From Vitrella brassicaformis CCMP3155 (taxonomy: Eukaryota > Protista > Chromerida): a DNA stretch of 64,000 nucleotides. Where the stretch lies: positions 112,301 through 176,300 of the forward strand of contig CDMY01000182.1 of the NCBI GenBank assembly GCA_001179505.1, read 5' to 3'. Positions 1-64,000 of this stretch are shown in pieces (position 1 is the first letter of the stretch; the number at the start of each line of letters is the position of its first letter). The position numbers and the translations under genes are program-made. The notes under the pieces were generated by a model, which was not told the DNA's origin, made no database searches, and was given only the letters and a program-made list of their open reading frames with translations.

Positions 1-2473
1 TTCATGGAGCGGCTCCTCCACACACGATCTGTCACCATCAGACTGTTCGACCCCATGCAGGTACGCATTGCGTTCATGGGTGGGTGGATGGGATGGGTGC
101 ACCGACCGGACTCACGGAAGGGACGGACAGAGACCGCACCACCTTCTGTCTGTTGTGCCACTCACTCTGCGTGCGTGCGTGCGGCAGTTGTTGGGCGAGG
201 CGGAGAACGTCAACGGCGAGGTGCTGGCATCCCCGTACGGCCTCTCGTCCGGTGGCGCCAGTCCCCAGGCGCAGCTCTCCTTCATGAGCCTCGCGAGCGG
301 CGGAGACCTCTCACTCTCACTCTCGCCTTCACCACAAGACGCATCAGGTGCAAATGACAACACCACGGACGGAACGGGGCTCAACGCAGCTGCCAATGGG
401 CCCCAGCAGCAGCAGCAACAGCAGCAGGGTGGTGGTGGTGGTGGTGTGGGTGATCGGTCGTCTGACAGCCTCCTGGACGATGCCGGGAAGCGGGGCAGTG
501 TCTTTGAGGGTGGCGGTGGTGGTGGTGGGTTTGGCGCGTTTGGTGGGGGGCAGGCCAGTGCAGACCCCAAGCAGCGGTTCCTCCGCCATTGGACACTGCA
601 GCCCATGGACATCAGACAAATCAGACTGCTCGACGTACGCCACGCGCATCGATCCATATGTGGACGCAGCGAACACCGATGGACTGACTGACGGATGGGC
701 ACCGGAACGTCTCTCTCTCCCTCTGTGTGTGTGTGTGTGTGTGCGTGTGTTGTGTGTGCAGTTGGTTGCGTGGGTGTCGTACCAGACCAAGATTCCTTCG
801 AGTCGTCTGCAGGTGACGTGCAGCCCCCTCACAGCACAGGAGCCATTCAGTGCATACCTCTGGAGAAACGGACGCGGCAACAGAGGCGAATCGGACGGCA
901 TGGTACGCAGCCAGGCACTAAGGACACACAGACACACAGACAGACAGACAGACAGGTGCACATCCATCCATCCATCCATTGTGTCTGTGTGTATGTGTGT
1001 GTGTTTGTGTGTCAGAAGCACACCTTGGCTGACATGTATCGGCACGACCCCATCGTGGTGCAGATGAGCATCATGCCCATCCCACGCGTACTCTTCGAAC
1101 GAGACTTCGCCGTCGAGGTCAGCGAGGTCAGCCAGACAGGCAGTCAGTCAGTCCATCGACCAGTCCAGTCAGCAAACAGATAGATAACCACACGACGTGT
1201 GCACAGTTAATCCCCTTTGTAATTCTCTTTGTCGGCTGTGTTTGTCTGTCTGTCTGTCTTTGCAGGAGGAGTCCCACCTGCGCCACCGTCTGATATGCGT
1301 GCGGCTCTTCAACGACGCCGTCGAGGTCGTCGGCTGCATCGCCATTCGGATTTGGATGTGGCTGTCAAGTAAACACACAGATGCCACCCACCCATCCACA
1401 CACCTGTCTGTCTGCCTTTCTGTGTGCGTCAGTGGCTGATCTGCTCAAGGAGGTCAAGAGACGCGTCACGCCAGGCAAACCATCTACTTACACACACACA
1501 CGCACACACACGCACACACACACAGAGAGAGAGAGACAGAAATGACAAGTGAATGGCCGTATGTATGTCTGTATGTCTGTGTGTGTGTCTTCCTGCAGAG
1601 ATGATAGCTCGTGGGTTCGACCCCAGCCGTCCGCTGCGTGTGTACCAGCCCAAGGACACTGGCACTCTGACCCTCCCGGGGTCCGTCATGACCAAGGTGG
1701 CTGAGCACCCCCTCGGCACCAATATGCAGGAGATCACAGACATCGACGACGGCCAGCCGCTCTCACACGTGCTCAACTGCATTGCCAAGCCGGGCCGCGA
1801 CAACCCTTTCTACTGGCACTTGAGGGTCGAGCACGCAGACGACCCCGACACGGCCGAACGACTCGTCAAGGAGGAACTCAAAGTCAGTCACCCAGGCACA
1901 GGCTGAACGGACACACGCACAGAGAGAGAGAGAAACGTCGAGGCAAATGAGAATGAACATCATTGCGTGGGTGGTTGGTGTGCGCGTTGATCGATCAGCA
2001 TGTGATGGTGGTGCATGCGAGTCCGCGCGAGAACAACCGGGCCTTCGGACACCAGTTCCTCATCACTATGGAGGTCGGTGGGTGGGTGGGCGGATGAACC
2101 AGGCAGTCTGGTTAACTGGACGATCTATCCACATACACACGCACACACGGACCACAACGGCCACCACAGTGGCAGCCGTCCCTACTTGTGTGTGTGTGTG
2201 TGTGTGTGTGTATGTTAGCGCGACGAGAGGGTTGGGTCGCTCAAGCAGCGCATCCAGAGGAAGGTCAAGCTGTCAGACAAAGAGTTCGCCAAGTACGGAC
2301 ACAAAGAGGGAAGGAGGGAGGGAAACACCCACGCCGCAGCATCAGTCACACACGGCCTTCCTGGCGTGGGTGTGCTGTGTCCTCCCTCCTTGTGTGCAGG
2401 TGGCGATTCTACAAGTGGGACCTCATACACAAGTCATTCCTCAGAGACGGTATGTCAAAGCACCTCCTACACA

Positions 2474-2510
<37 letters not shown>

Positions 2511-2874
2511 CCTTCATTCCTCTCCCTCATTGGCTCCATGTACGTGTGTGTATGTGTATGTGTTGGTTCATTCATTCATTCCTTCACTGATTGGTTGCAC
2601 AGACGACACGCTCGACTGGAACGCCAAGGCACTCATGCTGCTCGGTAGAGACACACACACACACACACACACAGACAGAGAGAGAGAGAGGGAGAGGGAG
2701 AGGGAGAGAGAGAGAGGTGTATCTCATCAATGCATACGTATGCGTGTGATGTGATGTGATGTGTGTGTGATTGACAAACGTACATGTGTGCACTCACTGG
2801 CTGCAGCTGAGCACGACAACCCCAACTCCCGCACACACCAGGCGCGGCGTGACAGGCCCCTCAGGATACGATGA
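1..2874 (+). CDS. USP7: USP7/UBP12-13-like ubiquitin-specific protease, C-terminal UBL region (5'-partial, multi-exon)
   Basis: Phase-consistent exons give HVMVVHASPRENNRAFGHQFLITME / RDERVGSLKQRIQRKVKLSDKEFAK / WRFYKWDLIHKSFLRD / DDTLDWNAKALMLL / AEHDNPNSRTHQARRDRPLRIR*, matching the USP7_C2 pattern (H..FG.PF, IQ.K...DKEF.KW.F, LEH...IR). Catalytic domain lies outside the window. Confidence 0.72.
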
Positions 2875-2875
2875 A

Positions 2876-2928
2876 GAAAGGAATGAAGGAATGAAGGAAT
2901 GAAGGAATGAAGGAATGAATGAAGGAAA
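2876..2928. repeat. (GAATGAAG)n short tandem repeat just after the USP7 stop
   Basis: About five copies of gaatgaag read directly. Confidence 0.8.
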
Positions 2929-3512
2929 TGAGTGACGTGCCGTCCTGTGTCGCCCCCCACTCCCCCCTTTGCTTTAAGGTGCCTCCCTGCCTCCCTGTCC
3001 GCCTGTCTGTCTGTCTGTCTGCGTGTGCGGTGGATAGCTAGTCAGTCCTCGGTGGCCTCTCTGTCTGAGTGATGCATGCAAGTATTCTGTCTGCATGTAG
3101 CTACGGACACACTGTGTATGGCCCCTCCTTTGTCGTTCTCTTGCTGCCTGTCTGCCTACCTGTCTCCCTGCCTGCGTGCCAGTCTGGGGCTTTTTTGGGC
3201 CAGTCAATGGACGGACGACTGGGGGATTCATTCATTCATCGATTCATTACATGCTCATACAGACATACAGACACCCACACACGTGACGCGACGAGACGAC
3301 CGACACCCAAGGGGGGCGGAGGGTCGTCTCTCTCTACCTAGCTGTCTGTCTGTCTGTCTGTCTGTGTACATACAGATGGCCCGCCAACCCACCGATCCAT
3401 CCATCCATTAATTGACTCATTCTCTGACACAGACAGGCACACGGGCTGGGAACAACCCGTGCACAATCTCTCTCTCTCTCTCTTTCTCTCTCTGTGTGTG
3501 TGGCTTTTCAAG

Positions 3513-5676
3513 GAATAGATGGATACAACAATGCAACGGAGGAAGGCGTCCCCATCCGTAAGTACGTCCCTATGCCTATGCCTATGCCTATGTGTGTGTG
3601 TGTGGGGGTACATTTATGTATGTATTCATCGGCGGCCAGCCATCCAGCCATCAGCCATGCACGACAGACAGACAGCCCGGCTATCGGTCTCTACAGTCGA
3701 TCAGTCAATCGATGACTTTCAACCCTGTGTAGGTAGGTAGGCAGGCAGGCAGGTAGACACAAAGAGAGACAGACAGACAGACGGCCGTACAATGACAGGT
3801 CAGAGGGTTCTTTTCAATTGCGGCATACGAACCAACGACCAGCAGTGGCGGACGGATGGGCGTGCGGGCGAGTAGCCGACGCGCGTAGCCGGCTCTCCAT
3901 TGCGTTGCGTTGCCCCCCTCCCCGGGCCCCTCCCTCTCTATTTGTGACGGTTTCACCGATCGAGTGTGAGCGTGCGGGGGTCATGCGAGCAGGGAGGCAC
4001 AGCCGAGATGGATGGATGAGTGGATGGGTGGGCTTGCTGCAGGCCTGTACCATACTGACTGATAGACATCAACCATTCCAATCAAAACCACCCGTGGGTG
4101 GGTGACATCATTGTCATGCTGTTTGGGTCTCAGAGAGAGAGGGAGAGAGGGAGTCCGGTGCAGGTGTGCCATTTGACAGCCTGCCTGCCTGAGCGGTTGT
4201 GGCGGTGGTGGGTGGGTACGTAAGGGGAGGGCTGAGGGTGTGGGGTACATGTGCCGTTTTGTCAGATGCACGTGCATGCTTGGATGGATGGATGGACGAT
4301 GGATGGATTGCATGAATGAATGAACAAATACACTCAGTGGCCCGTGGCATGCTATCTACCTATTCTACGGTTCTATCTATCACTCTATCTACTCAGTGTT
4401 TGCTCATGCATGTGGGAGGCGACCAGATTTTATAAGTCTGTCTGCCTACCTGCCTGCGTGCCTGTATGTATGTTGTTGGCTGGTTCACGCACGCGCACAC
4501 TCGCCCCCTCCCTCCCTCCCTCGCTCATCGATTGAGGCGCTCATCGATTGAGGCCTGCCTTGCTGGCTTCCCTCCCTCCCTCTTGTGTGCACGTGTGTCT
4601 ATGCCTTTCTCTCTCTCCCTCCCTCCTTGTGTGCCTGCCTGCTATTTGTATGCATCAAGATGCGTGTGTGTGTGTGTGTGTGGTTTGCGTCCATGTCTGT
4701 GTGTGTGTCTGACTGACAAGTCCAGCTGTGTGTGTGATCGTGTCTGTTTCTGTCAATCAATCAATGAGTGTACGCGTGAGCCGAGGGCCCGGGCGAGTGT
4801 GTGGCATCGTCAAAGAAACATCCTTTTGATGAGAAGAATTGTAGATACGGCATCCAAGAGGTCCCCAAAGAGGTCGGCAGCGGATTGTACTGCGTCGCAG
4901 TGCACGTATGTGGCGAAGAGGAATCCTTGACTGACGACTGGAGCCACTGTCAGTCAGAACACCTGTTTCCTTGTTGGTTGCCACTTCATGCAGGACGTGA
5001 AGATCAAGATCCCCGTCGGCAAGGAATACGTCATTTCAACGCACCGGGTTGGGGAGGCATACTTCATTGCAAACGGATTCGTGGATTCAGTCCACATCAA
5101 ATACAGCGAGGAAGAAGAAAAAACCTACTGGTTCAAGTGGCTTAGTAGAGCGACACACATGCACAGCCACTGAGAGACACTGAAGACGATATGTGGATGT
5201 GCACACATGCACACCGCAGGCGCTGCGGCGTGGAAGTCCACCCCAAACCCTAAGTCCACCCGCGCCTTCGTTGAAACAGGTACAAGGCCGACAAATGGAG
5301 GGCGCTCGAGTGGTATACGCTGTTTGTGTGTGTCCGTGGCCCATACAGGTGCATCTGCTGAGTTGTCGTCTGCTGCCCGTCTGCGGCTTTCGCTGGTCCA
5401 GCAGAAGATGCAGCACGGCAAGGCCATGTACAAGGCCGCCATAGCAATGCACGAGGCCGCCATAGCGACGCACGCGGCCGCCATTGACATCATCGAGACC
5501 GCCGAGCGCCAGCTGGGCGCCATCGACACGGGGGCCAACGGAGGCGCATTCATCCAACACACACAGCAGACCGAAGGTATATAAAGCCACTCATCTTGAC
5601 GCCACATGCATGTGGATATGCACTTACTTACGGGCTGCCTGTGTGTGTGTGTGCAGGTAACGCGCAAGCAGTTTAA
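3513..5676 (+). CDS. Hypothetical multi-exon protein with C-terminal amphipathic helical module; 5' end unresolved
   Basis: Exons 4781-4906, 4994-5145, 5220-5279, 5349-5576 and 5657-5676 splice in phase (…GSGLYCVAVH DVKIKIPVGKEY…WFKWL SAAAWKST…VET GASAELSSAARLRLSLVQQKMQHGKAMYKAA…QTE GNAQAV*). 3513-3557 is a possible upstream phase 1-1 exon. Confidence 0.55.
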
Positions 5677-5962
5677 GATCAAGGAGCACTGCAAAGCTCC
5701 CTCTGCCTCCAGTGTGGGCGCCCAATGCACACATTCGATCGTGCGACTACATGAAAGGATGCTTCTGTGACGAATACTACCCTTAGCTCGCTACCGGAAG
5801 GAGAGGAATGGTAACACGACCATAGGGACCAACCATTGTATGTGGGTATCTATGGGACACACACAGGGGTGGGTGCCATGAAAGGGGTCCGTCCGTCCGT
5901 CCATCCATGGGCGACCTTGTTTTCTTCGCTCTGTGTGTGTGTGTGGGGGGGGGGGGGGGGGC

Positions 5963-6262
5963 NNNNNNNNNNNNNNNNNNNNNNNNNNNNNNNNNNNNNN
6001 NNNNNNNNNNNNNNNNNNNNNNNNNNNNNNNNNNNNNNNNNNNNNNNNNNNNNNNNNNNNNNNNNNNNNNNNNNNNNNNNNNNNNNNNNNNNNNNNNNNN
6101 NNNNNNNNNNNNNNNNNNNNNNNNNNNNNNNNNNNNNNNNNNNNNNNNNNNNNNNNNNNNNNNNNNNNNNNNNNNNNNNNNNNNNNNNNNNNNNNNNNNN
6201 NNNNNNNNNNNNNNNNNNNNNNNNNNNNNNNNNNNNNNNNNNNNNNNNNNNNNNNNNNNNNN
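5963..6262. other. Assembly gap (300 N) flanked by poly-G runs
   Basis: N run read directly; G tracts on both sides. Confidence 0.98.
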
Positions 6263-6711
6263 GGGGGGGGGCATCTGCACCGCACTTTTTGACCCGCAAT
6301 TGCCGCTCGCTCCCCCCCCCTCTTCCCCCGCTCTCTCGTGTTATGTGTGTATGATTTGCTATACGACGACCTTTGAACTTTCGGACACGCCACCAATATA
6401 TATATAGACTATTTCAAAGCGCACATGAAGTCTTTTTGTTTTTTTGTTTTTCATTTTCATTTTCATTTTCGTTTTTCATTATCGGTTCCAATTCTCATTT
6501 CCACCACGCCCCGCTAGCACTCAAGTCCCGTTTCACTAGTGATTATCGCTGCCCGGCCGTTGCGTTTGTTTGGTCATTTTCACTGTTACTTTCTGCGTCG
6601 TGCTGCAAGTTTAATCCCATGTCTCCCCACCTTTTTTTTTCTTTTAAACCTCATTTTGTGACTGCAAAGCAGCACGACGAATGTGCATTAATCTCGCCAT
6701 TAGAAGGAAGA

Positions 6712-6955
6712 AGGAACCAACGAAGAGGCTGGCCATGAATGACTTATCCATTGTCTCTGTCTTGTCCATCCACCAGTCCAGGTGATGATCTTCCCTAACA
6801 TGATCTTCCCTAACATAGCAGAGATCATTGCTAAGGAGGTGAGCATCTCTCCGTCTTCTTCTGCGATGCCCATTCTGGAGAAATGCGCGGGTATTCTCGT
6901 GCTGATTACGATTGAAGCCTTCATGGAGACCATTCTGATTACCGTCCGTGAGACA
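6712..6955 (+). pseudogene. Isolated fragment of the multi-TM gene family (near-identical inverted copy of ~15537-15772)
   Basis: Matches the reverse complement of 15537-15772 (…IIAKEVSISPSSSAMPILEKCAGILVLITIEAFMETILITV…) and carries an internal 15 bp duplication gatcttccctaacat. Confidence 0.7.
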
Positions 6956-7816
6956 TGATCACAATGGTGGACACACAACACACATGACACCCACACACAT
7001 GGATGGATGGATGGATGTGCACTCAGTTACCTTCGCAGCCTCGCACGCTCCTTAATGCGCTCCCATGCCCACCCCTCGCTGCCCTCCCTCTCCGCCTCCT
7101 TCTCCTCCTCTACATCGTCCTCTGACTGGTCATCAAAATCCTCTCTCTGTCTCTGTGGGCTGCGCAGAGGAGGCTTCTTGCTGCCCCCTCCCCCCAAGTT
7201 GTGAGCCACGTACGAGTGGCAGTGAACAGGTGCGTGTTTGTGTTATACCACTGGTAGGCAAGAGAGAGAGAATGAGCTCGTCCTCACCATCATCAGAGGC
7301 TGAGGTTACAGGTAAAGGCTCACAGACATATCATCGTCTCTTGCGATCCCTCTCTATGTCCTCCGCCGTCGCTGAGGATGGTGCATGCTGGCGTGTTTGT
7401 CGCGTGATTGAGAGTTGGTCGTTTGACGCAGTTCATTTCATGAGAGACCGACAGACTCTACCTGCCGTTACGCTATGACTCATCAATGTGTTTCCACAGG
7501 AGCCCAGATTTGCTAGGGTTTGTTACGTAATACAAGATCTCCATCTCTAAACCACCCACATATCCACGGACACACACACACACACACACACGTGTCAAAA
7601 ATCGCATACATTCGTGCAGCCATTCGTTCTTCGTCACAGGAGAGAGGGGAGGGGAACGGGGGTATCAACAGTGTATGTTAACATGCACGCGCCAGTCAGT
7701 CAGTCAGTCACAAAAATCTAGCAGCATCTCATCGACCTTCTTACATAGACGCGCTCACCCACGCACACGAGGGAGGCCGTGCGCACGCCGAGACATCCTG
7801 GACGCCCTCACGCCAT

Positions 7817-10800
7817 TCACGCGGCGACGGCCACCTTAGTCTCCTCTTGCTGGTCCTCCTCTTCTGACGGCGGCTCCACCCAACGGCCGTGCTCCTGACA
7901 GACGCACACAGAGCGAGACACAGAGAGAGACAGGGAGGCACAGGTTGGTGTCGTGTCTCGTGTGAATGGGCTGTGTTGTGTGGCTCAGTGGGTGGCTGAC
8001 CTTGATGAGGTCCACGAGTCTGTCGCAGGCCTCCTCGTTGGGGATGCCCCGCTTGACCACCTCCTTTCCCACATACAGGTCGACCTTCCCAGGCGCCCCA
8101 CCCACATAGCCGAAGTCCGCATCCGCCATCTCACCCGGACCATTGACGATGCACCTACAAACACAACACACAACACACAACACACAGCGCCCACAGTGTG
8201 CTCATGCCGCCCGTGAGCGTGTTTCGTGGCTCTGAGCGCTTACCCCATGACAGCGATTGAGACGCCCGGCAGGTGTCCCGTTTTCTGCCGTATCTGTTCG
8301 GTGACCTCCTGCAGGTCGAATAGCGTCCGACCGCACGAGGGGCACGAGATGAACTCGGTCTTGATGTTGCGCATCCGGGAACCCTAAAAGCGTGTGGATG
8401 TGCCTGTGTGGTGCTGCAGCTCCGTGCGTGTGTGAATGAGTGTGGCCTCACTTGAAGGATGCTGAAAGAGATGAGCCTGAGGTCCTCAAGGGAGAGCGGG
8501 GCGGAGGCGGGCAGACCACCCTGTGGGAACACCCCCACACACAGGTACCATGGTGTGTGCTTGTGTGTGCCTGTGCTACGCTATGCGTCTGTGTATCCAC
8601 TCCCCTCTCACCTCGACCTCGACCATGATTCCCTCGCCGAGTGCGTCCACCAGCAGAGACCCCACCTCCACACCGCTTGATATCACCAAATCCTGCACAC
8701 ACAACACAACCACACGCGCAAATGGATGCGACACATAGATATCTGCAGCCGCATCCCCGGCCACCCACATACGCACATACGCACAGACCTCAGCGTCGCT
8801 CGCCTCCTCTTGGGTAAAGTAGAGGTGGTGGATCACTGCCACCCTCAGGCCCGCGCGCTTGATGTGGTCGAACACCCTCCTCGAGGCGTGCAACCGACTC
8901 AACGACGGCTTGATGCGCAACAGAATCAAGGCCGGGGACGGCTGAAACACCACACACACACACACACGCACACGTCGGTTGTGCAGGGTTTGCTGTGTGT
9001 CTGTCTGTCTGTCTCTCTGGTTTCCCATGTTGGTTCGTACTTTCATTGTGCTGAGCTGCTGGAGCTCGTCATCGGTCTCATCGCCTTCCACCTCAACCGC
9101 AAGACGAATCACACCCTCGGGGAGCGCATAACCTGCACGCCCACATCCACCCACGGATGGATGGACGAGTGCATAGAAATGTGTGTGTGCAGCGGTTGTG
9201 TGTGTGTGTGTGTCTACCGTCAGGGCCGGTATCTCTGATGTACTCCTTCAGAGTTATCACCCCAACCGCATCGGCGACTGTGGGTGATTGAGTGGGTGAG
9301 CGTGTGTGCAGAGCACAGAGGACAACAAATGCCATCGATTTTGGCTTGTGCGAGTGGTCTGTGTATCTTCGTGCTTTGCTTCTGTGGCTCACGTGGCTTT
9401 GCCCTCAGCTCTGCCATGGGCGCCAGGATGCCCACGTTCACCTACAGAGAGGTATCCCATAACACACATCGCATTGCATTTTCGCGAAAAGCTGTGCCAC
9501 GTGGGTATGTACAGCGCACATACCTCCTGCAGTCGTCTGAGTGCGAGCCTCCTGCCGGCGTCGTCCGTGTCGGGCAGGCGGCGCATGAAGATCGAGTCGC
9601 TCGTGGCGATGTCCTTGAAGGGCATACCCACCACCAGCTTGCACCCAAGCTGCGCGTACAGCTTGTCCTGTGACACACAGCGCCACACAACGGGGAGCGG
9701 TCAGGGGGGCTGTTGGGTGGCTGGGTACACCCTCACAGGTTGTTGCAGGTCGTCAAGTGTGACGGCGCTGAGGACCGATCCGTCTCGGTTGAGGAGGCCC
9801 CGCACGTCCCACGTGTCCGACGGCTCCTGGGAGGGAAGATCCACCTGGGGTCGCGCAATCACATACACACATAGATACAACAACATGCAGCAATCGAGTC
9901 GATGTGCGCATATTCATGAGCTTGGTGTGTGTCTGTCTCGTGTTGTGTCTGTCGTGGTGTACTGTACGCACCTCTCTCCTCGAGAAGGTCTGGAAGTCGC
10001 GTGTAGTCTCTTCGAACTCGGGGACAGCCAACTGCACACAAACACACCACATCACATCACATCACATCAACTACAAGTGCGGTGGGTGGGGAGGCAGTGG
10101 CTGCATCAAGCACCTGTTTCTGTCTCGCTTCGGGTGTCAGTTTGCTCCTGGCGATGTCGGCCAGCTTCCCACAGGGCGTCAGCTCGTACCACGGGTCCTG
10201 ACAAGCAGGTGGAGGGGACAAACACACACACACGTTGAAACATCCACCCAAATGTGTGCATACGTTTGTGTGAGGATCTGTCTGCGCGCGAGTGTGCGTG
10301 TCGGTGGGGTGGCTCCCTCGCCCCCTCCCTCCCTCCTTGCTGCATATGGTACGTACCTCAGTGAGTGAGACCCTGATTGTGTCGCCGATGCCGTCCTGCA
10401 GCAGCGCGCCGATGCCTATGGCGCTCTTGATGCGACCATCCTCACCTGCAAGACAACACACCATTCACAACTACCTGTTTGTGTGTGTACTGTGGGATAT
10501 TCTGCCTCTCACCTTCGCCCGCCTCGGTGACGCCCAGGTGTATGGGGTAGGCGAAGCCGCGCGCATACATCTCGGCTACCAACAGCCGATATGCCTGCAC
10601 ACGCACATTGACAAATCGATAGGTAGGTGATACAGACAGGCGCGTGTGTCGGCGTGTGTGTATGGGGGCAGGGGGATACCTGCGCCATGACTAGCGGGTT
10701 GCTGGCCTTCATCGAGAAGCAGAAATTGTGATAGTCGTTGGCCCTGACACCCATACACGTATTGGGTATGACATGGCTGAATATGCGGGCACCTGCTGCC

Positions 10801-12469
10801 CCCCTCCCTCCCTCCCCCAGCACAATTCCCTCCCCACCGGCAGATGTCTGCAAATTCCAGCGCCGACTCGACCATGCCTCTCGGGGTGTCACCTGCACAC
10901 ACCCACCCCACAGACGCATCTTCATGTGTGTACATCCCTTATGTGTGTGTAGATCCGATCCGTGTGTTATGGGTGGGTACCGACCGAAGAAAGAGAGGAT
11001 CCTGTTGCTGAGAGAGCCGTGGTTGGTGCCGATGCGCATCGCCCGGCCCAGTGACTTGCACTTCTCAACCAAAGGGGTGAACAGCTGATGGATTGTACGT
11101 ACCCAGGTGCCCAGACACAACGTCACACTTGTGTGTAGGGACGGACATACAGCACGGCCTCTCTGCGTGTGTCCGTGTCTGTGGCCTCTCGCTAATTAAC
11201 CTCTTCGATGCGCTCACGGCCCTTCAGGAAGTCACTGTAGTCGTCAAACACCTGAACAACGCACACACACGCGGTCATGCGAACTATCTGCACGCACAAT
11301 GCACAGTGTGGGCGCTCGCGGCACTTACCAGTTGGTCGAATTTCTTGGCCCCGTCGGCGAAGTTGCCTGGGTTGACGCGCACCTTCTCAAAGGCGTCGGC
11401 AACCATCATGGCCACCTGTCACACCACACACAAGACCACACACGAGACAACACATCCATTCATGATCCATCCATCCATCCAGGGCTGGGTGGCTGACCTT
11501 TGGGGCAAAGTGTATGTCGGCCACGAGAGGGATGTCGTATCCTTTTTTGAAGAGCTCCTCGCGGATGGCGGCGGCGGCCTCGGCCTCCTTGAGGCCCTGC
11601 ACCGTCAGACGACAGATGTCCGCACCCGCATCGGCGATACGCATCACCTAATCCAACCAACCAGCCAGCCAATGCAAGGCACAGGAAGGCGTTCAGGATT
11701 CAGGTCAGGTCAGGTCACTCGGGCAGCGGCCATGTTTGTCCGTGTGCGTGTCACGTCACCTGCTCGACACTGGCTTTGACGTCTCTAGTGTCTGACGTGG
11801 TCATCGTCTGCAACGCGATGCGATGCTGGCCGCCTGCATCCGTCGCGTCGCACCCATACACAAGGTCGAGTGACGTGCACGTCTGCAGTGCATGCCAGCC
11901 AACAGTGTGTGCCCGCACCTACCTATCGGCACTTTGCCGATCCACACGGTCTGCGAAGGAAACCTGCAAGACAAAAGGCGTCCGTCCATGAGTGAGCGCT
12001 CGGAGGCAGGCAGACATGACATAACGATAGACGGCGGTCGATGGACTGTGCTGACCTCTCAGTGGTCCTCAGCGACTCGCAGTACTTCTTGAGGTCGGCC
12101 GGCGACGTCTGTCCGGGCATCAGGATGGGCGACGCTGCCTCGGTGTCCATCAGCTACACACAGCATGCACAAACACAACACAGCACAGGACGCTCTCATG
12201 CAGCTGACGTTGTGCCATGATGTGCTGCACTCACGTATTGACTGCGCCGTAGCCTCTGAAGACGCGGACCGTCAGACCTGCACAATTTAACACACCAGAG
12301 CCATATGGTACAGACAGACAGCCATTGCCTGCACACAGGTAGACAGACGCACACACACACACACACACCTGAGTGGTGTTGTGCCAGGCACCACGAATGC
12401 GCCGCCAATCTCGCCGCATCGACCAACGTGACTGCCTGCCAACAGCAGGAGCAGTGCGGCTGAGCGCAT
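7817..12469 (-). CDS. ispG: (E)-4-hydroxy-3-methylbut-2-enyl diphosphate synthase (IspG/GcpE), plastid-targeted, MEP pathway
   Basis: Exons encode [11 protein letters not shown]…[64 protein letters not shown] and [30 protein letters not shown]-terminal signal peptide [12 protein letters not shown]…GAFVVP. Confidence 0.95.
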
Positions 12470-12784
12470 GGCAGAGCCAGCCACGCACTTCATTCACGGA
12501 CGCCCGAGATGCGATGTGACGCAGATCAAAATCCGCACCGGATGTCAAACTCTGACCTTTTTTGGCTTGGCCAGCGTCTTATTGCAAGCGCATGACCTCG
12601 GATCTTGGCGAAAAAGGTGGTCGCCTCTTGCGAGCTTTTCAATACAGGGTGTTTCAATACAGCAACGCGCATTGCGAAGAAGCAGAGCGCTGCCAGGCCT
12701 TGTTGCAATCGATTAAGTTTGTTTTAAGTCCGCGAAGGCGCAGAGATGTCGTCGTCGTCGAGTGGCAGCGGAGATCCGAAGAAG

Positions 12785-13775
12785 ATGCGTCTGCTGTCGC
12801 TGACACTGTACCGCTGGAAGCCCGACCACCCGGTGGAGCTGTCGAGTCACTATGACCTCTCCCACTTCCCCTTCTTCCAGCGCAAGACGGTGCAGGAGCA
12901 CATTCGGTTCCACAGCCGGCTGATATGCGCCCGCACGCCCGTCGGCCGCCGCCAGTCGGTGGAGTTCGAGCAGAACCTCGGCAACTGCCACGTGTACGTG
13001 CACCCATCGGGCCTCGCAGCCGCCGTACTCACCAGCGCAGAGTACCCAATGCGGGTGGCTTTCTCGATGCTCAGCGAAGTCCTCAGGCTATTCCAAGACG
13101 TATGTAAGCACGGAGCGGAGAGCATTTGTCGCTCTGCATCGCACCCTACCATTGTGGGAGAGAGGGAGGGAGGGAGGGAGGGGCATGGCACGCACAGCAT
13201 AACACAAACACTGATGATTTTTCCAATTTTCCTCGTGTGTTTTGTGTTGTGTTGTGTGCAGAAGTATGGTGGTCAGTGGGAGAACACCGACGCCGACAGG
13301 TCCATCGGCTTCACGGAGGGCGACGAGTACGTCAAGAAGTTCCAAAACCCCGCAGAGGCTGACAAACTCACCAAAGTGCAAAAGGACCTGGACGAGGTCA
13401 GTCAGCCACCGGTGGCATGCCATGCCATCCACATGGGGCAGGCAGCAGACATTAAAACAAAACGACCGATTGATCAGCGCATGTGCGTGTGTGTACGTGT
13501 GGGTGTAGGTGAAGGACGTGATGCTCAAGTCCATAGGTGAGATGCGCTGCTCGTTAGCTACACACACACACACTCATCCACAGACACACCAGACCCTTGT
13601 GTGTGACGTGACCTGGCGTGTGTGTTGTCGTCCGTCCATTCATTTATCAGAGGATTTGCTGCAGCGTGGCGAGACGCTCGATTCGCTCATGCAGAAGAGC
13701 ACTGACCTCAGCCAGACGTCATACCAATTCTATCGGACAGCCAAGAAGAACAACCAATGCTGTCAGCTTTACTGA
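12785..13775 (+). CDS. YKT6: YKT6 longin R-SNARE (alternative start 12746)
   Basis: Longin domain (DLSHFPFFQRKTVQEHIRF…EYPMRVAF), ADKLTKVQKDLDEV, SNARE LLQRGETLDSLMQKSTDLS and C-terminal di-cysteine prenylation motif CCQLY*. Confidence 0.95.
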
Positions 13776-14833
13776 CGGACGTTCTCTCTGCCCACCCCAC
13801 CCCCTCACCTGACCCTCTACCTCTCTCTCTCTCTGCTTCTTGCTTGCTTGGCTTCTTTACGTGATAATTGACTGACTGTGCGTGCCTGCCATACAATGGC
13901 GGCCGTCATAGTGTCCAGGCAGGCCGACGACAGACAGACAGACGTGGTCCGGAATAGATAGCGATGGGCCGGCCCTTTTTTGGCGTGTGTGTGTGAGCAG
14001 CAAAACAAGACGCACGAGTGAGTGAGTGTATTTTGACGCCGACACACGACACTGTCTTATCTATATACCTATCGCCCGAATAAAGAGCAGCATCGATCGA
14101 CGGCATGAAAGCCCTTATCCCGTCTTCTCTTCAGAGTGCCCTCTACACAATGTTTGAAAGTCAAGGCTACCTCTCTGTCTGACTTGGAGGGACATGAATT
14201 ACAATGTACTTCCACCCTCTGCCCCATTGGTGGTCCATCGGTGTCGACGCCATGATGATTTTCGTCAACTCGGTAAGCCGTGATTGTTATCGAATGACAG
14301 GTTGTCATTCTCGATGGCTGCAGGTCAAGCCTTCAATGGCAGACCCAACAATTGACAACGGACCCCCGCAGTGCTCGACAGGCGACTGCGTTTTCAGTTC
14401 TGACTTCTGACTTCGAGCCACTGCGATTAAGGAGACTAATGTGTGTGTGTGTGTGTGTTTGGTCCATGCATGCACGCAGTATCAGAAAATCGCTGACCAC
14501 ATGATGGCCAACGCCGCATCGGTGCCCAAGGAGACAATCGAAGAGCAGAGGTAAAGTGTGTCTCTTCAGTGAGCCAGGCAGGTCATTCAGGCACCCAGTC
14601 GTCGGAAGACATGTCTATGCTTAATGTTGGCGCCTCCAGCTTTGCATACACTCTGAACTCACCCACCCATGTATGTATGTGTATCTCAACGTCGAGGAGA
14701 CGTATGGGGGTGCTTGAGGCATCGCAATGACAGCAGGAGAGTGTGTGAAAGGAGGAACTCACTCAGCGCCTACTTCATATTCCCGTTGAATTGTTTGCTA
14801 CGTGCGACGCGTACGCTCATCCCATTGTTTTCA

Positions 14834-17801
14834 CTACTTCTCTGCTGCAGTCAGACAAGTTGCCACTTCTCTCAGCAGTCGCAGACTTTCTCTTAGCTGC
14901 ACAGAAGGAGCGTACCCGTTGGCATGTCGCCTAGTCAGTTTGATGAAGAATATGATTTGGTCTATGAGCTGCATGAGATGGAGCAATGGGTTCTTGAGGC
15001 TGACTTGTCAGACTGGCACATATATGGTTAACCAACCGTATGGCACCAGGTCCACATTGCCAAATGCCACAAGTATAATCCCACTCATCAGGCGCAGACA
15101 GATCGAGGTTAACACGGACGCACCGAGAAATTGGACTTTTCTACGCTCGTGTCTTCTTAAGAAGGGCCCAGGCCAAGAGACACAAGCGAGAGCCGAAACC
15201 ACACACAAATGCAGTCCGTATGTAATGTGACACGTCTGCGCGGTGAGCGCCCTGTCTGCTTCATTCATCAAAAGGCAGGACTGACGTAAGGACAGAGTAT
15301 CGATTCGATCTCCTCAAATCGCTGCTTGCTAGCGACACGCCCTGTATAACCCCTTACCAAGTAGAAGAAAAGAAAAAGAGTCATAGCTTGTGCAGTCCAC
15401 CATAGCACGACTATTCTCAGCCACATCACGCCCCTCTCGCGCTCGGCTCGTAAGACGGGTAAATTGTGCAGACGCACCAGCAGCTGTACAAGAGAGAGAG
15501 ACGAGGCTTGTCTACGGTGCATTCACCGGCTGTCTCAATGTCTCACGGACGGTAATCAGAATGGTCTCCATGAAGGCTTCAATCGTAATCAGCACGAGAA
15601 TACCCGCGCATTTCTCCAGAATGGGCATCGCAGAAGAAGACGGAGAGATGCTTACCTCCTTAGCAATGATCTCTAATATGTCAGCGAAGATCATCACCTG
15701 GACAGGTGGATGGACAAGACAGAGACAATGGATAAGTCATCATGGCCGGCCTCTTCGTTGGTTTCCTCTACCGTGGACTCCGTTAGCAGCGTGATCGACA
15801 CTTGGTCGGCAACGGCCCTCATGTATCGCGGCGAGATGCTCTGTGTGGCAAAAGCGACACTCATTGACACCTGTCGAAGCAGCCCGGAGTCGCCTCTGCT
15901 GAATGAAGCGCGACGGTCGGCCGATGTTTCCCCATGTCTCGCCTTCAATGCCGAAAGTCTTGCTCTTGCCCATCGCCTTGAGCCCACAAACATCAGAATG
16001 CCTAAAAGACGGAGCGCGTCCAAACATGTGCACAAGGTATCCATCCTTACGGTACGGTTGCATCGTGTCCGTGACAAAGTCATACCTGCATTCGAGAATT
16101 GGCATGCTAACATGACAGAAAAGTATCGCACTGGCTCCATTTGTTGACTTACATTGCGAAGAGAAAGGAATTAAGCGCCTTACTCGATAGCCTCTCCATC
16201 TTGGCTTGCATCAATCTTGCATCAGACTTGCGGGCACGCAATGAAATAATCGATGTGGTTCAAGGTCCATTATCAAGTCACCTTGGAACAATTAAGTAGG
16301 AAAACGTGATGTAATTGAGTAGCAGTGACGGCGTCAAGGGGTGACCTTGCTGAAGCAGCCACAAGGAGAATGTCACAGCTCACATGGGTATATTGAGCAG
16401 AGCGTCGTTAGATGTGCGTGTGCTTTCTCTTGCCTTGACTGAGCGGCAAACATAGCTTGCCAAACTCATGAATGGAGCGCCAGTGATCATTGCCACTATC
16501 ACTATCCTTCCACGCTCGCTGTCGCTTGTCGCTACGGCCCCGCGAGGAAGGAACACAGTAATCGCGAGAAACACCCACACCTGGAAGAGAGTCAAAGAGT
16601 GGGGCCAATTGAATCGTTCACATTCACACAGAGGCTTTATCAACAAGTAAAGACACACCTGGAAGAGGCATCTGGGAAGGAAACAGTGGACAATACACTG
16701 TGAGACACGTATTGATCATCGTATTGGTGCGATTATTGCCTACATCAGAGTCATCTGGGTCGCATACTCCTTTTTTCTTGCGAAGTGCTCTGTCTGAGCT
16801 GCGCGATAAAGCACCAGGGCGCGATACAAATGGTTAATGCCCAATGCAATACAGCGATCATACGCCTCCATTTTTGGGGCCAGCCTTGAAAATGGGAAAC
16901 GCTGAGTAGAACGCAGCATATCAACATAGGACCGAAAATGGGTAAGGTCCGGCGCATGCGAATCAGGCTGCGTCGCAGACAAGGGCCCTCGATCAGCAGG
17001 GAGAAAACCACGGGAAAGCTGAGGATTGTCAACACTCGCCTGGCAATATCGAGCAGTATCCAGCTTCGATTCCATGAGTCTCTCGACTGGACGCATCCAA
17101 AATAGAGGCCGACTCCGAGAGCTGACAATAATCCCGCGACGATAAAGGCAATTGTGACTTGACGGAGCACGCTCCATCCCGCACGCCGCAGTGTGATCGA
17201 GAGGGCTTCTGGAGTGTATCTCGCGACAACGACCTCCTCTGTTGTCCCGTCATGCCTTCTGATGGGGCGGTATTCAAGGGTGCTGTCGAACTCCTCGTGC
17301 GCCGCAAAGTCAGCCACAGTCCGAAACTCACGCACCGACTCTGTTATCTCTCTCTGGGCAAATCAGAAGACAAAAAATACTGCATGCCTTCTGCGTCTGT
17401 GTGAGTTTGTGTTTGTGTTTGGGTGTGTGTCTTACCTCCTCCTTCCGAAGTGCCTTAGCTTGCCCTCGAGCTTGCCCGCCCTCTGCCAAATTGATGTCCT
17501 CACAGCTGCGCTGCCAGCCCATTTTGGTGTCCTCAGCAGCCCCAGGCTGACCCTCACTAATCGCGATGGTGGCCGTCCTGTCCGTTGCTGTCCCGGTATC
17601 GCACACATGATCCTCTCCTCCTCTCGGGAGGTCCCGATCACCGTTCAATGACATCATTGGTGGCTTGGGGGAGAACCATGTTAGAGTGAGGCTTCTGATG
17701 CGTGATGCGCCCTCGGTCCGGGACATCCGCCTTTCCTTCAAGTTGTCTTGAGTTGCCTGGGGGCCCCCACCCTGTGGACCGGCGATCGCGCGGAGACGCA
17801 T
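14834..17801 (-). pseudogene. Multi-pass membrane protein family, copy A (frameshift and premature stops)
   Basis: EFRTVADFAAHEEFDSTLEYRPI…, FLPRGAVATS…, ISPRYMRAVADQ and LLVRLHNLPVL align with copy C. Frameshift/stops near 16740-16790 and an in-frame TGA at 15008. Start uncertain. Confidence 0.6.
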
Positions 17802-18390
17802 GATGGCTACGATGTCAGCGACAGAAAGGTCCGTTGTTTGTCCTCTCTCACCCACCGGCGGGATAGTACGGGTTTCTCAAGTGAACGGCGATGATGAGCC
17901 AGATCTCGATGTCACCAGCATCTCATCCGATCGGCAAGCCACAGACTCACTGGATGAAGGCAAGAGGACAGTCGATGGCGAGCACCTCGTGCAGAACGAC
18001 CACTGGCATCAGACCGACACTGCGCAGCCCGTCGATTGCGCCACGCACCTTGTCAATATCCAAGGTGATGAAGGACACGGCGCTGAGCACCGAGCCATCT
18101 ACCGGACAGCACTCTCATCGACAAGCACCGCCTTGACGCTGGCAGAGACGCTCACTGGCCCGCAGAAGAAGAAGCAAACGCACAGTCATCCCCCTGAGGA
18201 GCTTATGAATGGTGACGAACGAGACACGGAGGGAGATGTTGGCTTAAGGGATTCAGGCTCTGGCAGTCAGCTGCACTGCGAGGAGCGTGCGACAGCAGAG
18301 TTTATGTATGAAGAACATCCAACTACGCTAGAGTACAAGGCGATATCCCTACCCGACGGCAGCACAACAGAGGTCCTTGTCGGCAACGGT
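17800..18390 (+). pseudogene. Multi-pass membrane protein family, copy B, truncated by the AT-rich viral insert
   Basis: N-terminus VVCPLSPTGGIVRV matches copy C (TVCPLSPVRGTVRL). EFMYEEHPTTLEYKAISLPDGSTTEVLVG matches copies A/C; homology stops abruptly at ~18390. Confidence 0.7.
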
Positions 18391-18391
18391 A

Positions 18392-18755
18392 TGTTCCACC
18401 TCCACAGCAACCACCACCACCTCCTCCCCCACCACAAATTCCTCCCGCTAATGGAGGTTTGCCTGAACCATTAGAAGAACCGCCTTATGAACCGCAACCT
18501 AAACCAATTGAACCGCCACCTCCTGCATTACCCGAACCAGCACCCGAACCACCAACTAATTTTCTACCCGATTATCAACCAGAACCTGAAACAGGGGCAA
18601 GACAAATAGCACCACCTGCACCGGAGCCACTACCTGACATTCCACCCGAATGGAACCCTCCTGCAGCAGCCTATTAGCCACCAACAACACACAGGACAAC
18701 AAAAGCCCCAAGAGTAGGTGAGAATATACAACCACTACTACAAATTCCACGTTAA
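18392..18755 (+). pseudogene. Proline-rich viral ORF, 3' part, with in-frame TAG at 18675-18677
   Basis: VPPPQQPPPPPPPPQIPPANGGLPEPLEEPP…PPAAAY*PPTTHRTTKAPRVGENIQPLLQIPR*; the frame continues past the TAG to TAA 18753-18755. Confidence 0.55.
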
Positions 18756-18777
18756 TTTATTCTATTACCGCATCTGT

Positions 18778-19010
18778 AAAAAGAGTTTCAACTTTAATAA
18801 GAAGTATTTATGATTTTGCCTGTGTGCTTCGCCAATGTGGCCATGCCAGTCTTGCAATTCTTCACGAAGAGGTATTTAATGATGGCAAAAAAAATTCAGA
18901 ATTTTATCAATATTTTGATAATGCTACCAATAACTATGGCTTTATTTCAGTGAATGCACGAAGTCCTAACACAGAAATAAAGGAAAATTACTGTGATTAT
19001 AAATCCTTTG
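18778..19010 (+). pseudogene. Packaging ATPase C-terminal half, lying on the opposite strand (inverted segment)
   Basis: KRVSTLIRSIYDFACVLRQCGHASLAILHEEVFNDGKKNSEFYQYFDNATNNYGFISVNARSPNTEIKENYCDYKSF resembles the A32 C-terminal pattern (IR.N.DY…EE.F…F..AT.NYGF…YK). Confidence 0.75.
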
Positions 19011-19426
19011 ACAGACTGACTTATCTGAATAATACTCACATTCATGTGTCCAACAATAGTAAGTAATCTCTCAAATTCCTTACTTCTCGTATCATCCATC
19101 GTAGCAATACTATCATCAAGTATTAAAAGCACTCGTCTTCGCTTTTTTGTCTTTTCTTGATGCTCTGCTAACGCTTTTATCTGCTCTTCTGTTATTTTGG
19201 TTAAAATTTTATGACGTTTTGCACCATTCTTCAACCAGAGTTCCGGCTGAACTGTCACTATAAGCTCATCGTCAAACTTATTTCTATCCCGCAAATACCG
19301 ATATAATGATAATGCAATTAGGGTTTTTCCGGTATTTATGCGTCCCGTAATTAATAATATCCAACACTTCTTCTCGTTCGCTATCTTATTGAATAGCTCT
19401 CGGTAGTTTTGTATTTTTTCGTGCAT
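19011..19426 (-). pseudogene. A32/FtsK-HerA-family viral DNA packaging ATPase, N-terminal half
   Basis: Walker A GRINTGKT, Walker B VLLILDD, and the family motif H.N.S.I.I.Q (GHMNVSIIQISQ). Confidence 0.85.
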
Positions 19427-19451
19427 CTCATTAATATTATATATATAAGTG

Positions 19452-19637
19452 CTACTTTTTCTTCGGTTTCATTTTTGTATTCACTACTCGTTCAATCCGC
19501 CGAGCCACCTGCTCCGCATTTTTTACTTTGGCATTTTTTAGACGCTTCAAAAAAAAATGATATAATATCTTTCCATCATTATTATCCTTGTTTGTATTTT
19601 TGTTTTTTTTCAGTCGTTGAAGCAAATTATTAAGCAT
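19452..19637 (-). CDS. Small Lys/Asn-rich basic ORF in the viral insert
   Basis: 61 aa ORF MLNNLLQRLKKNK…MKPKKK, same strand as and 25 bp upstream of the ATPase. Confidence 0.4.
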   Translation of the reverse strand: MLNNLLQRLKKNKNTNKDNNDGKILYHFFLKRLKNAKVKNAEQVARRIERVVNTKMKPKKK

Positions 19638-20304
19638 GATATAGAATTAATTAAATACTTATATGGTAAAATTCAAAAGAGCAACAGAAATTTTTTAATT
19701 GACTTGAACAAAGTATTTAAAATTCAACGCTGTGCACCGTGACGTGACAATATATGACAGTTTCCACCTGCCCTACCACCATCTGTTCATTTTCTTGCCA
19801 TTCACCATCTGTTCATTGCTCATTGCCTTTCCATTTCTTTTTCTCAGTTGTCACGGGTACATTTTTCATCTCGTGGCAGTCGTCTTTTAATTGTCAATCA
19901 TCTCTTGCTGCTTTTTCTTTCTTTTGAGGCACAGGCAATTGTTCCCTTTCTCCTCGAGCCACGCTTGTTAACACTAAACCCCGTCCACTCTCCCTGTGAG
20001 AGTTGACCGTTAGCAGCTTCAGCCGTTCTTTTATTTGGCTCGTACAGTAAATTCCGTATACCATCCTTTGGTGAGGTGTGAACCTCTGCGGTGTGTGACA
20101 GTGGATCACCACGCTTTCCACTGAACTATGGTGGCAGGTGTGCAATTGCGGGTCTGCTCAATATGGAGGAGGTGGTAAATCACTTACTGAGCTCGCATCG
20201 TCTTTTCAGCGGGTCTCTTGTCGTTTGTGACGTCGCATCTGCCAGTTTCGCTTGTCAGTTGAGTTCCAGTCAACGTTTCCTCTGTTTTCATCCATTGACA
20301 AGCG

Positions 20305-21014
20305 ATGGCGTGGACGACACAGACCCAGTTGCCCTTCTACATCCTGATTTTGGGCGTTCACGCCGTTGTGGTGCATCCGCTGTATCACAGCAAGGTTATT
20401 GACCGCAACAGCAATGACCCCTTCCCGCACAGCTAGTGGGTAGAGGAGATCAATGACATCATTGCGGCCGCTGTGCAAAAGGTGCCTCGCAAGGCGTTGG
20501 CGGAGCAGTTGGCGGAGGGAAGCAGCAGCAGCAACAGCAAGAAGAAACGACCAAGTGTGAACCTCGCCGACTAAGACCACACATGTCGGACCCACGGGTG
20601 CAGCAACAAAGTGGGGTCGGGTCGGTGCAAGGCGTGCCACTGCTGTCACAAGGCGGTGTGCAAGACGCGCGGAAATGCCCACCTCTACCACGGCAACGAG
20701 GTGGTGCAGATGGTTTTGAACAAGATGAAAACGATGGGCATGATGACCGAGGGCAACTTTGTGTGCCTCAACTGCGTCAAGGTCAAGCTCATTCAGGTGC
20801 GTTCGTATGTATCTGTGTGTGCATTCGTGCCCTCTGTACGTACACGTGTGTGTGTGCGCGTGTGTCTGTGTGTCAGGAGTTGCAGACTATCAGTGCGTCC
20901 AACGCCACCAAGGACCTGTGCGAGAACAAGACGATGCAGCAGTTGATGCAGGAGTACTACAATGAGGACAACAACGGAGCTGCCCTCATGCAGGCGTTAT
21001 TTAGTGTGTGGTAG
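20305..21014 (+). pseudogene. Cys/His-rich putative Zn-binding protein, two in-frame stops
   Basis: One frame from ATG 20305 has TAG 20434 and TAA 20572, then C-x4-C…C-x2-CHCC-x3-C…C-x2-C, one intron, and ends …ALFSVW*. Confidence 0.45.
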
Positions 21015-21865
21015 TGTACAGGAGGGGGAGAGAGGATCGTGTGTCGGTCGCTCGGTCGGTCGGTCATTCGCTCTGTATGCGTGCTTGATCGCCTGCCTTT
21101 ATCTACGGACGTATGTCTATACAAACGCCTGTTTGCGGGCGTGGTATTGCTTGCGTGTGTTGATAAATGGTAGGGAGGGATGCGTCGTATCGCTTGCGTG
21201 CGTGTGTTGATAAACGTGGGAAGGGACACGCCAGACACACACAGAGGGGGAGGGCATCTAAACGCACACACACAGGGAACGGGCACCCACACACCACTGA
21301 CTTTTCGCGTCGCCGCTGTGCCATTTGCGTTGAATGAGGGAGGAGGGATGACTAAGCACTTGCTTTTCCATACGGACCGAGGAAAAAGACAAAGAATAAA
21401 TGAAAAACGTTTGCTTTTCGGATGTGTCGAGAATTGCGACAAGAAGCGGTCAAGGTACACTTTGCTGTATATACAACAAAAGCTTGTATGACACATGCAT
21501 TCATGTGCAGACATAAACATGCATGTATGTGACAGTCTTGCCTTCCTACTTCAGGCACTTCAAGCAACACGGGCTTTTGAGGTTGTCACATTGTTATGCA
21601 CCAACTCAGCCCGCTGAGGCCACACGATGCTAGCGACGTCTGCGACAGCCTGCACGCTGTGCATGAAAGTAGCTGTGAATGCTTCTGCCTTTTGAAGTGA
21701 CTGCAGCGACCCAGCCACCTCCAACATCGAGGCAGACTGCAGTGGAGTCTCTCAGCAGCAGTCAGCTTGCTCTCCGCAATCAACATGGTCATAGACCAGC
21801 CCGCATGCATGGAAGGGGAATCGTGCCCCCAAATATCTTGGGGCCAGAACTTCCACCCAACTCGA

Positions 21866-24543
21866 GGATGTCCAAGAATACTGTTTGTCCTCTCTCACCC
21901 GTGCGGGGTACTGTGAGACTTTGCCAATGAGATGGCGATGGACCCTGCGATGATGTGTCTGATGTGAGCAGCAACTCGGCCCAGCCCAGCCTTGGAAACA
22001 ATGGACGAACGACAGAATGATAATGAGGACAAGGGGGCAGCTGATGGCGACCACATCATGATCAACGCACACGTGGGGGCGACCGTGGGATTCTTTCAAA
22101 AGGATGGCGATGAAGCATGCGGTGATGTGTCTGATGTGAGCAGCAACTCGGCCCAGCCCAGCCTTGGAAACAATTTGCTGAACGAACGACAGAATGACAA
22201 TGAGGACAAGGGGGCAGCTGATGGCGACCACATCATGATCAACGCACACGTGGGGGGGACCGTGAGATTCTTTCAAGAGGATGGCGATGAAGCATGCAGT
22301 AATGTGTCTGATGTGAGCAGCAACTCGGCCCAGCCCAGCCTTGGAACCAATCTGCTGGACGACCAGCAGAATGACAATAAGGACAAGGGGGCAGCTGATG
22401 GCGACCACATCATGATCAGCGCACACGTGCGGGGGACTGTGAGACTCCTTCCACGGGATGGCGATGGACCATGCGGTAATGTGTCTGATGTGAACAGCAA
22501 CTCGTCCCAGCCGAGGCTTGCAACCAATTTGATGGAAGACAAAGAGAATGACAATAAGGACAAGGGGACAGCTGATAGCGACCACATCAAGATCACAGCG
22601 TACAAGCATGAGGACGAAGGACGACGAGCGTCAATCAGCTCAATCACAGCCGCCGCAACGACAGGGCAGACGAGCTTTGCAGTCAACGACAGCAACAAGG
22701 CGGACGAAAAGCGAGAAGATACAGAAGAGGGCCGTGTGTTACGTCGCGAGAAGCGGGCGAGCGCTGCATTGATTCGTGAGTTCCGTGAGGCGGCTGGCTA
22801 CAACGCTGCTTACGAGGAGTTTCCCACGACGCTCGAGTACAAGGCGTTGCAATCTGATGACAGCAAACGAGAGGTCCTGATGGGTGCATATTTCAGCCCT
22901 GAACCAGTTTTAGTGACTGTCAGGCGAGCCATGAAAGTCGTTGTGCTGCAGGTTGCGATGGCGCTCGCTCTTACGGCCGTTATCATAAGTTACGCCCCCG
23001 CCCTGTGGCACACGTGTCAATCAAGCGTATTTGGTCCCGCATTCGACATCATTCGTCGTACTGTGAGGGTTTTCCTGTTTGTGATGGTCCTCTTGCAAAC
23101 TACTGATGGACATCATTTACAGAAGATCATCTCTCGGCTGAAGAAATCCTGGCTCATCCTTGCTGTCCCACTAGTGCTGAATATTGTGATCGCTGTCGCT
23201 TATTGGAGACACTGGAATTGTCAATGGAGAACACATCTTATCGGTCCTTTGCTGTGGTGCTGCTTACTCTTATGCCCATACTTGTATTTCCGTCATGCTG
23301 GTGGATCGCTGGGTATCAAGCGTAAACGGCTGTATGCGATCAAACTCGGCGCGGCATGCACGTTGGGTGTTCTTTTGGACGCGGTCTCATTTCAGCTGTT
23401 CTTTCCCCGTGCAGCCACTACATACACCGACGGGAGCAAAAGTCAGCTGGCGCTCGTATTCGTAGCGATCGGGTGGTCAATTTCCTCGCTGGTCAACAAA
23501 CTTATCAGATCAATCCGAGTACATACAGCTATAGCCCAGCTAGAAAACAAAATGAGTATCATGATTAGATATGCATATGTGCGTATACTTGTTTGGTTGC
23601 ATAGGAAGGGCCGCCAACATTCAATGTTCAGCCGACAGCTATCATGGCGATACCCAATGTAATAGCTCCTCGACTCCTCCAATCCAAGATGGCTACTTTT
23701 AGCACCAAACTCTTATACTCCATCTTGATCTCACTGTAGGTTGGCTATGGAGAAAAAAGATTCTAAGACAACTGCTAATGCCTTCTTTCTTTCTTACTTT
23801 TTCATGCTTTCAGGTTAGATAAACCCCTTCATTACCGACATCTTACTGCCATACTGTGCGTCAGTTAGATACAGACGACTGGATTCCTTGAGTGCTTGCA
23901 TTCTACCTGTTCCCCTCTGCATGCAGGGATACTGTTCTATATTGCCGCTAGAAGATTTTTCAAGGGCGGCTGCTGCACTAAAATCAAGTCCGCGTCACAA
24001 GAGAGAAAGCGATCTTTGGTGAGTGACAATATGGCTTTTGGAGACAATGTTCAATCCATTCGGCTATCTGCAGATGAAGACAACGAGGCGGTAACACATC
24101 AACACAGCGGCGCGGTGAGCAGTAATCTCCAGCGGCAGAATACCACCATGACAGCCAGCCTTTCTTTTATCGGCACAAAACCAGCGTCTTCATCTTACAC
24201 CGTCAACCTGCAGTCGGCTCTCGCACCTCTGGAAGTCTCCCCTCGGTACTTGAGAGCTTTGGCAGACCAGATTCACATCTGGTCATTTACTGAAATTATG
24301 GCCCTTCTATTTACACACCTGATGATGCTAATTACCAAGTACATGCACAATGGTGCTTCGTCTATCAGCGTTATGCAGGACATTGCAGGCCTACTTCTGT
24401 TGGTCAGCATGGAATGTGCCTTTGAGGTGATGCTTTTACTTGTGCTGGTCCGCCAGAACAATCTCCCGATGCTATCATCTGCTTACGAGAAGGGTGTGCT
24501 GCGCTGCAGCTTTTTGGTGCAAGCATGTATAGCAATCGCCTAG
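21866..24543 (+). pseudogene. Multi-pass membrane protein family, copy C (long ORF 22001-23662 plus downstream part to 24543)
   Basis: 556 aa ORF with several hydrophobic helices and AYEEFPTTLEYKAL. Upstream MSKNTVCPLSP start is cut by TGA 21928 and a 5 nt deletion. The C-terminal part (VSPRYLRALADQ…LVRQNNLPML) is separated by a degenerate stretch. Confidence 0.6.
21900..22600 (+). repeat. ~180 bp (60 aa) coding tandem repeat, nearly four units
   Basis: Unit DGDEACGDVSDVSSNSAQPSLGNNLLNERQNDNEDKGAADGDHIMINAHVGGTVRFFQE repeated with divergence. Confidence 0.9.
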
Positions 24544-25076
24544 TAAGCGATGATTGATTACGATTTTGCTCTTGGTGTCTATCGATTACCCTGTCTGTCT
24601 GTCTGTCTGTTTGCAGCATATCGAATTCACACCCATACACTTGGGTGCTCATGCTTCGTACGACGGACCCTGACAAATGGGGCGATACTACTCCTTTAGA
24701 TATCTGCCCCAACCATTCCAACGTATTTGTTTTCTAGGGAGATACCAGCATTGTGTACTCGCCGCGAAAAAGCATGTATCTATAGAAGTGCAAAGCTGGA
24801 ATCTCTTAATGTCGGGGGGGTTTGTGTGGTGTGGGAAGGGCGTGCTGACTTTTTGAAGCGACAATAAGCCCTTGCTTTACATAGAGGAAGAGGGACAGGT
24901 GGAGGTCAGACAAAGTGTGTTTGCTTAATGGATGGACAAGCTTCAATTGAATACACAAGACGTACATATATATATAGAGTCTATACACTAAATCAAGGGT
25001 TAAACCCATATAGGGTTGAAACCCTTCAACCCCATCAGACCCATTCACAGGGTTTAGTGTAAGGAATCCCTTGCAT

Positions 25077-25582
25077 ATGTCTATTTGCGTCGTCGTCATT
25101 ATTGTATTTGAGTTCATTCGCATCTCCGTCGGTCAGCTGGTGACCTTGAGCCGTGGCCACCGCAACGCATCCGCACTGCGAGGCGCACCCAGCGCCTTCC
25201 TGGTACACACATATATATACACATCCTCACGAATGGTCCGCTGTGCAGCCCTTGCTGGTGAATGACAGGGCTGTGAGTGGCCCTATCGTGCTGCATTGGT
25301 GCCGGCCGAGGTACATGTCAGACAGCCATCAGAGAACCCCTGCATGCTGCGTGCGTGCGTTGTGATCGTGTCCTTGTTAGCAATTATCCGAGCCGGCTAT
25401 CGTCGTTTTTCGGCGGGGGTATCGGCACCTTTGTGGGCCGGATGTGGCAGAACCAGCTCAAGGCCATGCGGCGGGAGAGGATCAACGAGGAGAAGGAGAG
25501 TGAAGAGAGGCGCCGACAAGCCGACCAGAGGAGGCGGGACAGCTCCCGGCGGCAGATGCGGCGGCGGCGGAAGAGGAAGTGA
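25077..25582 (+). CDS. Small hypothetical 3-exon protein with hydrophobic N-terminus and Arg-rich C-terminus
   Basis: In-phase splicing gives MSICVVVIIVFEF…AFL / PLLVNDRAVSGPIVLHWCRPS / NYPSRLSSFFGGGIGTFVGRMWQNQLKAMRRER…RRRRKRK*. Confidence 0.4.
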
Positions 25583-26110
25583 GGAGCAGCGAGCTTTATC
25601 TCTCTCTGGCGTTTGGCCTCTCTGTACGCGAGTGTATCGGTTTCTGAGGCACGGTCGCGGCAGGGGTTGGGCTTCATACGGTCCTGCTCGCAGCTAAATA
25701 ATGTGTGGCAGCTAAGCGTGTGTAGTCTACATGGTGAGTGACATGACCTTGTGTGTATGTGTATTCTTGTTGTCAATGGATGGATTGTATATTTCAGAAT
25801 TGCTGGGTCTTTTTCTCTCCCTACCTCTGTCCCCCGCCGACTGCCTGCTTGCTTGGCTCTTGGCCATCTCGCTCTGCGTGCTTGCTTAACTACTCGGTCA
25901 AATGGGATATGTATACCTCCATTCACCCCCTGCCCCTCCTGTGACAATCTGATAAGCGATGGTTAACCCCAAAATCACCTCCATTCACCCCCCTGCTCAT
26001 CCTGTCCATCAAAAAACCCTTAAACCCACGGAGAATGCACTTAGAACCCTTATAGCGAGCTTTTTGGCGAGCGATCAGGGTTTCAAGTCCCTTCAATGTA
26101 TACACAACAT

Positions 26111-26738
26111 GTCTGTCTGTGTCTTCCGACTGAGTTCATGCGATATAGTCGGGAGTCAGTCAGTACACATATGGCATCCCCACATGACGTCCCGAAGACT
26201 GCCCAGACATCGATTGAATCGAATTGCACTCACTGACTGCACGGACACATGCGGGACTCTCTCGTTTGCTTGTCAATCCATTCAGTGGTTCATTGGTTCA
26301 GTCGACTGCTGTCTGCTTCTCTCCCTCCCTCCCTCCCTGCCTGCCTGACATGCACCCAGAACAACGCGTCACACACACTGCCACGCACATGGATGGACGG
26401 ACACACAGAGAGACACGCACCCCACACGAACCACATCGCCAGCCAGATCAGTCAGCGGAAAGAGTCGATGAATGCATTCCCCCCTGTGTGACAATTCCCT
26501 TGCTTGGTGCATCTGGATGGATTGAAAGGCCCCAGTGCACCAACCACTGCCAGCCAGCTGGCCAGGCTTGAAATACATGCATCACACACAGACACGAGAC
26601 ACGCCCACACAACGGTTGGCAGCCAACATAGAAATCTCATCCCATCACCCCCACAAGACCCTCCCTCCACCCACCACCAGTTAGATGACATGCAGCACCG
26701 TTCGCTCTCTCGTAGACGCCGACCAACATGCTCACACA
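26111..26738 (+). repeat. ~630 bp direct duplication, copy 1
   Basis: Near-identical to 27700-28329. Confidence 0.92.
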
Positions 26739-27480
26739 TACACACACACATACACACATACACACGAACACACGAACACACAAACACACAAAGACACAAA
26801 CACACAAACAGGGAGAGAGAGAGCGAGAGAGAGAGGGTGGTCGTGGGAACCAGTGTGTGTGTGGGCGGCTGACGGGGTCAAGTGAGGAGGTGAGATTTTC
26901 TCGATGTTATTCCGGTCCGTAGTAAGCCCCCACAATGATATCCATCTCTTGGATCTTGTCTATCAGGTCTCTGTCGGGCTGCAGACACTCGACAAGGGTA
27001 ACCCTACAGTCAGAAACGTGAAAACCCCGCCAGCGTCGGTGCTGTGTGTGGGGGGCTGCTGCTGACCTCTCCTTTGGCACCTGTCTAGCCCATGAGCTGA
27101 TGCACTCGACCCATGTAATGGATGGACCGGGCCGCACCCACAGAGCCAAACACGGGCCTGCGGAGATGCACAAAAATGGGAGAGGGAGGAGTCAGAGAGA
27201 AGTTCCGCAGAGGCCAATTGGTCGGCGCATAGCAAAGCCGTCATCGAGAGCAATCCTCTGGCACCCGAATGAACCTCCGGGTCGTGGCGCAGCATGCCCA
27301 TCTCGATCTGCACACACAGACGGACACGGACACAGAGAGAGATGCCAGCTTACTTGTCCTTCTGGCTGTTCCTGACTGTGTGTATGGCCTTCCTGTGAGC
27401 CTCTCTGCGGAGATCTGCCGGTTTGTGCGGTCTGTGCCTTTCCCCCAGCACTTTCAAGCTCGCAGGGCTTGGAGCCCCAC

Positions 27481-27508
27481 ACCCTAAACCCTATACCTAA
27501 ACCCTAAT
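27481..27508. repeat. Interstitial telomere-like (CCCTAAA)n remnant
   Basis: accctaaaccctatacctaaaccctaa, followed by tagggttt at ~27515. Confidence 0.6.
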
Positions 27509-27699
27509 TATGCGTAGGGTTTGCGAATCTCGTGAATGTGCGTGTGCAGGAGTGCGCAGCAGACAGGCAGGCAGCTTCCCACACACGGATGTGCGCAGAG
27601 GGGGGCTGTATGTGCAGAGAGGGGGCAGGGAGGCAGGGAGGGGGCGTGCAGTGCACTTGGCATGTGCCTCTGTGTGTGTGTGTGTGTGTTTGTGTTTCT

Positions 27700-28329
27700 G
27701 TCTGTCTGTGTCTTCCGACTGAGTTCATGCGATATAGTCGGGAGTCAGTCAGTAAACATATGGCATCCCCACATATGACGTCCCGAAGACTGCCCAGACA
27801 TCGATTGAATCGAATTGCACTCACTGACTGCACGGACACATGCGGGACTCTCTCGTTTGCTTATCAATCCATTCAGTGGTTCATTGGTTCAGTCGACTGC
27901 TGTCTGCTTCTCTCCCTCCCTCCCTCCCTGCCTGCCTGACATGCACCCAGAACAACGCGTCACACACACTGCCACGCACATGGATGGACGGACACACAGA
28001 GAGACACGCACCCCACACGAACCACATCGCCAGCCAGATCAGTCAGCGGAAAGAGTCGATGAATGCATTCCCCCGTGTGTGACAATTCCCTTGCTTGGTG
28101 CATCTGGATGGATTGAAAGGCCCCAGTGCACCAACCACTGCCAGCCAGCTGGCCAGGCTTGAAATACATGCATCACACACAGACACGAGACACGCCCACA
28201 CAACGGTTGGCAGCCAACATGGAAATCTCATCCCATCAGCCCCACAAGACCCTCCCTCCACCCACCACCAGTTAGATGACATGCAGCACCGTTCGCTCTC
28301 TCGTAGACGCCGACCAACATGCTCACACA
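27700..28329 (+). repeat. ~630 bp direct duplication, copy 2
   Basis: Near-identical to 26111-26738. Confidence 0.92.
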
Positions 28330-29902
28330 GACAGACAGACACACAGACTGACGAATTCTCTCCCCTCCTCTCGTCTCTATCTATCTTGCCTGTCTTATAA
28401 ATCTGAGAGCCCCACCCACATGATGGATGGACTCACTCACTCACTGCATAAACACACACACATACATAGTTCGTTTATGACATTGATCCACACGAGAGAG
28501 ACATACAGACGTCTGTGTCGTGTGGTCCAAGGAGCTTCCTCACCCTCAACAACACAACACAATGAATGCGATGACTGACATACACGACGACCCAACGCAT
28601 ACCTGAATGACACGCACAGTGCGAGCTGGTGCGTAGGTCTGTCGACAGACAGACCACATAATGTGATAATGTGCACCTCTCTCGCTGCGCACCCACCCAC
28701 CCATCCACTGGTTGGTGGAGTCGATCGACGGCTGTCGTCCTCTCCCTCCCTCACCCACCCCTGTCCTCCCCTGATAACCGCCTCGTGCTCACTGCCATCC
28801 ACGTGGATGGATGGATGATAAACAAATCCCCCCTCACTCACTGTGATAAATATATCCCCTCCGCACAGAGCATCTGGATTGATGGCCCCCAGTGACACGC
28901 AACAGCATCTCACCCATCACACAACACACAGGTTCAGAACAGCCCAGCAGTTGGCTGATGCCAGATGCAGCACCGTGTTCGCCCCCTCGAAGCCGCTCAG
29001 CCACCCACACACATACATAGGCACATAAACGCACTGCTGACCAGTTCTCTCCTCACTTCTCCCCTCTTGCCCCACATGATGGACTTACCCCAACAGTACG
29101 ATGCGCTGAAGGTGACCCAAGACATACCGATTGGAGGACGGCCGCACGGAAGAATAGACAGGCAGACACACGGAGGGTCGACCGGGGAGAGCAGCGAGCA
29201 AGCGAGACAGACAGACAGGTTTGCTCTCTTAGATACGATCTCAGGCAGTGAGTGAAAGGGCAATAAAATCTCACTCTCAACACCACCGGCGGCTCCGTCA
29301 ATCCTCCGCTGTCACGTCACGTGTCTGGTGCTATCACATATGCGCAAAAGGGGCGTCAAACAGACACACACAAGCCAGCCAGCCCACACAAGCTCACGGC
29401 ACCATCCCTTTGCGAAGAGCAGTGCTCACGCGTTGCCCATTCCCGAGAGAGCGGTGCAACACAACACGCACACCCACGCTAGCTACCAAACAAATCATCA
29501 GCGCTTCCTGGATGGATGGATGGATGGACCAAACAGCACACACCTCATGTGTGAGACGATATACATCGGACCGAAACACAACGACAGAAGGGGCGAGCCA
29601 GAGCAGCAAGCAACGAGCAAACGAGACAGACAGACAGGTTGGAGACACACGCAAGACACTCGGTGGATTGGATACAATCAAAGCAACACAAAACACTCAG
29701 TGTACTACCACACACACACAACCAACCACACACACAGAGACGTTGACGCCACTAGAAAAAGACACACAGAACACACAAGCCGGCCGGGCAGAGGACCACA
29801 AAACCGATACACATCAACCAACCACGCGGCCCGCCCCCCTCCGCCCATAGATTAGATCTAGATGCAGGCCAGCTTTGGGGGGCATTCCCTCTCATGCACA
29901 CA

Positions 29903-32684
29903 TCATATTCTGCTCAGGTCGCGGCCGAACATTCTGCTCTTCATCCAGTCGAAGAGCACCAGCACCCGGTTGCGCAGGCTCACCTGCTTGACGAAGTACA
30001 CCGAGCGCCACAAGAAGAACCCGGCCTGGCCTGACGCCTTTATCAGGTCCAGATCGTTCGCCTTCACATACACAGACAGCCACAGAGAGAGTTGTGGGTG
30101 GGTGGGCTCTTTCTGGCTAGGCTGGCCCCGTCCGTGTGTGTCGTCACCCACCAACCTGTATGTGTGCGAGCCCCTTGTCGTTGCCCAGGTAGGCCAGCAT
30201 CCCGTAGTTGAAGAACCTGCAAGACAACGCCACTACGTTTGCCCGGGGCAAACAAGGACAAGCGGCCCATGTCGTGTCGGCAGCATACAGTAAGTACCTG
30301 AAGGGGTCGGCCTCCTTCTTGCCCAGGGTGCGCAAGAGGTTGAAGGCCTTCCTGACGGCTCCGTTGTCGCCATTGTCGCCATTCTTGTCGTCGGGCTGCA
30401 CTGGCGGCTGGTCGTCGGGCGTGCTCAAGTCGTAGCCTCTATTCAGCATGCGCGCCAGGTAGTCCCCCTGCTGAGAAGCCACCTGCAATTTACCGCAACG
30501 CAGAGGCGGTGGGGTTCTGTGAACGAGGGTGGGTCTTGACTCTCTCCCACCCACCCACGCATCCCCGAGGCACCGCACCTGTGCTGTTTGCGGGAGGATC
30601 GGGTCCATCTTGGTGCAGTCGCCCATTGCGAGGATGCTGCCGTTGGTGCCGTAGACGCGAAGCCACGGGTCGATCGTCAGCTTCCTGGCACGGGACGTCC
30701 TGAGTGGATGGATGACGGGAGGGAGGGAGGGAGGGAGGACATCAGAAGTCATCATATGCCGTGTGTGTGAGCTGATGGCTCACATTTCCGCCTGCACAGC
30801 CACTTTCTCGATCAGGCGCCTGGTGGAAGAGAGCCACAACAGTGCAGTCAGTGAGTATCTGTCCATCCATCATCCATCCATCAGGTGCACATGTGCCCTT
30901 CCGTTAGCTGAGCCCACTCGGTGATTTTCCTGGGCCCCGTGCCAGCCGTCCAGACGGCCAGACCATACGGCAGCTCCGTCCCATTCTGGATGGACGACGG
31001 TAGGCAGGCACGCAGGCAGGCAGGCAGGAATGGGAGGATGCATTGCTGGGTGTGGTGTGCTATGTATGATTCACATACGTGGAGCGTCATCGAGTAGGGC
31101 CCGACTGCCTTGACGCGCGTCTCCAGCGCCACCTCCACCCCGGCAGTCTGAACACACATAACACATCCGTCCGTCCATCTATCCATCCATTGGCACACGC
31201 ATGTCATTCAGGCGTGTGTGTGGTCTTTCTTGTCGGGAGACTTACGGTAATGACGTTAAGGCCGACGGCCCGCAGGGACTCCTCGAAGACGGGCAGGATG
31301 GTCGGACCCGACTGAATCATCACCACACGCGCCAACGACTTGAGCCTGCATCACAAGATTTCAATGCACACACAGAACGGGAGGGTGTGTATCGTGTCAG
31401 GTACACACACGCATGCATGGGTGGAGGAGGAGAGCTGGCTGGGCTGACTTTGGGTAAAGTGTCTTGAACTCGGTTGACAGCAGGTCATACAACTCGCCAC
31501 AAAACTCCACACCAGTGGGCTGAAGATGCAGACAGACAGACAGACAGACAGACAGCACAATGGTCTGACCGGCGTCGGTATGAAGCTTTGCTTGCATGAG
31601 TGCCTTTGTGCTCCACATACTCCGCCTCCACACACGACAAATGTCAGGATGCGCCGCTTCGCCTCTTCAGTCACCTCGGGGATGTTCGCACTAACCGACA
31701 GCCATCAGCAAAGATGGGAAATGTGCCTGCCCGTTTTGGTCCCCTTCCTTGTCTGCCCCACCGACCGCTCGAATCTGTCCTGCACGGCACTTCTGAGCCT
31801 GCGGGCGTCGTCGACCTCCTTGAGGAAATAGCAGTTCTCGTACACGCCCTTAACGCCGAACGATGACGACATGACGCCAGGGGAGAAGACCAGCGTGTCG
31901 TACGGGACGTTCAGGTCAATCTTGCTGCCTGGGAGATGCATAGATGCATGGTTCGTTCAAGTAGACAGACAGAGATGGTTCTGAGAGAGGGAGAGGGAGC
32001 TCGTGTGATGTGTGTGAGAGTGGGCAGCCAGCACACCGACCGTCGTTTGTCTGCATTCTGGTCCTCATGCGGACTGTCCTGTTCTCCGGGAAGATATCGG
32101 TGGCCTCACCTGACCAATCAGTGACCATACCACATGCCATGCAGCAGAGCACCACTCCTGTGCGCCAGCAATGCAATCGGTGTGCGCATGTCATGTCACC
32201 CACCCTCAAAGTAACTGGCGTATGGGTTTGCCTTTCTCATAGGCTCAGTGATGCTTCGATACTCGACCGTCCCGACACTCGCAGCGGCCAACAGCGGCGT
32301 GAAAAGGAAGTAGTTGCGAGGCGATATGATGACAACATCAAACCTGACACACATCCGGGATACACACACGCACACACACACGTGTGGTGGCCGGCCGGCC
32401 GGCAGGCAGGCAGCTGTGTCGTGTCCATGGTGGTTCGTTCTCACTTGTGAGTGTCGATTGACTTGATGAATGCGTGTGAGGACCATCCGGACCCGATGAC
32501 CACTATTCGGTGCTTGCGCGGCCCCTGCTCGTCACCCAACTCATCCTCAGACCTGAACAAGGTTTAGGAAGCAAGATCTGTGTGTGAGTCGTCTGTCTGC
32601 ATGGCTGATCTCTGACCTCAGCTGTCTGCTCCAAAAGAGCGATGCATCTTCAACCGTATCCAGCACTGCAACAAGCCACACACA

Positions 32685-32725
<41 letters not shown>

Positions 32726-33146
32726 GGCATCACTGCGCCAGCCACCAGCAGACGACAACCACCACTTACACGAGGTGCCCACTTCGTCCACCAGGGCCAT
32801 CACGCTCTGCTGCATTCACAAGCATTCACAGCTAGCTGTGGTCAGGCACTGCACGACATCTGCCCACCTGCCTCCGTCTTCTGTTGTCCTCGGCTGTGTC
32901 CAGGCCCCTCCCCCGCTCATCAGGGACTCGTATGTTGGTCACTTCCGGCCGGGTCTTGATCTCCTGCATGTGCACTGGTGCCCTGCGCCTGCGCGAGAAG
33001 ATGCCCTTCAAGCCCTTGTGGCAGCCCGAGCGCTGAGTGACGTGCTGGGTGATGAATGAGGGACTCTTGGAGACTGCATCTGAGCTACTGACGATGCAGG
33101 CGAGTGCTGCCAAGATCGATGCCGTCCGCGTCGTCCGCCACACCAT
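29903..33146 (-). CDS. NDH2: Type II NAD(P)H dehydrogenase (NDH2) with bipartite N-terminal leader
   Basis: [24 protein letters not shown]…[47 protein letters not shown]…[22 protein letters not shown] and [37 protein letters not shown]. Confidence 0.93.
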
Positions 33147-35229
33147 GGCTGCTGCCGCTGTTGGCCTGTTGGGCAGCCTTGGCAAGCGTGTCCCACCAGG
33201 GGTGTCCCAAACTCAGCCGCGGCAGAACCGTCTGTAAACGCTCAAGCACAAGTCGTCGGGAATGACATGATCTGGATCTCCATCATGATCACTGCGAAGG
33301 CCTCCGATCGCGTTTCCATGCATGGATGGGGGGCAAGCTCGCGGGAGGTGTCTCAGATCTTGGGCACCATTGCAACGCTAACGGAAGAACCGCCAGCATT
33401 TCAACGCGGCACGTGCCGCGCCTATGCCCAGCAGTATGGCCACATCAATTGCAGTCGGCATCGCTGTGGTGGCCAATACGGACCTGTTGCGCATCAAAGT
33501 CTTTGTGTGTCTGTGCAGGGACTGCCGCGTGTGTACTCGAGCACGGGGGGTCATCCGCGGCGACCTGCCAACAGGTGAGAATACGACACACACATGCATC
33601 CATCCATCCATCCACCCACACAGACTGACAGACGGGCTGATAGATATATATGTGTGTGTGCCGTCAGCGTGAGCGTGAGCAGCGGCACAAGGAGAGCGTG
33701 GCCAGGCGGAAGCGCGAAAAAAGTGAGCAAGTGTTGCCAGCCGCAACACATCAGAGTCCACAATGACTGACACGTTCCTGTTGTGTCGGTCTTTATGTCT
33801 GTCTGTCTGATTGTCTGTGTCTGTGTGTGTCAGGTTGCTGTATCAGAGGACGCGGCGAGGCCAGCCTGTCACAGTGATGAAGGGACTGCTCACGGCCATG
33901 CTCAACAAAGTCAGCAAACACGACTGACTGAACGACTCTCATGAAGATCCATCACCTAAATCGTTGCTAGGCTGACTTGACCGACCATGGCATGCAGCAC
34001 ACATACGCATGGCTGCCGCATATATATGCGTGCGGGGGCCCGTTATATAAACCAGCTTTCGTGTGTGTGTGTCCAAAGATAGATAGATGCGGAAGAAGGG
34101 CAGAGGGAGACAGATGGAATGGCAGCTCTAGCTATCTGAGACATACAAAAGTCCCCACCACCACCACCGCGCGCAACCCGACTGACTGCCTGACTGCATT
34201 GCCAGACGAAACCACACGCGTGCATGAATCGATTCATGACTTGACAGACAGACAGACAGACAGACAGTGACACAGACATCGAGAGGAGACAGACTGCGAG
34301 ATGAGAGCAGCATAGAACACCGACGACACATACCCACTCTGACTCGTCCCATCTATCACATGCATGTCTGCATGCATGCATCCGTTGTCCCGTTGCCATC
34401 CATGTCTGCACGCCGTCTCCCTTCTCATGCTCTGATGGTCTCTCTCTCCCTCCGCCACACGCGCTGCGACGCTCTCAACCTCTCCAACACACTGAGAGCT
34501 CAGCGGTCGGTGTGTGCGTGTAAGGGAGCCCATCATGGCAAGCACCAGACGGCAGCCCAGCGACCATTGTCTGAAAAGAGGCGAGAATGCACGCAGCTCT
34601 AGATCTCTGGGGATGATGGGGTGTGTAAGTGTCTGCCCGTGTTGTCCCGCGCCACCCGCCCGAACACACACCGCCAGCTAGGCAAGCGAAACGAGGTCAA
34701 ACAGCTTGTGCACTCGCACCGCAAGTTTTCAACATGATCAACAAGACTCTCCTTACCGACAGACACATCAAACTTTCTTTTGGGCTCTCTTGTCTTTGTT
34801 TAGCCTCGGCTCGTCTGCCAGGCAAGACGACACGCAGTGAGCCTGCAATGGGGCACCCGCTGGCTCACGGCGTATCGACACAACCAGACAGTAGGCCAGG
34901 CTCTCAATCGCCGATCAGTCAGTCAGTCAGTCAGGAGAAGGGCATGAAATGCCACATGCATGCATGCAGGACAGACAGAACCGTTTGGTTGGTCCGTTGG
35001 CGGCGGCAATAATCATCCTTATAAAACCATACCATACACACGTGCTACGCCCTCACACACAGCAAGCACACACACACACACACACACATACACACAGAGA
35101 GAGAGAGAGATGCATCAAAAAATGTTGTGCATCCGTCGACCAAAAATGTCGTGGTGGCGAGAACGAAAATGGACCTGTCGGTCGATCGACCGACGCGTGC
35201 ATATGCGATAGCATCACCAGTCAGTCAGG

Positions 35230-38200
35230 TCAGGTTCTCCGCCTGATGGGCTTCACTCTCAGGCCCCTCGGCTTGTAACTGACGACGCCACACGTGCGTC
35301 CCACACAGCCAGCCAGCATCCCTGTGTGTGTTGGTTGCTCTGTCTGTCTGTCTGTCTGTCTGTCGGTGGGCGTTGCTTACGTGATGGCGAAGTACGGCTC
35401 TGGCTCTGCGGTGACATCGAACTCATACCGACGGAGCAGCCCAGCAAGGGTCAGACGAATCTGTGGCAGTCACGCACAGACACACACACGCGCGCACCGC
35501 CCCAGGGGCATGCAGGACGATCGGCCAAAGCTTCGAGTGTGTTTGTGCGTGCGGCCTCACTGCACTGCCCCCACCCACCTCGATGGTGGCCAAGTTCTGC
35601 CCAATGCAGGCTCTCGGGCCGATGCCGAACGGCCGCAGCACATTGTTGTAGACCTTGAGCTGCTCCTCGCTGCTCTCCAGCCACCGCTCGGGACGAAAGG
35701 CCTTACCGTCACCCCAACTGTGAGTTCATCACCCACCCACCCACCACAAGGGGGGATACCACAAAACAGCACACACACACGCAACAACACGTTGCACGTG
35801 TGTGTGCGTCTCGTCTTGTCTTTGGGGTGTCGGTATGTGTGTGGGTGTGTATGTGTATCTGTGGTACATGCATACATACACACGTACATGTCGGCGGCGG
35901 TGAATGCCGGGAGGAAGGGGAAGGCGATGTCGTATCCGGCGGGGATGTAGTAGTCGACCCCCTTCGATGTCAACTTGACGCTTCGGTCGAGGGTGCGGAA
36001 TTGACCGTTGGACGCCACCGTCGTGCTGGCAGGGGGGCAGGGAGAGAGAAGGGGACACGGACGCAAACACACACACACACACACGTGCATGTATATGTAT
36101 ATATATATATATATGTGAGTGTGTGTATATATATATATGTATACATATACATGCACGTGTGTGTGTGTGTGTGTGTGTTCGCATACATACACATACATTC
36201 TCATGAGCTCTTTGACGCAGGCATTGAAGTACTTGAGGTCTGACAGCTCCTCATACGTAGGGAATGGGCCCACGAAACTGGCGCCATCCAACTCCTGCAC
36301 ACACACACACATATACACAGAGAGAGAGAAAGGCGGAAGGGACGCCCATCTAGAGGCGCTTAAGATCTGTCGCTGCGTCTGTCCTCATGTGTGAGTGTCA
36401 TGTGTCGTGTGTCGGACCTCTTGGAGCTTCTTGAGCACACGGGGATTGCTGCCGAGGTGATAGATGCCCCACGCCAAAGTATAACCAGTAGTGTCATGCC
36501 TGTCAGACACAACACGGCCACTCTGTATGGCGACCGGTACTTAGTTCGTGCGGGCCGTCGCCTCGCCGTCCGACATCTTACTTACCCGGCGTTGATCAGA
36601 GTGTAGATGTCGGAGAGGCGAGCAAACTCGGTCTCATAGGGAGCGTTGTGGATGTAGGACATGATCGACGTCGGCTGCCACCAGGCTTTTTCGTTCATTC
36701 ATTCAAGCGTGTGTTGGCGCCGTGTTGTGTTGTGTTGTGTGTGTATCTCCCTCTCTTTTTTGCGTACGTCTCTTTGTTCGGCGGGCGTGTTGAGGTAATG
36801 TTGGTAGATGCGCTGGACGATCTCGCGGTAGGTCTGCTGTGCGTCGTTGAACTTGCGCATTCCATCGTTCCACGGCATGTAGGGCCTGCACGCTCAGACC
36901 ACAAACACACACACACGATATCCGAGCGACGAGGGAGCGTGTGTGTGTGCGCGTGTCAATCAACGCATGTGCGACTGCCAAGCATAGCATACCTGAAAGG
37001 GTTCAGGACCTGTTGGGCGAACTCCTTGAATATGGTGTCGACGCTCTCGAGAATGGCCAGCGCCTCGCCATTGCGCTCCTCGTCGAAGGCGTGGAACGGA
37101 TACCTTCCGGCAAGAATATGTCAAAACAACGATCACAAAAAACACGTTCAATACTAGATGCACATGGCTAAGACACGCACGCACGCACGCACACAAACAA
37201 ACGCACCCAAGTGCGATTTCGCCTATGACGTCGATCGTAACCGGACGGCCCACTGGTCCATGGGCACCGACACGCCCTTCTCGGCCGCACTGTCCAGCGC
37301 GTCGCAGAAGCCGCCCAGCACACGATGGTACGCGGGGACCTTGCTGGCAAGCACCTTGGTGCTGCGCACACACACACACATACCACACACGCACACGCGA
37401 CACATACATAGCCAGATGAAGACAAAAAAATGCATGTGTGTGTTGACGTAGGGGTGTGTGTGTGGGTGTGGGTGGGTGGGTGGGTGTTAGTGATCACTCA
37501 CGCGAATGCGGGGGCTAGTGCCTTACGAATGGGGTGCCAGCCCTCGCCTGTGGTCTTGCGCGAGAAGATGGAGACGTCCCTCGGTGTGAACGGGCCACGG
37601 CGGCGGAGGTCGAAGCTCTTGAAGAGCGAGGTCTTCTCGAGACCATCTGATGCACCACAGTAACACACACACACACACACACACACAGATGCATGAGTGC
37701 ATCCAGTGTGCAAATGTGATTTGGGGAGGACATCACACACACACACACACACCTGCCCCGAGCAGCTCTGGGAAGCAGCTCCAGTCCGTGCAGACGTAGA
37801 CACGCTTGCCCAGCGGCAGCTGATAACAAAACACCTCGCTCTTCAACTCATCGCGCCACTGCTCGTATCTGACCACACACATATCACACGCAAACACACA
37901 ATTGAGCCAGGCCGCTGTGTGTTGTCTCTCAATCGAGCGGGCCGGCTCACAGGTGCGGCACTTTGGGGTCTGCGAAAAGTGCGAGAGACTCGGTGACGGA
38001 CATCGGCACACGGGGCGGGTCGCGCAGCGCCTTCCTCTCCTCGGCGGTGATCTCATGCACGGGTCTGGTCCCCTGCTTAGCGGCGGTGGCGGCATCTTTG
38101 GTTGTGTTGCTGTTTGTGGCGGCCTGGGCCCTCTTGCGGTGCAGCCGTATGAGCTCCTCGAGGCCGACGAGGCACACCACGGCCGCCGAGATGCCGGCAA

Positions 38201-38267
38201 GTGGCAGCAGAGAGGAGGAGGGAGAGGGGTCAGGCGGCTGTGGCTGGCATGACGATTGATTGAACAC
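35230..38267 (-). CDS. Cytochrome P450 (5' start unresolved)
   Basis: N-terminal TM anchor, I-helix AGHDTT, K-helix KELMR (ExxR), PERW and heme motif FGIGPRACIG; ends TYKPRGLRVKPIRRRT*. Confidence 0.92.
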
Positions 38268-38523
38268 TCTCCGTCGGCTGGAATGACCAGATCTGCCAAC
38301 TGAAAGGCCAATAAGAGGGGCTGACAGATCTTCCGCGGACAGATCTTTCGCAGCTTGGCTGTCAAACAGCTCGCAATCCGGGGGTCACGAAGGTCCGATC
38401 GCCAAACCCTAGTGGGGCCAGGCCCCACCTCTTTCTCTGGCACGTCCATCTGGTGCATCGCAGCCCACCCAAGCACAGTCTTAGGTCTACTCTGTTGGTA
38501 TTCGTTGCCAGTTGTTGAATCAG

Positions 38524-39075
38524 ATGGAAGCGGCGGGGGTGGCGGGATCTGAGTCTGCCCCGCCCGGAGTGTTGAACAGGTCCGAGGGCGTGAATGCACC
38601 ACCACGGAGGGGCTCGGCATCGGCGAGAGGCTCGGTGGTTTCGATATCGATCAAGAGCCCTGAAGAGGAGGGCGGCGACGACGAGAGGGGACAGCTGGAG
38701 AAGGGTCGGTTGTCCCATCACACAAACGATTCAAATTCACATGTGTGTGCTTGTGTGTGCGCCAGGGCCCTCACAGACCACCGCATTCAGTCGCACGTCG
38801 GTGGGAGCGGCCAATCTGCATTGGTACTGACAGATCATATACACACACATCTCACATACCACCAGAAACACACACACATACGGTGGATGGTCGGTCCATG
38901 CAGGAACGACATCGATTGTCGGCCGTCGTGGAGGTCCATGCCGTGTTTGAAGGTGCACTTCCAGGACGCCTTGCTCGAGAGACAATTCACTAAAAAGAGT
39001 GCTTCCAAGACATGAATCGCTTCCTGTGGAGGTACCGCACAGGAGTCACAGAAATGCGCACTCATTGCCTGCGAT

Positions 39076-39113
<38 letters not shown>

Positions 39114-42100
39114 TGTGTGGTGGGGCGCCCCGCGCCAGCCCCCTGATTGTGTTTGGCATCGGTCTCATATCACACAGCAGGCAAAATCTCGGGAGCCTCG
39201 AGGGAGGGATTCTTCGACCCTTCACGGATGATCGGCAACACGTACGCCTTCATCGACACGACCCCAGATATATAAATAATCACAGACACACACACACACG
39301 AATGAGTGAGTGGGTGGATGGCTGCGTGCAGGACGATTGTGGCGGTCCTTGGTGGCTATAGGCTGATCCGAAAGGTCTTTCCCATCAGATCTGCATCGGC
39401 CCGGGGCCACGACCTCGCCATCATGACGGCCATCCTCAGCTTGCTGGGGCTAGTCAACGCCTTCCATGGACGATACTCGCTTCGCGAAGGGGAGCTACTG
39501 GACCCCTTCCACTTGTGTGAGAAGCTCGGCAACTGTGGTCAAGATTTTTCCTGGATGCTAGGGTGCGGCCACTTCTCCTGAGCAGAAATGAGAAGAGAGG
39601 CGGTGTCGCCCACAATTGGTCGTACAGCTGCTGCACTGAATGGCTGAATGGCAGTGTGTCTGTCTGTGTGCTGTGTGTCTGTGTGTGTGCATATCTTAAG
39701 TGTGGTAGCCTTTTGGACGGTTGTGAAGGGCAACAGCTTCAACGCTGGCTGTGTGACGGTGTCCTTCTACATCAGCCTTATCGTCGCCGACCTCATCACG
39801 CCACACCAGCACGGCTTCTGGCACAGAGTCACCACTGCTGCGAGTAAGCACACACAACACAGGAGGCGCACAAAAGCTCGCCTCCGCTATGTGTGTATGT
39901 GTGACGGCGTGGGTGCGGTGCAGTGATGACGATGCTGCTGATATGGGCCAGCATAACGCTTGTCGGGGGGTTTCATTCACTTATTCACTCACGCCCAGTC
40001 AATAGATATTTCTTGCATGTGTGTGTGTCACCGCGTCAATAGGAGCGCAAGTCCAGGGAAGTCATCTGTGACAAGAGCCGCTTGCAGAAAATGACAGAGG
40101 AACGAGACAAGTAACTTATGTCATCACGGAGACACGGCCACGGGGGGGATGGGCTGTGCACTCACTCGTCAATCGGTCAGGCTGATGAAGGCGCAGCACG
40201 CCACCTTCGCCAAGATAACGCACGTGAGTGAGTTGACGCACAGACTGCTCTGCACTGCACTGCATTGTGTGCGCACATTGGGGTGTGGTGTGGTGTGGTG
40301 TGGTGGGTGCGTGTGCTATGAGCAGGACCTGCGGACACCTTTGAACGGTTCGTCAATGTCAGGCCGACAAAGGTAACTGTTCTGGTGGCCTTCTTGGTGG
40401 TCTCAGGCATCATCAACTCTGCGGACTTCCTGCGACACGACCTGGAAGAAGAAATCAAGCTAAAATCGGAACACCCAAGTATAGCACGCCATACCAGCTG
40501 CCTCACTCACTCACTCACTCACTCACCGTACACACCAATCCAATCTCCCTCTCTCTGTTTCTTTCTCTCGTTTGTTTTGTGGTGTGTGGATGACTGCCTG
40601 GCCTGGATGATGCAGTATTCGCCTACGTGGACATCATGTCGAGTGCCGGCGAGTACATGCTGCTCCTCACCAACAACCTCCTCGAGATCTCGAGGCTGAC
40701 GGCCAAGCAGCAGCGGCACAACAGCGGCCTCAGGGAAAACACAGACCGGTTGGCGCTGCCCCCGTCTGCATCCTTCCAGGAGCGGTGCTGCGGACTCTGC
40801 CGCACTAGGAAGGCCGCCACTGGTGCGCCCGACCGCCGTCTCTCGGATGACGGCTCGTTGCGCGGAGTCAAGGGCCACCACGTGGCGGCCTTGACCGACA
40901 TATTCGACCTTCACAATGACTGGTTGGATCTCCGCGCGGCGTTGCGCAAGGTCGGCGGGCGGGCGGGCGGGCGGATGCACACACTGAGACACACACATAC
41001 ATACACAAGGATGCACGAGGATGGTGTATTTCTTGTTGTGCCCTTGTGCGTCAAGGTCTTCCACCTGCACATACGTAGGTGGCGTGAGCAGAGAGAAAGC
41101 ACATGCATGCATGTCAGGAAATAGCGCCCACCGGAGGGTCTGATGAGTGTGTGTGTTGTGGGTGGATGGATGGATGGGTGCAGCAACGACGCGGCTGAAG
41201 AAGATATCCTACCAGCTGCCGTCTCTGTCGCACCTGCCGCTGCTCATCTACGCAGACGGGGTGCGCATCCAGCAGGCGGCAAATAACCTCTTGTCCAACG
41301 CAGTCAAAATGACAGATAAAGGTCCGTGGCGAATCCAGGAGACAAAGGGAATGGATGGATGGATGTGTGCTTGTGTGTTTGTGTGTCTGTGTGTGTGGAT
41401 GGTTGGATGACAGGTTCAGTGTGTGTGTCGGTCAGTGCCACAGCTGTCCCTGATCCCACGGTGGGTCGGTGAGACCGGCCAGCCAGCTTAGAGCCCATCC
41501 TGTATGTATGTATGTATGTGTGTATGTATGTATGCAGGAGGCCCAGCCGCCCCCGTTCGAGTACTGTAAGGACCCCACGTACGACATGGACTCCCTCAAA
41601 GTCTACGACATCGAAATACGAATCACCGACTCGGTATACATGTATACACACTACCTAGCCATCCGTCCATTGCGTCTATCCACAGACAAGCACACAACAC
41701 AGGGAGGGACACCAGAAATGGATCGATGAGGCAGAGACCTGCTGTGCTGTGCTGTCTCCTCCCCGGTGTGTGGTTTTGGTGGAATACGTGCAGGGTCGCG
41801 GAATACCGAAGGTATTTAGAAGGCACCTATGTCGTGACATATATGCGGGGGCACCTCTGTGCACGTCATCCATCCCCATACATACATGTGTGTATGTGTA
41901 GGAGAAGCTCTCGTCGCTGTTCAAGGAGTTCCGGCAGGTGAACGCCAAGGACGCCCTCATCGGGACTGGGCTGGGCCTCTCGAGTACGCTACACTACACA
42001 GGCAGATTGACACGTACATGGATAGATGGATGTGTGTGTGTGTGTGTGTGCTGTTGGTCCGTCAGTAGCCAAGATGGTCTGTCAAGCAATGGGGGGCGAC

Positions 42101-43202
42101 TGCTGGCTAGAGGTGAGCCCCTACACACCCACACCCACACCCACAGTGCGATTGTGAGTGGGTGGACATGGCGCAATCGATTGGTGATGCATGCAGTCGG
42201 AGGGAGTCAACAAAGGCACGACGGCCATCCTGTCATTCAAGTGCTACGGCGTCTTCGAGGCCTCGTCAACCGCTGCGGCTAACAAGAATCGGGAGAGGTT
42301 CTCGCCCTACACGCAGAGGCGCAACCTCAAACACGACGCAAACCTGATCGACAAACTCATGGCCGACATACACAGGCTCAATATACATCTCATTCTCGCG
42401 GTCAGTCTCCCTCGCGCCAGCGGATTGTCCCTCCCGCTGTGCCCTTCTGTGTGTGTGTGTGTGTGTGTGTGGTGATAGGATGATGACTTCATCAATCGGC
42501 AGTGCGTGGCGTCGATTCTCAAAAAGATGGGGGTCGCGGAGACGTCCATGACGTGGGCACTGAACGGCGTGGAACTTGTCGACGCCGTCAAGGAGAGACT
42601 CCGCACCCACAACACGTACAAAGCTCTAGCTGGTCCACAAAGGGACACACACACACACACACACACACAGGGATAGACAGAGAGAGAGAGACAACCATCG
42701 ATGAATGTCTGAAGGTGCTGCATTTGTGTGTGTCTTTTGTCAGCCCCGTGTTTGTGTTGACGGATCTCGAGATGCCCGAGCCGGATGGCGTGGCGTCCGC
42801 ACGGTGCATCCGGGAGCACCTGGAGGAGAGGCAGCGGACAGTCGAGGGCCGGACACCCCCCTTCTTCATGTCTCTCTGCACCGCACAGAGCAAAGAGGTC
42901 CGTTGGCCACAGAGAGAGAGGGGGACGTGCAGTCTAGTCACTCAGTCAAGGTGGTGTGTCTCTGTATGTGCAGAATGTGATAGCGAATCACCCGGAAGCG
43001 CCCGGCTTGTTTGACACCGCATTTGTGGAGAAGCCGGTGTCGAGATGGGTGGGCGCGGAAAGTTCGCTGATGGTCTTCCTTTCTTCGTTCGTTGCTTGGC
43101 CGGTTGGTTGGCTGCTGTTGCGTGCAGGTGCTGAAGGAGCTGATGGAGCGGTTCGTGTCGCAGATCGACTTCATGGCCACCATGGTGGACCACCCCACTT
43201 AG
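38524..43202 (+). CDS. Membrane-bound hybrid sensor histidine kinase (TM-HisKA-HATPase_c-REC); apparent frameshift near 38992
   Basis: H-box ITH|DLRTPLNG, N-box NNLLSNAVK, G1 TDSGRGIP, F/G2 LFKEF…GTGLGL, receiver ILADDDF…LTDLEMP…EKPV. Upstream exons are hydrophobic. Confidence 0.88.
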
Positions 43203-44245
43203 CGATCGATGTGTGGCTGATGTGTCGTGTTGGGTTGTGCTGTGTGCATGCGGAAGTGAGACGGTAAGGCTTGGCGTTGGTTTGTGACATACACACATAC
43301 ATATCTCATCCAGCTGTTCGACGGTCCTCCAGCTGGCATTATGTCGCAATCCCATCCAACGATGGGCACACCACACAGGTGAACAGACAGGCACTCCCTT
43401 CATTCAGCCCGCCGCGTGCAGTGCAGTGGCCAACAAGCTACACACACACACACACATGCACACAAGTCCACACGCAGGCAGTGTGTGTGCGTGTTGGGTG
43501 ATGGTTGGTCGCTTGAATGGGTAAATATAGTCCGACAGCTCTTTCAAATCATCGGTTTGTCCGCCGATCCATCCATCCATCGACCATCAGTCCACACTAT
43601 GCCATCTCACGTGTGCAGACATTTATCCCTTTTCCACCGGCCAGCCGTGTATCAACACCCTCAACCCCCCCACACACACCCGTCTCGTTCTAATTAGGTA
43701 GCTACTTCGGCACACCGGCCATCCCCCTGTCAGTCAGTCTGTGTGTGCATGTGTGTGAGGTGTGTCCGTGATATGCCGGTCAGCCAGAACACACAGAGAG
43801 AGTGTCATCGGGGCGAGGCAGGCGTCACACGTACACCATAGCGGATGGATGGGTGTATCAGGCAGACACGGATCTTATCTACGTCCACCGGTGGGGAGAG
43901 AAGCCTGGCCCTTACTTATCTCTCTCTCTCTCTCTGTGTGTGTGTGTCTGTGTGGGTGTGTGGGTGCCTCCCTGCTGCTCTGTACAAGTGTGCGCTTTGT
44001 CGTCCAGAAAAGCAAAGGGGCCAAAACAGTCGCACAGGTGAGAAAAGGACACACAGAAACAGACGCTGTGTGCGTGTGTGTGGTAGAAATGGAAAAGTAA
44101 GGCGAAAAACGATGAGGTCATGGCTTAATCATCCGATCATCAATACAATACAATACAGCCCCCCTCCCCTTTCCTCCCATGAATGGAATGGATTGCACTG
44201 CTTGGAAATCCCCCTAGCTGCTTGCCCACGCTATCTTAAAATTCA

Positions 44246-45635
44246 TCACTGCCGCGTGAGAGGATACCTCTCGATGCACTTCCAGCCCTGAATGTCAGCG
44301 CCCGTCTCATAGAGAGCTATCGCGGCAACGCCGAACTTACTTCCCCGCACCTCCTCACTGAGGCTGGCGCTCAGCTTGGCCTTTTTGTCGTTCGAGAGGT
44401 TGCCATAGACGAGCGACACATGGGGCATGAACCCACTATTCGGCCCTCGGAACTCCTGGCCCTCGTCAACGTACAAGAGCTGCATCAAGCCATCCATCAT
44501 TGGACGGAAATATATAGTTAACAAACAGGCAGATGCGCCTCACGTAGTACGTACCTTCTTGGCGTTGTCGTGCAAGTCGTCGAGCTCTGGGGTCTTGTTG
44601 ATTAGAGCATAGACGCACTGCCAGAACACGTCACCGTAATCGACATCGGTGACGGTGAGCGTCAGGGGCCCCGATATTGAGGCCGCCAGCTGAGTGCACT
44701 TGTCCTGCATGGCCTCCAACGAAAGATGCGTGATGTGGCCGATCTGAATGAATGACACACAGGGAGGAGAGGAAGTAATCGATCACTGAAGGCAGTCACA
44801 TAGATGTACACACGCATGACCGACCAGTGTGACGTGTGGTAGGAACGCAGGTGTGCCCAATTCGCTTGCGTGCCGGTTAATGATATCACCAAAAGGCTTC
44901 TGGGGCGCCTACAATCAACCCATCAACACATGTATGTGGCGGTTGGTATAATTAATCAATCTGATTCAGTGCATGCAATGCAATGCCATCGCACTGCACC
45001 GCATATATAGTATAGACAATGAATGCTCGCTCGCCTTACCTCAAGAAAGAGGCTGAACACCTTCTTCTCGGCTGCGGGCGGAAATAAAGATAACAAATGA
45101 GCTACAGCCAGCCTGACACTGTGTGTGAAGTCTCTGTACGGGATTGCGTCTTCATCCTTGATAGCACGGTCTTGGTTGTCTTGTCGATGATGGCCATGCC
45201 CTCGGCCCTCAGCGCCTTGGCAGCGAGTCGTAAGGTGTTGGCCGTGGCGTCGAGCTTCTTGGCCGACTGGAGGATGGCCTTGCCGGTCTGAATCTGCTGC
45301 TGCAGCATCGACAACTCAACGCCTGCACACACAAACACACACACACACACGGCTGCATCAGATAGATCTGTTTCCATGTGGGGATGCATAGCCGCACGGC
45401 GCTTATTCTCGAGGGAGTGGGTCTCCTGAGTGCGGCCGACAAATGACGAAGCTGCAGCCAGCAACAGGTAGGACAGCCACATCACATACTTATATGGGCA
45501 GATCTGCCACCGGGTTCGGTGCGGGTGTGTCCCCTGGGGCTTACGTCGGTCATAGTTGCGCTGAGCCGCCAGCAGCGGCTGCACAATGGCCGCCAGGCCG
45601 ACCACCACGACGATACCGAAGCCGAAACGCATCAT
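44246..45635 (-). CDS. 2H-family 2',3'-cyclic nucleotide phosphodiesterase (CPDase) with signal peptide + helical N-terminal extension
   Basis: Two H-x-T/S motifs (PHVTL, PHVSLVYG) and EKKVFSLFLE start. Upstream exons (signal MMRFGFGIVVVVGLAA…, helical exon 45140-45322) splice in frame via a 68 nt intron. Confidence 0.8.
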
Positions 45636-46260
45636 GGCGGCTCGACTAAAAGCTCCACAGACGGACGGACGGACGGACGGAATGAATGAACCAACGAAGA
45701 TGCGTGACAGTTTAAGGGCCGCGTGGCCTGTGTAAACGCCCCCCTTCCCGATGCGTTGTGGCGCGCGGGAGTGTGCAAGACAGGTGCTGAGCCCGGGGCG
45801 GAGGCTCCCGCTCAAGAAACAGAGGCCCCCGCCGGTCGGTTGATGCAGAGGCCAGTGGCGCGATGCGTATAAGGACCTGCTGAAGGCTAGAGTGAGAGGG
45901 CCGGCCAGACGAGGAGCGATCGAGGCGCAAGCTTGGGTCGGTGAAGGTCAGGTGAAGGTGCATGTTGGAGCTGTCTGTGCAGTACTGTATGTTGGCATTA
46001 TGCCGTGATCGCGTCCATTGATGTGCACACCGCACACAGACACAGACACAGACACAGACAGGCCGGCAGCCAGTCCATTTGTGAGCCGCTCCCTTACAGT
46101 CCAGCTGGCCAGCAAGCTATCCACACACTCATGCACACACATATACACATACACACCCACCCATGTGATTGATGTGCACACAACACAGAACACACAAACG
46201 AAGTCAGCAAGGAATTGTATTCCATCCATCCATCCATCAGCAGGTCGGCTGGCTGGCTCG

Positions 46261-49127
46261 TTAGTCGGTCCTGAGCTTGGTGCCGCTGTCACTCTGCAGC
46301 GCCTTGCTGTGCGCGGCTTGTCCCTGCTGAGCCAGCATCGGACACAGCTTCTTGTGGCGAGACCAATCCAACACCTGCACACAACCACACACACAGCCAC
46401 CCACATGGACACGTGTACACGTGCGTAGGTAAGTGTGCGTGTGTGTTCGGGTGAGGGGAGACAGGCACACCTGGCATTCGCGAGAGCAGTAGAACTCCCT
46501 GCGGCACTTGGAGCAACGCTTCTCGGCCTGCACACACACACACACACGAAGGGATCGATGCACACACACGTGTTTGTGTGTGTGTGTGTGGGTACCTACC
46601 GGTTTGCCGCACTGCGGGCATGTTGGGTTGGTCTCCTCTATCGTGTCCATGTTGTCACACAACACACGCATCAAACTGAAAGTCAAGACAAGACGAGTCA
46701 ACAAAGACACAGCACAGGCAGAGAAACTCGTCGCTAATGGGCTCTCTCTGTCTGTATGTCTGTCTGTGTGTCTGTGTGTCTCTGCTCGTATGGTGGGTGG
46801 GGAGTGTGTGTGACCTTCTGGTCTCCTCGGAAGTGTCTCTCTTCAGGAACACGTCGGCAAGCTGCCTGAAGCCACGGAGTGTCTGTGTTCTGTCTGTGTG
46901 TGGGCGTGGTGTGCGTATCGGACAGATAGGTGGGATGCGCACCCACCTCTTTGCAATTTCCTCCCACCGCCCTCTGTACTTGGCCAGCAACCCCTCACGA
47001 ATGGCAGCCACCTACACACACACTCACACAATTGCTGTCCATATCCACTCGTGTCTTGCATGTCATGTGTGTGATAGGCTGCCTCCCTCCCTGGGTACCA
47101 GTTCGACAATGAATGGTGATGTGGACGGCGCGGCGGGGAGGTTCCCCTGGATAGACATCTCCTGCACGACACCGACACCAACCAACACACACACACACAT
47201 GTACACACATTGGATCGGATCGGATCGGATCGCGTCCCTTCCTCCTTCTCTCCCTCTCACTCACTGACTCAGTCACGCACCTCGAGAACTCTTCTGAGGT
47301 CGAGGAGTGGGGGGATCTGGTCGCACACCACCTCGCCCAGGTGCCGACGCATCTGCATCCATCCGTACACACATACATACATACACACATATCATGTGTA
47401 CGTGGGTGGTGTGAGTGAATGTGTGGATGCATCCATCTGAGTATCTCTCTATGTGGTTGGTTACCTTGAGCAAGTTCTGCTTGCGGAAGTTTGTTATCTC
47501 ATAGCTGGACAGACACAGACAGACAAAGGAAGCTTGAAGGATGGATGGACACATTCCGCCGCTCCCTCCCTCCCTCCCTCCCTCATTTACTTGGCCATGC
47601 AGTCACGGTCCATCACAAGATTGTAGATCGACAGCAACACCTACACGCGAAGCACGAAACACCATCCATCCATCCATCCATGAGACGATCCATCCATATG
47701 GATGCATGGATCGTGTGTCTGCTTTACCTGTCCCTGCACTCTGGGCATCGTCGAGTCGCCATCAGCCACTGGCTGCCACACACTACACAGAGAGGTGCAC
47801 ACACACACGAGGAACCCACACAGCACATGAACAGGCGGATGGATGAATAGCGTGCCCAGCACCGTAGTGCGGTGCACCGCACCTGTTTTCGTATTTCTCG
47901 ACCCGGCCTCTGCTGTTTTCTCTCAGCCACGGCTGGGCGTCCATCAGCGGCACCAAGGACAGCAGCCAATCTACACATCAATCAGAGACACAGGGACACA
48001 AAGACACAAAGACAGACACAGAAATAGAAAGTGGTCGCATCAGGTCGGCGCGAATGAATGGGTCCCTCCCTCCCTCCCTCCCATCTCAACTCATCTCATC
48101 TCTGTCAGCTCACTCACCTTGTTGCTCGACGATTCTCTTGACGACCGGTTTGGGGAGCTCCTGGCTGTACTCTGTGACCGAGTGTGTGAGCGCTATCGCA
48201 CCCATGCACACCTGGAAGGCGCTGTCGGCCTCCTGCCGACACAACACCTGCAGGCAGGGATATGCATCCACACATCCAGACAGACAGGCAGACAGACCAA
48301 TCTCTCATCTCTGCGGGCCGACCTCTCTGTTCGTCGTGTCGCCATTGCCGCTGCTGGTGGTGCTGGCGGTTCTGGAGGTGCTGGTGCGAGTAGTGTTGTG
48401 TGTGAGTGCGACGGCTGCCTGCAGCCGGCGGTGCATGTAGTCGACGAGGTCGACGAGGGCGTCTGTGGCGGCCAGTGCGGTGACGGTCTTCTTGTGGAAT
48501 ACCATGCACTCCAGCAGGTTGACCAGAATGGACTCGTGCAGCAGCTGAAAAGAGGGGGAGGGAGGGAGGGACCTATGTGCCATTTGTGCCGTGCTGCGTA
48601 CGGGGATGTAGTTTTTGATGGCTGGGAGGTCGACGAAGGAGTCTTGTTTGAGCAGGTGGGGCAGCACGCACTCACGCCAACACTCAATCACCACCAACTC
48701 ATGAACCAACACCTCCAACTACACACACAACACACATCTATAGTCCGCCCCCCCTCCCTCCCTCCCTCCCTCTCTCTGCCTCTCTGCCCATGCGTGTCCA
48801 ACCTTTTCGTGCGTGATGATAAGATCCACCACGTACTCGTCATTGGCGTGCTGGGCCTGCAAGTGCGCCAAAGTGTTCAGCCGCTGCACAGTCGTGTGCT
48901 GACCCAACCACCTGCACACGCACACAAATACACAAACAGACAAATCAGCACATTCATGACGCACACACACACCCTGCCGGTGGATGCATTTCGCTTCCAC
49001 AACTCACTCACCTTGGCGTGCCGACATCCTCTATGCTGAAGGTCTTGAGGCCCTGGACGAGGTGCTCGGCCTCGAAAGGCGTCAGGTCGCTGCCGCCAGA
49101 CACCGACGACGTCAACAGTGACTGCAT
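46261..49127 (-). CDS. ZMYND10: ZMYND10 (BLU/DNAAF7) axonemal dynein assembly factor
   Basis: PFEAEHLVQGLKTF, LVHELVVIECWRECV, HESILVNLLECMVFHK…LVDLVDYMHRRL, and C-terminal MYND finger CPQCGKP AEKRCSKCRREFYCSRECQ VLDWSRHKKLC. Confidence 0.9.
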
Positions 49128-49610
49128 CCTGTGTAGGGTGGGTCAAGTGTGTCATGCAGCTCAGACAGAGAGGAGACGGGCACGTCCGTCAGGAAGAGAG
49201 AGAGACGGTCTTCATCTCATCTGAAATGGACACAGACGCAAACGAAGCGCAAACGAGTCAGTCAGGAGGGCCTGGCTGCTGGGGGCTCTGCTTGCGTGCC
49301 TACATGCTTTGAGGAGATCTTGTCACCAAAGAAGGCTAAGCTCGCAGAGCGATCTCTCCGTGAAACGCTCCCCCCAAAAAGGAGACGCGCCAGCCACAGG
49401 TTGACCACGGTCCGCGCCGACACTGCTGCTGCTGGTCTGCAGACTCGACGCATCTGCCAGATCTCCACCCATCCACCTCGGGCCATTGTCTATCTGTCGA
49501 CATCTGTCAAGGCAGCCAGGCAACAGTGCCGCCCAGCCATCCATCCATCCTTCTGCGTACAGCTATCGATCAGTGAGTGAGTGAGTGAGTCAGCGAGTGA
49601 GTCACGAAGG

Positions 49611-52600
49611 ATGGCGATAGCAGAGGAGATGCACATCGACCGCATCCTCATTCTGGACTTCGGCAGCCAGTACAGCCACCTCATCGTCAGGAGGTGCCGC
49701 GAGATCGGCGTCTATGCCGAACTCATGAGATGCGACACTAACATCGACGACATACGCAACTTTAGCGCCAAAGGTGGGAGGGACATGGGAGGAGGGTCGG
49801 TTCGATGATCACGGCAAATGTGTGTCTGTGTGTCAGGTATCATTTTGTCTGGCGGGCCATACTCTGTGTATGAGGAGGAGGCGCCCCACTGCGTGCCGGC
49901 CTTCTGGCAGTACGTCGACCAGACACACATGCCGCTCCTCGGCATCTGCTATGGACTGCAGGTCAGTCGGTACCCCTAGGGGATCTTTCCATCCGTCCAG
50001 ACGGACAGACAGCACGCCCTCACGCACTCCTAGGTGCACTCTCTGTGCGTGTGTGTGTTGTGTGTGTTGTGCAGGAGATGACGTATGCGTTGAAGGGCAA
50101 GGTGTCTGCGTCGGCCAAGCGCGAGTACGGCCATGCGGAGCTCATGATGAAGGAACTCAACGCCGAAGAGAGAAAGGTATGGTGGGCCAGCCACTCAGCA
50201 CTGCGTCATTTCATTCATGCGTCGGTTCCATGGATCTCTCCCTCTGTCAGCTCGACAATCAGGCCAACCACTCCCCTGCAGTCAACGGCGTCCCGACTGC
50301 CCCGAGGGACAGCGAGCCAGACCCTAACCAGGTGCCACACACACGGAACCAGCCACCACACAATACTCGTTGCTTCTGGATGGATGGATGGATGGATGAC
50401 GATTCATTCTGTCTGTCTGTCTGTCTGCCTGGTTGGTTGTGTGTGTGGTCGGATCACCCATCAGGTGCATGACAACCCGACGGCGGTGTCGCCCAACGTG
50501 CACCGGCTGTTCCAGGGGCTGGTGCACAACCCCACTCGCGTCTGGATGTCGCACGGAGACAAAGTCACACAACTTGCACCAGGTGAGGTGGGGTGGGTGG
50601 GGGGACACACACACACAGACATACGCACCACAACACATACGCACGCACACAAATGTGCACGTGACTGACAAGCACCAATGTGACGATCGGCAATTTGTGT
50701 TGTGTGTGGTGTTGTGTAGGTTTCCAGGCGATAGCAGTGACGCCCAGCAGTGAGTATGCCTGCGTGGCGCACCTCGAGAAACAAATGTTCGGACTGCAGT
50801 TCCACCCAGAGGTCAGTCAGTGCTGACACACAGATAGACACACAGACAGACAGACAGACCCACCGTATCTGTGTGTGTGTGCAGGTGACGCACACAGACG
50901 AGGGCACCCAGCTGATTCGCAACTTCATCCTCAAGATCTGCGGTGCGGTGCCGTCGTGGAATATGAAGAACTTCGCACACACGGAAATGGAGCGACTCAG
51001 ACGACAGGCAAGACACCACGCCACATCACACGCCATGCATAGAACCACACACAGCCACGCACAGAGAGGCGGGGAGAGAGAGATAGGGTATTGTCTGCCT
51101 TTGTTGTGTGGTTGGCTGGTTGCAGATCGGCGAGCGTCACGTGTTGGGTGCGCTGAGCGGCGGGGTGGACTCTACTGTGGCGGCGGCCCTGCTGCACAAA
51201 GCCATCGGACACAAGTTCCATGGTACGTGTGTGTGTGGGTGCGTGGGTGGGTGCGTGTGTCTCAGAATGAGCTTTCGGTGTTTTGGTGTCTTTCTGTGTA
51301 TTCTCGTGTGTGTGTTCTGTAGGCGTGTTGATTGACACTGGTTTGCTGAGAATGCACGAGGGGCCGGAGGTCATCCAGAGGCTCAAACAGTGAGGAGCAA
51401 ACCAGACACGGCAGCCAGCCAGCCCAGCCCGTCTAGATGTGTGTATGTTATGTGTGTTCTGTAGGCACATCCCCGGCCTGCAGGTGGACTGCATCGACGC
51501 CACCCAGGAGTTCTTCGACGCACTCAAGGGTACGTACCTACGCACCCACCCACCCACGCACACAGGCAGGCAGGCAGGGAGGCATCGACCAGGCCCACAA
51601 CACAGATGCACACCAACAGACAGACAAGCACAGAGAGAGAAGTGGAAACGTATCGCATGTATGTTTGTGTGTCTGTCTGTCTGTCTGTCTGTGTGTGTGT
51701 GCTGGCAGGTGTGACCGATCCCGAGAAGAAGCGCAAGATCATCGGGGGTCTGTTCATCGAGTGCTTCGAGAAGGCCACCAAGGAGCTACACCTTCCCGTA
51801 GAAGGCGGCTTCCTCCTGCAGGCACACCACACCACACCACACACACCTAGACCTCCCCCCCTCTCTCTCTCTCAACACACACGCGCCCATATGCTGATGC
51901 GCCTCTCTCTGCCTCTCTGTGTGTCTGTCTGTCTCTCTCTGTGTGTGTGTGTGTGCGCAGGGCACACTGTATCCTGATGTGATTGAGTCGATATCGTTCA
52001 AGGGCCCCTCGGCGACCATCAAGACGCACCACAACGTGGGGGGCCTCCCGGCCAAGATGAAGCTGCAGGTGCTCGAGCCACTCAGGGAGCTCTTCAAAGG
52101 TAGGTACCCTCGCTGACACGATCGTAGCCTCTACTGCCTGTTCCTGTGCCTGTGCGTGTATGGATTCCTTCCCCGTGTGTTGTGTGGCGGTGTGCAGACG
52201 AGGTGCGCGCATTGGGGATGGAGCTGGGCATTGACCGCTCGTCTGTCTGGCGGCACCCCTTCCCCGGTGAGCCACCTGAGCGGAGCGTGCCTCGATCCAT
52301 CCACTCATGCTCTATGATATGATGTTGTTGTATGTTTGTGTGTGTGTCAGGTCCTGGGCTGGCCATCCGGATCCTCGGCGAGATCACCCGAGAGCGGGCT
52401 GACATCCTGCGACAGGGTTCGTGTGCACCCAATGCGCACACTCTCACAGACAGATACTCACTCTCACAGCAACGATTGTCTGTCTGTCTGTCTCGTCTGA
52501 GTGCAGCGGATGACATATTCCTGGATGAGATCCGCAAGAGCGGCGACTATGACAAGATCGGTCAGGCCTTTGTGGTGCTCCTCCCAGACGTCAAGTCAGT

Positions 52601-52963
52601 CGGCGTCATGGGCGACTCAAGAACATACGAAATGGTACGGTACCATCTCAGACATACACACACTCACACAGACGGCCGCAAAGGGGGAAGTGGATGTGCC
52701 GTGCTGCGTGTGTCAGGCGTGTTGCATCCGTGCGGTGGCGACGAGCGATTTCATGACGGCTGACTGGTACCACATGCCCTACGATGTCCTGGTCAGCCAC
52801 ACACACACACATACAGAGAGAGAGAGAGATCCATATGTCTTGTGTGTGTGTGTGTTTGGATCAGGCGCGTTGCTCGAGCCGCATCATCAACGAGGTGACA
52901 GGCATCAACAGGGTCTGCTACGACATCTCATCCAAACCACCAGCCACCATCGAATGGGAATAA
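49611..52963 (+). CDS. guaA: GMP synthase (glutamine-hydrolysing)
   Basis: [82 protein letters not shown] and [11 protein letters not shown]. Confidence 0.97.
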
Positions 52964-53899
52964 CTCAACAAACACCTCACACACTTAGTCACTTACACAG
53001 ACAGGCATACAGGCCATCTCCATCTCTCTCTCTCTCTCTCTCTCCATCCATGTCGCTCTCGCTCTGTCTGCGTACGCCCCGCCCATACATATGCGCACGA
53101 CCGACACGCCACAGCTCTTTTTTCCTCAGCTTGCTGGCTGCACCACACCCACTTGGCTGGCTGAGCTGATGTGGTGTGGCGGTTGGTGTCTTCTCCCTCC
53201 ACCCCTCAGCCGGTGCTGGTTGGTCATTTCCGTGGTTTTTCGTACCCTCCTGGATGAATGGATGGATGGATGACTGTGAAGGCGTGAGTGTGTCGCATCG
53301 TTCAGGAAGGAGCGATCTCTGTGTGCGTGTGTGTGTGTGTGTGTGGCTGCTGTGTCTCGTGCGAGTGAGACGAGCGAGCTTCTTGACGTGGTGTCATTTG
53401 CAGCTGTCATGACACACACAGTCCAGGGACAGCCGAACCAACCCTGCCTCTGACTGACGGTGGCCATGACATTACCTGTGTGTGTGCACGTGGTCTTTCC
53501 GTCCAGAAAGCTCTACAAGTGCCCCGGATCTATCTCTTATACACCCACCCACTCAACTCACTCACACACACGCACGCCACGCGTCGCGTACCCATAAACT
53601 GCTCATGTCCATCCATCCATCCATCCATTCGTCCCGCACAGCAAAAAACAGAAGGCACAGAGAGCCTGCCTTCCCATCCAGGTCTCTCTTGTGTGTATGG
53701 TCTCGCTGACTCTCGCATGGCAAACAAAACCAGCACCAATCGCAGCTCTCAGCTCACGCCCCCCGCTCTCCTGCCTTAGTATATTATATACACAGCAATG
53801 GTACACATGTTGGTGGTGTGCACCACTCAGCTCGTGTGCGGGGGGTACAGGATTCCATCCATCCATCCATCCATCTCCATGTGCCCAGACACATGCCGA

Positions 53900-55847
53900 T
53901 CATGAAGTCGATTGTGCCGGGTAGATATCAGCGTCTCGCGCAAGGATCTCTGTCGTCTCAAACGTCCTGCACACACACACAGAGGGTTTGAGCAGAGGCC
54001 AATCTTTCCGTTCCGTCCATCCATCCTTCCCCCTCAGCCCACTACCTGAGTGAAGGCCCATAAGTCCTGAATTTCCTGTCTGCCTGGTAGCGGCGCATGT
54101 CGGGTGTCCAGTCGAGTGATAGCGCCCCCGCCTCGCCCTCGCCGATCGACAGGGGGAAGGACAGCGTCAAGTGGCCGTTGAAGAACAGCTGTACCAAACA
54201 AACAACACACAGATCTCCGTTCAACGGACATTCTCTCTCTCTCTCTCTCTCATGTGTCTGTCTCATGTGTCTGTCTGTCTGTCTGCCTGTTTACCGACCT
54301 CAAAGTAGTTCTGGCCGATCCGCTCGGCTGGCTTGTCATAGAGACCGTGCCCCCATTCACCTGCACACACAACACCCATCCATCCATCCATCCATCCATA
54401 TACGTGACCACAGTACAAAGATACAGCGCCTGCTGTTCGCGTGCGCATGAGTGATTGGTGGATTGGTGGATTGATGCCCACTGACTGACCGTAGAAGGCG
54501 TCTTCGTTGGCCAGAGGCGGCTCCCCGAGCCGCTCGCGGATGACCGCCAGCTGCCTCAAAGTCCACACTTTGCGTGGAGGTGTCCCTGTCTCTGTCTCTG
54601 CGTCTGTGTCAGGTGGTGTGCTCTCCCGTTGGAAGCCGAACACACCCCGCACCCTCCGGCCCTCTGACTTGATGCCGACCTGACGCGCACAACAGACAGA
54701 CAGACAAGCAGACAGACACCCATATCAATCGCATGAATGAAATGCCATCGCCTCTCTCTCTCCCCTCGTTGCTTGGTTTACCTCCGTCCAGATGATGTCG
54801 TCTTGGCTGTTGATCTTGTCGTCGGCCGACGAGAGGATGGGTGCGAGGGGCACTGAGGCAGACTGCGGGGCGGGCACCCACGAGGGGGATGGGAACCCCG
54901 CCAGCGTGAACGCATTCCCAACTATCTGGACCGACCGACCGACACAAAGCAAAGGACACAGATGATGAAATACACCAGAGATGTACACCTGTGTGTGTGT
55001 GTGTGCATTTGACGCGCACACACACACACCTACCTGGTTGCCTTGTTTGGCCCGGAAGTCGTGTGGATAGTACACGACCTCCATGGGCAGGGGATAGCCC
55101 TGCCGGGCACTGCCGGCACCGCCACCGTCCTTGACGGGCACCTGGGACGACGTGATCCTCAGCAGTCGGTACCCCAGCTTCGGATCACTCTTGACAGCGA
55201 TAGTCGTCTCTATCGACGCCGTCTCTGACACACAACACATACACACCCAGAGAGAGAGGGGGAGAGATGGATGGGTGGGTGCATGTGCTACATGCAGGTG
55301 AGCAAGTTGAAGAAAGCGGGCGGCCATGGTCACTCACTCACCGACCGTTTTTCAGTATGATGAATGGGGCGGGGAGGGGGGAAGAGGACGCTGCGGCGGT
55401 GGTGCCCTCTTCGCCTTGTTTCGCCTTGGCTATCTGGTAGATCTGGGCGACCCCATACCAGGTACCCACATGCTCCACCATCTTGTTGAACTTTATCACA
55501 GACAGACAGACAGACAGACAGAACAAAGCCGGCCGGCATGTGTCTGCATCTACTCGTCTGTCTATCTGTGCGCACCGAACCTGCCATGCGTCATTGTCGG
55601 CGAGTTCCCTCGCTCTCCGCCTCAGATACTCATCATCATCCAGCCCGTCGTACTCATCGCCATACTGCTGCAGCTGCTGCAGCTTGCCTCCTTCCCGTCT
55701 CTCTGGCCGCCTCCAGGGAAAAGCTGACCGCAGGAAGGTCCTTCTGCCGCCACACACGCTGGTTCTGCCGATGGTGCTGAGGAAGGCGCCGCTCTCGCAC
55801 ACCACTGCAATCAGCAGACATAGCAACACCGCCGCGCTGGACAGCAT
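53900..55847 (-). CDS. Plastid-targeted protein of unknown function, possibly DUF3598/BFA1-like beta-barrel
   Basis: Signal MLSSAAVLLCLLIAVVCESG followed by AFL and an Arg/Ser-rich transit-like stretch; multi-exon ORF (HVGTWYG…; LSLDWTPDMRRYQADRKF…TFETTE). Family guess is from memory of the motif layout only. Confidence 0.55.
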
Positions 55848-56416
55848 TGGGAGCCAGATCTCCTTAGCTAGTCTCGCAAACAGTGAGCTCGCAAAAGTGT
55901 GATGCTGCGACGTTGGGACGTGACGTGATGCTGCTGTGAATCCGCGACGCTGAATCCGCTGCTGCCGTGAATCCGCCGACATCATCCGTACAGTTCACAT
56001 GAAACCGGATATGTTGCGACTTGATGAGTCTGTGGCCGAGTGGATCTTGCACCTGGATCAGCGCAAACACCAAGAGCAGCAGGGCACCACTGAGATGACG
56101 ACGCATCTCGTTCAGCCGCATTGTGTGTGTGTATGTGTGTGTGTGTGTGTTTGTGTGTGTGTGCAGTGCGTCTGTGTGGTCGGCGTGGCGAAGAAGCACG
56201 AGGACGAAGGCAGACGCACTGACTTGATCGGCGCATTCGCGTGAAAGATCAGCACTTGCGGTAAGTATCATTCTGGATGTCGGGTGTGTGTGTGTGTGTT
56301 GTGACTGCGTGTGCCACACAAGTCCGATTGCTGCCATCATGCTACATGTACCCGTGCTTTGCTTTAGAGCCTGCCTGGTGGGCTCTCTCTCCCTCTCTTT
56401 TCTGCAGGAGAGGGTT

Positions 56417-57470
56417 ATGGATGTACTTTTCCGCTACCGCAGCCAGAGGGAACTGTGGTGGTTTGATGTGCGCGGAGTGACGGTTGAGATACCGATCACG
56501 GTGGGTGGTCTCCGCGGGACCGTCTTCGAGCAGCTGAGAGCAAGAGGGTTTCCTCTGTGAGCATACACACATACATCCACGTGTTACAGTACATACTTGT
56601 ATGTGTCTGTCTGGGTCGCTCTCTCTCCTCAGCCATTGTGGCTCCAACGAGCTGACTTTCCCCGAGGATGCGGACCTCAACGATGCCGATGACACGGCCA
56701 TCGTCGACTTCATACTCCAGGAGTATCTGTCGCCGGATGACGGTGCGGTTCTCGTCGTGGAGGCACCCGACGGCCCACGCATCACGCGATACTTCAAGCT
56801 CGTTTGGGACACGACGACAAACATTGGGTTGGAAGACCACCAGAAGAACATCAACGCGCCGACAGGGGGTATATTCACACTGAAGTTCCGCGACGGCGCC
56901 AATGGAAGCCAGCTATTGTACGCCATCATGGACATGAGAAAAGAGGAACTCAGGTAATTAATTAGTCATGAGCACATTTATATCACTAGTTGGTCGTGTG
57001 GATGTCCACACTATGGTGGATGGAGTGTCGATGTGTGTGTGATGTGTGCAGGCACACCAACGAGGCCCTCGTGGGGTACCGTGACTTCATAGTAGGCTTT
57101 GGCTTACCCACCACTGCTGACACGTTCGGAGAGCTTGGGAGAGACCGGGACCATCCAATTATCGTCACCGCCCCGCCTCCCCCGATGCCGGCTCCCCCGA
57201 GCCCTTGTAACGAACACACACGCACACACACACACACACACATCCTCTCAATGCCACTGCTTGCGCGTCTCTTTGTGTGTTCTGCCTGTACGTTGTGCCT
57301 GCAGCGTTGTGGCAGCGCTGCGAAGACTGCATGCGGTAATCGTACAAGGGGACACATCGAGTCCATCTCACCTGTCATTGACGCATCTTCTCGTGTCTGC
57401 AGGTCAACATTCTCGAGTATCTTCGGCTTCCAACAAAGGAGTTCTTCGTCGGAGGAGTCGGCTACCTCTG
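56417..57470 (+). CDS. Hypothetical protein with repeated N-terminal header-like domains and Pro-rich linker
   Basis: Exons MDVLFRYRSQRELWWFDV…, …DDGAVLVVEAPDGPR…, …RDHPIIVTAPPPPMPAPPSP; 3' end uncertain. Confidence 0.45.
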
Positions 57471-58587
57471 AGCCGCTGATTAATCAGCCGGCGAATGATG
57501 TGAAGGCATTGCTGATGAATCGGTGGTCCATCGATAGTCGGTGGATCCGTAGGTGGTTCACAGGGCATAGGGGGATGACGTGAGGGAGGGGGTTCTCACT
57601 CACACACAATGTGGACGAATCAAGTACATGGGTCCGCGCCTGCGTGCCTTCTCGATCACCGGCTCCGCGTGTGTGTTATTTATGGGGCCACGACATTGGA
57701 TGATTGTTTGTCAATCGGTGTCACCCATGTAACTCATGCACCACCCACCCACCCACCCACCCCCTCACACACAGACAGACAGACAGACAGACGTGTATGT
57801 CATTGAATGTCTCAGCCAGCCAGCTAGCCAAACCGCTCCAAGCCACATAGACACTGGTGACACAGACAGACAGACAGACGAGCGACAGGAGAGCTGCGCA
57901 TCGACCGGGCCCACCAGCACCACACACACAAAAGCGCACACACAGCATCCAGTGCACTCACCCGCCAAACGGCAAGCCGGGCAAGGAAGGACAGACAGAC
58001 AGGAAGACAGGCAGGCAGGCAGGCAGGCGCTGCCAGGTAGGGAGGAGTAGAAAGAAAGAGAGTCGGGCAGCCCATCCATCCATCCATCCATCTCATGGTC
58101 CTAGGAAAGCCGCCCCATTCTCTCTCTCTCTCGTCTCTCTGTCCCTCCCTCCCTCCCTCCCTCTCTGTTCAAATCAGCCAGCCAGCCGCATGTCATGTTG
58201 ACACCCACTAGTCGCCCAGCCCCACACACCCACACACAGGGGTGACTGATTGATCAGGCAGACAGTCAGGCAGGCAGGCAGGCAGGATCTCTGAGATCTG
58301 TCTGTCTGTTTTTGTGTGTGTCTGTGATGCCGTCCAGCCATAACAGAGGGAGTTTGTGTGATTAGGGGCGGGCGGGCAGGCCTTACACATGCACACACAG
58401 CACACCCAGGTACACACAACAGCAGCTTGGGCAACACAAGAGGAAGCGCTGGTGGATGTGTGTCTACGCCCATCGGTCGGCTGCCAAATGAAGAGACAGA
58501 CAGACACACACACAGACACACAGACACACAGGATGAACCACTTTGTGTGTATCTTGTTGCACTTGTCTCTCTCTTTCCCCCAATCTC

Positions 58588-58622
<35 letters not shown>

Positions 58623-58924
58623 GTGTGCGTGCGTGTGTGTTTGTGTGTGTGTGTTCGGCTGGTGGACATTTGTCTATATGCACCCGGCTATTTCAACGAG
58701 GCGTCGAGGCCGAGACAGTGGCGGGCCGTCCGGTGGCAGTCACACCGCCACCACCAAAGACATTCATCGAATTCGTCAAGTCAAGAATGGCCAGGCAGCG
58801 AGGGACACCCTCCTCTACGTCCCTTGTTCTGTCTGGCTTGTGTGTAGGTTGAGGACCAGGGCTCGCTCCTCAAGTTGACGGACCGCAAAGGAGATAAAGG
58901 TGGCCGCCTCGCAGTACGCTTCCT

Positions 58925-58972
58925 AATGGCCGCCAGGCCGACCACCAGGACGATACCGAAGCCGAAGGGCCG
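58925..58972 (-). pseudogene. Degenerate copy of the MRFGFG signal-peptide exon
   Basis: Encodes FGFGIVLVVGLAAI without an ATG. Confidence 0.6.
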
Positions 58973-59574
58973 CGGCTTTTGGACCAGTGCGTGGCTTCTG
59001 GGTGCACGTTCAGGTCAGATGCCCACACAAACTCTCTCAACTCAAAGGGCTGTCAGATCAGTGTCATGTTTGCTTGTATGCGTGTCTGTCTGTCTGTCTG
59101 TGTCAACGGATGTGTGCACCGTGCCTGTCTGCACAATGCCATCATGTTTTTGTTGTTCGAGAGGTTTTTGGGCAACGTCTGAGTGTGCCTTCGATCTCGG
59201 CATCATGTCGGGTGTAGATAGATAGACATTCAGGTCTCCCTCCCTATGTGTGTAGTACCGAGGAGTTGTATGTGTTGTGTTTCTGCCTGTAGCGTGCATT
59301 GCAAATGAGTGCACAGCGAGAGCTCTTTGAGGGAAGATGCATGTCCATCCGTCCGTGTTTTTGTTCTTTTGGTGTCAGTCAGCCAGTCATCAGTCATTGT
59401 CCATCCACACCACACCGCACCCGGCCTGCCTGCCTGCCTTGATCCACTGACTGACTGACGTACATGACACACCCACCCACCCAGATGCGATCGATGCATG
59501 GAGTACGCAAAGAAATGAATGGGGCTGCCTGCCGGCTGCATTCCACGGTCTCTCTCATCCACGGTCTGCGGGTC

Positions 59575-60381
59575 TGCCCAGGAGTTTGTACGTCAAGGGC
59601 GGCGATTCCTTGGCACCCCAGAGGAGGATCTGACAGACAGACAGGGACCACACACAGCCCACGTGTGTGTATGTGACAGAAGCACGCGCACGTCTGTCTC
59701 TGTGTGTGGATGGAATAGTGTTGACATACGAAGTGCTGCTTTTCGAAGCACAGAGGCTCGCCCTCCTTGTCCTTGGCCATGGTCGAGGCTGCACACAGTA
59801 TGCACCACACAGACGACAAACAGCAGCCAGCACGGTTTACCGTGCCGTATCGATGCGCAGAACCATGTATGTATACACAATATGTAATAGCATATGCACG
59901 CACGTTCGCAGGCCTCTGTCGCGGATGGGCTGGTAGTGGCTGATCGGCAGTTCCCTATGCCATAAGCCGAGGGGCCGTGTTTTGCATCCACGAATCCGAA
60001 TTCGAGAACTAAGGCAGGCAGGAAATGAGTACAATCAATCAATCAATCCCTATGGGCGTGCGCGTGCGCATACCGCATGTGTGTTTGTCTGGACACCCCT
60101 CGACGTCTCCGTACTGTTTCGTGACGTCGACATCCCACTCTCTGGTGGTTTTGTCTGTCGTTTTGGGCTGGCATCACAAGTGCATACGTTATCCATCAAT
60201 TGCATGCTGCATGTCTCTCACTTACCGAGCCCAGTATCCAGCGCATCACGCAAGGCGTGGGTTTTCCAGCACCTTGGGCGACAAGGGGTCTGCCTCCGTG
60301 GGGATGGATGAAGCTGCCGCCGCCCACCGCACGCCCGGCGGCCAGACAGAAGAGGAGCGATGCCAGGAAAACACCGGCCAT
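59575..60381 (-). CDS. Secreted Cys-rich protein, family member 1 (exon 1/2 phase mismatch; possibly a pseudogene)
   Basis: Signal MAGVFLASLLFCLAAG; in-phase exons KQYGDVEGCPDKHTC / VLEFGF…YGIGNC…EACE / …EGEPLCFEKQHF / ILLWG…. Confidence 0.45.
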
Positions 60382-60889
60382 CTCTTTTGCTCTACTTTGG
60401 CTCGCGCAATTAACGCACGTCTCTCTTTCTGTCCAGTGCAGACCGCTTCCTGCTTCGCTCAGGCACGGGATATCGATTAGAAGAATCGGAATACGGAAGA
60501 ATTGGGATGTCAGGACGAGACGCCAAGTGGGGGTCGGGTCGCCCCCTCATGCATGCTTGCATGCCAACTCATCTTTGCTTGCTTGCTTTTTGCTGTGGCT
60601 CGCCCAGTGGGCAAGAAGCGTCCGATCAGGGTTTGTTACTGGCCGTTTTTCTCTGTTCGCTTCCAAGCTATGTAGCTTGACACACTGAAGCAAGGCGAGT
60701 CAGTGAGGTTGGTTGGGAGAGATAATCATTCCCTTCCGTAGAAGCGCTCACCGCGCCCATTGGCTTTACTCACTGATGCGCGGACTCTGACTGCCTCGTG
60801 AATGATGGTTGGGAGCGTGCTTGAGATCGGAAGAGCCACCTCGAGATCTGCTGGAGCACACGCAAGGTGAAATCTCAAGGTAAAGCTTC

Positions 60890-61075
60890 CCAATGGCCCC
60901 CAGGCCCACCACCAGGACAATACCGAAGCCGAAACGCATCATGGCGACTCGACTAAAGCTCCGCAGACGGACGGACGGACGGACGTCAGGAAACCAACGA
61001 ACGAGGCGTGACGCTTGTTAGAAAACTTGGGATTTCCCGCGAAAGTCGTCCTGGCCGCGTGGCTACGGCCTCCTC
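60890..61075 (-). pseudogene. Orphan copy of the promoter + MMRFGFG signal-peptide exon
   Basis: Same ccgtccgtc…ggagctttagtcgag…atgatgcgtttcggcttcgg block as 45635 and 62954; homology is lost after GLGAI. Confidence 0.7.
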
Positions 61076-61750
61076 TGGTCTTGGCCGACTGGCTGCCTGT
61101 GTGCATACACCTCCGTGATCATGTGTGTGGAAAGAGCGCTTCACCTTTTGTCAATAATTGATTGATGCGTCCGTGCGTCCCTCTCTCTCTCACCATTATG
61201 GACGCACACGAATATGCACTCCGGCCGGTATAGAACGCGCCGCACGACTGTCCCTCTCTCTGATGTGACTGACGAATGTGCACCCACCTCCCTTGACGTA
61301 CACAGACAGACAGGCCATCCATCCATCCATCCATCCAGTCTTCTCTGTGCTGTCCATACCGTCGGAAATGACAGAGAGCGGCAGACCACAACACGCCACA
61401 CCACACAGACACAGACGGGGTGAACACATTTCAAAACCCATCATTCGGTCACGCAGGCAGGCAGACAGCCAGGCGGAAAGGAAAAAGCTGTTGCTAATTC
61501 CCACGCACGAGCCAAGAGGCAGCAGCGAACATGCCTTTTGATCTCTCTCCCTGCCTCTCTTCGTAGTCGCTGTGGCATGGGGAGGGGCAGACAGACAGAC
61601 AGACCCGGAGAGAGAGAGTTTGGCACGCCACACAATACATGTACACCTCTTTTCAAAATCAATCAGAGAATGCCGATGAGTGTGTGCGTCTTGTGTCACG
61701 CTAGCCATGCCGACGCACGCCATCAATTAGCTATAAGGACGGTAAAACGA

Positions 61751-61785
<35 letters not shown>

Positions 61786-61854
61786 TCCATATGTCTTGTG
61801 TGTGTCTGTTTGGCTGTGTGTGTGTGTGTGTCTGGATCAGGCGCGTTGCTCGAG
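61751..61854 (+). repeat. Copy of the GMP synthase last intron/exon junction (52801-52878)
   Basis: Shared unique words gagatccatatgtcttgtg and ggatcaggcgcgttgctcgag in the same order. Confidence 0.75.
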
Positions 61855-62115
61855 AGCAAGGAACAAAGGAGAGACCACACACTCACACCCAGACAGGAAG
61901 GCAGGCAGACAGACAGTCAGGCAACACGTGGATGCACTCACCCCCGAAGAAAATGCAGCCACGTTCCTCCCCTCTCTCTTTTGCATACAAGTCACCCACA
62001 TGGGTATGTAGCCATCTCCCTTACACCCCCCCATGCAGGCAGACAGCCAGGCAGCGATAGAATGGTATATGCTCAGCATGTGTGTGTGGGTGTTTGGCGC
62101 AGCGCCACGTGCTCA

Positions 62116-62954
62116 CTACTTCTTCCAAAATGACTTCTTCTGCTTCTCTCGCACGCAGAACTTGTGCGGCCATCCAAAGACATCGTCTTGTTCAATTCGC
62201 GTGCACACCTTCTGTGCGTCCTGGTCAGAGAGGCAGATGCCCCTGACGGCCGACTCAGCGTAGCTAGTGCGGCGTATGTCTATCACACAGACGGGCTCCT
62301 TGCCGCCGCATTCTGGCCAATGGACGACGAGCAGCCCGTCTTCATTCTTACCCACCGAGCACGGGTCCTCTTTGATGGTCGCAACTGCAGACAGACAGCG
62401 TACCCCCGGCTACCCCTGTAAAGGTACGTACGGTGTGTGCGTGCCTTTCTGCGCGCTGCCGGCTATCGCGGCGATCTGCCCCAGCGCATTGGTGATGGCT
62501 TCCATGGCCGTGGCAGTCAGTTGCTGGGCGGTCGTGTGCATGTGATGAGCGGCCGTGAGGGTGCTCTTGGCGTGGTCGAGCTGCAGCTGCACCGATGACA
62601 TCTGCTGGGCCTCCAACGCCACGGACATCTCACCGCCTGCAGCCACCCATCGAACACATCAACCAACATCAGTGAACACAGACAGATCCGACGAATGAGT
62701 CCACATATCGGACCCGGCCACCTACCGAGCTCTGCAGCCAGCCATAGATGGATCAGCCATCCAGCCATCCGACGGACAAAAGAAAAGCAGAAAGAAAGAG
62801 ACAGCATGGCAGATCTGCCACCGTTCGATGGTCGGTTCGGTGTGGGTGTGCCCCCCTGTGGCTTACGTCGGGCATAGTTGCGCTGAGCCGCCAGCAACGG
62901 CTGCACAATGGCCGCCAGGCCCACCACCACGACCATACCGAAGCCAAAACGCAT
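62116..62954 (-). CDS. Secreted protein: MRFGFG signal exon + helical exon + Cys-rich domain (family member 2)
   Basis: Three in-phase exons, the second intron with a GC donor. Six-Cys C-terminal domain PCSVG…ECGGKEPVCVI…GICL…VC…FC…SFWKK*. Confidence 0.7.
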
Positions 62955-63411
62955 TATGGCGGCTTGGCTAAAGCTCCGCAGACGGACGGACGGACGGACG
63001 TCGGAATGAACCAACAAACGATGCGTGACGCTCGTGAGAAAACTTCAGATCTCCGGGGGATTTCCGGCGAAAGTCCGCGGGGAGTATCGTGTGGGCCGGG
63101 CCGGCCCCCGTCTCAACGTCTTACAGCCCACAGCTGCCTGCCACTGGGGGCTTTGCCACAAGGCCTTGTGACGCAACGCCTTGCACCAGGCCAGGGACTC
63201 CGAGCGCCGCACAGCCTGCCGCCTTAAGGTCTCCTGTCCCGGAAGCCTCTCTGGGTGTCCTGTCCCTGACTGAGCGTCCCTTCACCATTTGAGTTGCCTG
63301 CGGCTTTCGAGACGGTGAGCGAGACGAGGCGGCCGGGGGCTGACTGCCACGCCGTCACAGTGTGCCATTAGCATGGGATGGCTCTGTTCCGTTTGGTGCA
63401 TGTCATTGCAG

Positions 63412-63943
63412 ATGGCATCCGTCGTGCCGGCCCTTCTGTTTAAGGCCCTGGTGCTCGCCTCCTGCGTCGCTCTGGTGACATGCAAGAACCTCCAGCCTGA
63501 GCCGTGCAAGGTCCAGCTGATACCCCACTACACCGAGCTCAAGCGATGCGAAGTGCAGCCTTCGGATCGCACGGAAATCGAAGGAACGGTGAGACGTCGC
63601 AGAAGATGGCCTTACGACGCTTCTGTGCCGTCTGTACACAGGCACAGATGTACGGACACATCATTCCTGGTAGTGACTGCCCACGCAAAGAGACCTGTGT
63701 CGTCAACAAGGTGAGCTAGGAATCGATAGATGCGGGAGCGTTTCATATCTGCCCTTCCGCTGTCTCTCCGGACGACAGATACGGGTGACTCAGCGACAGG
63801 GTGTCCAAGGAGTGGGCACATGCGAGAAGTTGGAGACAGCGCCTTCCGATGAGGTGGCCAAACACTGCAACTCAGCTGGTGTCATGCTGCTTCCGTGGAG
63901 GACGCCAAGGACGTGGTGCATGGCCGCCAAGGAAGCAGCATGA
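63412..63943 (+). CDS. Secreted Cys-rich protein, family member 3, running into an inverted repeat
   Basis: Signal MASVVPALLFKALVLASCVALVTC; in-phase exons …EIEGT / AQMYGHIIPGSDCPRKETCVVNK / IRVTQRQGVQGVGTCEKLETAPSDEVAKHC. Confidence 0.6.
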
Positions 63944-64000
63944 CACCAGCTGAGTTGCAGTGTTTGGCCACCTCATCGGAAGGCGCTGTCTCCAACTTCT
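63825..64000. repeat. Perfect inverted repeat: 70 bp arms (63825-63894, 63931-64000), 36 nt loop
   Basis: The right arm is the exact reverse complement of the left arm up to the window edge. Confidence 0.95.

Follow-up and report, generated by a model that had tools for sequence, protein, structure and literature searches.

Within the 64,000-nucleotide stretch of Vitrella brassicaformis CCMP3155 DNA analyzed here (the window), a 1.35-kb block is, with a probability of about 0.75, a fragment of an integrated double-stranded DNA (dsDNA) virus, with an A32-like packaging ATPase gene broken in two by a 233-bp inversion, and a decayed, likely inactive member of a small, probably Polinton-like family (Table 1). 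The locus traces back to a packaging gene of the A32 type that an integrated dsDNA virus carried, and we infer that such a virus integrated repeatedly and that this copy was then truncated and partly flipped. The initial annotation of this DNA had proposed a relic of an endogenous DNA virus, a view upheld here by the viral composition of the block, a gene of the A32 family, un-inverted in-frame sister copies, and bridged host junctions. The split of the ATPase by inversion is new and was absent from that annotation, which described three closely packed ORFs. The block does hold three genes (a cut proline-rich ORF, the ATPase, and a 61-amino-acid [aa] ORF), but these lie in four pieces because the inversion splits the ATPase over both strands. 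Two further candidate genes, a minus-strand 66-aa ORF (18556-18756) and the tail of the ORF at 18947-19468 past the breakpoint, were rejected as antisense read-through.

Table 1. Features of the viral block and of its host surroundings, by position in the window
Feature	Position	Strand	Basis
IspG/GcpE (MEP pathway), intron-rich	7839-11195	-	Pfam
Longin-domain SNARE, intron-rich	12746-13775	+	Pfam
Host membrane-protein paralog B, 5' part, truncated before the membrane helices	17800-18384	+	tblastn with paralogs A and C; GC3 0.59
Left junction, two bases matched to neither paralog contigs nor viral sisters	18385-18386	.	Loose contig ends
3' fragment of proline-rich viral ORF, 96 codons, 5' end cut	18387-18677	+	GC3 0.20; sisters continue upstream
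Putative last codons and stop of the ATPase, as in sister copies	18757-18772	-	Opposite-strand joints 18772/19008 and 18765/19010
Inverted 5-bp copy of 19011-19015, left inversion breakpoint	18773-18777	+	Sequence; "both = 5" in joint tables
Inverted 233-bp segment, C-terminal third of the A32-like ATPase	18778-19010	+	Profile match, tiling
A32-like packaging ATPase, N-terminal two-thirds	19011-19426	-	Pfam Pox_A32, E 1.5e-7; profile positions 5-147
61-aa basic ORF immediately upstream of the ATPase	19452-19637	-	GC3 0.34; sister contigs cover the ORF
Very AT-rich noncoding stretch	19638-19742	.	GC 0.21 in 19601-19700; sister alignment reaches 19742
GC-richer right flank, partly common to another copy	19743-20260	.	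Second contig 19987-20260, 33 differences, 9 gaps
GMP synthase, intron-rich	about 49900-53200	+	Pfam

The flanks of the block are eukaryotic and intron-rich. Pfam scans of 146 long ORFs (150 were chosen from the 191 ORFs of at least 115 aa, and 4 of these were already in earlier scans) recovered exons of IspG/GcpE, of a longin-domain SNARE that is presumably Ykt6-like, and of GMP synthase. IspG points to a plastid-bearing host. The one host intron measured was 80 bp long. Table 1 of PMC9250747 gives 58.1% GC and a median intron of 81 bp for V. brassicaformis, and the GC content of the window, near 55%, and its short intron fit these figures. The GMP synthase exons, compared with PDB, did not point to any one host lineage. 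Several other features of the host DNA were recorded: a Cys/His-rich zinc-finger-like frame to the right of the block, broken by in-frame stops and carrying an 80-bp intron (20437-21014, plus strand), a region with parts present in other copies (20216-20492), a 650-bp direct duplication at 98% (26110-26757 and 27699-28348), a 250-bp inverted repeat pair at 90% (6706-6956 and 15538-15772), a palindromic stretch at the window end (63825-64000), and a 300-N gap (5963-6262).

The block stands apart in composition within the window. GC content was 36.9% in 18390-19729 versus 55.4% in the remaining window; the lowest other N-free window of 1,340 nt had 45.7% (mean 55.5, SD 2.6), and the trinucleotide profile of the block was the most deviant found (0.63 versus a mean of 0.19, SD 0.07). 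The AT-rich character first ascribed to the block is borne out by these measures, but not in its first 310 bp, which have 52% GC because they encode proline. GC3 of the proline-rich ORF was 0.20 versus 0.58 to 0.85 in four host ORFs, and by GC3 and by alignment with sister copies these 310 bp look viral. The ORF had no Pfam match. The block had also been called microsatellite-free, which does not hold strictly: it contains (ACC)4 and (TA)5, and neighboring host gene regions include longer microsatellite-free stretches of 2.9 and 3.3 kb, so this property was dropped as a marker. Rfam gave no matches, exact look-ups of window ORFs in a protein collection found 0 of 7, and among the listed runs containing the sequence none was an RNA run.

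The minus-strand ORF starting at 19426 matched Pfam Pox_A32 with 31.6 bits against a cutoff of 22.8, the sole family above its cutoff. In a comparison of language-model features (Atlas), the top three clusters scored 0.95 and contained Pox_A32 in 23 to 46% of members. HMMER returned 20 matches at an E value of ≤0.001 among 1.84 billion representatives, the best being 227 aa long and 42% identical. The nearest homologs were the metagenomic proteins P0001, P0025, P0026, and P0003, at up to 42 to 43% over the N-terminal half, and the first 10 homolog clusters looked up were all without a protein name. By sequence identity, the ATPase is divergent, its best matches of 42 to 43% being metagenomic proteins. 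We examined the predicted structure of P0001, the nearest full-length homolog (pLDDT of 87): its best Foldseek matches were packaging ATPases of nucleocytoplasmic large DNA viruses (NCLDVs) at 13 to 23% identity, and its best matches in a PDB fold search were viral B204 packaging ATPases (STIV B204). The A32/B204 fold is predicted here for the homolog P0001, not for the window protein. Taken together, Pfam, language-model features, and the fold of this homolog support grouping the ATPase with viral A32-like packaging ATPases, as the initial annotation had it, and not with cellular P-loop families.

A cellular P-loop NTPase (FtsK/HerA or AAA), whether from the host or from a bacterium, is a negligible alternative. 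ResIII, AAA, and STAND were matched weakly, each below its cutoff, as a cellular protein might be; however, Pox_A32 alone passes its cutoff and was matched by 11 of the 12 rows of an alignment of the ATPase with homologs (A1), the best PDB folds are viral, and the block is intronless with codon use unlike that of the host.

The Walker A motif and the Walker B motif are present in the N-terminal half when aligned with homologs, and the sensor Gln follows the third motif (column Q141 of P0001 in the same alignment). In a motif scan, 34 of 36 homologs had an Arg before a conserved His, whereas the window copy has a Gly at this position (codon 19049-19051). The arginine finger is described as conserved in such packaging ATPases in the part of PMC11703096 available to us, and we take the Arg preceding the conserved His to be that finger. 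From the split gene and the Gly at this position, no working motor is expected from the locus.

In a tree of 37 rows built with a quick method from the N-terminal half and homologs of 190 to 300 aa (six longer or shorter proteins were left out), the window sequence grouped with P0001, P0025, P0026, and P0003 (SH-aLRT 94), and this group was nested in a wider set of 17 rows (SH-aLRT 96). The tree has no named references and therefore does not assign the element to a virus group. Neither half of the ATPase found a match in word-seeded protein searches, and tblastn against phages found none either. Viral contigs scanned with the N-terminal half, P0001, a second alignment (A2), P0008, P0026, and a motif pattern yielded no relative; these scans demand exact peptide words and are therefore weak negatives. 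Metagenome contigs had no match to the N-terminal half, and alignment A2 found one distant locus among them. A 3.4-kb metagenome contig of 21 to 30% GC (L001) reads as long ORFs solely when the ciliate code (table 6) is applied, and among its products is a distant A32-like ATPase (623-1564, plus strand; 31% to P0001 over 100 aa); the contig is probably a Polinton-like virus (PLV)-like element of a ciliate or another host with TAR as Gln.

Similarity of the minus-strand frame to homologs ends at about 19011, and the missing part of the protein lies on the plus strand (N-terminal half, 19426-19011 minus; C-terminal half, 18778-19010 plus). Of the 20 HMMER hits, all found with the N-terminal half alone, the 15 of single-domain length were made into a profile, which matched the minus-strand ORF at positions 5 to 147 (E value of 9e-38) and the plus-strand ORF 18722-19063 at positions 141 to 211 (E value of 7e-14), with the next best of 1,818 window ORFs at 0.47. 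The halves tile in alignment A1, but no single continuous ATPase frame exists at the window locus. By itself, the C-terminal half had no Pfam match and only weak, unrelated Atlas matches at 0.81; it was recognized by the homolog profile only.

Un-inverted forms of the gene were found in assembled sequencing runs. The first joint (18778/19011 or the equivalent 18773/19016) occurs in runs X1, X2, X3, and X4, where it retains codon phase, and the second (18765-18772/19004-19010) in X1, X2, X3, X4, and X13, with one 444-nt contig of X4 carrying the second joint with >200 letters on either side. Runs X10 and X11 showed no un-inverted joints. By their joints, the ATPase gene of these sister copies would have about 220 codons. 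Each breakpoint at the window locus carries one of two inverted copies of a 5-bp sequence (18773-18777 and 19011-19015); as the joints of two runs indicate, the window has 7 letters more than the sisters. The available portion of PMC1885836 explains inverted duplications of this sort by staggered breaks; staggered breaks with end joining likely lie behind the flip of the ATPase, as judged by this analogy.

The sister copies were about 85 to 93% alike to the window copy (for example, 15/203, 42/323, 28/444, and 35/255 differences). Three or more haplotypes overlap the ATPase, where the depths add up to approximately fourfold that of the flank; we do not take this value for an exact count of copies. 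In some sisters the ATPase has acquired small indels (+2 at 18894 with -2 at 18974; -1 at 19404), which indicates that they are decaying too. Marine sediment metagenomes from another study (X10, X11, and X13) contained both flanks with 0 differences, at low depth and with no junction crossed, and X11 carried 18776-18877 with 1 difference. Diverged viral sisters, one of them un-inverted, were also present in these three runs. Flanks and sisters in marine sediment indicate that the host and the virus family occur in the wild.

Given the similarity among copies, we considered whether the inversion or the junctions could be assembly artefacts of collapsed viral copies, or the block contaminant DNA. 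Multicopy viral elements do misassemble from short reads, according to the sections of PMC10120064 available, and among the pieces listed, none shows the left inversion breakpoint in the window form. However, contigs with 0 differences cross the left host junction (17400-18417 in X1 and X2; 17400-18423 in X4), the right host junction (from 19419, 19429, or 19631 to 20000; X1, X2, X3, and X4), and the right inversion breakpoint (a 213-nt contig in X1, X2, and X3, extending only 25 letters beyond it against a criterion of 31). The contigs crossing these points in the window form have depths like those of the flanks, and the near-identical segment and the identical flanks in the sediment metagenomes also argue against an artefact, which we regard as very unlikely. 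The run contigs are short; none of them covers the block from end to end, and the best-matching runs may be the very data from which this assembly was made. Both host-insert junctions are bridged, where their absence from all reads had been named as the sign of a contaminant misjoin.

The left edge of the block falls in one of three clustered paralogs of a largely intronless multipass membrane protein without a Pfam match: A (16344-17362, minus strand), B (17800-18384, plus strand), and C (21862-24540, plus strand). Paralogs A and C have frame breaks or stops too, C has approximately three tandem 174-bp repeats at its 5' end, and the family has more paralogs elsewhere. By tblastn, copy B is homologous to A (17362-16754, minus strand) and C (from 22001, plus strand) up to 18384, beyond which the paralog contigs proceed into the next motif of the family. 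Viral homology starts at 18387, with sister copies joining at 18387, 18388, or 18390, so the block does begin where copy B breaks off, as first described. The frame of paralog B extends into the viral DNA, to a stop at 18472-18474.

The initial annotation had further taken the block to be inserted into the membrane-protein gene. A truncated host gene does adjoin it, but the edge lies in the middle of a viral gene, and no clean insertion is seen. That the element integrated directly into gene B, with the present left edge as its insertion site, is highly improbable. Host gene end and viral start are within 2 bases of each other, as such an event would leave them; against it, the edge cuts a viral ORF that sisters extend upstream, and is not an element end. 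To the left of 18387, the sisters run on in AT-rich DNA, and the 30 letters shown there are open in the proline-rich frame. Moreover, beyond the block the membrane-spanning 3' part of copy B is not taken up again, nor does it occur elsewhere in the window, and a search of the block for a terminal inverted repeat or a target-site duplication found neither. A clean insertion into gene B is contradicted by these features. That a truncated host gene is fused to the interior of a viral one points to deletion or rearrangement. Such an event could have followed integration, or a fragment could have been captured at a break; either fits the left edge, and an earlier insertion in or near gene B, followed by deletion, may be part of the best explanation.

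The right end of the block is less sharp. It had been placed at 19729, but it is not fixed there: a sister contig (19419-19742, 42 differences) aligns as far as 19742 at the threshold used and goes on in related sequence, its next 30 letters matching 19748-19777 at 22 of 30 positions by eye. The shared unit may therefore run into the GC-richer flank, which may be a viral end region or co-duplicated host DNA.

These observations are consistent with the following history. A small capsid-encoding virus, whose ATPase would have pumped the genome into the capsid, may have integrated several times in the host lineage. The window copy would then have lost most of its length by deletion or rearrangement, a loss that could have fused the 5' part of the host paralog to the middle of the viral proline-rich gene. 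Staggered breaks with end joining would have flipped the 3' third of the ATPase gene, leaving the 5-bp inverted duplicate.

To which virus group the fragment belongs was judged from gene compactness, copy structure, and precedent, which suggest that the family is probably Polinton-like. The block is integrated, GC deviant, and present in several copies, as Polinton-like elements are. It measures 1.35 kb against their 14 to 40 kb, and the window copy has none of the terminal inverted repeats and target-site duplications that mark them; because this copy is truncated, missing terminal repeats are expected and lower the membership of the window copy only. No capsid, integrase (RVE or tyrosine recombinase), polymerase, or other replication gene is in the block, and Pfam gave no match to a double jelly-roll major capsid or a minor capsid gene among the window ORFs scanned. 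Pfam is a weak detector of Polinton-like virus capsids. The capsid, penton, and cysteine protease genes that mark virophages (Lavidaviridae) are absent from the block as well.

In the main competing reading, the block derives from a giant or NCLDV-related virus (Nucleocytoviricota, Mriyavirus-like), a fragment of which was caught at a DNA break; its later multiplication would be due to segmental duplication in the host rather than to viral integration. NCLDV packaging ATPases are the best Foldseek matches of P0001, but at those low identities, and the library used has few Polinton-like viruses. Past the AT-rich block, GC-richer DNA is common to the window copy and a sister, as would be expected of a co-duplicated host flank, and integrase and terminal repeat are absent; however, leftward the sisters continue in viral-like and not host sequence, and no other viral Pfam family, including further NCLDV core genes, was found among the 146 long window ORFs. 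The ATPase of OmPLV has been found near Mininucleoviridae (PMC12721341, available text), which also favors this reading, but PLV ATPases form three large groups, one of them NCLDV related, according to the accessible part of 10.64898/2026.06.19.733378, so NCLDV-like fold matches do not exclude a PLV. We consider a giant-virus origin unlikely.

Integrated Polinton-like viruses with a GC drop are described as common in protists in the portion of PMC10120064 available, and for Vitrella CCMP3155 three capsid genes, all of a single cluster, are given in its Tables S1 and S4; the Chromera row of its table has no capsid gene. The available text of PMC12721341 groups the Vitrella capsids with Tlr1 and OmPLV and positions them between PLVs and NCLDVs. 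The suggestion that the block represents a new viral lineage is not sustained: the ATPase is divergent, yet endogenous capsid genes of Vitrella have been published and placed in these sources as far as they were available. Maverick or Polinton is not mentioned in 12 of the 16 supplements of PMC4501334, and the literature searched, which covered few subscription journals, contained no description of this locus or its inversion.

The window locus is a dead fragment whose value is as a marker of a small integrated-virus family in a chromerid host; un-inverted copies of the ATPase gene exist at other places in that genome and also in a metagenome from marine sediment. It also links a set of metagenomic ATPases to a protist host type and keeps a record of decay, in which truncation into a host gene cluster was joined by a microinversion that conceals a third of a hallmark gene from ordinary annotation. 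A more speculative, rather doubtful possibility is that the sisters persist as proviruses, full-length and in part intact, that can be induced and that represent a so far undescribed branch of small dsDNA viruses in chromerids and other alveolates, marked by this ATPase and its metagenomic relatives. If so, the photosynthetic relatives of apicomplexans could gain from such sisters their first DNA virus, or virophage-like defender, that is tractable.

Compared with known systems, the block most resembles the endogenous Polinton-like viruses of protists, including the Vitrella loci, as described in the accessible sections of PMC10120064: it shares with them an A32-like ATPase, a GC drop relative to the host, compact intronless genes, and several related copies. 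Unlike those elements, only 1.35 kb is left here, and capsid, integrase, polymerase, and terminal repeats are not seen. The Tlr1/OmPLV/Vitrella/Hydrurus clade, as presented in the available text of PMC12721341, also comprises divergent alveolate elements between PLVs and NCLDVs, and the ATPase has an NCLDV-like affinity; that clade is defined by capsids, whereas the block has none, so the likeness is by description only. With vaccinia A32 and STIV B204, the ATPase shares Walker A, Walker B, the sensor Gln, a core-only size of ~220 aa (by the joints of the sisters), and, on the homolog P0001, the predicted fold. In contrast to these proteins, it is split by an inversion and has a Gly at the arginine finger, and P0001 is only 13 to 23% identical to named viral ATPases. 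The nearest sequences are those of the metagenomic ATPases P0001, P0025, P0026, and P0003, which are encoded on contigs of 1 to 13 kb and group with the window sequence in the tree.

Follow-up and report, generated by a model that had tools for sequence, protein, structure and literature searches.

One of about four endogenous virus copies in the genome of Vitrella brassicaformis carries the C-terminal half of its A32-type ATPase gene in what is very probably a fixed inverted orientation, likely the product of one template-switch accident, and we infer that this copy is dead. The evidence comes from a stretch of 64,000 nucleotides (the window) from contig CDMY01000182.1 of this organism, a photosynthetic, free-living relative of the apicomplexans (PMC4501334). 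The first-pass annotation of the window, made from the sequence alone, had described an A32-type ATPase gene split and inactivated by an internal inversion, with microhomology as the mechanism or, alternatively, a switchable segment. The split and the inactivation stand; microhomology as the mechanism and the switch are not supported. The ATPase of the relic is a pseudogene descended from the A32/FtsK-HerA family, not a working member of it.

Table 1. Positions of the viral relic, the split gene and neighbouring features in the window
Feature	Position	Strand	Basis
AT-rich multi-copy viral relic, ~1.35 kb	18390..19742		GC, contig depth, paralog divergence points; ends approximate
Host tandem-family gene, broken off at relic start	17800..18390	+	tblastn of paralog 22001-23659
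Proline-rich viral ORF, convergent to ATPase, 5' truncated	18387..18755	+	no Pfam or PHROG match
Ancestral ATPase 3' end, last 4 codons + TAA (18759-18757), now cut off	18757..18772	-	joints and translation by coordinates
TCTGT, one of two inverted 5-mer copies, single in collinear copies	18773..18777	+	joints and arithmetic
Inverted block, 238 bp including both duplicated ends	18773..19010	+	profile; opposite-strand joints in paralogous contigs
ORF in present form, 159 aa: N-half + 20 residues read from inverted block	18947..19426	-	ORF and profile
TG, duplicated as CA at 18771-18772, single in collinear copies	19009..19010	+	joint 18772-19008
Second 5-mer copy (ACAGA on plus strand), continuous with N-half	19011..19015	-	joints and arithmetic
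ATPase N-half, 139 codons including junction codon; Walker A, Walker B, sensor Gln	19011..19426	-	Pox_A32; profile
Codon 126, Gly; 13/13 aligned relatives have an invariant Arg here (RH motif)	19049..19051	-	alignment and profile
Lys/Asn-rich short frame upstream of ATPase, putative gene	19452..19646	-	no Pfam match; one weak PHROG match, E 0.005

The two halves of the ATPase gene

The minus-strand ORF is A32-like and loses its similarity partway, as the annotation had it: Pfam Pox_A32 (PF04665) matches residues 75–140 with an E-value of 1.4e-7, and nothing is matched after residue ~140. The N-half scores 31.0–31.7 bits against a curated cut-off of 22.8, and its residues 1–139 are grouped with A32 clusters by the Atlas (0.95). 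The C-half alone has no Pfam match and gives only sub-0.9 noise in the Atlas; its reading frame at 18779–19009 on the plus strand (77 aa) is 34% identical over 64 aa to P0016, the nearest relative.

We analyzed both halves with a profile of 13 full-length relatives, aligned from the 18 found in a search with the N-half alone; the other five, P0025, P0027, P0028, P0030 and P0033, are 446–1163 aa long, for the most part match in several stretches and were not included. As the C-half played no part in choosing the relatives, the profile provides an independent test of it. The N-half falls on profile positions 14–151 with 122 bits, and the C-half, which had been proposed to lie on the plus strand, falls on positions 152–219 with 43.8 bits, where the best of 1000 shuffles reaches 7.6 bits. 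The two adjoin on the profile with neither gap nor overlap, and the alignment of the restored protein is not confined to its N-terminal part. As judged by the remaining 1584 six-frame pieces of the window (excluding the two pieces that hold the halves), background scores on the profile do not exceed 5.6 bits. In pairwise comparisons the C-half is matched by 7 of the 13 relatives at E<0.05, each match beginning at the end of the N-half alignment. Based on these alignments, the halves belong to a single ATPase and adjoin within it.

The window copy aligns with K37 and D109–D110, which are invariant in the relatives and mark membership of the A32/FtsK-HerA family. Its Gln137 aligns with the invariant Q141, so that the polar sensor residue of the third motif is present. 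This motif, described in PMC11703096, combines a polar sensor residue with a conserved arginine, the arginine finger; an invariant arginine of the relatives that is likely this finger is replaced by Gly126 in the window copy. A difference-free contig of 61 nt in run X6 covers 19021–19081 and is centred on 19051, the first base of codon 126, which is the pattern that a one-base difference in another copy would leave; Gly126 may be specific to the window copy.

A structure model of P0016 (pLDDT 87.9) has STIV/STIV2 B204 as its top PDB match, and giant-virus packaging ATPases rank first when it is compared with BFVD. It is for this natural relative that a RecA-like fold with viral packaging ATPases as its nearest matches is seen. 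Mapped onto this model, the break would remove three strands and three helices from the fold. The remaining 159-aa frame would lack these last elements together with the likely arginine finger, and for that reason would presumably not package DNA. Other decay of the window copy comprises truncation at both ends, Gly126 and an early stop in the neighbouring ORF.

Breakpoints and origin of the inversion

Copy number and orientation were evaluated with contigs from 6 of the 15 listed read runs (contigs only); the sediment runs X10 and X11 contribute small shares, X10 without coverage of the segment. In X1 the segment depth of 304.3 is the sum of four near-equal parts (77.1 + 81.2 + 74.8 + 71.2), and four near-equal parts recur in X2 and X3. 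This gives about four genomic copies, of which that in the window is inverted; the other three have diverged from it and keep the collinear order. Added up, the depths of the collinear 5' joints come to 223.5 in X1, where 227.2 is expected from the three paralogs; in X2 the corresponding values are 72.3 and 80.2. All collinear joints listed belong to diverged paralogs, with at least 3 differences each, and their depths add up to the three paralogs.

One paralog shows 12 differences from the window in ~181 nt, with a further 4 gap letters; the other two show 23 and 21 in 161 nt. Variants were assigned to paralogs A, B and C from matching depth values, and the assignment is to be read as such. 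Third positions of the C-half frame hold 17 of the 31 listed substitutions (p=0.011). A stop codon is found in one paralog and a +2/−2 frameshift pair in another; the third has neither over the 161 nt seen, and may reside in a longer, near-intact element.

At joints 18773–19016 and 18778–19011, five letters fit both sides. Three types of collinear 3' joint are found: (i) 18772–19008 (X3, X6), where +19008 passes directly to −18772 with two letters fitting both sides; (ii) 18765–19010 (an X4 contig), where +19010 is joined to −18765 with five letters between; and (iii) 18765–19004, for which the letters between are not given. Types (i) and (ii) fall 7 nt short of what a plain flip would give. 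The annotation had restored a 224-aa protein by flipping 18778–19010, and its arithmetic holds, but the product is not the original gene: with two 3' joint types 7 nt shorter, the ancestral protein had ~220 aa and a different four-residue tail. Profile scores cannot separate the 220-aa and 224-aa models (180.1 and 181.1 bits, respectively); the reads alone do so. The ancestral stop lies 1 nt from the TAA of the convergent proline-rich frame, and the related locus L009 shows the same tail-to-tail abutting layout.

The TCTGT and ACAGA copies that the annotation had reported are both present in the window. Since two of the collinear joint types are shorter, however, the 5-nt inverted repeat was absent from the ancestral arrangement. 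The window sequence is recovered exactly from the collinear form if TCTGT (5 nt) and TG (2 nt) are duplicated and the 238-bp block is inverted. Sequences that were ancestrally single are duplicated in inverted orientation at both breakpoints, with a net gain of 7 nt, and the 5-mer pair and the second, 2-nt repeat are products of the event rather than the microhomology that mediated it. The longer imperfect inverted repeat that had been noted, inside the segment, is modest, with matches of 7/10, 9/14 and 10/20 letters, values reached by 0.6%, 0.4% and 2.6% of gene position pairs, respectively.

We propose, at about an even chance, a template switch of order 3-1-4-2 as the cause. The polymerase would leave its template just after TCTGT, switch to the opposite strand immediately beyond TG, at a place where the next 10 bases include 7 that resemble the expected ones, copy back through TCTGT and return just before TG. 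In the four-point template-switch model this type needs no prior repeat, but it is rare, with 1% of the events in a human–chimp set (PMC5453318). Homology is lacking at the return point, and the outbound switch is followed directly by a mismatched base; for these reasons template switching is not demonstrated over end-joining.

Two staggered double-strand breaks 238 bp apart would leave the same fixed lesion if their 5-nt and 2-nt overhangs were filled in and the ends joined the other way round, and we regard them as a serious candidate that falls somewhat short of an even chance. Fill-in of the two overhangs also yields the exact window sequence, neither switch point has exact homology, and there is precedent in Drosophila, where the inverted duplications at the breakpoints of 17 of 29 inversions were ascribed to staggered breaks (PMC1885836). 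Against this, two breaks are required within 238 bp, and the inner quasi-repeat at the outbound junction is left unexplained. It is because of this similarity of 7/10 letters after the outbound switch, a level found in 0.6% of position pairs, that we lean to the template switch. Reciprocal exchange across a pre-existing TCTGT/ACAGA repeat, with the 224-aa protein as the ancestral form, is very improbable: the 5-mer pair exists and the flip keeps the frame, but two of the three collinear 3' joint types, being 7 nt short, contradict it.

The window arrangement and the question of a switch

The element is multi-copy, and false lesions are common in short-read assemblies of protist endogenous viruses (PMC10120064), which makes an artefact from collapsed near-identical copies worth considering. 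We judge it highly unlikely, because independently assembled, difference-free contigs cross both junctions at single-copy depth. Among the pieces listed, the contig across the left junction (18743–18850) has a depth of 57.9 in X1 and 27 in X2, and that across the right junction (18828–19040) has 77.1 in X1, 30 in X2 and 9.8 in X3; the unique flank in X1 has 62.3. On their shorter side these contigs reach 30 letters past the junction, whereas the bridging rule asks for 31. The left junction is listed in X1 and X2 only, that is, in one sample, which is possibly the source of the assembly; the right junction is crossed in two samples from two studies. The window copy also has its own alleles at 18820, 18872, 18908 and 18938. 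A misassembly is unlikely on these grounds.

A reversible switch of the packaging ATPase at this locus, driven by a recombinase or by microhomology and offered by the annotation as one reading, would draw on the in-frame 224-aa re-flip through TCTGT/ACAGA and on the occurrence of both orientations in the genome, but the collinear order belongs to diverged paralogs, the ancestral state had no such repeat, the window copy is itself truncated, has Gly for the invariant Arg and has lost the rest of the virus, no recombinase family was found among the 25 frames scanned with Pfam (a scan that is not exhaustive), and neither the re-flipped 3' joint (+19015 to −18772) nor a difference-free collinear joint is among the joints listed in the 6 runs (X10 without coverage of the segment). 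Contig assembly drops rare variants, and it is because contigs cannot show them that we leave the switch a very small chance.

The fixed inversion in a dead viral copy is ordinary pseudogene damage and has little importance by itself. It does advise caution, in that short inverted repeats at breakpoints should not be taken for switch sites.

The relic, its relatives and known systems

The window is intron-rich eukaryotic DNA with a GC of 0.55; the relic has a GC of 0.37 and is the sole AT-rich island besides an N gap (300 nt, 5963–6262). Summed contig depth in X1 rises from 62 to 300–640 inside it, and paralogous contigs diverge from the window before ~18387–18390 and after 19742. Because the contigs of other copies continue beyond both ends, unlike the window, the relic is truncated. 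No terminal inverted repeats or target duplication >5 nt are found at its ends. Low GC and multi-copy insertion in a protist genome, traits of Polinton-like viruses and virophages, are both seen, but the relic has neither a capsid gene nor termini by which it could be assigned to the Polinton-like viruses. The proline-rich ORF has a TAG at 18675–18677, after which the same frame continues to a TAA at 18753–18755; one paralog carries 6 additional nt around 18675–18681.

On the host side, tblastn with the paralog at 22001–23659 matches 17854–18384 and nothing after 19742, so the interrupted gene is not resumed beyond the relic. Its family, without Pfam match, has three diverged members at 16751–17335 (−), 17800–18390 (+) and 21992–23662 (+), two of them with hydrophobic C-terminal parts and the last with tandem repeats of ~175 nt at 21896–22595. 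An open stretch of 121 codons at 18312–18677 (+) is a truncated host frame that runs into the viral proline-rich frame across the left boundary. Additional multi-copy host stretches lie at 19987–20400 and 18310–18384, and the segments 6706–6956 and 15538–15772 form an inverted pair of 90% identity. Host genes in the window include a Ykt6-like SNARE (12746–13775), a cytochrome P450 exon (~35560–36312) and a GMP synthase exon (~52510–53169). The Ykt6 exon at 12746–13537 has 100% identity to a V. brassicaformis CCMP3155 protein over 105 aa.

The nearest relatives of the window ATPase are metagenomic proteins of at most 42% identity. All 13 aligned relatives pass the Pox_A32 cut-off. Four of them (P0017, P0019, P0020, P0021) also pass the Pfam cut-off for Zot, which hints at kinship with assembly ATPases of the filamentous-phage type. 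A PDB sequence search returned no A32 relative. Word-based homolog searches were empty for the N-half ORF (0/33 candidates) and for the C-half against longer proteins (0/9); an intact copy annotated in Vitrella thus did not come up, and this counts as weak evidence.

Related loci were found neither with P0001 in viral or metagenome contigs nor with P0016 in viral contigs; with alignment A2 as the query, 7 viral and 5 metagenome loci were obtained. L008, L009 and, weakly, L012 match the window N-half, and at E 0.05 the C-half is matched by none of the 12. A Pfam scan of 14 frames of these loci recognized no capsid, and L008 and L009, the nearest with context, span only 1.0 and 1.6 kb. Upstream of the ATPase, both L008 (134–1032) and L009 (2–1567) have a small gene whose C-terminus is hydrophobic and then basic. 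In L009, a convergent Gln/Pro-containing gene has its stop abutting that of the ATPase, which is apparently frameshifted. The neighbour genes of the relic have no real similarity to those of L008 and L009.

Alveolates are known to harbour degraded endogenous viruses of low GC that have A32 ATPases, and “elements from Vitrella” have been grouped with Tlr1 and OmPLV by capsid (PMC12721341). This is the sole paper naming Vitrella among the matches listed in literature searches on such elements; its supplements may list the present one. That the relic represents an undescribed lineage of small chromerid viruses outside the known Polinton-like groups is a tentative and rather doubtful reading, for which the distant metagenomic relatives (≤42%), several of them Zot-like, and the tail-to-tail layout of ATPase and low-complexity gene shared with the nearest loci, and the paralog that is free of stops and frameshifts over 161 nt may speak. 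The relic points to a small endogenous virus family in a free-living sister of the apicomplexans, the full form of which is not seen here.

Compared with known systems, the relic resembles the Polinton-like viruses of alveolates (Oxyrrhis OmPLV, Tlr1 and the Vitrella elements; PMC12721341) in being low-GC, multi-copy and fragmented and in having an A32 ATPase, and differs from them in that its 1.35 kb hold no capsid, polymerase, recombinase or terminal repeat. With the A32/FtsK-HerA packaging ATPases (PF04665; STIV B204; vaccinia A32) the window copy has in common Walker A, Walker B, the sensor Gln and a size of ~220 aa; unlike them, it is interrupted by the inversion and carries Gly where the arginine finger would likely be. 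The Hin/Gin/Fim systems are invertible-segment switches, and the point in common with them is the presence in DNA of two orientations of an intragenic segment. A recombinase switch involves inverted sites in both orientations and conservative exchange; in Vitrella the exchange is not conservative (+7 nt), the collinear copies have the 5-mer once, the ancestral state lacks the repeat, the two orientations are on different, diverged copies and no recombinase is seen. A literature search found no report of invertible or phase-variable virophage ATPases.

The inversion is closest to events of type 3-1-4-2 (PMC5453318) and to staggered-break inversions (PMC1885836), with which it shares an inverted spacer flanked by two new inverted repeats, and in which the duplications give the direction of change. 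The Vitrella case differs in that the 238-bp block lies in a protist viral pseudogene, with three collinear paralogs as outgroups in the same genome. It is a clean micro-inversion, resolved to the base and polarized by these paralogs, in which the flanking “microhomology” is the scar of the event and not its cause.
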